Part shown: piece by piece, positions 1 to 64,000 of the stretch | How the letters are laid out: every line of letters begins with the position of its first letter | How positions within the stretch are numbered: the first letter of the stretch is position 1 | DNA from: Camelus ferus | Lineage: Eukaryota | DNA: 64,000 bases | NCBI RefSeq assembly: GCF_009834535.1 | Contig: NC_045715.1 | Span: 17,980,001-18,044,000 of the forward strand | Reading direction: 5' to 3' | The notes under the pieces: model-generated | Told to the model about the DNA's origin: nothing | The model's input: the letters and a program-made list of their open reading frames with translations, nothing else | The model's database searches: none | Translations under genes and position numbers: made by a program

Positions 1-189
1 TTAGGTGAGTTATGATATTCTGAGAGAGAGCAGTGGGAATGCAATTTTAAGAAAATAAGAAGGCAGTTGATTTTAAACAATTTACTCTTTTTATTTGTAC
101 CCAACACAAATGAAGTGACAGCAACCTTGAAGACAGATTGTTGTGAATTCTGAGACAGTGTGAGATATGAAAATAAAACCACAGGTTTG

Positions 190-350
190 ACTGTCCATCA
201 GACCCTATCTTGCAACACAATGCGATCTTGAACAAATTATTTTCCCTTTTCGTCCTCAGTTTCCTTGTCTGGAAAATGGAACCAATGATGATCACCCACC
301 TCAGAGGATGGAGGTGAAGATTAAGTGGGGATAATGTCTTGGCACATACT
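190..350 (+). mobile_element. MIR SINE fragment
   Basis: MIR core-like cctcagtttccttgtctggaaaatgg followed by gaagattaagtggggataatg; boundaries approximate. Confidence 0.55.
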
Positions 351-424
351 ACACACTGAAAACCATGTCCTCTCTTCCCTCTGTTTGCGCTTATATATGT
401 CCTCGGTTTATCTCTGGAGGTATT

Positions 425-579
425 TGTTATCTATTTCTGCATCACAAATTATCCCAAAACTTAGTAGCTTCAGGATCTAAGCTCAGCCAAGCTGGGATCT
501 CTGGATTTCTCACAAGGCTACATTTAAGATGTGATCAGGTATAGCACAGGGAAATATATACAAGATCTTGTGGTAGCTC

Positions 580-618
<39 letters not shown>

Positions 619-1115
619 GACAATGAATATATGTATGTTCATGTATAACTGAAAAATTCTGCTCTACACTGGAATTTGACACAACATTGTAAAATGACTA
701 TAACTCAATAAAAAAATGTTAGAAAAAAAAGATGTGATCAGGACTGCAGTCACCTCAAAGCTCATTGTGGGTTCAATCCACTTCCAAACCCATGCATGTG
801 GTTGTTGGTAGGACTCAGTTCCTCAAGGGCTATTAAACTGAAGTCCTCAAGTCCTTGATGGTTGTTTCTTGTCATGTGGGCAGCTCATTATGGCAGCTGG
901 CCTTCTTATGAAGGAATGAGCAAGTGAGAGGCTAAAAGCAGGGGCCCAAGACAGAAGCCTCAACCTTGCATAAACAAATCTCAGAAGTAACACACCATAG
1001 CTTTTGACATATTCTATTTGTAAAAAGCAAGTCACCAGGTGCAGCACACACTCAAGAAAAGGGGACAACGCAGGGGTATGAACCCTGAAAGGCAGGGGTC
1101 ATTGGGGTTATGTTA
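425..1115. mobile_element. MLT1-family (MaLR) LTR, interrupted by a young L1 fragment
   Basis: MLT1-like motifs (cacaaattatcccaaaacttagtagctt; tagaagcaagtcac-like tail) recognised by eye; subfamily not resolved. Confidence 0.5.
540..728 (+). mobile_element. 5'-truncated young L1 3' end (camelid-type) with 14-bp TSD
   Basis: tatagcacagggaaatatatacaagatcttgtggtagctcacagc...tataactcaataaaaaa; TSD aagatgtgatcagg at 526-539 and 729-742; internal A32 run at 585-616. Confidence 0.9.
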
Positions 1116-2310
1116 ATAGATATATCCTTCACACTGGATATATCACAAACTGATTAAAGCCAGGTGAAACTGTCTTCTTGATCCAGTGTCTTTAAATATG
1201 GAAGTATACCTCTGGTTGAGTGCAGGTACAAGGTCTCATTCTCAGGCATCACCTTTGCAGAAATATTTCTTTGAATTTCTGATTGCTTCTGTCATTTGCC
1301 TCACTGAAGCTGCTGTATCACTGGAAACTACATTTCCCAGGCTCTCTTGCTCTCTGGCTTCCAGTAGATTTGACCAATGGGAGTCACTGGTGGAACATGT
1401 TGGTGAGACCCGTTCCTACTTTGCTTCCTGGGGTTTCTCCAGCCTGATTGATACTTTTTGGCTCCAATCCCATGGCTAGCTCATCTCCTGGTGTTCTCAG
1501 CTCCTGTCTTAGCAGCCGGTCCAGCTTCATGGGGGGGAGGGGGGCTGTGTCCCCTAGATGATAATAGAACCTCTTTTTCCCTTTGTCCCTCTAGCCCTTG
1601 GAGAACTTCTTGTTAAGTGTCCCTCAACTTCTTGCAGCTGCTTATCTTTGGTTACTCCTCATCTTTCTTTTGTTTTCTTAACTCTCTCATTATCTATTTA
1701 TCTAATTACCTCTGTTAAATTCCTTCTATACAAAGGCCCTGGAACAGTTTTTAACTGGACTGTACTAATACACTGACAAATGGTGGGACTGAACCCAGCT
1801 GAAACATAGGTCTTTCCTGAGCAAGTCACTTACAGAGTAGTATTTGCAGCATTTTCTAAAACGTTTGCAGTGCTAAATATCTGCCCTGGTCCTCATGCTG
1901 CTGGAAGTCCAGAGGGTGGTTGCTTCATCAGGATAGAGCTTCACCACTCTGGGCTCAAGTATCCTGTTCTATAAAGTGGAAGGCTTTGTGATATCTGTGG
2001 TCTCTTAAATCTCTGAATATTAGGGGCTCCAGAATTTCTCCACAGAGAAAGTTTAGGAAACACTTTCTAAACTGGTTTGGTTGGGAAGTGGGTGGGAGCA
2101 CTTTATGCAAGACCAAAGTTGGGGGGAGGGGTAAGAAAAGAAAACAAAAACCCCAAACCCTGAGTTGTCCACGTCACAGAAGGGGAGGGTAATTGGGTTA
2201 GACTGTGGGAGAAGCTAATGTGGATTGTGCTATGACTTCATAAAATAAGTATGTTGTCTTAAAAATTGCTTCCTGTTTCCTACTCTACCCCCTGCTTTCT
2301 ACCCACTTTA

Positions 2311-2367
<57 letters not shown>
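2311..2367 (+). repeat. (AAT)19 microsatellite
   Basis: Perfect trinucleotide run read directly. Confidence 0.97.
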
Positions 2368-2372
<5 letters not shown>

Positions 2373-2720
2373 GAAATAAAGTTTAAAAATATGAAAATAA
2401 AACTTCACTGTATTTGATATAACAATAGTTTATAAAGGATGGTAGAATTAGTCGCTGGAATAATCTCACCAGGAGGAGACACAGTACAGGAAAGCTCTCT
2501 TAATTTAAGTTCCTGCATCTTTAGATACAGTTTTGCCATCTGGAAAATGATGATAATAATAGCATGTAGGGTTATTATAAAAATTAAGTGAGTATTTGTA
2601 AAGTGCTTTGAACAGTGCCTGATACATAGTATTTACTCTTTGGTAAACTTTATATATGTGCTGCTATATGCTAAATTATAATTGACTATATTTGTAAATG
2701 ATATAAATTATACTAGAATT

Positions 2721-2796
2721 GGGGGAGGGTATAGCTTGGTGGTAGAGTGCATACCTAACATGCACAAGGTCCTGGGTTCAATCCCCAGTACCTCCA

Positions 2797-2845
<49 letters not shown>

Positions 2846-2850
2846 AAATA
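2721..2850 (+). mobile_element. tRNA-derived SINE (camelid vic-1-like) with (TAAA)n tail
   Basis: ggggagggtatagcttggtggtagagtgc (A box) ... gggttcaatccccagtacctcca (B box), then a TAAA tail. Confidence 0.85.
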
Positions 2851-3850
2851 TCATGGCTACTGTAAGTCTGGAGAATTCAAGTAAGAACCGCTGTGAGAAA
2901 AAGCAAGTTGGTAGTCACCTAGAAAAAGAAGGGTTTGTAGGATGGTGACTTGATCAATGTATCTTTTCCACAAAACAAAACAGTTTACACAAGTGTCCTC
3001 AGGGTGGAGGAGCTGATTGATTGGGGGACTATTGCTTCATGAAAAGATCCTTTTTTATAAACTCTGTGCTCAAAAAGTATCCTTTAGTCTGTTGTCTCTG
3101 GCGTCCTGATCAGAAAGTAAGCACATTTCTGATCCTTATTTTTAATATCAAGTATGTCTCTTCCTATAAATTAATTAATGACATGGCTTATAAATTCAGT
3201 TCATGGGAATTTAAGTTTGTATAATCATAGTAATAGGTAACATCTATGGTTGTTTACTATGCATCAGTGTAACAAGCAGTTCAAAAACATTATTTTATCT
3301 AATCATAGCATACTCCTACTGAGTCAATAATAGTTGTATCAGTTAGATTTTGCTAAATTATATAACAAACAATCCTCAAATCTTGGTCGATGACAATAGT
3401 AAAGGTTATTTCAGGATCATGTCACATTTTTTTGTCGATTGGCTGTGACTCTGCTCCACATTTTCTTCCTGGAGGGACCCAGACTAAAGGAATATGACAA
3501 AGAGATTGCATCGCTCGTAACCATTCTACAGGAAAGGGTGTACACCTCACTTCTACTCACATTTTATCAACCAAAGCAACTCCCAGGTTGATGACTGATG
3601 TTGATGTGGTGGGAAAGTATACTCACAGGGGGAGGCAAATTATAAATCCACATCAATGGGCAGGGATGTATATTCCTTCCAAAAAGGGCAGAAAAAAATT
3701 GAGAGGTAAAAGTACAATCGACTCTACTATCCTCGTCCAAATTTTAGACATGAGAAACTTGAGAAATAGAGTTTAGTAAATATCTTAAAGTCTCAAATTT
3801 AATAAGTAATAGGATTGGGATCTGAAATGGAGTTGTTGGTCTCCAGAACT

Positions 3851-4376
3851 GTGACAGCCAGACTCCAAAATTTCCCCAGTAATTCTCATCTTGTATGCAA
3901 GCACTGTGTAGTTCCCTTCCAAACTGAATAGGACTGACCTATGGAACTAATGGAATATTGTGATTTATGAAGTTACGTTAAAAAAGATATTGTGACTTCC
4001 ATTTTGCTCTCTCTTGGATTACTTATTCTTGGAGAAGCCAGTTGTGATGTAGTGAGTCCTCAAGCAGCTGGATGAACAGGTACATATGCCAAGGAACTAA
4101 GGCCTTCTGTCAACAGCCAACACCACCCTGCCAGTCATGTGAGCCACATGAGCCACCTGCAAATTAGACCTTCTATCCCCAATCAAATTTTCAAGTATTA
4201 GCCATAGTTAATATCTTGGCTCCTATCTTATCAGAGATCCCAAGACAAAACCACCCAGTTAAGTCACCCCCAAATTCCTGACCCATGGAAACTATGTGAG
4301 ATAATAGATGCGTATTATTATTTTAAGCCACTAAATTCTGGGATAATTTGTTATGCAGCAATACAAAACTATACAT
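3851..4376 (+). mobile_element. MLT1-family LTR
   Basis: Starts tgtgacagcc; ends ttttaagccactaaattctgggataatttgttatgcagcaatacaaaactataca, the typical MLT1 3' end. Confidence 0.75.
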
Positions 4377-5616
4377 GAGTGTGTGTCTAACCATTATACC
4401 AATCTGCCGTCATGTATAAATTAACAATCTTGGGTAAACGTATAGATATTACATTTATAAACCAGTAAACCCATATAATTTCGGGAGAATGGAGTGGAAC
4501 ATGTAAAGGGATGCTGAAGAAATAATAGCAAGTTTGATAGACAAAGAGAGAAAAGTAAAGAACAGAGAAAAGATACATAAGGCCAAATGCAATATGTTCT
4601 TGTTCATTGAACCATCTCTTCTAAAGACACCAGCAACATCTTTGAAAAAAGAGATGCTGAAGAGGTTGATTAGGAAAATGCTTATGAGTTAATGGAAAAG
4701 TAAGTTAATATCTCTTAAGTCATTCTCACAGAACCCACTTTTCAGACGGAAGAGAGTATTTCTCAGACTCCTGCCAGGATTAAGGGATCTGTGTTTTGAC
4801 TCTTAAGAGTATATATGTAGACACATATTTTATATTCTTAAGCTCTTATGGGCCAAGAAAGGATACTGAATCCTCTACCTCATCCCCAGATCCAAACTAC
4901 TCTCCACCTGCACCTTCAGTACAGACCATTCCTACCACCAGATTCTAAAGGTTTTCCTTCCTGACAGCCAAGTGGCCAAGTCACTAACCTTTCTCAGGCA
5001 TTTATCTTGAAACAATAATGGGTTCTTGGAACTTCCATATACTTCAACACCCAAATTCACTTTAGAATCATTTATTAGGTTTACTGTTTTTATGTATTTT
5101 TTTTGTTTTGCTTTTATAGATGTGTTTAGCCTTAGGCCAATTTAGAACAATTTAACTCTTGAGTTTAGAGCTTACAGTGTGTGTATATGTGTGTGTGTAT
5201 AGTGTAAAATATATAAGATATAAAAATATATCTACTATATAAGATATAAAAATAAAGAGACTAAGATCACCTCTTAAACTATAGTCCATAACAGTGTTCC
5301 TTCAATCTGCTGATTGAGATCCATTATTTATGAAATCAATTTATTTGGTTTTAGTCAGCTTTATCGAAACTAAATAGAGAGGAGAGGAGAGGGAAGAGAT
5401 AAGAAGGGAAGAGAGAAAGAAATAGCAGAGAAAATTGCATTTAAAGGAAAATCTATTCCTTCCTCAAAGTTTTGTTTTAGTTAGGGTATGTATGATGGCA
5501 TGTGAGTGTGAACATATGATGTAAAACATGCTTCTTAATGCAGGTTATAATCAAAAATTTTTCTTAAAAAAATTATAACTGACCAGCTAATAAACTTTTG
5601 AAAATAAACTGAAACC

Positions 5617-6197
5617 ATTACTATTTAGGCTACAAAGTACCCCAAAACTTAGTTGCCTAAAACAACAACCATTTTATTATACTAGTAGATTCTTCAAATC
5701 AGAACCTCAGAGAGAGCAGAGTGGAGCTCGCCCGTCTCTATGCATGATATTTGGAACTTCAGCTGAAAAGACTTGAGCACTGGAATTTCTAATCAGCTAG
5801 AGACTCCCCTCACATTTCTGGTCCTTGAACAAAGATGGTTCAAAGACTCCAATGACTTGCCAGAGTCTCCAAACATGGTCTCCACAAGCAGCTTGGCTTT
5901 CTCACAACATGGTGGCCTCAGAGTCACCAAAATGTTTACAAGATAGATAGTCCAGAGACCAAAGCGTAAGGGTTCTAGCAAGTAAGGCAGATGCTGTGTT
6001 ACTTTTTAAGACCTGGTCTTGGAAGCCACACTGCCTCCCTTCCTCCACACTCTATCGGTATAAGCTGTCACAAGTTCACTCAGAATCAAAGGGATCAGAA
6101 TTAGACTTGATGTGGAAGCATCAGGACTCACCAGAGAAGGGAACATGAGTCAGGAGAAATTGTTGTGACCATTTTGGGGAAATTAAATTTGCTATAT
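5617..6197 (-). mobile_element. MLT1-family LTR (MLT1H-like)
   Basis: accccaaaacttagttgcctaaaacaacaacc; ggctttctcacaacatggtggcctcag; subfamily tentative. Confidence 0.6.
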
Positions 6198-6779
6198 CAT
6201 ATAACCAAGAGAATGTCCACAAGTAGTAGACTGCATAAGTAAATACAATGGGCTATGTATACAAATGAAATTTTAAACTGCAGTGCCTATCAACAAACTA
6301 GAGAGATCTCCACACCAATATAATACAGAGGGATGGATCTTGTTCAGGGGGAAAAAGCAAGACACAAAAGATTAAATCCACTATGGGTTCGCATACATAC
6401 ATTTCAAAATCAGGACAAACTAAACCTTATTGCTATGGATACATATATAAATGATAAATCTGTGAATAAAAAGGCAAGGATATAATTTCAGTGAAAGTCC
6501 AGATAAAGAGCAGAAGGAGGCAACAGACAGTATCTGGATGTTAGGGAAACTCAGCACACATTTTTTTAAAAAATAAGCTTCATTATATTTTAAAGATTTT
6601 AAACGGGTTTGCTACTAATAAAGTAATCCATACTTACGGTAGAAACTTTGAAAAGCCATTAAAGTTTTGACATAAGAATAAAAGTCATCTCCATTTCCTC
6701 AACTTTGGAGAATCTATGTCACATTTAGGTATATTTTCCCCTTCTGTCAAAAGTGTTATAATATGATGACATACAGAGA

Positions 6780-8800
6780 GAAACTGTTTTTTGTCTTAAG
6801 GAAACTTTTTGTTTTGAACTAATTTTAGATTTACAGGAAAGCTGCAAAAATAGTACCAAAAAATTCCTTATATCCCTCAACTGGCTTCCCCTAATGTTAA
6901 TGTCTTGTGTAACCAAAATCAGTTATGAAGAACTGGGAATGGACATTGGTAACATATTGTTAACTAAACTTTAGACTTTATTCAAATTTAACAAACTTTT
7001 CCACCAAGTACTTTTTCTGTACCAGAATCTTATTCAGGATCCCACATTGGCTTTACTTAATATTTGTCCTTAGTCTCTCCCAGTCTGTAATGATTCCTTA
7101 GTCTATCCTTTTCTTTCATGGCCTTTACATTTTTGAAAAGTATCGATCAGTTAAAGAATGTCCCTTGATTTGAATTTGTCTGATATTTTCTCATCGTTGC
7201 AGTAGCTTATGCATTTTGCCAGGAAATATCACAAAAATGATAGTGTCCTCAATGCAAGGACATCGTGATGTTGATAGGTCTTACTACTTATGAGGCTTAC
7301 TTTGCTCACTTAGTTAAAGCGGTGTGTGCTGGGTTTCTCCACTGTAAACTCACTACCTTTCTTTTTGTAGTAGATAGGTATCCTGGGGAAGATATTTGAA
7401 GACGATGCAAATCCCAATTCTGCTTAAAGTTTTATTCAATGATTTTAGCATCCTGTGGATTTTATCTGCAGCAGGGAATAGTTGTCCCTTCTCCTTATGT
7501 ATAAATTTATTTATGGATATATATTTTGTCTATGAGTTAAAATCCAATATTATCAATTTTTATTTTTTGCTCATGGTAACGGCTTCAGGTATTACTAGCT
7601 CCTTTGACTGGTTTGCATGGTTTTTTGTTTGTTTGTTTATTTTGTTTTGTTTTCAACAAATTTTCATTCTGTTTTAAACATCTTACTTTCTGACACCACA
7701 AGGTGTTCCAGGCCCACCCTGTATTTTCCCTTCTCCAGCCTTGTTGTCTATCACTTCTCCAAGGAGACCTGGTTCTTTTGATTGGAGAACGATACTTAAG
7801 AAACAAAGATTGTCTGCCAGGTGTGCTAACTGCTTCTAGGGTGTCACTGCTCATAGGCCTTCTCAGCTGACAGTGCAAGACAGTATATGAATAAGTTAAT
7901 TCATGTGCACACACACACATATGTTTCTATATCTATAAAACTAGGTATATTTCAAAATATGCATTTATATTAATATTTCCGATTCTAATCCAGTACAACG
8001 AGGTTCATTTTAGCCAAATACTTCTTTTTTCACTAGTGAGAACACTGGATCTCATTTTCTACACCATATTTGCTTCTTTGTTCAATTCTAGTAGACACAA
8101 AAATAGTTTCAGAATTGGGGTTAACCCAAATTCCTAAGAGAAACGCTTTCATTAGATTACAACCTTTATATATAGTTACTTTTGTCTTTAGTCTTGTACT
8201 ATCCCATCAAGATACTGTTTTCTGCAGTTGCTTAAGTTAATTTTTATCTTCCCCAATCCCTTTAGTGTTAGTGTGTTGTTAATTAAATACAGTTTGGTTC
8301 ATTTGTTAGGTGCTTAAATTCTGTTTTGAGTTCCCCATACCTATTGCTTTTAATAGTTTGTTTATTTTGCTGCTATATGAAACAGTACTCTAGTTGTAAA
8401 AGTCACAGTTACACAAGAAGACATACTCAGAAAACTGTCAATCCCTTCTCATCCCTAAGACTCTGTTCTCATCTTCCTCTTCTTTCCACTCCTTCCTAAC
8501 CCACACCCCTATCGTAGATAACCAATCTCATTCATTTTTAATTTATTCTTTCTGTGTATCTTTTGCACAAACAAGCCAAAAGATGTGTTTTTTTTTAGAT
8601 CCTTTTCATTCTGCTACAGAGGGTATCATACGGTAGATATTCTTTTGCAGTTAGCTTTTTCACTTAACCATGTAGCCTGGAATTCATTCCTTCTTCATTC
8701 ATAGGGATCTTCCTCGTTCATTATTGCAGCTGCATATTCCTCAATTGTGCAGATGTGTCCTAGTTGATTCAGTCACTTTTATATGTGGATATTAAAGCTC
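6780..8800 (-). mobile_element. Old L1 (L1MC-like) 3' region
   Basis: tttagatttacaggaaagctgcaaaaatagtac...; tcaggatcccacattg; boundaries approximate. Confidence 0.6.
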
Positions 8801-10409
8801 CTTCCAATATTTTACAGTTCCAAATGATGCTGCAATAAGTGAATAACCCTGGGTATGGACCCTCCCATTTTAATTATTGAATTAAACAAAAAGAATCACA
8901 ATTTCTGAAATAATAAATAGCCCTTTAGAAGAAAACCTTTCCAGAAATGCTCTACACCAAAAACCAAGACAGAGTGCCTCTTAAAAGAGTTCACTAGGAG
9001 AAAGTCTGTACCAACAGATAGAGATCTACAGGTGGTCTTCATGGTGTCACCATGTCTGTGCTCATTCAACACGCCCCTTATGAGGAAGCTGGGGAGGGGC
9101 TAAGCAAAAAAGCACCCCTTCCCCAAACTCTCTTCAATAGTCCAATCATGGTAACCTACTAAAATAGAAAAATCCAGAAGCAAGCAGTTAGAGCCCAGAA
9201 TTTGGGAGTAAAAGGAACCAAGCATAAGCTTCTCTTTCCTTTCAGCTTTTCTATAAATCACATTGTTCCTCTTATCCCAGCTGCCATCATGTTCAAAATG
9301 GAAATGTTACAGAGGGCTCCCCATTTTTAATGACTCAGGGTTCCTTAGAGGCTTAAAAAAGTCAATAATAGGAAATTACTTTTTTAGTTTATTAGAGAGT
9401 AATACACTTGAGAATATATCACGGCTACAAAAGTTCAAGAAACTGCATGAGGAAGACTCTGCCTACTCTGGCCATATGAGTTCATGCTGAAAAAAAAATA
9501 CATTTTACACCAAAGCACCGAGCACCCAGTCAAAAGCTGTGTCCATAACTGAAACTACATGGGTTGGGCTCTGATATTTTACATTCTATTCTAGTTCATT
9601 AAAAAAAAAAAAACACACAGCATTTTGGCCTTGTGCTACAAAATTGATTTCACAGCCTTTAATGATCATTCAGAACTGCAACCAGAAAAACACTGTTCGT
9701 TAAGAGCATGTACTTTGAAGTCAGACAGATGTGAGCTGGAATCTTGAATGCACATCTTACCAATAGTCTTCACAGGAGAATTTCTTAACCTATGTAAATC
9801 CATTTCCTTGTATATAAAATGGGTATACCATCTAGCAGGATAAGAGTATATCTCTATCTTACTTTTTGCTGAGTAAGAATGCAGGTAGCACATAGTCCAG
9901 CAGCCAATAAATGGAAAACGTAATCTTTATTAAGAATAATAAAATGTGACAAGAAGTGGGGATCTGTACTGGGGAATTCTGGTGGTTCACAGGCAGCCAA
10001 GGTCCAATCCATCTGCTATAGATGGAGAATAACAAAGCAGAGGATCCTTTTCAGTTACTCTTCTTTCTTCTTCTCCAGCCCACTCTACTGCCCCGTCGGT
10101 TGTGAATCCAAGGAAGTGAGGATTATAGTGTTGCTGCCCCCATCTTCCCAACCTGTGGTCATATCCAGCACGGACTTCTCTTTGAAGGTCTTGCAGGCAA
10201 TTCAGAAATCCACAGGAATACTCATGACAGGAAATACTTTTGACCTGTTGGTCAGATCCAAGTAAGAATGGCAGTGGTTCGCAGAACTGGCTGGCATCAG
10301 AGACACCTGAGGACCTTGTTAAATATTCAGATTCTGAGACTCCCTGAAGTTATCCATTCACAATCATCTGGTGAAAGACTTTGGAATCTACATTTGAAAC
10401 CCATGTACA

Positions 10410-10520
10410 GGGAGATGGATATAGCTCAATGGTAGAGCGCACGTGTAAGGTCCTGGGTTCAAATTGCGGTATCTCCATTAAAACAAACAAACAAACACAT
10501 ACGAACACCCTAAATAGTTC
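10410..10520 (+). mobile_element. tRNA-derived SINE, diverged, next to a MER5-like fragment (~10274-10400)
   Basis: gatatagctcaatggtagagcgc...ggtcctgggttcaaa...atctccattaaaacaaacaaac. Confidence 0.75.
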
Positions 10521-12502
10521 TGATATAGCTGACAGATCATCAGAGAAATGGAAACTTCTGTTGTTATTCTTATTTCAAATAAATGCTTGATGTAATAGTG
10601 GCAGATCCTCAATGTTTTCTTTAAGTCTGTCATAGTTTTATTTGTAGAAAACACCATGCTCTGTAGGAGATGAGCATGAGTTACAAGAACACAGAATTTA
10701 AAGAGCTAAATAGCGCCAAGTCAGAAGTAGTATGGAATACATAGAATAAAGCAAGGCATTTAAGAGGAAACTTCAATGTATTCAGAAAATTTCAACTATT
10801 TAGGGGAGTGGCTTTGTTTGTTATTGAAAATGAATATAACCCCACTACTCTAGGATCAAGTGTCCACAAAATCAGTTTCCTTAGCAACCATCAATTGGTC
10901 TGTTTTGGAACCTTATCCCCTCTCTTTTTATTTTAATATATACAAAGGATATATTTATTTTTCACTAGCATGCAAAAATTACTTTAAAAATGTTTACACA
11001 TTAAGGCTTTACAAAAGATAATTTACACTTCTTTTATACCAGATTCAGCATTATTTTAAATGAGACTGTGAAATATTTTATTAATGTTGTATCAAAGATA
11101 TATATTCTCATTTATTGCAATAGTAGAGACTGTTGTGTATGGAGAAGATTTGAGGCAATGGAACTAAACTTAATGTGATATCCAATGCTATGTTACAATC
11201 AGCCACACCCACAGAATTGTATCATACCACCTTATAGCACCAGCTAAAATTGTATTTTATTTCAAATGGCTTGCAGTTTTAAAAGAGAATCCCATCCAGA
11301 CCAGTTTCCAGGAATAATTTCCTTTGTTGAGTTTTCATTGCCAACATGTATTCTTTGTTGATTGCCAATGTGTACTACCTAAACAAAACCACTATTTTCA
11401 GAGAACTTGCAAAGGATGACTTCATAGGACAAGAACTTAATTTGGATGGTCTTCCAAAGCTCGGCTTCTAAAATAGAAATCTGAACTTTTCATTCAATCC
11501 TACACGTAACTTGTTTTCTTTTTTTGTGGAGCTCTGGGAAGCATAGGGCCATAGTCTTCAAGACTGAAGCCATATTTGCTATGTGGAGTAGTCATTCATC
11601 TGTTATTTAGTGATAGGAGAGTCTGGGTTTCTCTAGTAATGGAAATAGATATGTTATACTCTGTATTACTCATTTAGTTCCTTCTTATGATCAACACTTG
11701 AATTTCATTTCTAAAAAGTATAATACTATTTGATCCTGAAGCACAAGCCAGAAGAATTCAGTAAGACAGCAGACAAATACTTCAAAGTGCGCCTCCACTT
11801 CCAGTGACTTTGTGGACATCTTCATGTTATTTGAAAATTAATCATTTTCCATCCGTGTGCCCTGACTATTTTGGACCCCCTCCTTTTCCAAATATCTTGA
11901 ATTCAATGTATCTAAACTCATGGAGCAGTTGTCCAGAGGAAGAGAAGCAACAGCCCCGCCCCCAACCCTTGGGAACAGAAAGGAAAAGAATTATCCTAAG
12001 GAATTGTTTAAAAACCCTGATGCAGTAGACAGAAATAAAACGATGGCTGCATAGATTGATGTCCCAGGGGTCCAAAATTTAACCCCATATGGTCAATAAT
12101 CTGTTTAGCATTAAACTAAACCAGTTTGATGAACTCAAATGCCCTCGGCTCAATAGTCAGGACTCTCCGAGGAGCCTGTGTTACTTCCATCACTTAAGCG
12201 CAGATTTGTAATAAAAATCTTAATGTCAGTGACATGGTTTTTGGACATATAAGAACCTAACCACTTGGAGAATCATACTTGAGAGGTCAGAAAACTGCAG
12301 AGTTAAAGATCGGTTTATAATTTACGAAGAAAATAGAAAGTTTTGTTTCTCTGAGTTGAAATTTGACGAGCACGGCGGGAAATATTGCTGGTTTTTGGCA
12401 TAAGGTTTTGTGCTTTCCTCCTAATTTGAGACCTGTGTGAAGCCTGAGGCTTCGGGGATTATTTTCTGAGAAAAATCGGGCAATTCGGTGTAGAGAATTT
12501 TG

Positions 12503-12698
12503 NNNNNNNNNNNNNNNNNNNNNNNNNNNNNNNNNNNNNNNNNNNNNNNNNNNNNNNNNNNNNNNNNNNNNNNNNNNNNNNNNNNNNNNNNNNNNNNNNN
12601 NNNNNNNNNNNNNNNNNNNNNNNNNNNNNNNNNNNNNNNNNNNNNNNNNNNNNNNNNNNNNNNNNNNNNNNNNNNNNNNNNNNNNNNNNNNNNNNNNN
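12503..12698. other. N run (196 nt) covering the H1-4 proximal promoter and 5' UTR
   Basis: Read directly. Confidence 0.99.
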
Positions 12699-12708
12699 TG
12701 TCTTCAAC

Positions 12709-13365
12709 ATGTCCGAGACTGCGCCCGCCGCACCAGCTGCTCCGGCCCCTGCCGAGAAAACGCCAGTGAAGAAAAAGGCCCGTAAGTCTGCAGGTGCAGC
12801 GAAGCGTAAAGCGTCTGGGCCCCCAGTGTCCGAGCTCATCACCAAGGCTGTCGCCGCTTCCAAGGAGCGCAGTGGCGTATCCTTGGCTGCGCTCAAGAAG
12901 GCGCTAGCGGTTGCCGGCTACGACGTGGAGAAGAACAACAGCCGCATCAAGTTGGGTCTTAAGAGCCTGGTAAGCAAGGGCACCCTGGTTCAGACCAAGG
13001 GCACTGGCGCCTCAGGTTCTTTCAAGCTCAACAAGAAGGCAGCTACTGGTGAAGCCAAGCCTAAGGCCAAGAAGGCGGGCGCGGCCAAACCCAAGAAGCC
13101 CGCAGGAGCTAAGAAGCCCAAGAAGGCGACTGGAGCAGCCACCCCTAAGAAGAGCGCCAAGAAGACCCCAAAGAAGGCGAAGAAGCCTGCTGCGGCTGCA
13201 GGAGCCAAAAAAGCAAAGAGCCCGAAAAAGGCAAAAGCAGCCAAGCCTAAGAAAGCACCCAAGAGCCCAGCGAAGGCCAAAGCGGTGAAACCTAAGGCGG
13301 CAAAACCAAAGACCGCCAAGCCCAAGGCAGCCAAGCCAAAGAAGGCGGCAGCCAAGAAGAAGTAG
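12709..13365 (+). CDS. H1-4: Linker histone H1.4, 218 aa
   Basis: [48 protein letters not shown]..., intact globular domain, H1.4-type tail ending [20 protein letters not shown]; 3' stem-loop; position next to H2BC5. Confidence 0.95.
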
Positions 13366-13409
13366 GAAGTTCCTTTGGCCAACTGCTTCGAAGCTCAACA
13401 CAACCCAAA

Positions 13410-13451
13410 GGCTCTTTTCAGAGCCACCCACCGATCTCAGGAAAAGAGCTG
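13410..13451 (+). terminator. Histone 3' stem-loop and U7-binding HDE of H1-4
   Basis: GGCTCTTTTCAGAGCC at 13410-13425; AAAGAGCTG at 13443-13451. Confidence 0.97.
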
Positions 13452-13827
13452 TTGCACACTGGAAGGGGGCGTGGCTGGGAGGATGACAGTGATGGGCGGG
13501 CCTTCGGGGATTGGGATGCGAGGTGCTTAACTCCGCGCCTCCTAGAATATGCAGAAGCTTTTTAAAGAGCGGTTCTCAGCGTCGATGTATGGGGAAACGG
13601 AGTTGAGTATTATACCTTGTTTCGGCCCCCGGAACTCTTGAGAAAAAGGATAGGGAGTCGGTAGCAGTTAATGTCGCCTTCAAAAGTGCCCTCGTTTCCG
13701 CCTTTTCCGTCACTATACTGTTAGACGAGTTACCCAAATGTAACTTTACCTGTAGCAAAAGTGAACTAGGACTTTAGAGAAGATTAAGCAGTGCTTTGAG
13801 AGGGTGACTAACTCGGCACGGCGAAGG

Positions 13828-14045
13828 TGTTGGTTCCGAATTGTTAGCACCTGGAAGCCAGACAAAGCGCTTAACAAACCACAGCCTTGACCACCCGCCC
13901 CAGCTGAACATCAACATGGCCCCTATGTGCCGGTACCCAGAATCAACGCAGGAAATACTCCTAGATAACAAAGCAGTTGCCACCGGCTACAAACAAAACT
14001 GGCAAGCAATTCAGTTTTGTCTGCTTGCCTTCATTTCAGAAACAG
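13828..14045 (-). pseudogene. Highly decayed H2A remnant (unit A), divergent from H2BC5
   Basis: Homologous to the better-preserved unit-B remnant; patches such as gttccgaattgttagc, ccggctaca and ctgcttgcc match the H2A reverse complement at the expected positions. Confidence 0.5.
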
Positions 14046-14099
14046 ATTAAGATCTCAAAGTCTATTTGTACTAGCTATGGGTAGTCTAGTCTACGCCCT

Positions 14100-14246
14100 C
14101 TGATTGGGTAAAGCAAAGAAACGAAACAACCAATGAAAAGGTAGACCTGCAAGTATCATTTACATTCTCATTTGTGACGCCACAATAACATTAATCCAAT
14201 CACGAACGAAATCTTATTAGCCTTATTTGAATACCACATCTATAAA
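14100..14246 (+). promoter_or_regulatory. H2BC5 promoter: CCAAT boxes, CRE-like TGACG, variant octamer, TATA
   Basis: ATTGG near 14104; CCAAT near 14130 and at 14196-14200; TGACG 14175-14179; ATTTGAAT 14225-14232; TATAAA 14241-14246. Confidence 0.85.
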
Positions 14247-14314
14247 TAAATGTGGCCTTGTGGTGGGTGATCATTTCTCCAGGTGTTAGCGTTGTTGTAA
14301 CTTACAGCGCCGCA

Positions 14315-14695
14315 ATGCCTGAACCGACCAAGTCCGCTCCGGCTCCTNNNNNNNNNNNNNNNNNNNNNNNNNNNNNNNNNNNNNNNNNNNNNNNNNNNNN
14401 NNNNNNNNNNNNNNNNNNNNNNNNNNNNNNNNNNNNNNNNNNNNNNNNNNNNNNNNNNNNNNNNNNNNNNNNNNNNNNNNNNNNNNNNNNNNNNNNNNNN
14501 NNNNNNNNNNNNNNNNNNNNNNNNNNNNNNNNNNNNNNNNNNNNNNNNNNNNNNNNNNNNNNNNNNNNNNNNNNNNNNNNNNNNNNNNNNNNNNNNNNNN
14601 NNNNNNNNNNNNNNNNNNNNNNNNNNNNNNNNNNNNNNNNNNNNNNNNNNNNNNNNNNNNNNNNNNNNNNNNNNNNNNNNNNNNNNNNNNNNNNN
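14315..14695 (+). CDS. H2BC5: Histone H2B type 1-D (mostly hidden by Ns 14348-14716; end inferred from the 381-nt H2B length)
   Basis: MPEPTKSAPAP with the Thr diagnostic of H2B1D; position after H1-4; UUUA-loop stem-loop; distal poly(A) exon. Confidence 0.85.
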
Positions 14696-14732
14696 NNNNN
14701 NNNNNNNNNNNNNNNNTACACCTAATCTCAAG

Positions 14733-14773
14733 GGCTCTTTTAAGAGCCATGCATGTTTTCAGTAAATGAGTTG
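14733..14773 (+). terminator. Histone stem-loop (UUUA loop) and HDE of H2BC5
   Basis: GGCTCT-TTTA-AGAGCC at 14733-14748; AAATGAGTTG at 14764-14773. Confidence 0.93.
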
Positions 14774-17111
14774 TATCCTTTTATTCCAAAGGCGATTTTT
14801 CAGATTTGTCCTGCCAAATTCTAAGGTCCACTACCATTCTTTAATGTTTTAATGTACTTATGGAGGAAGTAATTGTAGGAAACCTAGACAACGTGCCATA
14901 AACTGCGCGCTCACTACGGGCAAGTACAGTCCCATAGAACTATAAATTATGTAGTATCACATAGCCAGATACTAACTTACACTGAAAATGCCATTTCAAG
15001 TGTACAGCTTTCCTTTCCGTGTGTAGGTCTGCAAGTTGATCCTGCCTTTGATCCCGGATTTGGCGATCACCGCTTACTCAGAGCACAAAAGCATGCTCTG
15101 ACTACTTCATTCTGCTCAGTTTTTCTTTTCCGTTTTTCTTCTCTTTTTCTAAGTATATAGACATGTGTTTCTGAACAAAAAAAGGCTGAAGACAATGTGA
15201 GTTATCACAGAAATAATTATAAAGGGTTTTCTGGTTTGCTTTCTTGAAAATTGGTCCAATTTTCGCTGGAGGCTCTGAGCAGCGGGTGGGGGAGGTGGGG
15301 AAGGAGCCTGTGCTCCATCCTAAAGGCACCGAGGGAGAAGAACGGGAAGCCTTCTTTGACACGCCTTCCAGTCAATCTTGTCAGTTACTATACTTTCATT
15401 CTCTGAAAGTCCTAATCAATTTATAGTCCTTCGGTAGCATTCAGATTTAAGGTCCTCAGGGTTACAAGACAGAAACCCACTCCTCAATCCGTTAAGATGT
15501 CTTGACTCAGGACTGACGCCCCCTTTACAGCACCGTTTCCTCTTTCCCGGATGTCCCCGAGCATTGAGGGAGGAGAGGAAGTAGAAAGGGAAGAAAAGCC
15601 CCTTCTGGCTGGATGTGGTTTTGCTGCACGATGTAGGATAGCTTTAAGGGTGTTCGCTGCTGGAACAGATTTGTGGGGAAGTTAAATCTCTGGAATCTCG
15701 AAAAAGGGGCTGGGAGGGAGTGGCCTGGAGGAAAGGAATCAGTGGTCAGAGGTCACCAAGAAAACTGCAAAGTAGATGAGGCTGGAAAGGGAGGCAAGTG
15801 CTGGTTGAGGTGGAGAGTTTAGAAAGGGGGTGTTGTTGTCTAAGAGAGGAATGAATTTAGAAACCCTAGGGTTTGGGAGAAGGTGAGAACCCTAAACAGG
15901 TGCTCTGGATCACGGGGATAGATTTTCCATAATAGGGCAAGTGGGTACTTGGATGGACAATTAAAATCCAAAATAATACTTAAATTTACAAAACACTGTG
16001 AAGAGCCACTATGAAATAAGGAACTCTCATTCCCAGGTGCTTGACCCAGGGAAACCCCAAACACCACAGCTAGCTTTCACCCAAACCTGAGCTTTGATTT
16101 TTAGAGTGTTATGTGAAGCCTGTCCGTAGTGGGGAGCATGATAAGGACTCTTTCCCACTGAAGCTGAGACACTAGACCAAAATGAACTAGAAATAAACAC
16201 TCACACACTCACCATAGATGATTGCAAAATCTGCCCTGACCCTTGGTGCTGAACAAGGAGATTCCACCACTGAGAATTTGGCCTATAAGCCAGCGTTCAC
16301 ACGCATTTCTTTCAGCATTAATACCACAGGGATTCAAAGCACCTAGGCTGAGAATTTAATATAGAGATAACCCCGACTGGTTTAGTGCCCCTGAGCACCT
16401 GGTAAAAGCAAATACAAGTCCTCTCTCGAATAAGCTTCATTTTAGGCCTCCACAGATAAATATCAAAAAAAAAAAAAAAAAAATGAGCAGTTTCACAACC
16501 AAAATTAACCAGAAACACCATGAAACAAGTAACCATGACCAAGAGCAATGAACTATGAGAAAAAAGCTAACATAAAAATTTATTTAAAATATAGGTATTG
16601 AAACTGATGATTGAGAAATACTAAAAAAATTACAATGTTTAAAGTGTAAGATAACTGATTAAGAGTTAAAGAAGAATCTAAAGAATTGAGTCATGAAAGC
16701 TTATAAGGAGATTCTTGTGTGTCAAAATGCCCTAGTAAATTGTACCATGGCACTAGTTTTTTATTTATAAATGATGGTAAGAGTACTTACATGTCAATTC
16801 ATTTAAAAGATAATCATTAACTATCTCTGGCTTAGTCATCTATATGGACACTGGTGATTCAGAGAAACATGGTCGTCCTTGACTTCCTGAAGCCCTCAAG
16901 TTTGTAAGGCTGTCAAGGAAGCTTAGACTTAACTGCTTTCATATTCCTTTATCTTTCAATAAGAACCAAAAAAGTGTTTATCACTCTTTGCAAATCTACA
17001 GGCAGGTAAACAGATGGGCTTCTATGGGAACTACCAAATTCATTCAATGAAGGCGATAAAATTCATCCCAATTTTTGAGTAATAAATATTATACAGTAAT
17101 ATTAATACTAT

Positions 17112-17713
17112 TGTGACACAGTGCAATGCTTAGGAACAGTCCATAAGACCGCACTCACATCTGACACCAACTGCAGTGTTCAGAGTTCTCTCCAAAGCCA
17201 CCCTTGGATTAGATAATTTAATAGAAGGACTCACAGAACTCACCAAAAGCTATTATACTCAACGTTAGTGTTTATTAGACCAAAGGACACAAAGCAAAAT
17301 CAGCAAAGGGAAGAGAACATGAAGCAGAGTCTAGCATTTGCCAGCGGAGTTATGGAACGTTAACAACACCTCCCTGCAACAATTTGTGACAGCATAATGC
17401 ATATTGCCAACTAGGGAAACTCACCTAAGCATTTTATTAGGCCTTTATCACGTAGACACGATCGACCACCTGAGTGGCTGATCTTGAGTCTCCAGTTCCT
17501 CTGGAGGTAGTACAGATACAGCATGGCCTAAAGCCCCCAACATGAATGATATTATTCCACTAGTCCATTAGTGGAATATGGACCTATGATCCTATTAGCT
17601 CAAGGCCTCCTGGTAAACAAAGATATTCTTAACATGCATTCCAAGGGCCTAAAAGTTACCTTCCAGCAAAGGGCAAAGGCTAAACCTCTTTCGATAAGGT
17701 TAATTCTGAACAT
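17112..17713. mobile_element. MER21-family LTR
   Basis: tctgacaccaactgc...agaaggactcacagaactcacc...gggcaaaggctaaacctcttt...aaggttaat; paralogous copy at 43513-44318. Confidence 0.75.
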
Positions 17714-19015
17714 AATCATAAGAAAATATGTAAGTATGACTTTTTTTTTTCCAATTTTGAACTATATATCTATCAGTGACCATAACTTGAGTTCTACAAC
17801 TATTTGCTTTTTTATGATTGTACTATCACATAGTTTTGTATATTTAGGTCACCTGTGGACCTAGAGATTATGAGATTTCTGATGGAAGACAATTTTTCAT
17901 ACTTTATTCAGATGAACAGCATCAGCAGTCTTCTTAATTTGTACTCCCAACTGCCCTCCAAACCCTAGGTGCAGGAAAAGAAGACTTAGGAAGGGTGAAG
18001 GTCAACATTGGGGGAATGTAGGTATTCTTCACCTTCATGTTGGTGGCGTGGGCATTTAGTGCTACATAGAAGAAAAAACTCAGTTTCTTGACATGAAAAC
18101 AGCACTTGACTTTCCTTTTCATAAACGATGAAATCTGCTGCCATGCACAGAGAACAGGAATTGTAGAAAAGTAAAGGAGTTATGCTTTAGGATTTTATTT
18201 AAGTTTTTAACAGTGAATGTTAAGTTGTGTTTTATAAATACAAAACAAGTATCCCAGCCAAATTATGGGTATTTTTTAAGAAAAGAAGGAGGAGGATCAT
18301 GGGAGAAAAAGAAAGGTGAGAGAAATTGAGGACTCAGAAAAAGTATGGAAGAAGTAGACTGCTACTACAGAAGGGAGAGAAAGGGCCTGGAGACCAAAGA
18401 GAAGCCTATAGCGGACTGTGATGGGAGAGAGGCAGGAAAAGAAAAGAGGGAGATGGCTAGATTGACCTTATGATATATTTAGTATTTTTGCCAGGTATAA
18501 GACTTGCAACACAACTGAAATATTCTCCACATTTCTTGGGTTTTCGGTTGACTGAATTGATTAAAATGGTATCATATCTGGGAGATGTTCTCTGACCAGT
18601 AGATGTAAAATGTCACCTCTCTCTTCACATTTTTTAACTTGCTCTATTCATTCTTCTTCATTATACTTAGTACTAATTGACATAAATTTATTTTTTGTTT
18701 CCCTTTCCCATTGTCAAGACTGTTAATCTCCATTGGGGCAGGGTTAGTATTTTTTACCACTGACTCTGTAATACCTTGGCTGTTCCAGACACAGACTAGG
18801 CTCTCAGTAAGTATTTGCAGCACGATGTGATGAATTAATTGAAATACATATATGTCTATAACAATAAAGATAGAGCACAGGGCTGATTTTTGAGAATATT
18901 CAACTGAATGAGTGACTCAGCCTTTCTGAGTCTCACTTTCTTCATCTATAAAAGGAGAATAAAAATCATACACTACTTAGAGTTATTTTAAGGACTAAGA
19001 TAATTTATGTAAGGA

Positions 19016-19140
19016 GGGGAGGGTATATTGCTTAGTGGTAGAGTGGGTTTCAATCCCCAGTACCTCCATTAAACAAACAAACAAACAAACAAAGAAACCT
19101 AATTATGCCCTCAAAAATTAAGAAGAAAAAATATTTTTTA
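19016..19140 (+). mobile_element. tRNA-derived SINE with internal deletion (shared with unit B, 45614-45715)
   Basis: ggggagggtatattgcttagtggtagagtg joined directly to ggtttcaatccccagtacctcca; the same deletion is in the paralog. Confidence 0.8.
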
Positions 19141-19620
19141 AAGTTTAACAAAAATTGAAACCGTTTTTTTTTTTGTTTTTTTTTTTTTGTTGTTGTTTTT
19201 TAAGAAGAGATCATTTGTGTAAAGCTCTTAAAAAGTTATGGACATTTAGTAAGCACTTGGCAGTTGTATTTTCCTTAGTCACTAAATTAAAACGAAAATC
19301 AGAGAAGCTAATTCTTTTCAGATCAAAAATTAAGAGAGAGAATATAAGCTTTTGATCTATTTGAATTCTACCCCGAGGGGTAATTGGGGGATTTGGAACA
19401 AAGATTACATTATTGAGGAATATCTCTTGACTGAGTATGATTTAAGTCATTATCTGTTCATGTTAGTAATGACTAAAGTGTGCATAACACTGGAGGGGAG
19501 ATTCCTTGTAGCACATTATACAAGCATATGTAAACAGATCCCTCTTCATTGTGTAGCAAATATTAGTGCTAATGGCAAAATGGCACCTAACATATAAACC
19601 TTTTTTATTTCTTCAGTCAG

Positions 19621-20012
19621 GGGAGCGATATGAGTGCAAGAAGAACTGAATGCAAGCAGAAAGTGAAAATGAGAATCTGGCTAGAGAAGTTATGAAGTAT
19701 GATGTCCAATCTGCCTGAGATGATTGATTAGTCTGTATATCCCACACAAATCCTATCCATCTGATTTACTGCACATTGATTTATCAAAAGGTGATCATTA
19801 CCTGAGTGGAAGAGCATAAACAAGGTGTTTTAGCTTTTTCATTGTATTTATATTTGAATTAAAGAAATAGAATTTACTTCTGTTACAGGCCTAATTACAG
19901 GAATTCACTACTTACTGTGGACTACCTACCTTTGCTGGGGAAAGCCTGAATGAAAGGATGGCAAGACATCTGTAAATGAGATGCTATAATTAATAAAATC
20001 TGTGGATAATTG
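19621..20012 (+). other. Distal non-coding terminal exon for spliced, polyadenylated H2BC5 mRNA (unit A)
   Basis: Branch point CTAAC 19587-19591, pyrimidine tract, AG at 19619-19620; AATAAA 19992-19997; sequence resembles my recollection of the human H2BC5 variant-2 3' UTR; 3' end approximate. Confidence 0.75.
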
Positions 20013-20211
20013 GAATGCTTCATTCATTGTTGATTCAAATCCTTCTCCTAAGATCTCTCCCCCTTCTAGACATACAATTTATTTATTTTTTCATTTTATT
20101 TTTTGGTATTAATTTCTCAGTAGATAAGTCCTAAGTGCTATTTTGCCTTTGGTAACAATCTTGAATCAAACGAGTTAGTTTAGCTAAGCTGACATTTGAG
20201 AGGTCACCTTC

Positions 20212-20539
20212 TGTTGCCAAATCCTGTTTCCTGTACCCTGGTATCTAATCAAGGCTCAGAGACACAGAATTTTGGGGAAGAGGAAAGAATAGCTTTATTT
20301 CTTTGCCAGACAAAGGGGGTCACAGTGGGCTACTGCCTCAGGAGTGCGAAGCTGGTTTGGGGAAGAGTTGTGGGGAGTTTTATAGTGAAAATCCAAGGAA
20401 CAGTGCTTGGAATAGGACGCAGGGCTGCATTCCTTCCTTCTTTGATACAATCACAGTGGTAAACGGTAATCTGGTGACAAGGTCTTCTGTTCCTGGCAGT
20501 GAACAAGGCATATCTCCTGACATTCCTGTGCCTGGAACA
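20212..20539. mobile_element. ERV1-type LTR fragment (paralog 46776-47100)
   Basis: TG...CA ends; gaaagaatagctttatttctttgccagacaaagggggtcacag motif; no TSD found. Confidence 0.45.
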
Positions 20540-20589
20540 AAGGAAAGGAAGGGGTGTATATGTTGGGAAAAGAAAAAATACGTGCAGTT

Positions 20590-20591
<2 letters not shown>

Positions 20592-20626
<35 letters not shown>
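20592..20626 (+). repeat. (AC)17 microsatellite, absent at the unit-B paralogous site
   Basis: Read directly. Confidence 0.95.
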
Positions 20627-20629
<3 letters not shown>

Positions 20630-20749
20630 GCTCAAAAATGTCTCAGAGTGAGAAGCCATTTGAGGTTACCATTAAGTGACTATAACCACTGTGCCCACTG
20701 TGCGGTTGCACTTCAACATCCGAATTAAGTGGAACACAGTATTTTGAAG

Positions 20750-20954
20750 CAGTTTCAAACTTAAGTGTACGCTAAAATCACCTGAAGGATTTTTTAAAAA
20801 AGATCGCTTTGAGATCACTCTGAGGGCCCCACGTCACAGTGTTCTGATTCACTGTAACTGGAGGAGGACCCAATCATTTGGATTTCTAAATTATGAAGGT
20901 GATGCTGATGCTGATGCTGCCGGTCCAGGGATAACACTTGGAGAACTGTGCTTT
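20750..20954. mobile_element. MER5A-like hAT DNA transposon (paralog 47297-47467)
   Basis: aaaatcacctgaagga...gattctgattca-like core...ggtgatgctgatgctgccggtcca...acacttggagaac. Confidence 0.75.
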
Positions 20955-21099
20955 AGGACATGGGGTTTCCCTGAGATGATACTACCAAACAGCTGCACAA
21001 AACCGAAAAAACACATTGAGGTTTAAACTGGAAGTCAGTACTGAAAATTAGTACCTCCTCCCGGTGCGGCCATGCTGGGGTGCAAAGTACAAAGTGGGC

Positions 21100-21520
21100 C
21101 CTACACGCCCCGCCTCTGCCGGCTCCTAGTAACCAAGGCCCACACGCCGACTCCCTCATTGGGCAGTCCTGCCACGCCCCTCCATGCCGGCTCCCTCATT
21201 GGGCATTCCTGTCACGCCCCTCAATGTCGGCTCCCTCATTGGGGCGTCTCGCTCAGCCACGCGTCCCTCCGCTCCCCGCAGAGCCGCAAGCTACGTATAC
21301 ACCGGGTAACGCCATTCGCGCTCCTCCACTCCGGCCTGCAGTTTGAACCCGCGAGGTTTCCCTGTGGCCGCCCCTGCTAGTGCGCAGACTCTGCCGACGC
21401 AGCCTCTCTCTTCTGGCAACCACAGGACGCCGGAGAGTCCGAACGATGCGCTGGGTCATTCGCAGATAAAGACACAGAACCGAGCAGTCTGAAGACCAAG
21501 AAGCAAGGCAACAGCCCCCC
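21100..21520 (+). promoter_or_regulatory. CpG-rich orphan promoter: 3x40-bp tandem repeat with inverted CCAAT boxes, CACGCCC GT-boxes and a CHR-like TTTGAA
   Basis: ATTGG at 21158, 21198, 21238; TTTGAA 21342-21347; high CpG density; direction inferred from motif order. Confidence 0.7.
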
Positions 21521-22146
21521 TCCTCACCCCCTCATTGGTTTTTCTCCTCCTCTCCCAACTTTTTTCTGAGTTGCCATTTCCTTCATAGCTAATCCCCAGG
21601 AGGCCTGCCTTGCACCACCTCTGCTTATTGTCAGCACTTTTATCGGGCACTTTGTGTGAGTATTAAGTGCGTGTATACGTGGATGCACGCAGAGCCTGCA
21701 TCCATTAGGCATAGCGGACACAGGGTCTACGATCCAGAGTACTTTTAGAGGCTCGCGAAGATACTTGAATTTCTTCTAAACTTTTAGGTCGACGGAAACA
21801 TTCTAATATATTGATGTTTTGATTTTTATATAATTTTAGTAATAATATCCTTTTTGTTATTATTTTTATGGAGGAAGGGATCCAGAACGGCAGATGCGCA
21901 GGACCCACAACAGATAATGCAGACTTGAGTGCGGGTAGCACGGACCCGTTTTCAGTTGTTTCTACTTAGTTAAAAAAAATTTTTTTTAATGGTAAATAAA
22001 CACCCAGGCAAATTTTCAAGTGCTTTCTAGATGTTAACTCGTTTAATTCCCATAAAACATCTGTGAACTGTTATCCCAGCTTTACCTGCTTGTATGAATT
22101 ACCCAAAGTTCAAAATAATTTACCCAATGTTACCCAGCTAATATAT

Positions 22147-22283
22147 GGGAGAGGGTACATAGCGCAGTGGTAGGGTGCATGCTTAGGATGCGCAAGGTCC
22201 TGGGTTCAATCCCTAGTATCTCCATTAAAAAGTAAGTAAATAAATAAACATGATAACCTCCCCCGGCAAAAAAAGAAAGAAAG
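22147..22283 (+). mobile_element. tRNA-derived SINE (shared with unit B, 48631-48760)
   Basis: gagggtacatagcgcagtggtagggtgcatgc...gggttcaatccctagtatctcca. Confidence 0.85.
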
Positions 22284-22589
22284 ATATAGATACAGATATG
22301 GCGGAGGGAATTCTAACCCAGCCTGGTTAGCTCCAGGGTCCCTGACCTAAAAACCATTACACTAAAGATACTATCTTGAGATACCTCTAAACAATTAATC
22401 CAAAAAACAGCAGGTAAGATAACCACTTAACTCTAGACAGGCTACTCTGAGCCCTCTTCTCCACTTGGCCTTTAACAAAGTTGAACAAGACTTGAACACT
22501 ATTATACTGCACTAGCATACTTTGTAACAGCTCAAGGCCTAGGATGACCCCTCTTACAAAGCCTACCCCAAGTCAAGACCTATTCCTTT

Positions 22590-25150
22590 TATCTTTTTCC
22601 TTTTCTGTTTTGTCTTTGTTAGTTTTTTAAGAATCATCTTGACTATTTTTGCTCATCAACATGAATTTTACAGTGCTTTATCAAAAAATCCAGTGAGTCT
22701 TTGTGGCATAACATTGAAATTTTAGGTTATTTTTAAATGTATGGACATTTTAGCATATTGAGACATCCCCAAACATAAAAATAGTCCAGCATACATCACT
22801 TAATTTAGGTGAGTCTTGTTTCATATCCTTTAACAGCACTTCATAGTTTTATTCTTAGAGATCTGCAGTACATTCCCTTGGGCTTAGAATCCTTAGAATG
22901 TGTTGTACTGTTGTGAATGATGTCTGTTTTATTTATTTCAATTCTAGATAGATCATTGCTTGCTAATGTATAGAAAAGGCCATGAATTATTGTTTTGTGG
23001 TGAGCATTTATTCACCAACCCTGTTGAGCTTATTAGAGCTAATTGTTTATAGCTTCTCCTGGATTTTTTACAATGACATATTATTTTCAAAGAATAAATA
23101 TAACATCTTTTCTTATTGAATTCTTACCCTTCTCATTTCTAGTCCTTGTCTCATCGTTTTGGCAGAACCCTTGGTGCCATGCAGAATAGGAGTGATACCA
23201 CGGAATTTTTGTCTTTCTTTTGGCTCTTTGGGGAGTCTTCTAAAATTATACCATTAAATGTTAAGCTCACTGTAGCTACTCCTTATGAAGTAAGTAGCTA
23301 CTACTTCTCGTTCTAGTCTGTTGAAAAATGTTTGTGATGAAGGAGCATTATATTCTAGCAAATACTTTCCCAGTATCCTTGGAGATGATAACAGTTTTTA
23401 TCTATTAATATCTTAAATTTGTGATGTAAAACACATGGAAGCATTCTTGGATAAACCCTACAAGACATACTATTGTTTTTTAAACAGTTTGGTCTCTTGC
23501 TTTCCATTTGTTTACATTTAAAATAGAGATTTATTTATTTATTTTTTTTAATTTGTAAGTAAGATGAGGCTATAATTTTCTCTCAATCTGTTTCTTTGTG
23601 TGTGTGTTGTTCCTGTTTAGTTTAGGTGAAGTTATAAAACTTGAGAAGAAAAAAAGGATAGCTATTTTTCTATTGAAACAGCTTATGTAAAATAGGGATT
23701 ATCAATTACTTAAATTTCACTAAAACCTATAAAACCCAACTTTGCTTGGAATTCTTTGGGTTGAAGAATATAGGAAAGATACATTTTTAAACCCCCATCA
23801 TATTTCCTTAATCATACTTTGTTTTCTCAGCCTATTCTTCTTCTTGAAATTATCGTTTTCTATTAAGAATAATTTTTTTCTAAAGATTGTTCATAGCATT
23901 CTCCTGAGTCTTTCTATCTACCTTTTGGTAGCTAATTTCCCTTTTTTATTCCTATAACTTATTTTCCCCTCCCTCCCACACACTTTTTTTCCTTAACTAG
24001 TCTTTCTAAAGGTTTGCCTATTATCATGAGACTTTTCAAAGAACAAGCTTGTGATTTATGGATCATCTCCATTTTTTCTATTTAATTAATTGTTCCTTTT
24101 AAATTTCAAAAATTGACATTGAGAATAATATGTCAACATACAAATCCATGAGAACCTATAAACAATTAGATCTAATAGAGCTCAACAGGATTGATGGATA
24201 GATGAGAACCACATAAAAAATTATGGCCTTTCTATACATTAGCAGAGACCTATCTTGAATTGAAATAGAAAAACCAGGCATCATTCACAAGAGTGCAACA
24301 CATTCTAAGAATTCTAAGTCCAACTTTATCTGCTTTATTTTGATTTATTCTCTTGTTCTTTTTCTAGCTTTTTTTTTTTTGATAAATACCTATTTCATAT
24401 GTCTTTAGTGTTTCTTTTCCTTCATACATACGTCTAATATTGTATATTTCCATTTCAGTACCACTTCTGATACATCCTACAATTTTCACATGTATTATTC
24501 TCATTCATATTTGTCTCAGAATATAAGTTTCCCTTAATGATATTCATTCTAATCCATGAAATTTAGAGGTGTGCTTTTAGTATCCAGTAATATGGGAAGA
24601 TTGTTTTAGTTTTACTATCTTTAAAATAACCTTTTTTTTTCCTCTTTAATTAGACGATGAAAAAGAGTACAGTGTTTATGAAACTGATTCTTTGGTATCT
24701 ATTGTAACTTTTTCTAAAACCAAGGTTGAATTTTTGAAATGATTAAATATGTGCTTTCCAAAATTGTTTATTCTCTACGTATTAAGTGCAGGAATCATAG
24801 ATCAAGTTTACTCATTGTGTTGTTCAAATATTCTGTAACCATGCACATTGTTCTTTGCTTGTTATGTGAATTTTTGAGTAGTATATTGAAAGTTTACCCT
24901 ACAATCATAAACTTGAAGTTCCCCCAATTCTGTCATTTATTGCCTTACGTAGTGGTTGAGTGGTCAGGTGCATACAAGGTCTTGAATGTTACATCTTATC
25001 AGTACATCTTTATTTGGTCACCGTGGAGTGTAGGTTTTTTTTTTTTTTCTAGAAGTTCTGTTTTGTTATTTTTTGATTACCCTACTTAGATTTTCCCTTG
25101 TTCCTTGATTGTATTATTCCATCTTTATTTCTTTAACCTTTCAGTAAATA
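22590..25150 (-). mobile_element. Ancient L1M fragments (paralog ~49060-50870)
   Basis: T-rich antisense-L1 character and decayed L1M motifs; boundaries approximate. Confidence 0.5.
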
Positions 25151-26679
25151 GTTACCTTACTGTTTCTGATCATTTCAATATCTGAAATTCCTAGGAGAGA
25201 GCAAGGGGATCTAAGGCTCCTGTTTATCTGAAAGCCTGACTCTCCAGTGTCTGTTTTCCTCTTCTGTTTGTTACCATTTATTATAAGCTTATACGTGGTA
25301 ATCCCAAGTTCCTAGTAGAGTGCCTGGTAAGTAATAGGTGCTCAGTAAATAATTGCTGAATAAATAAATCACAATCTGTATGAATCTAGAGAACTTGAAT
25401 TCAAGATGCTTCCCTCCTGAAGGGGTTTACCTTTGCCTTCACAGGGCACTAGGAGGCGCTCTGAACCTACATCACTAATTTCACAACCCTTTCCTTGAAA
25501 CCCCAGATTCTATGTAAGTGGTTAAATCCCAGTGGCAAATTTCCTCTGTCCTCCTCCAGAGTTCTGCGGAGACAGACAGGTTTTCTTCTTGGGAACCTTT
25601 GCTAGATTAACCTTATTGTAACCTATCCTTTCTTCCAGGGTCCTGGGTTTAGTTTAAGGGTTTCGAATCCCCTTCCCCAAGGAGCAGATATTAATTGACA
25701 AAGTTCAGAATCTTGATAATAATAGTTGCCCCAGAGAACCCAGTCTAGTGTGTTTATCTCTCTGGTTTCAGCGCCTAGGTTTTTCATTGCTTTGCATATT
25801 TCAAGGCATTTTCTCAGTTTCTTCTTAGCTGGGCAATGATGTGCTACTGTTTTGTTGTACTTTATCTGGTCTTTAGGTGTTTTCCTTCAAGATGGCTTTG
25901 TATCCAGAATATCTTGTTTTCTGTATTGGAAATAAGTTTTTACAGTGTCCCTCTCTATCCCTAATACTTTTAGCTTAAAAATGTGTCTGCTATTAATATT
26001 GCTAACTTGCTCTCGGTAAACATTCCCCAGGCATGTGTTCCTCTCATTCTTATTTTTTATTTATTGTTATTATATAAATATATGCATAATTTATCTTCAT
26101 TCAAATAAGAGGAGCACTTTTAATGCATATTTTTATTACACATATTCTTTTGCTTTATAAAAAAATGTAACCATCTAAAAGATAAACTACTGTACCTATG
26201 CAAGAACTCTAGCATATACTTTTCTGAGGGAGACAAAAGAAAACCTATAAAACTTCCAGGTGACCACAATCATACAGGACAATAACTAAGCATATATTTT
26301 ATTTGAGTTAATATCTACCCTTATTTTGGAGTTACATTTTTTGTAATCCTAAAAGAAGAAATCACTGTTATTGAGTCTGGAGACAATTCATATGGGGAAA
26401 TTATTTAATAAAGAGTGTGGTAGTCAATTTTGTTTTAAAATTAACAATCCTGGGGACTAGGTAACACCTTTCACCTCTTTGTCAAATGATCACTGCCTCA
26501 GAGGAGTTTAGAACAATTGGGATTCAGGAGCTTTGCCTAGACAGACAATTTTCATGGTATCCAACATATATTTCTATAAATAATTATATTTCATTAATTT
26601 CACTTAATAATACACTAAACATAAAACCAAATGTGTTTAATATTTTACTTTTTTTAAAAAACCAGACCCAGCAAGATTT

Positions 26680-27430
26680 AAAGGAGATGTCTTTAGTTGT
26701 AACTAACATTATTGACCTTTAATCTGAGCCTTGTGATCCTAGAAAATAGTGATTATTAAAGAAATTCTCCCCCTTTTTGTATTCCAAAAATAATTTACTG
26801 CAAGGAGGCACTGTTTTCACCTATGATTTGGAAAAGATAAAAAAAAAACAACTCCTGGTTGGAAGGGTATATAGCTCAGTGGTAGAGTGCCTACTTAGCG
26901 TGCAAGAGGTCATTGGGTCAATCCTCAGTACCTACATTTAAAAAAATAAATTTAAAAAACAACAGCAACTCCTTGTATATCTAGGACACAACCAGACACA
27001 GACCCCTCCCAAATTCCCATTCTTTGCCTCAAAAGTGATAACCTGAACTAATCCATGGAAACAATATACTTTGTCAACCAAAATTTAGTTACATTTTCTC
27101 TATCCCCCCAGGTCCCAGAGCTTTGACCCACCCTCAGCCTGAGCCACTTTACTACCCCTCCTTAAGGGTCCCTTCTGATAGTTGGCTGGACTCGGGGTAA
27201 AACATTATCTGTTTTCCTAATATCTAATCAAGCCATTTTTTCATCCTACCATTCCTATGTCATACTCAATTCTTTTTAGTCTTGTTTGCTCTTCCCTAAG
27301 AAAATCTGTTTTGGCTTCAGCCAAAGAGAAGCTTACAGATCATATGCAGTAGTCCGTTTCACCTCCTATCAACAGTCCTTTCAAAAATAGCCTCTCCTTA
27401 CCAAGTCTGAATCTTTTTCATTTAAAACAG
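26680..27430. mobile_element. MER34-like ERV1 LTR containing a SINE (26861-26972)
   Basis: cccccaggtcccagagctttgacccaccctcagcctgagc; SINE flanked by a caactcct target duplication; both shared with unit B (SINE 52557-52669). Confidence 0.55.
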
Positions 27431-29541
27431 CTCATGGACTATTTTGTCTGCCCTGTACACTGTGTGTGTTTCTACTAAATTCATGTAGGTATGGAATGAA
27501 CACTCTAGTTTGGGTCAGTCCTCACCACTCTTCAGTGTTATATAGATCTGTTCACCTGTGTAGAGGTTATAACCTCTATTCATGGTTACTACATTTAAAT
27601 TAGTTGCCTGGTCCTTTTGAGACAGGATGGAAGGGGGCAGGGCACACCCATTAAAAGAATAACACAGCAATGAGCACCAAGATGGCCAAAGATTCAATTC
27701 CCAGTCGATCTTGAGGCCCAAGATAGTAGAAGATTTGACTTCCAGCAAACCTTGACCTTCATTATATGCTCATTTTGCAATAATAGCATGGTAAAGGGCA
27801 CTCCCATAGACATTATAACAGAAATTTTGGGGTGAAATTTCATAGGTTGGCTGAAATATGAGTAAATTTAGAGAAATCGTCGACCCTAAAATTATTGGGT
27901 ATTGACTTAACTCTACAGCTTTGGCTCTTAATCAGTGGCTTTCAACTTTATCTATAATGGAAATATATCAAAATCTTAACTAGTAAATTAATAAGTTGGT
28001 GATATGGTGAAGCTAATATCAACTAAAAATAGATAAAGCTAATAGCAATCACTGAATCCTTCTCTCTATGATTTACATTATCTATATTTTGTCTCTCCAA
28101 AATACTGTCTCATTCTCCAGATAAATTTCTCTTTTTGCCCCACTCTTCCCCATCGGCCTCTTTTTCCACTAAGTCTTTTTCTCTCTCTCTCCGCCTTTTC
28201 CATTTTTTCTTTAATCTAGTTGTAATTTTCTTTCTCATTTTTCTCTCTCCTCTTCCTCCATGGACTAGGTATATAAGAGAATCAACGTTTTTTTTTTCAT
28301 TTTAACATTCTCCTTCAGTCACTTAAAAAATGCTTTATTTGCCATGCTTCTAAAGTTAGAAGAAATCACAACAAACTTTTCTCTTTTTTTCCTAAAACAG
28401 CCCACCAAACGCCAGCGGGAGTCTTATGAAGGATTCAGATTTAAGCCAGACTGCTTTAATCATTATCCTGGCTCCACAATTTACATGTTAATGGGATTTG
28501 AGGGAAAAGGCCTTGTCTCATGTTCTCTGGTTTTCTTTTCTATAAAATGGAGGGCAAAAAACAAACACAAACAAACAATCAGGTAGGGTTTTATGATTAA
28601 ATAAAATAATACATATAAAGCATGTTAGCTATTATTCCAAACATTGCTACACGGGCTAAATTGGGGAAAAGTAAAAATAAAAGAGTGAATAGGTCTTCAG
28701 GAGATTTCCTCCTCAATATCAAAGTGAGAAAAACAAATTAATTACTTTGTGCCCTTTTTGTTTGCCAGCTTACCACGTACAGCTTGCAGCCCTTCATTTA
28801 CTGCCAGCAGGGGAAGCCAAAAGGTGGGGCAGCATAGAAAGTCTTAGAAACATCTAAATCAAATTCAGGGGAAACAGGTCTCAATAGAAAGGAAACATGT
28901 TAATGGAAGAACTAGCTAAAAAGCCGGTTTCTGATAGTGATAATAGTAAATTGTAAATAAAAGTATTTATCACCATGTTCTCCCGTTTCAGTTGTTTTCT
29001 GGGGTTTTTGTTTCTGTTTTTAACTAAGTAGAAGGAAGAATAATTTCTGATCCGCTTTAGTGGCTAACCTGGGTGTGATTTGATCGTTTCCAATACGAAG
29101 CACTGCAGCGATACTGGCTACGAAATTCTTGCCTTTATTACCTCCCTTTAAGCTACGTAACTTTAAACTTTGACATTTATTTTCACGCTATATTTCTACA
29201 TTTTTGGTATAGTTGGAAACACTGTCTTAGGAATTTTTTCGATTACCGTAGATCGCCTATTTCTTCTCAGTTCTTCCTTTCCCTGTCACTAATCTAGAAT
29301 CTGGATTCAAAGGCAGAGTGACAGCTTTTCTAGGAGTTGTAAACAGGCCTTGCAAATCGGAGAGATAACCAGTCTATGAAATCTGCCTTTTTGATATTTC
29401 AAAATACTGTAGAGAGTGCTATCTAGTTTATATCCTTAACAAACTAATCTGAATTGTTATAAACAACTACAGAACTTTTAAAATAATTTAACTAGATTAA
29501 AGTAGCTGGCCTGATTGCTGGAAAACTGTCTCAGGAGATAG

Positions 29542-29665
29542 CCAATGGGAGGGCACTCCCCCAGTTATCTTTTGCATGCATACCTCTTAACAAATTAACG
29601 AATCAGCAGTTGCCGAGTTAAGGCCTCATTTGCATAATACTGCCTACAAATAGGCAGGGTCCTAC
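29542..29665 (+). promoter_or_regulatory. H2BC6 promoter: CCAAT, octamer, non-canonical TATA
   Basis: CCAAT 29542-29546; ATTTGCAT 29628-29635; cctacaaatagg in place of TATAAATA. Confidence 0.85.
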
Positions 29666-29701
29666 AAAGCGGACACCATTTTGTCTGTGAAAGAGCAGTA
29701 G

Positions 29702-30088
<387 letters not shown>

Positions 30089-30117
30089 NNNNNNNNNNNN
30101 NNNNAGTCAAACCCAAC

Positions 30118-30160
30118 GGCTCTTTTCAGAGCCACTTCACGTTCACACAGTAGTAGCTGT
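30118..30160 (+). terminator. Histone stem-loop and weak HDE
   Basis: GGCTCTTTTCAGAGCC 30118-30133; TAGTAGCTGT 30151-30160. Confidence 0.92.
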
Positions 30161-33100
30161 GCACTAGCAAGTGGTATTTCCTGAAAACTAGGCTTGCAAT
30201 TACTGTTGCAGGTAGCACTTAAAAATGCAGTTAGAAAGCGAACGGTTCTTGGGGTTCAAACTTGCATATTGTTCTGATTACCGTCCCCTGTACGAGGATT
30301 CCCATCAGCATAAGCGAACATGGATCTTAGCACTAACGGCCAGCTCTTCGACTTCTTAGTCACCTTTATGGAACTTACACAGATGCTCTGTAGGCTGGTA
30401 GCGAGCTTCGGGAAACTGGTCTGTTTTTGGTAAAATACTACGTTGTAGCGTCAAATAGGTCAGAACAACATTTGAATCTCCCGCTATCCAAAAGCGGAAC
30501 TTCCTCTCTGATGCTGCGGATCCTCCGCCTGCCCATGTTTTTTTGTGGGATCTATTTCCTTCTCTCTCCCCTAGCCCTTTGCCTAGGGCTTTCGAGTCCT
30601 GGCTAAGTATTTTATCTAAGATTCTTTACAAACCTGGTAGATTGGCTGTAGTTCTCCAGTAACGGAAGAGCAGTTATTTTTACTGTCCTTTTAGTCACTT
30701 TACTAAATTTTTAAAAAGCTCTTATCACTGGATTTTTAAAAAATTTTTAATACAGTCATCTCCTCACTCCACAGACTTTTTGCAAACCTACAAAACTCAC
30801 AGAATTTTCAGTGTTCAGCTCACCTGTGTGGTCACATAATATAAAGGTCGGCTCTGAAGCTTTCTAACCACCCTTTTCTGTAACTTGCAGTCTTTTCCGA
30901 ACCCATCCCCCTCTCCTGCCTCCAGCTCCCCTTTCCCTGCACAGTTCAGAAACCGTGGAGCGATCTTGACAAAAGAGGGACCCACGGCCGGTTCAGAACT
31001 CAGAGAGGAAGCACCGTGGAAGTAGGAGATGACTTTTAACTGTTGTGGGCTGAGCTCTTGAGATTTGGAAGCCTACGGTTTGTGACCACATAATGCCCAA
31101 GAGACTAAATCCTGGGAAATAGAGTCGGGCGCTTCCCTCATTTCTCCGGAAACTTCAAGGTAGGGACTTCCTTCAGGAAGTTAGGTGGAAAAGGTTCGGT
31201 GGCTTGCATCACCCATAAATGGAAATATCAAACCCACCCAAGAATGGCTACCACTGTCCTTAAACATTCCTAACCAGCCTCCTGGACCAGTCTATCTGGT
31301 CTCCCATTTATTGTCTCAAAAACATAAATAAAATAAGCATAAAGACACAAACAAGTCTTTATTTTTCAGGTTCCCAAATTACAACAGAATTTCAACTTTT
31401 CTCATCACCTTGATTTTAGTTTGAGGTAATACTGACACTCCTTCATCCATAGCGAATTTCGTTTTCATGCCAAATTCGCCATGTTTTTTTGGCTTTGTAT
31501 CTTTCCTTCACAGCCATTGGATGGTTCCGAACTTGACAAAACTAGAAATTCTGTGCTATTGCCACAGGCCCTTCATTGTCCAGCCCTCACCTAACTTTCC
31601 AAGCCAACCTCAGAGGACTTTTTCTTTTGTTTTTGTTCATTTCTTATTTTTTGGTTTGGGTTTTTTTGGTTTCTTTTTTCTCCACCTCTACAGTTTTTCA
31701 ACTACCAAGGCCTGGCTGCCTGCTTGTATTCACTGTGGGATGGCAGCAGCAGCTGATTTGATGACTTCAGCGCTCTTCATTTATTGATATGGCTTGCATT
31801 ATTTTTCATTCAGAGATGTGTAAGTTTGCAATTCAGAGGCAAAAGGGGACTGGACTTAAAAATTTTGAAAATTTTTAAAATAATTTAATGTCAGCATGGC
31901 ATGAAAATAGGTTTCAAGAAAGACTTTTTCAAACTGGTGTGATGCCTAGTAGGCTGAGAACAAGAGCTTTGGACACAGAAAATGGAGAGCACTGGGAACT
32001 CAGGTTACAGATACTAAAGGGCAACCCACACACCATCTGGACACCTTCAGGGCTCATGATTATTACCTCTTCCGTGGGGAAAAACCTCCACTTAGAGCTG
32101 AGCCCAAAGTGTGAGAATTATGTTGATACCCTTTCTCTTGTGCCACTGTATCTCATTGATGCAGACATCTGCCCAAATAGGGCAGATTTGTTTGCCTTGA
32201 AGTTGGGAAAACTGACAAAAGAAAAAGGCCTGAGTGTTCAGCATTTCCCTAAGCATGGTCAACAAAAAAGTTTCAAGAGATTTTAATTTGTTTAAATTAC
32301 CTGAAATTGTTTTGTTATGTTTGCATCCAAAAAACTTTCATTAATACACTTGCTACTTAAGAATATATGTAAACATGTTTCTTTAAACACGTACATAAAC
32401 CCATTATCCTATGTTGTCACACTCAGTCCTCACGAAAACATGAAGTTTCTCCTACATTATAGATAAGGGAACAGTGGTTAGTAACTTGCCACAGATCACA
32501 AAGAAAATGGCAGTTCAGAATTTCAACTGTATGTCTTCATGGTTCAAAAATGCCCGTTTCTTTTCTCTGAGCCTCTTTCATGTCATGAGAAATAAGAACA
32601 CTAATAATAATAACAATCGTCAAAACACAGCATTTTCGAGGGCATGTACTGGCCAAAATGCTTAAAAACATTTAATGTTATTTACCCCCTAACCTATCAG
32701 AGAGGATCTACTGTTATCTCCAGTTTACAGATGAGTAAGTATGCACAGAGAGGTTAAGTGACTTAACCAAAGACACAAAGAGTACAAACTACCTTCTGTA
32801 CAAGTTTTCCGGTTCCTTTTTATCTTTGAAGAGGGATATTGGGACTGTTTCTTGTAAACAGAACAAATGATTTACTCAGTGACACTGACTACTAAATATT
32901 TAGACCCTACTATATATTTACCAAGAATAGCAATGGAAGGTAAGTTCAAAGAAAGCCTTAAGAAACAGTTCACGGACTTCTGCCTTAAACAGCCTAAAAA
33001 TAAACTCCCCACTATTTTTATTTACTCCTAAATCTTATGAGATACAGTTTGGGCCTTAACGCCTCTGAGAATCAAAATGGGTTATCTTTCTTGCATTCTA

Positions 33101-34846
33101 GTTACAGTGTAAAGGACTCATCTCACTTGTCAAGAATATATAGATCTATTGCACACAGTGAATAAATACATGTGCCAAATTTACTGCTGTTTGATGTGTT
33201 CTTTATGCATTTGGTCTGCCCTTTTCTCTGTAGCCCTAAATTTTGGATTTCTACCTCAGACTCTAAAATCCTAGACTCCAAGTTGTTCACAGGAATCCAT
33301 GGAGCCCTGGGAATTACTTGAATGAGCTCCATGAAATACGTTTTATACACACACACACACATATAAGTATATGCACACACAGATCCTCAAAGGAACTTAT
33401 GATCCACATACTGTTAAAAACTCCTAAGGGGAGACAGTACTTTGAAATATCCAGATTACAACTGCTTAAGGCATGTGGATATTCCACATCCCTAACAGGT
33501 AACGAGCCCTTATTCTGTGTTCTAGCATGGAACACCATGGAAAGAGTTGAAAAAAATGAGTTGAAAAAAACATACTTGGTATGGTAAACTTTAGTTCTTA
33601 TAATAGAGGCTCAACAGTAAATTAGCTTAAAGACAGTTAAGTCTTGTCACTTGGAACAGATCCACTGTGATCAGTCCAGCTCTGTGGTGCAGCACTGCTC
33701 CTCCTGATCGGGATCTGTTGTTCCTTCCATCATTGTTCTGCCATCCCTAGCGCCTGAAGTTCTCTACTGGACCAGACAGTATCAACACCTTCATAGAAGG
33801 CAGCAAGAAAGATGAAGGCTCGAAAGCCTGGGAATGTCTTCTACTTATGCTTATTAGGGAGCAGGTAGCCACGTGCTCACCCCTGCTCTCAGATAAGCCA
33901 GAAATATTGCTTCAGGCCCGGGAGTTATCTGTCCAGGTATTCCTTTTCTTACAACAAAGAGAACAAGTTTTAGTTGAAAAAATGCCAGTTGTACTACAAT
34001 AACCTAAGATTTTTTTCACAGAATAAAACCCATTCTGAGGACACTAAAGAATACAGTGGCAGGCTGACAGTCCTGAGAGATTGTAGACAGTTTACAACAG
34101 GTAACAAGAAACGGGTAATGCACTTGAGAACTGCTTGTTTTGCCTCATTTTCTGCTGTGAAGGGAACAAGACTGGAAATCATGAAAACCTGGGTTTGAAA
34201 GGCTCACTCCAGCCTTTTTGTCAGGGTATGTGGCACGCAACCAGTTTATTAGAGTATTTCAAAATTGACTGTAGTTAAGTCTGTTACTCAAGATAGAACC
34301 AAAATAACTTGGTAAACATAAACCGGCATACTTATACCAGACATAGATGCATCAATAGGTTCTTTTTGATTGTAAAACAGTAGCTCTGGATGAATGGGAA
34401 AAATAAGTCAGCCTGTCTCCATTCCACTTTTAAACAAGAGGAGACCTCACACTTTTCTCTGGTAGAACTTGACTGTCTTCAGCATTACCAGTCCTCCCCT
34501 TTCTCAGGTCCTCTTTATCATGTGACTTTTAACAGGTTTTTTTCAATATCCTTAGCTGAAGAGTGTCTACATTAGTTCTTTTTCCCGATCTTCTACCACC
34601 AGACTTGACCTCGTCTTCCATAAAACTTCCCAGCTGGGTTTCGCTAACAGTTGTGCAAAATAGTTTTATCACCATAGATTAGCCTTCTTGCTCTAAAGAT
34701 AATACATCGCACATACGCCAAACCGACTATAGATTAAGTGCAAACCTGCTAAGGCCTGAAACATACGTAAATCACGTTTAAGTTTGCAGGTTGTCGACAG
34801 TACTTACCTGTTTAAATACCTTCTTATAAAACTAAAACAAAGCGTT

Positions 34847-34887
34847 AACTCTTTTAAGTGAGCGGATAGGTGGCCCTGAAAAGGGCC
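34847..34887 (-). terminator. H4 stem-loop and HDE
   Basis: Minus strand GGCCCTTTTCAGGGCC (34872-34887) followed by AAAAGAGTT. Confidence 0.95.
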
Positions 34888-34923
34888 TTTGGTTTTGCCG
34901 TGCGAAGCGGGGCGATTGGTAGT

Positions 34924-35346
<423 letters not shown>

Positions 35347-36072
35347 CCACAGTCGGTCCAGCCCTTCGTTTATTTGTCCCTTGCTCAGAGCCGTAGTGAC
35401 TAGGCGGGGCGCCTAAAGCGACAATGGATCCTGGAAGTGAAATTTAATCAAGGTTCCTATACGTGGATTCGTGTTTTTGTGTATTCATACAATACGTGAA
35501 GCCATTAAATAGGGCAATAATTCATAGACTTTCCATAAAGAAACCCGATGCTTGTTCTTCAGATTTCCCAGAATATGAAATAGTTAATACAAGCTATTGT
35601 CCCCAAAACTCTTTAAACACGGTTTTAAAGAAATCCTATATTTATTGTTTAATTTTCCATTAGTTTTATCCACGTGTGGTTGTTCCGTTATCTAAGCAGA
35701 GCTCTTTATCACACTGTCTGGATAACCCTACTGAGGAAGCTGAGAATATAAAGTTAAACGTTTGAGAGATCAAGTAACGTTAAAAGTCACTGAGGGCTAC
35801 ATTGGAGATTTATAAATATGTATATCCCAAAGTGATAAGAACCTTGCTCTACTGGAAGTCTAAGATTTATGGTTTGATTGTGTATTTAATTATGGACAGG
35901 TTTTATCTGGCACTGTATCTGTCACCACATTCTATTTCTCCAACCACTTGGCATTACAGTGACCAGTCAAGTTCTGGAGATAGCCTGCTCCACATACTAG
36001 CCTGTGACTTTGGGCAATCTATACTTTTTTTTTTTTCTTCTTTTTTTCATTTTAAATGTGCACAAAGATGTT

Positions 36073-36194
36073 GGGTGATGGTATAGCTCAATTGGTAGTG
36101 TGCATGCTTAGCATATACAAGGTCCTAGGTTCAATCCCCAGCACCTCCTCTAAAAATTAGTACATTAAATGTAACTAACCCTCCCTCTCCAAAA
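36073..36194 (+). mobile_element. tRNA-derived SINE (shared with unit B, 62721-62845)
   Basis: ggtatagctcaattggtagtgtgcatgcttagc...ggttcaatccccagcacctcc. Confidence 0.8.
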
Positions 36195-36564
36195 GATGTA
36201 TAGGAAGGTATAAATTACAGAGCACTTAAATTTAAGAGATAATCCAAAATTTTTAAAATAATATCAGGAAATAAGCAATTACTCAACAACATTTATTATG
36301 AAATATTGTACTACTGTGGCTGCTCTCAACTCCTCCCTTCAGTACTCACCCCTCTAAAGTGAGGAGCCTAAGCAAGTGTTTAATTTGCAAAACGCTTGTT
36401 TTGTGAACTCCTCAAAATAATAAATACATAAAGATTTAATTTCTCATTATTTCCCTTGAGGTTCAGCCGACTTTGGATAGATTTTGCTTTTTACTCCATG
36501 GTAAGGAGGACCCTGTTCATCAAAGCTCTTCCATGAGTTTACAGTGCATGGAAACAAATTCTAC

Positions 36565-37047
36565 AATGGAGTTGTTAACCTGGGATATATAGATGGGCTC
36601 AGAGCATCTGGAAACTTACATAGAACAAAAATTCCATCTTTATTTTTACTATACTCCAATTGGATCTTAGTGTTTCCTCCTCTTGTGAAAATGTAGTCAA
36701 CAAATAGGGTGATTGGCAGGACCCATGCTCTGTTCTATTACGTTGTAATCACAGCTGTCAATGTCTCAAAATATTGTTTAAATATATTACTCTTCCTAAA
36801 ATGTGGTGATTTATGGTCATATGGGTAATCTTATTATTTAACATATTAATAAAGAAGCACATGTTAATACTTCACTAATTTGGATTTTTGTTAAATTTGA
36901 CGATGGTATTTTTATATAACTGTTTTCCTTTATAATCCTGTGTATATTATTTTAAGCATTGAAAAGCATTATTCTGGGAAGGAGTTCATAAACTTTATCA
37001 CACATACAAAGAAGTCCATGGTACAAAAATGGTTAAGAATCCCTCTT
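36565..37047. mobile_element. hAT-Charlie-type non-autonomous DNA transposon (paralog ~63210-63692)
   Basis: Terminal motifs gttgttaacctggga / tggttaagaatccct; internal taataaagaagcacat; family not resolved. Confidence 0.55.
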
Positions 37048-38867
37048 CTCCAGGATCTTGAAAGTCTGGAAAGATGCTGGGTTTCAAAAACGTGCAGAGA
37101 GAAACATTGGGAAATTCCATGAATGCTGGAATGAAACTGACATATTAGTAAAAGTACTCTGATAGAGCTAAGGGTAAATGGAAACAATTTTCTCCACTTA
37201 TGAATAGTAAGAGGTCATTTCCTCTTCCTCTTAGAGAGTTTTCTTGGAGAAATAGTGAGTCTGAGTTTTCACTCTTCCCTTAGGAATACAGTGACATTTT
37301 TCTAGGGATTAAGCCCAGTCTCCAGTTTTTACAATGGAAAGAAATCTCCTAGGTTGTGAGGCGAATAACCTCTAGATATGTAAAAATATACATCTGTTAT
37401 TAGCTTAGGAGTCTTTCACAACATACACATGAGAGGTGAACATGTCAAGGTGAATGGGGCGATACCATGAAGATTCTCTACACTTAGATGCCTAAGAGAT
37501 AACTCTTCCTTTGTGTTGCTGCAGAAAACCAACTATAATGAGTTAAGGTCATTTTTAGCTTAGGAATGCATGAATCAATAACATGTAAATATACACTCCA
37601 AGTAAAAATGTTTATATTGAACTGATTTCTCCTCTCATATCATCCATTTCAATTGCTCTTAATTTTTAATTTTTATTAATGTTCATTAATGTTTTGATGT
37701 TTAACTTGAATGTACTGCATGAAGTGATCAGTCATTTGTTGATTTTGATGGGACCAAAGAGGAGTATTAAACCCTTACCTCTTGGGCTTTGTTCTGTCCA
37801 TTCCCAGCATTTCTGTTTTCCATAGTCCTAGGGAAACATGCTTCAAAATAAACATAATATTTTTTTAAAAAAAAACATAGCTTCAGAGTGAAAAAAAAAT
37901 GACTTTCTACCATCAGTCTATTTCCCACTGAATATAAATCATAAGCTATAATGCTTCCTATAAACTTATATCCTTGCTTAAGTAAGAAATGTAGTAGTGA
38001 ATATAAAACATACTTGCTTTTAAATTTCTCTCTCTTAAAGAAATTCTGTATAAGCATGTGTGAAAGTGTTGTACATGTGTATATTCCTTAATTCTGTTAC
38101 TTGAAAGCTTTGGTAAAGTTTACCTTCCTGAACAATGACAGACCTCTGTACACAAGAGCTGGTGAATATTTTAATAACTGATCCTCCCTGATAAAGTCAA
38201 TGTAAATAAAAGAATTTTTTAAACCCATAAAGGGGCCCAACTCTCATTTACATCTTTACCTGGAAGTCCTCTGCCATCAGCTATTGCAAAACAGGCCCAA
38301 CCAATATGTCAAAAGCATCATTGATCGTTGCTTTTGACATTTTCCTAAACAAATTTTGAAAGATTGAAGCTCCCCAGTTAACTAACACTCGAAATACTCA
38401 CAAGGAGCTATGATAAAGCTTTTTCAGACAAAACAATAACCTGTCTTATCAGAAATTGCTGTTATTCCAAGGATCCTTTACTATAGCTGTTGTAGAGAAA
38501 TCCTGAAACAGCCTGTGTTATTTCTCCTCATATGAAGCATATTTTGGGGGTAAATCTCAATGAGAACCAAGCAGTTGTTGAACGGATGGAAATCCAAGAA
38601 TGTGTAGAATGTCACTGGAAAGCAAGCTATTGAAAACACAAAGGGAAGAATTTCTATTTTAAATGAAAATCAAAAAGTTGCCTTCCTGACCTGTGAATCT
38701 CTAGGAATGTCAGGGGCTTTTGAAAAAGGCTGGGACCGACGTGATAAACACTGGAGGAAGAAACTACGAAGGTCTCAAACCTTGAGCTGTCCTGTTTCAT
38801 GATAGAATATAAGTGGCGTGATTCCTAAGCAGGAAATTTTAATATTTTGGCTTTCCTGAATTGTAAC

Positions 38868-38963
38868 AAACACAACTCAGGGGCAGAGCTTAGACTAAGT
38901 TGCTGTCAAGCTGGAAGTCAGCTGGGAACCAATCAGAGGGCAGTGGCTCTGTGTTTATATATA
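38868..38963 (+). promoter_or_regulatory. H1-type promoter of the unit-B H1: H1 box, degenerate GC box, CCAAT, TATA
   Basis: AAACACA 38868-38874; ggggcagagc; CCAAT 38929-38933; TATATA near 38956. Confidence 0.8.
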
Positions 38964-39038
38964 CACACACTCCCGGACCAGGCTACTCAACTCTTGAGAC
39001 TGTATTTCCTTTTTTATTACTACTTTTGACCAACAATA

Positions 39039-39672
39039 ATGTCTGAGACCGTACTTGCCGCACTTCTTGCTCCTCCTGCAGAAAAGACTCCTGTGAAGAA
39101 AAAAGCTCGTAAATCCATCGTTGCCACGAAGCGCAAGGCCTCCGGGCCCCCGGTGTCGGAGCTGATCACCAAGACTGTCGCCGCTTCCAAGGAGCGCAGT
39201 AGCGTGTCCCTGGCTGCGCTCAAGAAGGCACTCGCGGCCGCCGGCTACGATGTAGAGAACAACAGCCGCATCAAGTTAGGACTTAAGAGCTTGGTGACCA
39301 AAGGCACCCTGGTGCTGACCGAGGGTACTGGCGTCTCGGGTTCATTTAAGCTCAACAAGAAGACAGCCAACGGGGAGGCTAAGCCTAAGGTTAAGGAAGC
39401 GGGAGCAGCCAAACAACGCTGCTGGGGCAGCTAAGAAGCCCAAGAAGGCGACGGGCGCGGCTACCCCGAAAAAAAGCACTAGTAAGTTCCCCAAGAAGGT
39501 GAAGAAGGCAGTAACGACTTCCAGGGCCAAGAAAGTGGCCAAGAGCCCGAAAAAGCTGAAAACAGCCAAACCAAAGAAGGTGGCTAAAAGCCCAGCCAAG
39601 GCCAAAGCTCACAAGCCCAAGGTAGCCAAGCCTAAAGCAGGCAAGCCAAAAAAGGCGGCCCAAAAAAAGTAA
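39039..39672 (+). pseudogene. Frameshifted H1 (131-aa ORF 39039-39434; tail continues in another frame to TAA at 39670-39672)
   Basis: [22 protein letters not shown]...; one-codon loss (VENNSR for VEKNNSR); frameshift after GAAK gives QRCWGS*; shifted frame [26 protein letters not shown]...KKAAQKK*. Confidence 0.88.
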
Positions 39673-39701
39673 GAAAATTAAAACTAGCTGAGTACCTTAA
39701 A

Positions 39702-39744
39702 GGCTTTTTTCAGAGCCACCTAAAGAGCTCAGGAAATGAGCTGT
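39702..39744 (+). terminator. Near-canonical stem-loop (one G-U pair) and HDE of the unit-B H1
   Basis: GGCTTT-TTTC-AGAGCC 39702-39717; GAAATGAGCTG downstream. Confidence 0.85.
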
Positions 39745-40140
39745 TGCACTCTAGAAGGGGGCGTGGCTGTGAGAAGGTCGCCAGTGAGGGGCGGGCCTTG
39801 AAGAATGGCCTGAGAAATGGGTCTTACGCAGCGCCTGCACCGAAATGGGTAGGCGCTTTTTTTAGAATCTGTCTTATCGGGGATAGAAGGACGGGGAAAT
39901 CGGTTTGGACATTAAAGTTTACCTTGTCTCCGATTCTGGAGCCCTGAGAAAAAGTGTTCAGTGGGCAAGTAGCAGTTGGCTTTACGGAAAAGGAAAGATT
40001 TGGGGACAAAAGTGCTGTCGCTTTCGCCGTTTCCCAAGCACTATAATCTGTCGATGTTAGATGTGTTACTTAACTACTTACTCGGAGTAGAAAAGAGGAA
40101 CCACCGTACTCATTTCTCAAACAATGGGTTTTGTGGTTTT

Positions 40141-40167
40141 GTTGTTGTTGTTGTTGTTGTTGTTGTT
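40141..40167 (+). repeat. (GTT)9 microsatellite, unit-B specific
   Basis: Read directly. Confidence 0.95.
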
Positions 40168-40240
40168 TTTTACAAGCAACAGAAGTTCCCGGGACTTTTG
40201 ATTAGGGAATGTGAGCTTTAAGAGGATGACAAAGGCCAGA

Positions 40241-40454
40241 GGTGGTGGTTGCGGAAGGTCAACTGCTCAGGGCCAGGGACGATGCGCTTATCAAACAGCC
40301 TGCCCACCCACCCCAGCTGTATATCACATGACCCCTAGGTGCAGGGACCGAGACCAAATGTAGGAAATTTTCCAAGGGAACAGAGAAATTGCCTCCGGCC
40401 ACATGGAAAACTAAGCTGTTATTTAAACGTCCCTGCTTGCCATGAAACAAACAG
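40241..40454 (-). pseudogene. Decayed H2A remnant (unit B), divergent from the H2BC5-like gene
   Basis: Translations GKQG; LVFHVAGGNFSVPLENFLHLVSVPAP (H2A: [26 protein letters not shown]); KRIVPGPEQLTFRN (H2A: TRIIPRHLQLAIRN); ~290 bp from the H2B ATG. Confidence 0.75.
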
Positions 40455-40524
40455 TGCAATTGCTTGAAAAGCCTATTTATACTAGCTATGGGTATACTAG
40501 CAATACTAGCCTACTCTATGCCCT

Positions 40525-40672
40525 CTGATTGGGTAAAGCAAAGAAAAGAAATAGCCAATGAAAAGGTAGACCTGAAGAATTATTTACATTCCTCATTTGT
40601 GACGCTACAGTAAAATTAATCCAATCACGAGCGAAATCTTACTAACCTTATTTGAATACCACATCTATAAAT
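40525..40672 (+). promoter_or_regulatory. H2BC5-type promoter, unit B
   Basis: ATTGG, two CCAAT, TGACG, ATTTGAAT and TATAAA all retained as in unit A. Confidence 0.85.
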
Positions 40673-40695
40673 ATATGGGTCATCGTGGCGGATGA

Positions 40696-41124
<429 letters not shown>

Positions 41125-41160
41125 NNNNNNNNNNNNNGCGTTTTTACACCTAATCTCAAA

Positions 41161-41201
41161 GGCTCTTTTAAGAACCGTATATGTTTTTATTAAGTGAGTT
41201 G
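41161..41201 (+). terminator. Disrupted histone stem-loop (C-A mismatch) and diverged HDE
   Basis: GGCTCT-TTTA-AGAACC versus AGAGCC in unit A; AAGTGAGTTG 41192-41201. Confidence 0.9.
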
Positions 41202-43886
41202 TAATTCTTTTATTCCAATGGGCGACTTTTCAGATTTGTCCTGCCAAATTTAAAGCTCTGCCACCATTGTTTAATTTGCTAATGTACCTGCGTAGGAAAT
41301 GCTTGTAGGAAACCTAGCCAATGTGTGCCATAAACTGCGCGCTCACTATAAGCAAGTACAGTTACATAAAACCATGAATTATGTAGTATCACATAGCCAG
41401 ATATTAATTAACTTGCACTGAAAATGCCATTTCAAGTGTACAGCTTTCCTTTCCGTGTATAGGTCTGCATGTTGATCCTGCCATTGATCCGGGATTTGGC
41501 GATCAACTCATTCTGCTTAGAATTTTTCTTTTCCGTTTTTCTTTTTTTAAGCGTATAGACATTGTTTGTGAAAAAAAGGCTAAAGACTGTGAAGTTTCAC
41601 AGAAATAATTATAAAGGGTTTTCTGGTTTGCTTTCTTGAAAATTGGTCCGATTTCCTCTTGAGGCTCTGAACAGCGGGTGGGGGAGGTGGGGAAGGAGCC
41701 TGTGCTCCATCCTAAAGACACCGAGGGATAAGAACGGGAAGCCTTCTTTGACACGACTTCCAGTCAATCATATCAGTTACTTTACCTTCATTCTCTGAAA
41801 GTCCTATTCAATTCATAGTCCTTCTTCGGTAGCATTCAGATTTAAGGTCCTCAGGGTTACAAGACAGAAACCCACTCCTCAATCCGTTAAGATGTCTTGA
41901 CTCAGGACTGACGCCCCCTTTACAGCACCGTTTCCTCTTTCCCGGATGTCCCCGAGCATTGAGGGAGGAGAGGAAGTAGAAAGGGAAGAAAAGCCCCTTC
42001 TGGCTGGATGTGGTTTTGCTGCACGATGTAGCATAGCTTTAAGGGTGTTCGCTGCTGGAACAGATTTGTGGGGAAGTTAAATCTCTGGAATCTCGAAAAA
42101 GGGGCTGGGAGGGAGTGGCCTGGAGGAAAGGAATCAGTGGTCAGAGGTCACCAAGAAAACTGCAAAGTAGATGAGGCTGGAAAGGGAGGCAAGTGCTGGT
42201 TGAGGTGGAGAGTTTAGAAAGGGGGTGTTGTTGTCTAAGAGAGGAATGAATTTAGAAACCCTAGGGTTTGGGAGAAGGTGAGAACCCTAAACAGGTGCTC
42301 TGGATCACGGGGATAGATTTTCCATAATAGGGCAAGTGGGTACTTGGATGGACAATTAAAATCCAAAATAATACTTAAATTTACAAAACACTGTGAAGAG
42401 CCACTATGAAATAAGGAACTCTCATTCCCAGGTGCTTGACCCAGGGAAACCTCAAGCACCACAGCTAGCTTTCACCCAAACCTGAGCTTTGATTTTTAGA
42501 GTGTTATGTGAAGCCTGTCCGTGGTGGGGAGCATGATAAGGACTCTTTCCCACTGAAGCTGAGACACTAGACCAAAATGAACTAGAAATAAACACACACT
42601 CACCACAAATGATTGCAAAATCTGCCCTACCCTTGGTGCTGAACAAGTAGATTCCACCACTGAGAATTTGGCCTATAAGCCAGCCTTCACACTTAACTTG
42701 TTTCAGCATTAATACCACAGGGATTCAAAACACCTAGGCTGAGAATTTAATTTAGAGATAACCCCGACTGGTTTGGCGCCCCTGAGCACCTGATAAAAGC
42801 AAATACAAGTCCTCTCTTGAATAAGTTTCATTTTAGGTCTCAATCAATCTCCACAGATAAATATACAAGAAAATGAAAGCAGTTTCACAACCAAAATTAA
42901 CCAAACACATCATGAAACAAGTAACCTTGACCAAGAGCAATGAACTATGATAAAAAAAAAGCTAACATGAAAATTTATTTAAAATACAGATATTGAAACT
43001 GATGACTGAGTAATAGGAAAAAAATGTTTAAAGTGTAAGTTAACAATTAAGAGTTAGCAGAAAATAAAAGAAGAAACTAAAGAATTGAGTCATGAAAGTG
43101 TATAAGGAGATTCTTGATGTGTGCCTAAAAGCCCTAGTAAATTGTACCATGGAAATACCTTTTTTTTAAAATAAGTCATTGAAAGAGTATAAGTTAATTC
43201 ATTTAATAGATAGTCATTGACTATCTCTGGCTTCGTCATCTGCATGGTCACTGGAGATTCAGGGAAATAATGGTCGTCTTTGACCGGAAGCCCTCAGTTT
43301 TGTAAGGCTGTCAAGGAAGCTTACAATTAACTACTTTCATTTTCCTTTATCTTTCACTAAGAACCAAAAAAGTGTTTATCACTCCTTGCAAACCTACAGG
43401 CGGGTAAACAGACTTGGGCTCCTATGGGAACTACCATATTCATGCAATTGAGGCAAAAAAAAATCATCTCAATTTTTGAGTAATAAACAATATACAGTAA
43501 TATTAATACTATTGTGACACAGTGCAAATCTAAGGAACAGTCCATAGGACTACACTCATATCTGACACCAACCGCAGGGTTCAGAGTTCTCTCCAAAGCC
43601 ACCCTTGGATTAGATAATTTAATAGAAGGACTCACAGAACTCACCAAAAGCTATTATACTCAACATTAGGGTTTATTATACTAAAGGACACAAAGCAAAG
43701 TCAGCAAAGGGAAGAGACACATGAAGTAGAGTCTAGTCTTTTCCCAGTGGAGTCATGGAGCACTAACAACACCTCCCTGCAACAATGTGTGACAGCACAA
43801 TGCATATCACCAACTAGGGAAACTTACCTAAGCCTTGGTGTCCAGACTTCTGTTACGTCTTTCACATAATCAACCACTTGAACGGC

Positions 43887-44073
43887 AGCACAGGGAAATA
43901 ACATACAAGATCTTCTGGTAGCTCACAGTGGAAAAAAAAAAAAATGTGACAATGAATATATGTATGTTCATGTATAACTGAAAAATTGTGCTCTACACTG
44001 GAATTTGACACAAAATTGTAAAATGATTATAGCTCAATAAAAAAGTTTAAAAAAAACCCAAAACAACAAAAAA
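43887..44073 (+). mobile_element. 5'-truncated L1 3' end inserted in MER21, unit B only
   Basis: Same family as 540-728; degenerate 12-bp TSD cacttgaacggc 43875-43886 / cacctgaatggc 44074-44085; empty site cacctgagtggc at 17467-17478. Confidence 0.88.
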
Positions 44074-46184
44074 CACCTGAATGGCTGATCTTTAGTCTCC
44101 AGTTCCTCTGGAGGTAGTGCAGATACAGCATGGCCTAAAGCCCACAACATGAATAATATTATTCCACTAGTCCATTAGACTATTAGACCTATGATCCTAT
44201 TAGCTCAAGGCCTCCTGGTAAACAAAGATATTCTTAACATGTATTCCAAGGGCCTACAAGTTACCTTCCAGCAAAGGGCAAAGGCTAAACCTCTTTCAAT
44301 AAGGTTAATTCTGAATGCAATCATAAGAAACTATATAAGAAAGACTTTATTTTTCCAATTTTGAACTATATATCTATCAGTGACCATAACTTGAGTTCTA
44401 CAACTATTTGCTTTTTTATGATTGTTTTATCACATAGTTTTGTATATTTAGGTCACCTGTGGACCCAGAGATTGAGATTTCTGATGGAAGACAATTTTTC
44501 ATACTTTATTCAGATGAACAGCATCAGCAGTCTTCTTGATTTGTACTCCTAACTGCCCTCCAAACCCTAGGTGCAGGAAAAGAAGACTTAGGAAAGGTGA
44601 AGGTCTACATTGCGGGAATGTAGGTGTTCTTCACCTTCATGTTGGTGGCATGGGCATTTAGTGCTACATAGAAGAAAAAACTCAGTTTCTTGACATGAAA
44701 ACAGCACTTGACTTTCCCTTTCATAAACGATGAAATCTGCTGCCATGCACAGAGAACAGGAATTGTAGAAAAATAAAGGAGTTATGCTTTAGGATTTTAT
44801 TTTAAGTTTTTAACAGTGAATGTTAAGTTGTGTTTTATAAATACAAGACAATATACATATCCAGCCAAATTATGGCTGTTTTTTAGGAAAGAAGGAGGAG
44901 GATCATGGGACAAAAAGAAAGGTGAGACAAATTGAGGAGGACTCAGAAAAAGATTGGAAGAAGCAAACTGCTACTACAGAAGGGAGAGGAAGGGCCTGGA
45001 GACCAAAGAGAAGCCTATAGCGGACTGTGATGGGAGAGGCAGGAAGAATAAAGAGGAAGATGGCTGGATTGACCTTATGATGTATTTAGTATTTTCGCCA
45101 TGTATAAGACAAATCTGCTCCACGTTTCTTGGATTTTGAGTTGAATAGATTGATTAAAATGATATATCTGGGAGATGTTTTCTGACCAGTAGATGTAAAA
45201 TGGTACCTCTCTCTTCCCGTTTTTAACTTGCTCTATTAATTGTTCTTCATTATACTTAGAACTAATTGACATAAGTTTGTTTATTTTTTGTTTCCCCTTC
45301 CCATTCTCAAGACTGTTAAGCTCCATTGGGGCAGGGTTAGTCTTTTTTTTGCCACTGAGTCCCTAATGCTTTGGCTGTTTCAGACACAGACTACGCTCTC
45401 AGTAAATATTTGCAGCACGATGTAATCAATTAATTGAAATACACATAAGTCTGTAATAATAAAGATAGAGCGCAGGGCTGATTGTTGAAAATATTCAATT
45501 GAATGAGTGACTCAGCCTTTCTGGGTCTCACTTTCTTCATCTATACAAGGAGAATAAAAATCATACACTACTTCTTAGAGTTATTTTAAGGACTGAGATA
45601 ATTTGTTTAAGAAGCGTAGGGTATATAGCTTAGTGGTAGAGTGGGTTCAACTCCCAGTATGTCTATTAAATATATAAATAAATAATTACGCCCTCAAAAG
45701 TTAGGAAGAAAAAATTTTTTTTAAGTTTAAAAGAATTATAACCTTTTTTTTAAAGAAGGGATCATTTGTGTAAAGCTAAAGCTCTTTAAAAAGTTATGGA
45801 CATTTTGTAGGCACTTGGAAATTGTTATCTTTTCCTTAGTCACTGAATTAAAACGAAAATCAGAGAAGCTGATTCTCTTCAGATGAAAAACTAAAGGGAA
45901 ACAATATAAGCTTTTGATCTATTTGAATTCCACCCCAAGTGGGGTAGTTGGGGAATTTGGAACAAAGATCACATTATTCAGGAATATCTCTTGACTCAAT
46001 ATAATTTAAGTCATTATCTGTTCATGTTAGTAATGACTAAAATGTGCGTAACACTGGAGCGGAGATTCGTTGTAGCACATTATACAAGCATATGTAAACA
46101 GACCCCTCTTCATTGTGTAGCAGATATTAATGCTGATGGCAAAATGGCACCTAACATATAAACTTTTTAAATTACTTCAGTCAG

Positions 46185-46580
46185 GGCAGCAATATAAGTG
46201 CAAAGAACTGAATGCCAGCAGAAAGTGAAAATGAGAATCTGGCTGAGAAGTTATGAAGTATGATGTCCAGTCTGCCTGAGATGATTGATTAGTCTGTATA
46301 TCCCACCGAAATCCTATCCATCTGATTTACTGCACACTGATTTATGAAAAGGTGATCATTACCTGAGTGGAAGAGCATAAACAAGGTGTTTTAGCTTTTT
46401 CATTGTATTTATATTTGAATTAAAGAAATAGAATTTACTTCTGTAACAGGCCTAATTACAGGAATTCATTACTTACTGTGGACTACCTACCTTTGCTGGG
46501 GAAAGCCTGAATGAAAGGATGGCAAAATATCTGTATGTAAATGAGATGCTATAATTAATAAAATCTGTGGATAATTGGAA
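46185..46580 (+). other. Distal poly(A) terminal exon, unit-B copy
   Basis: CTAAC 46151-46155; acceptor AG 46183-46184; AATAAA 46557-46562; colinear with 19621-20012. Confidence 0.7.
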
Positions 46581-47609
46581 TGCCTCATTCATTGTTGATT
46601 CAAATCCTTCTTCTAAGATCTCTCCCCCTTCTAGACATACAACTTATTTATTTTTCATTTCATTTTCTGGCATTAATTTCTCAGTAGATAAGGCCTAAGC
46701 ACTGATTTGGCTTTGGTAACGAACTTGAAACAAACAACTTAGTGTAGCTAAGCTGATGTTTGAGAAGTCGCCTTCTGTTGCTGAATCCTGGCCCCTGTAC
46801 CCTCTTTTCGAATCAAGGTTCAGAGGCAGTTTTGGGGAAGAGGAAAGAATAGCTTTATTTCTTTGCCAGGCAAAGTGGGTCACAGTGGGCTGTTGCCTCA
46901 GGTGTGCGAGGCTGTTTGGGGAGGAGTGGTAGGGAGTTTTATAGTGAAAATCCAAGGAACAGGGCTTTAGATAAGATGCAGGGCTTCATTCCTTTCTTCT
47001 CTGATACAATTACAGTGGTGTACAGGGTAATCTGGTGACAAGGTCTTCTGTTCTTGGGAGTTCACCAGCCTTATCTCCTGACATTCTTGTGCCTGGAACA
47101 AAGGGCACTCATAGGAAAGGGGGGGCGGGTGGTATACATCTTGGGAAAAGAAAAACTATGTGCAATTAAAATAAAACCAGATTCAAGGATATCTCACAGA
47201 AATCATTTGAGGTTACTATTAAGTGACTATAATCACTGTGCCCACTGTGCGGTTACACTTCAACATCTGAATTAAGGGGAACACAATAATTTGAAGCAGT
47301 TTCAAAATTAAACGTACGCTAAAATCACCTGAAGGATCACTGGGCCCCACCTCATAGTGTTCTGATTCACTACAACTGGAGGAGGATCCAATCATTTGGA
47401 TTTCTAAATTATGAAGGTGGTGCTGTTGCTGCTGGTCTAGGGATAACACTTGGAGAACTGTGCTTTAGGACATGAGGTTTCCTTGAGATACTACCAAACA
47501 GCCCCACGAAACCGAAAAAACACATTGAAGTTTAAACTGGAAGTGTGTACTGAAAATGAGCACCTCCTCCCCCCGCGCGGCCAAGCTAGGGTGCACATCA
47601 CAATGTGGG

Positions 47610-48030
47610 CACTACATGCCCTGCCTTTGCCGGCTCCCCTCCACCCCTCCACGCCAACTCTCTCATTGGACCCTCCCGCCACGCCCCTTCCATACCGGCT
47701 CCCTCATTGGGCCGACCCGTCGCGCCCCTCAATGTCGGCTCCCTCATTGGGGCGTCTCATTCAGCCACCCGTTCATCCGCTGCTCGCAGAACCGCAAGTT
47801 ACGTATACACCGGGTAACGCCATTCGCGCTCCTCCTCTCCGGCCTGCAGTTTGAACCCGCGAGGTTTCCCTGTGGCCGCCCCTGCTAGTGCGCAGACTCT
47901 GCCGACGCAGCCTCTCTCTTCTGGCAACCACAGGACGCCGGAGAGTCCGAACGATGCGCCGGGTCATTCGCAGATAAAGACACAGAACCGAGCAGTCTGA
48001 AGACCAAGAAGCAAGGCAACAGCCCCTCCT
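47610..48030 (+). promoter_or_regulatory. Unit-B copy of the triple-CCAAT / CHR-like promoter
   Basis: ATTGG at 47665, 47706, 47746; TTTGAA 47850-47855. Confidence 0.7.
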
Positions 48031-51000
48031 TCTCACCCCCTGCACTGGTTTTTCTCCTCCTCTCCCAACTTTTTCTGAGTTGTCATTTCCTTCATAGCTA
48101 ATCCCCAAGAGCCCTGCCTTGCGCCACCTCTGCTTATTGTCAGCACTTTTATCGGGCACTTTGTGTGAGTATTAAGTGCGTGTATATGTGGCATCCATTA
48201 GGCATAGTGGACACAGGGCCTACGGCCCACAGTACTTTTAGAGGCTTACTAAGATACTTGAATTTGTAAACTTTTAGGTTGATGGAAACGTTCTAATATA
48301 TTGATGCTTTGATTTTTATATAACTTTAGTAATTATATTATTTTTGTTATTTTTATGGAGGAAGGGATCCAGAAAGGCAGATGTGCATAGGACCCACAAA
48401 AGATAATGCAGCCTTGAGTTCAGGTAGCACGGACCTGTTTCCAGTTTTTTTATTTAAAAATAACTAAATAAATAATGGTAAATAAACACCCAAAATTCTA
48501 AGTGCTTTCTAGATGTTAACTGATTTACTTTTCATAACACACCTGTGAACTATTGTTACCCCAATTTATCTGGATATATGAGTTACCCAAAGCTCAAAAT
48601 AATTCACCCAATGTTACTCAGCTAATAAATCGCAGAGGTTATAGCTCAGTGGTAAAGTGCATGCTTAGCATGCACGAGATCCTGGGTTCAATCCTTAATA
48701 CCTCCATTAAAAAGTAAATAAACAAGTAAACCTGATTATCTCCCGTGGCAAAAGAAAAAAATTATATATATGTATATATAGCAGAGGGTATTCTCACCCA
48801 GGCTGTTTAGCTCCAGGATCCCTAACCTAAAAACCATTGCACTAAAGATATTATCTCGAGATAACTCTAAACAGTTAATCCAAAAAAACAGCAGATAAGA
48901 TAACCACTTAACTCTAGACAAGCTAATGTGAGCAGTCTTCTCCACTTTGCCAATATAGACTTGAACAAACACTAGCAGACTTTTTAGCAGCTCAAGGCCT
49001 AGGATGCCCCCAGCCCCTCTTAAAGAGCCTACGCAAGTCAAGACCTACTATTCATTTCATGTTTTTCCTTTTCTGTTTTGTTTTTGTTTGTCATTTTTTA
49101 AAGAATCATCTTGACATTTTTGCTCATCAACATGAATTTGACAGTGCTCCATCAAAAAATCCAGTGACGCTTTGTGACATAAAGTTGAAATTTTAGATTA
49201 TTTTGAAATTTATGGACATTTTAGCCTATTGAGACACTCCAAACATAAAAATAGTCCATCACTTAATTTAGGTGAGTCTTCTTTCATGTCCTTTAATAAC
49301 ACTTCATAGTTATATTCCTAGAAATCTGTGTGTGTGTGTTGCTCCTGTCCAGTTTAGGTGAAGTTACATAACTTGCGAAGAATAAAAGGAAGATAGCTAT
49401 TTTTCTATTGAAACAGCTTATGCAAAATAAGGATTATCAATTACTTAAATTTCACTAAAACCTATAAAATCTAAGTGTGCTTGGAAAGCTTTGGGCTCAA
49501 GACTATAGGAGAGATATATTTTCAAACCACCTATCATATTTCCTTAATCATAACTTGTTTATTCAGCCTATACTTTTCTATTAAGATTAATTTTTTTTTG
49601 TAAAAGTTGTTGATAACATTCTCATGGTTCTTTCCATCCCCCTTTCAGTAGGTAATTTCCCTTTTTTATTTCTATAACTTATTTCCCCCTCTCCCCTACA
49701 CACACTTTTTTTCATGACTAGTCTTTCTAGAGGTTTGCATATTATAACTAGGTTTTCAGAGAACAAACTTGTGGTTTATGGATCATCTCCATTTTTTTCC
49801 TTTTCAATTTTTTCTTCCTTTTAAATTTCAAAAATTGACATTGAAAATAAAATGTCAATGTACAAATCCATGAGAATATATGAACAGTTAGATGTAATAG
49901 AGCTCAACAATTTGATGGATATATGAGCACCACATAAAAATTTATGGCCTTCCTACTTGTTAGCGGAGACCTACCTTGTAATAGAAGAACCAGGAATCAT
50001 TCAGAAGAGTGCAACACATTCTAAGAATTCTAAGTCCAATTGTTTCTGCTTAATTTTGATTTATTCTATTGTTCTTTTTCTAGCTTTTTTTTTTTTTTGA
50101 TAAATACCTAGTTCCTGTCTTCAGTGTTTCGTGTTCATGCATTCATCTAATATTGTATATTTCCAATTTCTTACCACTTCAGATATATCCTACAATTTTC
50201 ACATGTATTATTCTCATTCATATTTATCTCAGAATATTAAATAGTTTCCCTTATGAACTTCATTCTAATCCATGATATTTAGACGTGTGCTTTTAGTATT
50301 CAATGATATGGGATGATTGTTTTATTTTTACTATCTTTAAAAAATTATTTTTTATCGCTATTTAATTGGATTATGAAAAAAGAGTGCACTGTTTATGAAA
50401 CTGTTTCTTTGGTATCTATTGTGACTTTTTCTAAAGCCAAGATTGAATTTCTGAAATGGTTAAATGTGTGCTTTTAAATATTGGATATTCTCTATGTGTT
50501 AAGTGCAGGAATAATAGACAGATGAAGTTTATTCATTGTGGTGTTCACATATTCTATAACTATGCACATTTTTCTATTCTTGTTATGTGAATTTTTGAGG
50601 AGTATATTGAAAATTTGCCCTACAATCATGAACTTGAAATTCTCCTATGTCTCCCATTTATTGAGTTACATACTGGTTGTGTGGTCAGGTGCATACAAGG
50701 TCCTGAATGTTACATCTTAGTAGTAGATCTTTATTTGATCATTGTGGAGTGTAGGGGTTATTTTATTTGTAGAAATTCTATTTTATTATTTTTGATTAAC
50801 TTATTTTATTTCTCCTTGTTCCTTGATTGTATAATCCTATTTTGATTTATTTCTTTAAGCTTTCAGTAAATACTTTACTGTCTCTCATCATTTCAATATC
50901 TGAAATTATTAGTCTTAAGGAGAGGGGATCTAAGACTCTTATTTATTTGGAAACGTGACTCTCCAGTATCTGTTTTCCTCTTCTATGTGATAACATTTAG

Positions 51001-54000
51001 TATAAGCTTATATTTGGTAGTCCCTAGTTCATAGTAGAGTGTCTGGCACGTAAGAGGTGCTCAATAAATAATTGCTGAATAAATAAATCACAAACACTCT
51101 GTGTATATAGAGAGAAATTGAATTCAAGATGCTTTCTTCCTGAAGGGGTTTGCCTTTGCCTTCACAGGGCACTAGGAGGCGCTCTGAACCTGTATCACTA
51201 ATTTCAGGAATCTTTCATTGAAACCCCAGATTCTTCATAAATGGTTAAATCCCAGTGGCAGATTTCTTCTGTCCTCCACACAGTCCTGCAGAGACAGACA
51301 GGTTTTCTTCGGAATCTTTGCTAGATTAACCTTCCTCTAACCTATCGTTTCTCCAAGGGTCCTGAGTTTAGTTTAAGTCTTCTCCAAGGAGAAGACATTA
51401 ATTGACAAAGCCCAGAATCTTGTTAATGATATTTGCCTCGGGGAACCAATCAAGTGTATTTATCACTCTGGTTTCAGCTCCTAGGTTTTTCATTGCTTTG
51501 GAGGTTTCCGGGAATTTTCCGCGGTTTCTTGTTAGCTGGGCAATGATGTGCTACTGTTTTGTTGTAGTTTATCTGGTCTTTAGGTGTTTTGCTTCAGGAG
51601 GGCTTTGTATCCAGAATATCTTGTTTTCTGTATTGGAAATAAAATTTCTTACAATGTCTCTCTCTATTCCTACTAATACTTTTAGCTTAAAAGTGTGTCT
51701 GATATTAATATTGCTAACTTGCTCTAGGTAACCATTCCCCAGGCATGTTTTCCTCTCATTCTTTTCTTTTATTTGAATCTATCCATGATTTATTTTCAAA
51801 TCAAGTAAGAGGAGCACTTTTAATGCATATTTTTATTACACATATTCTTTTGCTTTATAAAAAAAGTAAACATCTAAAAGATAAACTACTGTACCTTTGC
51901 AAGAACTCTAGCATATACTTTTCTGAGAGAGAAAAGACAACGTATAAAACTCCCATGTGATCACAATCATATAGCAAAATATACATTATTTCAGTTAATA
52001 TCTATCATTATTTTGGAGTTACATTTTTTGTAATCCTAAAAAAAAGAAATCACTGTTCTTGGGTCTGGAGAGAATTTATATGGGGAAATGTATTTAATTA
52101 AGAGAATAGCAGTCAATTTTGTTTTAAAATTAACAATCCTGGGGTCCAGGTAACACCTTTCACCTCATCATCAAATGATCACTGCCTCAGAGGAGTTTAG
52201 AACAATTGGGATTCAGGAGCTTTGCCTAGACAGACAATTTTCATGTTCTCCAACATATATTTCTATAAATAATTATTATAGTTCATTAATTTCACTTAAT
52301 AATACACTTAACATAAAACCAAATGTGTTTATTATTTTACTTTTTTTTTTTTTTAAACATCAGACCCAGCAAGATTTAAAGGAGATGTCTTTGGTTATAA
52401 CAAACAATATTGACCTTTAATCTGAGCCTTGTGTCCTGGGAAATAGTGATTATTAAAGAAATTCTCCCCCTTTTTGTGTTCCAAAAGTGATTTATTGCAA
52501 GGAACCACCTTTTCCCCCTGTGACTTAGATAAGACTCAAAAAAACCAACTCCTGGTGGGAAGGGTATATAGCTCAGTGGTAGAGTGCCTACTTAGCTTGC
52601 AAGAGGTCATTGGTTCAATCCTCAGTACCTCCATTTAAAAACATTAATTAAATTTAAAAAACAACTCCTTGTCTACCTAGGACAAGGCAAGACACAGGAA
52701 CCCCTAAATTCCCATTCTTTGCCTCAAAACTGATAACCTGAACTGATAAATGGGAGCAATATACTTTGTCAACCAAAACCTAGTTACATTTTCTGTATCC
52801 CCCCAGGTCCTAGAACTTTGACCCACCCTCAGCCTGAGCCACTTTACCATCCCTTCTTAAGGGTCCCTTCTGATAGTTGGCTGGCCTGGAGGTAAAACAT
52901 GTTTTACCAATGTTTCATCAAGGCACTTTTTCATCCCACTTTTCCTATGTCATACTCAATTTTTTTTTAGTCTTGTTTACTCTTCCCTAAGAAGGAAATT
53001 CCTTTTGGCTTCAGCCAAATAGAAGCTTAATGATCATATGCAGTAGTCCCTTTCACCTCCTATCAACAGTCCTTTAAAAAAAGGCTCTCTTTACCAAGTC
53101 TGAATCTGTTTTTCATTTAAAACAACTCATGGACTATTTTGCCCTGTACACTGTGTGTTATTACTAAATTCACGTAGGTATGGAATAAACACTTTAGTTT
53201 GGGTCAGTCCTCACCACTCTTCAATGTTATATAGATCTGTTCACCTGTGTAGAGGTTATAGCCTCTATTGATGATTACTACATTTAAATTAGTTGCCTGT
53301 TTCCTTTGAGACAGGAGGGAAGGGGGCAGGGCACACCTATTAAAAGAATAACACAGTAATGAGCACCAAGATGGCCAAAGATTCAATTCCCAGTAGATCT
53401 TGAGGCCCAAGAGAGTAGAAGATTTGACTTCCAGCACACCTTGACCTTCATTATATGCTCGTTGTAATATATTATCATGGTAAATGGCACTGACACAAGT
53501 GCTATGACAGAAATTTTGGGGTGAAATTTCATGGGGTGGCTGAAATATGTGTAAATTTAGAGAAATCAAACCCAAAATGATTGGATATTGATTTAACTCT
53601 ACAGCTTTGGGTCTTAATCAGTGGTTTTCAACTTTATGTATAATGGAAATACATCAAACTCTCAACTAGTAAATTATTAAGTAGATGATATTGTGAAGCT
53701 AATATCAACTAAAAATAGATAGAGCTAATAGCAATCACTGAATCCCTCTCTCTATGATTTGCTTTATCTATATTTTGTCTCTCCAAAATAGTCTCATTCT
53801 CCAGATAAATTTCTCCTTTTGCCCCACTCTTCCCCCTCTGCCTCTTTTTCCATTGGGTCTTTTTCTCTTTCTCTCCCTATGCCTTTGCCATTTTTTCTTT
53901 AATCTAGTAATTTTCTTTCTCATTTTTCTCTCTCCTCTTCCTACATAGACTAGGTATATCATAGAATCAAGGGGTTTTTTTGTTTGTTTGTTTGTTTTTT

Positions 54001-55239
54001 GTTTTTGTTTTTGTTTTCATTTTTAACAGTCTCTTTCAGTCATTTAAGAAATGCTCTATTTTCCATGCTTCTAAAGTTAGATGAAACCACAACAAACTTT
54101 TCTTTTTTTTCCTAAAACAGCCTACCATAAGCAAGTGGGAGACTTATAAAGGATTCAGATTCAAGCCAGACTGCTTAAATCAGTATTCTGGCTCCACAAT
54201 TTACATGGGATTTGGGGTAAAGGCCTTGTCTCATATCCTCTCCTTTCCTTTTTTGCTAAACGGAGGGTGGAAAAAATCAGGTAGGGTTTTATGATTAAAT
54301 AATATAATACATATAAAGGATGTTATCTATTATTCCAAACATTGCTACATGGGCTAAATTGGTGATAAGGAAAAATATAGAGGTTGAATAATTCTTCAGT
54401 AGATTTCCTCCTCAATACCAAAGTGAGAAAAACAAATTAACTACTTTGTGCCTTTGTTAGTTGCCAGCCTGCCGCATGCAACTTGCTGCCCTGAATTTAC
54501 TGCCAGCAGGGGAAACTGAAAGGTGGGGCAGTCTAGAAAGTCTTACAAACATCAAAGTGAAATTCAGGGGAAACACCTCCCTACAGAAAGGAAAGATGGT
54601 AATGGAAGAACTAGCTAAGTAGCCGGTTTCTAATAGTGATAATAGTAAATTGTAAATAAAGCTGTTAAACAACACGATCTACTGTTTTAGTTGCTTTGTG
54701 GTTTTTGTTTTCTTTTGTTTTGTTGATATTTTCACTAGATATAGGGAAGAACAATTTCTCATCCACTTTTGTGGATAAACTGGGTATGATATGATCGTTT
54801 CCAATACAAAGCACTGCAGCGTATTGGCTATGAAATTCTTGTCTTTCTTGCCTCCCTTCAAGCCACGTAATTTTAATCACTGACATATATTTTCACACTA
54901 TAGTTTTGCATTTTGGATACAGTTGGAAACACTGTCTTCGGAATTGTTTGGATGACCGTAGATAGCTTATTTCTTCCTTTCCCTGTCACTGGTCTAGAGT
55001 CTGGATTCAAATGAAGAGGTACAGATTTTCCAGGAGTTTCAAAGGGCCTTGCAAATCTGAGAGTTGACCAGTGAATGAGCTCTGCCTCTTTGGTATTTCA
55101 AAATACTGCGGAGAGTGACTTCTAGCTTTTAAATTTAGCAAACTAATCTGAATTATTATGAACGACTCGGAATTCACAAATTAGGTTAACTAGATTAAAG
55201 TAGCTGGCCTGATTGCTGGAAAACTGTCTCATGATATAT

Positions 55240-55355
55240 CCAATGGGAGAGTAGATCTCGAGTTTATTATTTGCATACAAACGTATCGATAAATGAACGA
55301 ATCAGCAGTTGCGAAGCAAAGACTTCATTTGCATAATACTGCCTACAAATAGGCC
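55240..55355 (+). promoter_or_regulatory. H2BC6-type promoter, unit B, with two octamers
   Basis: CCAAT near 55240; ATTTGCAT 55269-55276 and 55327-55334; cctacaaatagg. Confidence 0.85.
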
Positions 55356-55399
55356 GGAGCCGATAAAGCAGACACCATTTTGTTTACGAAAAAGAATGA

Positions 55400-55786
<387 letters not shown>

Positions 55787-55815
55787 NNNNNNNNNNNNNN
55801 NNGGTCAAACCCAAA

Positions 55816-55858
55816 GGCTCTTTTTAGAGCCACTTCACGTTTACACAGTAAGAGCTGT
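55816..55858 (+). terminator. Stem-loop (UUUU loop) and HDE
   Basis: GGCTCT-TTTT-AGAGCC 55816-55831; TAAGAGCTGT 55849-55858. Confidence 0.92.
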
Positions 55859-58202
55859 GCACTAGCAAGTGGTATTTCCTGAAAGCTAGGCTTCCAATCA
55901 CTGTTACAGGTAGCACTTAAAATGCAGTTAGAAAGTTAACGGTTCTCAGGGGGGCAAATTCGCGTATTTTTCTGATTACCGTCCCGTGTACGAGGATTCC
56001 TAGCAGCGTAAGCGAACATGGGCTGACGTCCTAGCACTAACCCCTACTTATTTGACTTCATGATCACCTTTATGGAACATACACAGATGCTCTGTGGGCT
56101 GTTAGCGAGCTTCGGGAAACTCTCGTCTATGTTTTTGGTAAAAATACCACCTTGTAGCGTCTAATAGGTCAGAACAACATTTGAATCTCCCGCTCTTCAA
56201 AAGCGGAACTTCCTCTCTCTGATGTTGCGGATCTCCCGCCTTCTCATGTCCTTTTGTGTGGATCTAATTCCTTTTCACTCCCCCAGCCCTTTGCCTAGGG
56301 CTTTCGAATCCTGGCTAAGTATTTTAAGATTCTTTACAAACCTGATATATTGGCTGTAGTTCTCCAGTAAAGGAACAGCAGTTATTAATTTTTACTGTCG
56401 TTTTATCACTTTACTAAATTTTTGAAAACCTCTTGTCATTGGATTTTTTTTTTTTTTGAAGATTACATTCCTCTACGCACTCTACTGACGTTTTGCAGGC
56501 TAAACCTACAAAATTCACAGAATTTTCAATGTTCAGCACCAACTGTCTTCTCACCTGTGTGGTCACATAATATAAAGGTCAGCTCTTCACCCTTCTAACC
56601 ACCCTTTTCTTTTTCTCTTGGGAAGTCTCTTCTGAGCCCATCCCCCTCTCCTGCCTCCAGCTCCCCTTTCCCTGCTCAGTTCAGAAACCATGAAGCAATG
56701 CCAGTTCAGGAGGCAGACAGGAAGAACCCTGGAAGTAGATGTCTTTTAACGGTCTTGGGCTGAATTCTGAGGTTTGTGATCACATAGTGCCCAAGAGACT
56801 AAACCCTGGGAGACTGAGTCAGGCGCTCCATTATTTCTCCGGAAACTGCAATGTAGGGGCTTCCTTCAGGAAGTTGGGTGGAAAAGGTTCAGTGGAGGGC
56901 ATCTCACTCATAAATGGAAATATCAAGACACCCAAGAATTGCTCCCACTGTTCCTGAGAAACACTCCTAACCAGCCTACTCGGCTAGTCTATCTGGTCTC
57001 CCCTTTATTGTCTCAAAAAGGTAAATAAAATAAGCACAAAGAAACAAGTCTATATTTTTCAGGTTACCAAATTACAATGGAATTTCAACTTTTCTTATTA
57101 CCTTGATTTTAGTTTAAGTTAATACTTACACTCCATCATCCATAGTGAATTTTGTTTCCATTCCAGAGTCACCCTGGTTTTTTTGTTTTGTTTTTGTTTT
57201 TTTTTCTCTTCACAGCTTTTGGATGATACCCCACCGCACAAAACTAGAAATTCTGTGCTATGGCCACAGGCCTTGGAAAGTCCGGTCCTCACCTAACTTT
57301 TCAAGCCAAACTCAGAGAACTTTTTCTCTCTCGTTTTTTATTTTGTTTTATTTGTTTCTTTGTTGTTTCTCATTTTGGGTTTTGTTTTGTTTAGTTTTTT
57401 TCCCCATCCCTACAGTTTTTCAAATGCAAAGGCCAAGCTGCCTGCTTCTCTTCACTGTGGTGGTTGGCTGCAGCAGCTGATGACTTGATGGCTTCAGGAT
57501 TTGTTGTTTATTGATATGGCTTGCATTATCTTTTGTTAACAAATATGTGAGTCTGGAATTCAGAGGCAAATGGGGAATGGACATACAAATTTTGAAAATT
57601 TTCGCAATAGATATTTCAATGTCAGCATGGCATGAGATTGGAGATGACCCATGGAGAAAGAATAAAGAAGTGGGTTTATCCTGGAAGCAATCCAAATTTT
57701 AGTGAGAAAGAAGACAGAAAAAGATTCTAAATAGTGACAAGTAAGCTTGGAAGAAAACTAAGAGAGCAGAGTCACAAAAGTCAGGAAAATAGAGGGTTTC
57801 AAGAAAAAGGCCTTTTTTCAAACTGGTGTGATGTATAGTTGGCTGAGAACAAACAAGAGCTTTGGACACAGGAAATGGGGAGCACTGGGAACTTGGGTTA
57901 CAGGTAGTAAAGGGCAACCCAGACATCTTCTGGGACACCTTCATGATACCCTTTCTCTTGTGCCACTGTATCTCATTAATGCAGATATCTGCCTGCTGGA
58001 TAAATCAGATTTCTTTGCCTAGAATTTGAGAAAAGGGACTAAAGAAAAAGACAGGCCTGAGTGTTCAGTATTTCCCTAAGCGTGGTTAGCAAACAACTTT
58101 CAAGAGAGCTTCTTATTTTGTTTAAATTACCTGGAATTGTTTAATGTTTGCAACCAAAAGAACTTTCATTAATACATTTGCCACTTCTCAAGAATACATG
58201 TA

Positions 58203-58836
58203 TGCTGCATCCAGCGCAGCTCGGGCCCGTGTCTGAGGACGGGTGGCGCAAGACTTAAGAAACAAAGAGACAAAATAAAGAGCAAAGATGGGACCAGGGA
58301 ACTCAAGATCTCATGGATCTAGAGTGCTGAAATCCTGGCCAACATCATATTTCTTAGGAGTATAGAGCTCAGAAAAAAAATGCGATCAAAGAGGTGGGGC
58401 TTTGGACATTCCATGCAATAAGCACTAAGTTCTGCTTACTGATAAATTCCAGGCCTATCCCTTCCAGGAACAATCACCCTCCTCAGTGTATGAAAATTTC
58501 TAACTCTATCCTGTTATTACCTCCAGGATATCTCGAGATAGCAAATATATCCCCTGGGTTAAACCTCATGCTTTCATGCCAAAACAAAGTTCTATTAATG
58601 GATGATCTGGCTTTCCAGGACCGTCCATTGTTTTACCCTAAGGAAAAATCTGCCCTCCTTCGTGCCCTTATGGTAAACATCAGGATTCCCCCTCACAAAT
58701 TGTCTTTAGCATAATACATGTTATAGGTCATCTACGTAAACAATTAAAACAAAGCAAGCATGTGCATTTTAAGCAAGTAAGTGTGAATATAATATTTTAA
58801 GCTCATGGAAATTTAGGTGCAGCTTGTTTCCCATCA
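58203..58836 (-). mobile_element. Solo LTR, 634 bp, class II (betaretrovirus-like) by TSD length; unit B only
   Basis: TG...CA ends; 6-bp TSD catgta 58197-58202 / tatgta 58837-58842; empty site tatgta 32366-32371; orientation inferred from a GC-rich U5-like end. Confidence 0.75.
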
Positions 58837-59916
58837 TATGTAAACTTATATTTCTTTAACACATACATAAAAACATTATCCTATGTTGTCTCACTCAGTC
58901 CTCACAAAAACATGAAGTTTCTCCTACATTATAGATAAGGGAACAGTGGTTAGTAATTTGCCACAGATCACAAAGATAGGAAATGGTAGTTCAGGACTAA
59001 AGTGTATATCTTCATGGTTCAAATGCCCCCTTTCTTTTTCTCTGGGCCTCTTTCATGTCATGAGAAATAAGAACACTAATAATAATAACAATCGTCAAAA
59101 CACAGCATTTTCGAGGGCATGTACTGGCCAAAATGCTTAAAAACATTTAATGTTATTTACCCCCTAACCTATCAGAGAGGATCTACTGTTATCTCCAGTT
59201 TACAGATGAGTAAGTATGCACAGAGAGGTTAAGTGACTTAACCAAAGACACAAAGAGTACAAACTACCTTCTGTACAAGTTTTCCGGTTCCTTTTTATCT
59301 TTGAAGAGGGATATTGGGACTGTTTCTTGTAAACAGAACAAATGATTTACTCAGTGACACTGACTACTAAATATTTAGACCCTACTATATATTTACCAAG
59401 AATAGCAATGGAAGGTAAGTTCAAAGAAAGCCTTAAGAAACAGTTCACGGACTTCTGCCTTAAACAGCCTAAAAATAAACTCCCCACTATTTTTATTTAC
59501 TCCTAAATCTTATGAGATACAGTTTGGGCCTTAACGCCTCTGAGAATCAAAATGGGTTATCTTTCTTGCATTCTAGTTACAGTGTAAAGGACTCATCTCA
59601 CTTGTCAAGAATATATAGATCTATTGCACACAGTGAATAAATACATGTGCCAAATTTACTGCTGTTTGATGTGTTCTTTATGCATTTGGTCTGCCCTTTT
59701 CTCTGTAGCCCTAAATTTTGGATTTCTACAACCTCAGACTCCAAAATCCTAGAGTCCAAGTTGTTCACAGGAATCCATGGAGCCCTGGGCATTGCTTGAA
59801 TGAGCTCCATGAAATACCTGTATTACACACACACACACATATATACGCACATATTCTCAAGGGAGCTTCTGATCCACATATTGAGAACTACACTCCTAAG
59901 GGGAGACAGTACTTTG

Positions 59917-60062
59917 TTTTGGTTTTTTTTTGTTTGTTCTGGTGGGGGGAGGTATTTACGTTTATTCATTGATTTTATTCTTAGAGGAGGTACTGGGGAT
60001 TGAACCTAGGACCTCATGCATGCTAAGCATGCACTCTACCACTTGAGCTATACCCTCCCCCC
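59917..60062 (-). mobile_element. Young tRNA-derived SINE with perfect 14-bp TSD; unit B only
   Basis: TSD gagacagtactttg 59903-59916 and 60063-60076; empty site 33431-33444. Confidence 0.95.
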
Positions 60063-61493
60063 GAGACAGTACTTTGAAATATCCAGATTACATCTGTTTA
60101 AGGCATGTGGATATTCCATTCATCCATCCCTAACAGGTAACGAGCCCTTATTCTGTGTTCTAGCATGGAATACGATGGAAGAAATACCAAGGAAAGAGTT
60201 GAAAAAAATGAGTTGAAAAAAACATACTTGGTATGGTAAACTTTAGTTCTTATAATAAAGACTCAACAGTAAATTAGCTTAAAGACAGTTGAGTCTTGTC
60301 ACTTGGAACAGATCCACTGTGATCAGTCCAGCTCTGTGGTGCAGCGCTGCTCCTCCTGATCGGGATCTGTTGTTCCTTCCAAGTCATTGTTCTGCCATCC
60401 CTAGCGCCTGAAGTTCTCTGCTTGGCCAGACAAGATCAACACCTTCATAGAAGGCAGCAAGAAGGATGAAGGCTCTAAAGCCTAGGAATGTCTTCTACTT
60501 ATGCTTATTAGGGAGCAGGTAGCCACATGCTCACCCCTGCTCTCAGATAAGCCAGAAATATTGCTTCAGGCCCGGGAGTTATCTGTCCAGGTATTCCTTT
60601 TCTTACAACAAAGAGAACAAGTTTTAGTTGAAAAAATGCCAGTTGTACTACAATAACCTAAGATTTTTTCACAGAATAAAACCCATTCTGAGGACACTAA
60701 AGAATACAGTGACAGGCTGACAGTCCTGAGATTGTAGACAGTTTACAACAGGTAACAAGAAACGGGTAACGCACTTGAGAACTGCTTGTTTTGCCTCATT
60801 TTCTGCTGTGAAGGGAACAAGACTGGAATCATGAAAACCTGGGTTTGAAAGGCTCACTCCAGCCTTTTTGTCAGGGTATGTGGCACGCAACCAGTTTATT
60901 AGAGTATTTCAAAATTGACTGTAGTTAAGTCTGTTACTCAAGATAGAGCCAAAATAACTTGGTAAACATAAACCGGCATACTTATACCAGACATAGATGC
61001 ATCAATAGGTTCTTTTTGATTGTAAAACAGTACCTCTGGATGGATGGGAAAGACAAGTCAGCCTGTCTCCATTCCGTTTTTAAACTCGAGAGTACCTCTC
61101 ATACTCTTAACTCCTTTTTCTCTCGTAAAAACTGATTACTTTCAACATGACTAGTCCTCTCCTTTCTCCCCTTTATCATGTGATGTCAGTCAGGCTGTTT
61201 TAATGTCCTTAACTCTCGAGTGTCAACCTATGTACACGTTTACCTCGTCTTCTGCAAAACTTCCCAGCTTCAGACGTTTGTACAAAATGTAACCTAGTTT
61301 ATCACCTGAAGTCAGCCTCCTCGCTACAAAGCAAGATAGTCTACGGTACGTAGATCAAACCAACTATGAACTATCTGCAAGCCACGTAAGCTGAAACTTA
61401 CAGAAATCTTATTACCATCAGGTGAAGTTTACAGGTTGAGAACACTAGTAGTCCAAACATCTTCGTTCATCACGCTGAAATAAAAAGTGACAA

Positions 61494-61532
61494 CTCTTTC
61501 AAGTGAACGGATAAGTGGCCCTGAAAAGGGCC
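61494..61532 (-). terminator. H4 stem-loop and HDE, unit B
   Basis: Minus strand GGCCCTTTTCAGGGCC (61517-61532) followed by GAAAGAGTTG. Confidence 0.95.
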
Positions 61533-61571
61533 TTGAGGTTTGCCGTGTTAAGCGAGGCGATCAGCGGAAGC

Positions 61572-61931
<360 letters not shown>

Positions 61932-61938
61932 TTAGTGC

Positions 61939-61990
61939 TTTTATAGAACCGTGACGGACCTGTTTGAAAACTGCAAAAGCGGGGGCGGGA
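61939..61990 (-). promoter_or_regulatory. H4 promoter, unit B: TATA, site II, GC box
   Basis: Minus strand CCCGCCCCC...GTTTTCAAACAGGTCCGTCA...TATAAAA, with the site II core identical to unit A. Confidence 0.9.
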
Positions 61991-64000
61991 ACCGCAGCTA
62001 GTCCCGCCCTTCGCTTATTTGTCCCTCGCTTAGAGCGGTGGTGGCTAGGTGGGGCGCCTAAAACGACAATGGATCCTGGAGGTGAAATTTAATAAAGGCT
62101 TCTATACATGGAGATGTGTTTTTGTGTATGCATACAACACGTGAAGCCATTAAATAGGGCAATAATTCATAGACTTTCCATAAAGAAACCCGATCGTTCT
62201 ACTTCAGATTTCCCAGAATATGAAATAGTTAATACACGCTATTGCCCCTTAAACGCTTTAAATGCAGTTTTAAGCAAGTCCTATCTTTATTAAGTTTCCA
62301 TAAGTTTTATCCATTTCTGGTTGATCCGTTAACTAAGCAGAGCTCTTTGTCACACAGGCTGGATAACCCAACCGAGGAAATTAAGAATGTAAGTTTACGT
62401 GTTTGAGAGATCAAGTAACGTTAAAAATCACTGAGGGCTAAATTGGAGATTTATAAATATGTATATCTCAAAGTGATAAGAAACGTACTCTACTGTAAGT
62501 CTAAGATTTATGGTTTGATTGTGTATTTAATTATGGACAGGTTTTATCTGGCACTGTATCTGTCACCACATTCTATTTCTCCAACCACGTGGCATTACAG
62601 TGTCCAGCCAAGCTCCAGAGACAGCCTCCTCCAGATAGAAGCTTGTGGTCTTGGGCAATCTATACTTACCTTTTTTTTTTTTTTTTTTCTTTTTTCATTT
62701 TAAATGTATACAAAGGTAATGGGGGAAGGTATAGCTTAAGTGGTACAGTGCCTGCTTAACATACACAATGTCCTAGATTCAATCCCCAGCACCTTCTCTA
62801 AAAATTAAGAAGAAGCTAGCTAATTCCCACCCCCCCCAAAAAAAATGTATAGGAAGTTATGAATAACAGAGTACTTAAATTTAAGAGATAATCCAAAATG
62901 TTTAAAATAATACCAGCAAATAAGCAATGACTCAACATTATTTATTATGAAATATTATACTATCGTGGCTGCTCTCAACTCCTCCTTTAAGTATTCACCC
63001 CTCTAAAGTGAGAAGCCTAAGCAAGTGTTTAATTTGCAAAACCTTCTTTTGCGAACTCCTCAAAATAATAAACACATAACGATTTAATTTCTCGTTATTT
63101 CCCTTGAGGTCCAGCTGACTTTGGATAGATTTGGCTTTTTCCTCCATGGTGAGGAGGACCCTGTTATCAAAGCTCTTCCAAGAGTTTACAGTGCTCTAAA
63201 ACAAATTCTACAATGGAGTTGTTAATCTGGATACACATAGGGGCTTAGAGTATCTGGGAATTTATATCGAAAAAAAATTCCATCTTTATTTTCACTATAC
63301 TCCAATTGAATCTTAGCGTTTCCTCCTCTTGTGAAAATGTAGTCAACAAACAGGGTGATTGGCAGGACCCATGCTCTGTTCCTATCACGCTGCAGTCACA
63401 GCTGTCAATATCTCAAAATATTCTTTAAACATGTTACTCTTTCTAAAATGTGGTAATTAATGGTCATATGGATAATCTTATTATTTAGAGTATTAAAAAA
63501 GAAGCACATATTAATACTTCACAATTTTGGATTTTTGTTAAAATTGGCAATGATATTTTAATATAAGTGTTATCCTTTGTAATTGTGTATATTATTTTAA
63601 GCATTTAAAAGTACTTTTCTGGGAAGGGGTTCATGAAATTTATGAGACATACAAAGTAGCCTGTGTTACAAAAATGTTTAAGAATCTCTCTTCTCCAGGA
63701 TCTTGAAAGTCTGGAAAGATGCTGGGTTTCAAAAGTGTGCAGAAAGAAACATTGGGAAATTCCATGAATGTTGGAATGAAACTGATATATTAGTAAGAGT
63801 ACTCTGATAGAGCTAAGGGTAAATGAAAACAATTTTCTCCACTTATGAATAGTAAGAGGTCATTTCCTCTTCCTCTTAGAGAGTTTTCTTGGAGAAATAG
63901 TGAGTCTGAGCTTTCACTCTTCCCTTAGGAATACAGTTATATTTTTCTAGGGATTAAGCCCAGTCTCCAGGTTTTACAATGAAAGAAATCTCCTAGTTTA

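What the first reader, a model, noticed from the sequence alone, without database searches (positions are those of the whole stretch)
21100..21670. Orphan promoter with three CCAAT boxes on a 40-bp tandem repeat plus a CHR-like element
Seen: the unit gccggctccctcATTGGgca..cctg.CACGCCCctc.at repeats three times with ATTGG at 21158, 21198 and 21238, followed by TTTGAA (21342) in a CpG-rich patch. A GTGAGT donor-like site lies at 21656. No ORF-bearing gene is adjacent. In unit B the spacers have diverged but all three ATTGG (spacing 41 and 40), the TTTGAA and the GTGAGT (48165) are kept. Established: multiple NF-Y CCAAT boxes plus a CHR (bound by DREAM/MMB via LIN54) is the architecture of late cell-cycle promoters, though their spacing is usually nearer 30-33 bp. 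Inference: this may be a cell-cycle or germline promoter inside the histone cluster, driving a lncRNA or an upstream-spliced H2BC6 isoform. I recall a human H2BC6 model starting ~12 kb upstream of the CDS (unchecked).
Basis: partly seen in the sequence, partly recalled or inferred. Interest (0 to 1): 0.7.

Follow-up and report, generated by a model that had tools for sequence, protein, structure and literature searches.

The report
Transcribed CCAAT-repeat CpG island between histones
The three-CCAAT tandem repeat is real and lies in a small, transcribed CpG island between two histone H2B genes, but the only RNA whose direction can be read runs on the opposite strand to the one proposed, and the cell-cycle (CHR) and H2BC6-splicing ideas find no support, so it looks like an ordinary NF-Y-type non-coding RNA promoter.

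Summary
Observation confirmed. A 40-bp unit repeats 2.5 to 4 times. ATTGG lies at 21158, 21198 and 21238, TTTGAA at 21342 and GTGAGT at 21656. All recur in the duplicated copy B (47665/47706/47746, 47850, 48165).

The repeat sits in a 440-bp CpG island (GC 0.63, CpG o/e 0.86) kept in both copies. The three CTCATTGG cores carry none of the 15 A/B differences in the repeat (p=0.025). TTTGAA and GTGAGT are at chance density.

RNA evidence changes the reading. One RNA-Seq contig joins 21055 to 20531 across a 523-nt intron that is GT-AG only on the minus strand. It has a strong acceptor and a downstream AATAAA, all kept in copy B. On that strand the boxes read CCAAT and lie 55, 95 and 135 nt upstream of where the contig ends. 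An RNA contig crosses the proposed GTGAGT donor unbranched. GC skew across 21050-21650 also fits minus-strand transcription. Transcriptome-sized runs also hold the repeat, so a second, more distal start is possible.

The 98%-identical block downstream is one of at least seven such patches in the duplication, so it is probably gene conversion.

Best reading: an NF-Y/Sp-KLF CpG-island promoter and first exon of an unconstrained minus-strand lncRNA. Start sites are unmapped. The scan had not noted this element before.

The parts
21103..21252 (.). Tandem repeat of a 40-bp unit. There are four units: the first is degenerate and the second is 30 nt long. Each unit has CACGCCCC followed by GGCTCCCTCATTGGG.
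   Evidence: TRF 21146-21243, period 40, 2.5 copies, 91%; units listed; pattern test.
21158..21162 (-). CCAAT box 1 (ATTGG on +), core CTCATTGG 21155-21162. It lies 55 nt from the end of the minus-strand RNA contig at 21103.
21198..21202 (-). CCAAT box 2, core 21195-21202, inside an 18-nt run identical to copy B.
21238..21242 (-). CCAAT box 3, core 21235-21242, inside a 36-nt run identical to copy B.
21173..21180 (.). CACGCCCC (CACCC/GC-box type, candidate Sp/KLF site). It recurs at 21104-21111 and 21213-21220. The box at 21213-21220 has one A/B substitution.
   Evidence: the factor assignment is inferred from the consensus only.
21040..21480 (.). Small CpG island (GC 0.63, CpG o/e 0.86, 36 CpG). 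The copy B equivalent is 47545-47990 (o/e 0.92).
   Evidence: CpGs kept in copy B: 12/18 in 21040-21286 and 19/19 in 21287-21524, against 4/40 in the 21700-28296 background.
21055..21103 (-). Observed 3' part of exon 1 of a spliced minus-strand RNA. The donor GT is at 21054-21053 on the minus strand.
   Evidence: X14 RNA-Seq contig of 294 nt: its letters 245-294 lie here and its first 244 letters lie elsewhere. Donor context. The donor is kept in copy B at 47563-47562.
20532..21054 (-). 523-nt intron: CT..AC on the + strand, which is GT..AG on the minus strand. The acceptor is preceded by a long pyrimidine tract.
   Evidence: The loose end maps to 20501-20530 uniquely. Of the four possible cut offsets only this one is canonical. 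X14 depth is 0 over 20940-21041 while the DNA-like run X18 has 15.7.
20288..20531 (-). Exon 2 of the minus-strand RNA. The extent is inferred from the contig length, and only the last 30 nt were shown. A minus-strand AATAAA lies at 20299-20294. The RNA is non-coding: the 56-aa ORF is not kept in copy B.
   Evidence: A/B identity of exon 2 is 0.858, the background level.
21287..21524 (.). Block 98% identical to copy B (95% on to 21655, about 70% after 21680). Held in RNA runs. No RNA structure signal.
   Evidence: It is one of at least 7 patches with 96% identity or more in the duplication, so it is probably a gene-conversion tract.
21489..21677 (.). Stretch covered by two RNA-Seq contigs in X14: 21489-21644 (copy A specific) and 21615-21677 (shared by A and B). 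Strand is not determined directly. They cross GTGAGT unbranched.
   Evidence: The contig ends coincide with A/B differences at 21614 and 21678.
21342..21347 (+). It is at chance density and 99 nt from the nearest CCAAT.
21656..21661 (+). Not seen in use.
47610..47760 (.). The same repeat in copy B, with ATTGG at 47665, 47706 and 47746. Copy B is also expressed: the contig shared by A and B has about three times the depth of the A-specific one.

Best explanation
The feature is a small CpG island in the spacer between the H2BC5-like and H2BC6-like histone genes. It was copied along with the 26-kb segmental duplication. It acts as the promoter and first exon of a short, spliced, probably polyadenylated non-coding RNA on the MINUS strand, which runs back towards the 3' end of the H2BC5 distal exon.

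Shown: an RNA-Seq contig joins 21055 to 20531 across a canonical minus-strand GT-AG intron. That intron is silent in the same run. RNA also covers 21489-21677. The island keeps its CpGs in both copies.

Inferred: the three boxes read CCAAT on the minus strand and lie 55, 95 and 135 nt upstream of the contig's end. That is the usual working distance of NF-Y. With the interleaved CACGCCCC (Sp/KLF-type) boxes they most likely keep the island nucleosome-free and drive TATA-less initiation near 21105-21140. Because transcriptome-sized runs also hold the repeat, and the GC skew keeps minus polarity up to about 21650, a second, more distal minus-strand start near 21650-21700 probably exists, which would place the repeat inside a longer first exon. 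The RNA product itself looks unconstrained.
For: The splice joint and silent intron are. Donor, acceptor and AATAAA are conserved in copy B. Runs holding 21290-21660 (two labelled RNA-Seq, the rest guessed to be RNA from their size) are. Ten runs guessed to be RNA hold 100% of the words of 21104-21289, of which only 4% are shared with copy B. CpG island metrics and CpG retention (12/18 and 19/19 against 4/40, Fisher 2e-5) are. The CCAAT cores are spared by substitutions, p=0.025. GC skew is negative over 21050-21650 in both copies and flips at about 21650. NF-Y peaks lie -50 to -100 from TSSs (PMC3730095).
Against: No start site was mapped. Contigs carry no strand information, and only one junction fixes direction. 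The contig end at 21103 has depth 3.8 and could be a coverage drop-out. If the repeat is transcribed through, the boxes lie inside the exon for those transcripts. The run searches pick the best holders among many runs, and there was no silent-stretch control for the repeat. No orthologue outside this genome could be obtained, so conservation rests on paralogues that also undergo gene conversion. NF-Y and Sp/KLF binding is assumed from consensus alone.
Confidence: 0.5

Rival explanations
1. The repeat has no promoter role. The minus-strand RNA starts only near 21650-21720, and the whole island (21677 to 21055) is one long first exon. The CCAAT and CACGCCCC boxes are then passenger sequence from a tandem duplication, kept by chance or by gene conversion.
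For: Ten transcriptome-sized runs hold all sampled words of 21104-21289. X6, X12 and X9 hold both the repeat and the block. The GC-skew domain 21050-21650 matches the RNA-supported extent. Conversion patches are common in the duplication. The p value for box retention is only 0.025.
Against: The spliced X14 contig dead-ends at 21103, where the DNA-like run shows no graph branch. The sequence right of 21680 is AT-rich, about 70% identical between copies, and the CGCGA-containing motif there is lost in copy B. The repeat part is diverged (about 86%), so it is not inside a conversion tract, yet it keeps its boxes and 12 of 18 CpGs.
Confidence: 0.25
2. One reading: a plus-strand promoter with inverted CCAAT boxes, then CHR, then a TSS near 21325-21380. 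Its first exon ends at the GTGAGT donor (21655/21656) and is spliced to a lncRNA exon or to H2BC6, under G2/M (DREAM/MMB) or germline control. It could coexist with the minus-strand RNA as a bidirectional promoter.
For: The high-identity block runs from a TATA-like GTATACA (21296) to about 25 nt past GTGAGT. Six runs from five studies hold the same 73-76% of the words of 21290-21660, which would fit a defined boundary near 21380. NF-Y boxes work in either orientation. X1 and X4 contigs holding the block were dropped by the human-likeness filter, which would happen if they were joined to a conserved histone exon (speculative).
Against: The RNA contig 21615-21677 crosses the donor unbranched. 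GC skew over 21325-21650 runs from -0.07 to -0.53, the opposite of a plus-strand first exon. TTTGAA and GTGAGT are at chance density. Spacing is 40-41 bp against about 33 bp, and the CHR lies 99 nt from the proximal box. 7.6% of random promoters also have a conserved CHR (PMC3287175). The block's identity is explained by conversion.
Confidence: 0.1
3. The element is a relic of a retroviral LTR or another transposon whose U3-like enhancer carried tandem CCAAT units, as primate LTR12/ERV9 does, and was later co-opted as a promoter.
For: LTR12 U3 has 5-17 tandem units of about 41 nt, each with an NF-Y CCAAT box, and gives rise to lncRNAs (PMC11853044). 40% of human NF-Y sites lie in LTRs (PMC3730095). 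The unit length here is 40 nt.
Against: No TG..CA ends with a target-site duplication are shared by both copies; the only 5-bp candidate is absent from copy B. The units contain no GATA or GTGGGGA motifs. There is no other copy in the 64-kb window. The DNA-like run assembles 20940-21244 as one unbranched contig at flank depth. The metagenome scan returned only unrelated repeats. LTR12 is primate-specific.
Confidence: 0.07
4. There is no dedicated function. The island is a decaying relic, for example of a lost divergent histone promoter, and the RNA is low-level by-product transcription.
For: Exon 2 and the ORF of the minus-strand RNA are unconstrained. X14 depths are low, 3.8-14. There is no RNA structure signal.
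Against: CpG content is retained in both copies after about 14% divergence. Splice and poly(A) signals are kept in both copies. The stretch is assembled in many independent RNA runs from at least 6 studies.
Confidence: 0.08

Closest known systems
NF-Y-dependent TATA-less CpG-island promoters, which are often bidirectional
   Same: It is a CpG island. It has multiple CCAAT boxes next to GC/CACCC boxes. The boxes lie 55-135 nt from the end of a spliced RNA contig, within or near the -50 to -100 window reported for NF-Y (PMC3730095). RNA is found on both sides of the boxes.
   Different: The boxes arise from a recent-looking 40-bp tandem duplication rather than from independent sites. The start sites are unmapped. 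The product is an unconstrained lncRNA, not a protein-coding gene.
CCAAT/CHR late cell-cycle promoters (cyclin B2, CDC25C, CDK1; NF-Y plus DREAM/MMB via LIN54)
   Same: There are three CCAAT boxes and one TTTGAA hexamer within 200 nt, both kept in the paralogue.
   Different: Spacing is 40-41 bp, not about 33 bp. TTTGAA is 99 nt from the proximal box and at chance density. The direction of the demonstrated RNA puts TTTGAA upstream of the boxes, not between the boxes and the TSS. Cell-cycle data are lacking (PMC3287175).
ERV9/LTR12 U3 enhancer repeats (primates)
   Same: Tandem units of about 40-41 nt, each carrying a CCAAT box. The region is transcribed and yields non-coding RNA (PMC11853044).
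   Different: There are only 3-4 units. The companion motif is CACGCCCC instead of GATA or GTGGGGA. There are no LTR ends or target-site duplication. It is low-copy and in a non-primate genome.
Spliced, polyadenylated H2BC5 (HIST1H2BD) isoform with a distal second exon
   Same: It is the same intergenic spacer.
   Different: It is a different transcript on the other strand. No junction links the feature to either H2B gene.

Membership tests
CCAAT/CHR G2/M promoter (NF-Y + DREAM/MMB) | Two or three CCAAT boxes about 33 bp apart | tested here: not met
   Spacing is 40 and 40 bp in copy A and 41 and 40 bp in copy B, against about 33 bp in PMC3287175.
CCAAT/CHR G2/M promoter (NF-Y + DREAM/MMB) | CHR (TTTGAA-type) close to the TSS, downstream of the proximal CCAAT at a conserved short distance | tested here: inconclusive
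   TTTGAA is present at 21342, 99 nt from the last box. The hexamer occurs 1.42 times per kb in the window. No plus-strand TSS is shown. For the minus-strand RNA it is on the wrong side.
CCAAT/CHR G2/M promoter (NF-Y + DREAM/MMB) | Phylogenetic conservation of the CHR, DREAM/MMB binding and G2/M-peaked expression | not testable with these tools
   Only a paralogue is available, and the hexamer lies in a probable conversion tract. There are no ChIP or cell-cycle data.
NF-Y-type CpG-island promoter | CpG island that stays unmethylated in the germline | tested here: met
   GC 0.63 and o/e 0.86-0.92 in both copies. CpG retention is 12/18 and 19/19 against 4/40 in the background. Methylation state is inferred from this.
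NF-Y-type CpG-island promoter | CCAAT box(es) about 50-100 nt upstream of a mapped TSS | tested here: inconclusive
   The boxes lie 55, 95 and 135 nt from the end of the spliced minus-strand contig. A contig end is not a TSS, and the repeat is itself present in other RNA runs.
NF-Y-type CpG-island promoter | A stable transcript arises from it | tested here: met
   There is a spliced minus-strand contig with a silent intron in the same run, plus RNA contigs over 21489-21677. Many RNA runs hold the stretch.
NF-Y-type CpG-island promoter | NF-Y occupancy and CCAAT-dependent activity | not testable with these tools
   This needs ChIP and reporter mutagenesis.
LTR12/ERV9-like LTR promoter | Tandem U3 units of about 41 nt with CCAAT plus GATA and MZF1-type motifs, 5-17 copies | tested here: not met
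   The unit length matches (40 nt), but there are only 3-4 units and no GATA or GTGGGGA. The companion motif is CACGCCCC (PMC11853044).
LTR12/ERV9-like LTR promoter | LTR ends (TG..CA) with a target-site duplication, and membership of a dispersed multi-copy family | tested here: not met
   Only chance-level candidates were found, and none is shared with copy B. There is no other copy in the window. The DNA-like run shows an unbranched contig at flank depth. A genome-wide count was not possible.
Upstream alternative first exon of H2BC6 | Use of the 21655/21656 donor and a junction to the H2BC6 5' region | tested here: not met
   The X14 contig 21615-21677 crosses the donor without a branch.

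The most novel reading that the evidence does not exclude
The island is a conserved NF-Y-driven bidirectional promoter embedded in the histone cluster. Its minus-strand RNA converges on the poly(A) site of the H2BC5 distal exon, with the two 3' ends about 260 nt apart. It would then regulate the choice between stem-loop and polyadenylated H2BC5 mRNA, or insulate H2BC6 from read-through, possibly in a cell-cycle or germline-specific way. Its retention in both copies of an old duplication would reflect that role.
Probability: 0.08. Interest if true: 0.6.

Novelty: new member of a known kind. Interest (0 to 1): 0.28.

Why it matters
If correct, it adds an unannotated non-coding transcription unit, with a tidy NF-Y/GC-box tandem promoter, to the main histone cluster. 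It also shows that the spacer between H2BC5 and H2BC6 holds convergent transcripts. That is of modest, local interest for how polyadenylated histone isoforms are terminated or insulated. It does not open a new mechanism: CCAAT-rich CpG-island promoters producing unconstrained lncRNAs are common. The practical value of this follow-up is the correction. The strand is the opposite of the one proposed. The CHR and donor motifs are chance-level. The striking 98% paralogue identity is best explained by gene conversion.

Tried and rejected
2. In the second call the contigs of X1 and X4 were dropped by a filter, so only X14 (RNA) and X18 (DNA-like) gave data.
3. Rfam at gathering and permissive thresholds found nothing in 21000-21800. 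Folding the conserved block gave z +1.3 and +0.5. A structured small-RNA gene is rejected.
4. Exact-product look-ups of two ORFs and a homology search with the 102-aa ORF, both aimed at fetching transcript or orthologue contigs, found nothing.
5. Metagenome scans for orthologues or a transposon family also failed. The protein-pattern scan gave none. The two-box DNA pattern gave five loci, all unrelated by BLAST.
6. The LTR-end and target-site-duplication search gave chance level only.
7. The 98% block as evidence of purifying selection is rejected, because at least seven patches of 96% identity or more exist, two of them 100% over 600-700 nt of spacer.
8. A coding role for the minus-strand RNA is rejected, because its ORF is not kept in copy B.
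9. The tRNA-Ala nt downstream in copy B is a tRNA-derived SINE head present in both copies, not a Pol III gene tied to the island.
10. The nomenclature and poly(A)-histone papers say nothing about an upstream H2BC6 exon.

Full report
SETTING. It holds H1, H2B and H4 ORFs, partly masked by N, and a histone 3' stem-loop. It contains a segmental duplication of about 26 kb. Unit A runs from about 12.7 to 37.4 kb and unit B from about 39 to 64 kb, each ordered H1, H2BC5-like, spacer, H2BC6-like, H4. Median identity between the units is 86%. The finding lies in the spacer of unit A. It is 6.4 kb downstream of the H2BC5-like coding sequence and 8 kb upstream of the H2BC6-like one. Its twin lies at 47600-48170.

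OBSERVATION.
- TRF reports a 40-bp unit with 2.5 copies and 91% matches at 21146-21243. Read by eye there are four units from 21103 to 21252, each made of CACGCCCC followed by GGCTCCCTCATTGGG, with the first unit degenerate.
- In copy A, ATTGG sits at 21158, 21198 and 21238, TTTGAA at 21342 and GTGAGT at 21656. In copy B the positions are 47665, 47706, 47746, 47850 and 48165.
- The two-box pattern never occurs in shuffled sequence.
- The patch is a small CpG island: 21040-21480 has GC 0.63 and o/e 0.86, and copy B has o/e 0.92.
- TTTGAA (1.42 per kb in the window) and GTGAGT (0.47 per kb) are each expected about once or less in 570 nt by chance. Their presence carries no weight on its own.

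PARALOGUE CONSERVATION.
- The repeat part (21141-21250) is 86% identical between copies, which is the background level. Even so, the 15 differences avoid all 24 positions of the three CTCATTGG cores (p=0.025).
- Immediately downstream, 21287-21524 is 98% identical and 21525-21655 is 95%. Identity then falls to about 70% after 21680.
- This looked like strong constraint, but a scan of the whole duplication shows at least seven patches of 96% identity or more. Two of them are 100% identical over 600-700 nt of spacer, at 15.4-16.2 kb and 32.55-33.3 kb. Patchy gene conversion is therefore the simplest explanation, and the block is not evidence of function.
- CpG retention is more informative. 12 of 18 CpGs in the diverged repeat part and 19 of 19 in the block are kept in copy B, against 4 of 40 in the 6.6 kb downstream (Fisher 2e-5). 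By the established behaviour of methylated CpGs, this means both copies have stayed unmethylated in the germline, as active promoters do.

RNA EVIDENCE.
- Two labelled RNA-Seq runs (X11, X14) and a dozen runs guessed to be RNA from their size hold 73-100% of the sampled 31-mers of 21290-21660.
- Ten runs, also only guessed to be RNA, hold all sampled words of the repeat itself, 21104-21289. Only 4% of that stretch's 31-mers are shared with copy B, so this is copy A's own repeat.
- One read-laying run was lost to a filter. In the other, two runs gave nothing because their contigs were filtered out.
- X14, a labelled RNA-Seq run, gave three contigs. The first is 294 nt long. Its last 50 letters lie on 21054-21103, and its first 244 letters end in a 30-mer that maps uniquely to 20501-20530. 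Given the 3-nt ambiguity at the joint, only one cut is canonical: skipping 20532-21054, which reads CT..AC on the plus strand and so GT..AG on the minus strand.
- The minus-strand acceptor follows a long pyrimidine tract.
- The 244 nt would end at 20288, six nucleotides past a minus-strand AATAAA at 20299-20294.
- Donor, acceptor and AATAAA are all kept in copy B.
- X14 has zero depth over the intron at 20940-21041, where the DNA-like run X18 has 15.7. The signal is therefore RNA, not contaminating DNA.
- The other two X14 contigs cover 21489-21644 (copy A specific, depth 4.7) and 21615-21677 (identical in A and B, depth 14.3). Their ends fall exactly at A/B differences (21614 and 21678). Both copies therefore appear to be expressed.
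- The second contig crosses the proposed GTGAGT donor with no branch, so that donor is not detectably used in this run.

DIRECTION.
- The splice junction fixes a minus-strand RNA.
- GC skew gives independent support. The plus strand is C-rich (skew -0.07 to -0.53) over exactly 21050-21650 in both copies and turns positive at about 21650. CpG-island promoters are typically G-rich on the non-template strand downstream of the start; this is from my own knowledge, not checked here. That fits minus-strand transcription across the whole island and is the opposite of what a plus-strand first exon at 21325-21655 would show.
- On the minus strand the boxes read CCAAT. They lie 55, 95 and 135 nt upstream of the point where the spliced contig ends (21103). 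NF-Y peaks are reported at -50 to -100 from TSSs (PMC3730095).
- A GC box lies just upstream of 21103 on the minus strand.

WHAT REMAINS OPEN. No start site was mapped, and two pictures fit.
- Picture (a): a proximal minus-strand start near 21105-21140, driven by the CCAAT and CACGCCCC units. This is supported by the dead end of the X14 contig at 21103, where the DNA graph has no branch, and by the retention of the boxes.
- Picture (b): a distal start near 21650-21720, which puts the repeat inside a first exon of about 620 nt. This is supported by the repeat being present in RNA runs and by the extent of the skew domain.
- Both starts may be in use.
- A caveat on the run searches: they return the best holders among many runs, and I had no silent-stretch control for the repeat region.
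- A plus-strand partner transcript, making a bidirectional promoter, is not excluded. Six runs from five studies hold the same 73-76% of the block's words, which could mark a boundary near 21380. Nothing positive supports it, though.

THE PRODUCT. The spliced minus-strand RNA carries a 56-aa ORF in copy A. In copy B its ATG is lost and the frame is cut to 24 aa. Exon 2 is 86% identical between copies, the background level. The conserved block has no RNA structure signal on either strand, and Rfam finds nothing there. So the RNA is non-coding and its sequence is unconstrained. What is maintained is the island and the processing signals. Its inferred 3' end (about 20275) lies about 260 nt from the poly(A) site of the H2BC5 distal exon. 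That exon has an acceptor near 19617 and an AATAAA at 19993. Human HIST1H2BD is known to use a downstream second exon (PMC3661734). The two transcripts therefore converge.

COMPARISON WITH KNOWN SYSTEMS.
- The late cell-cycle CCAAT/CHR architecture is not met. Cyclin B2 boxes are about 33 bp apart with a conserved distance to the CHR (PMC3287175). Here the spacing is 40-41 bp, and the hexamer is 99 nt away, at chance density, and on the wrong side for the demonstrated RNA. In that paper 7.6% of random promoters also had a conserved CHR within 200 bp.
- The closest formal look-alike of a 40-bp tandem CCAAT unit is the U3 region of primate ERV9/LTR12, which has 5-17 units of about 41 nt bound by NF-Y (PMC11853044). 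Here there are only 3-4 units with a different companion motif. There are no LTR ends or target-site duplication shared by the copies. There is no other copy in the window, and the DNA-like run shows a low-copy signature.
- The feature is best filed as an ordinary NF-Y/GC-box CpG-island promoter of a lncRNA, whose box array arose by local tandem duplication before the segmental duplication.

VERDICT. It is a new member of a known kind, of low to moderate interest. The scan had not noted this element before on other DNA.

Noticed in passing
window 15400-16200, 17750-18250, 19650-20000, 32550-33300, 33550-34400, 37050-37350 (unit A coordinates): These patches are 96-100% identical between the two duplication units, against an 86% median. 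Two are 100% identical over 600-700 nt of non-coding spacer. This looks like recent patchy gene conversion, or an assembly collapse, within the histone cluster duplication.
   Followed up: partly
window 22150-22290 and 48625-48760; also 59984-60057 (-) and 2725-2796 (+): The tRNA-Ala(AGC)-like calls are heads of tRNA-derived SINEs: a tRNA-like part followed by an A-rich TAAATAAATAAAC tail. The one about 460 nt downstream of the feature is present in both copies. The one at 59984-60057 sits in an insertion of about 147 nt specific to unit B. They are not genuine tRNA genes by Rfam score (28.9 bits for 48635-48706, below the gathering score of 29).
   Followed up: partly
window 20824-20960 and 47342-47460: A fragment that looks like an old interspersed DNA-transposon repeat lies just upstream of the island. 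It tripped the human-likeness filter of read laying at 20884-20939. The identification is from memory only.
   Followed up: no
window 22865-23593: About 730 nt present in unit A but absent from unit B: an insertion in A or a deletion in B inside the spacer.
   Followed up: no
window 21531-21538: A fourth CTCATTGG, outside the tandem repeat, lies in a pyrimidine-rich stretch of copy A. Copy B has CACTGG there, so it is not shared.
   Followed up: partly
window 19617-20015 versus 20275-20531: The plus-strand distal exon of the H2BC5-like gene and the minus-strand lncRNA exon 2 converge. Their poly(A) signals (19993 on +, 20299-20294 on -) are about 300 nt apart. This could be a site of transcriptional interference or termination.
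   Followed up: no
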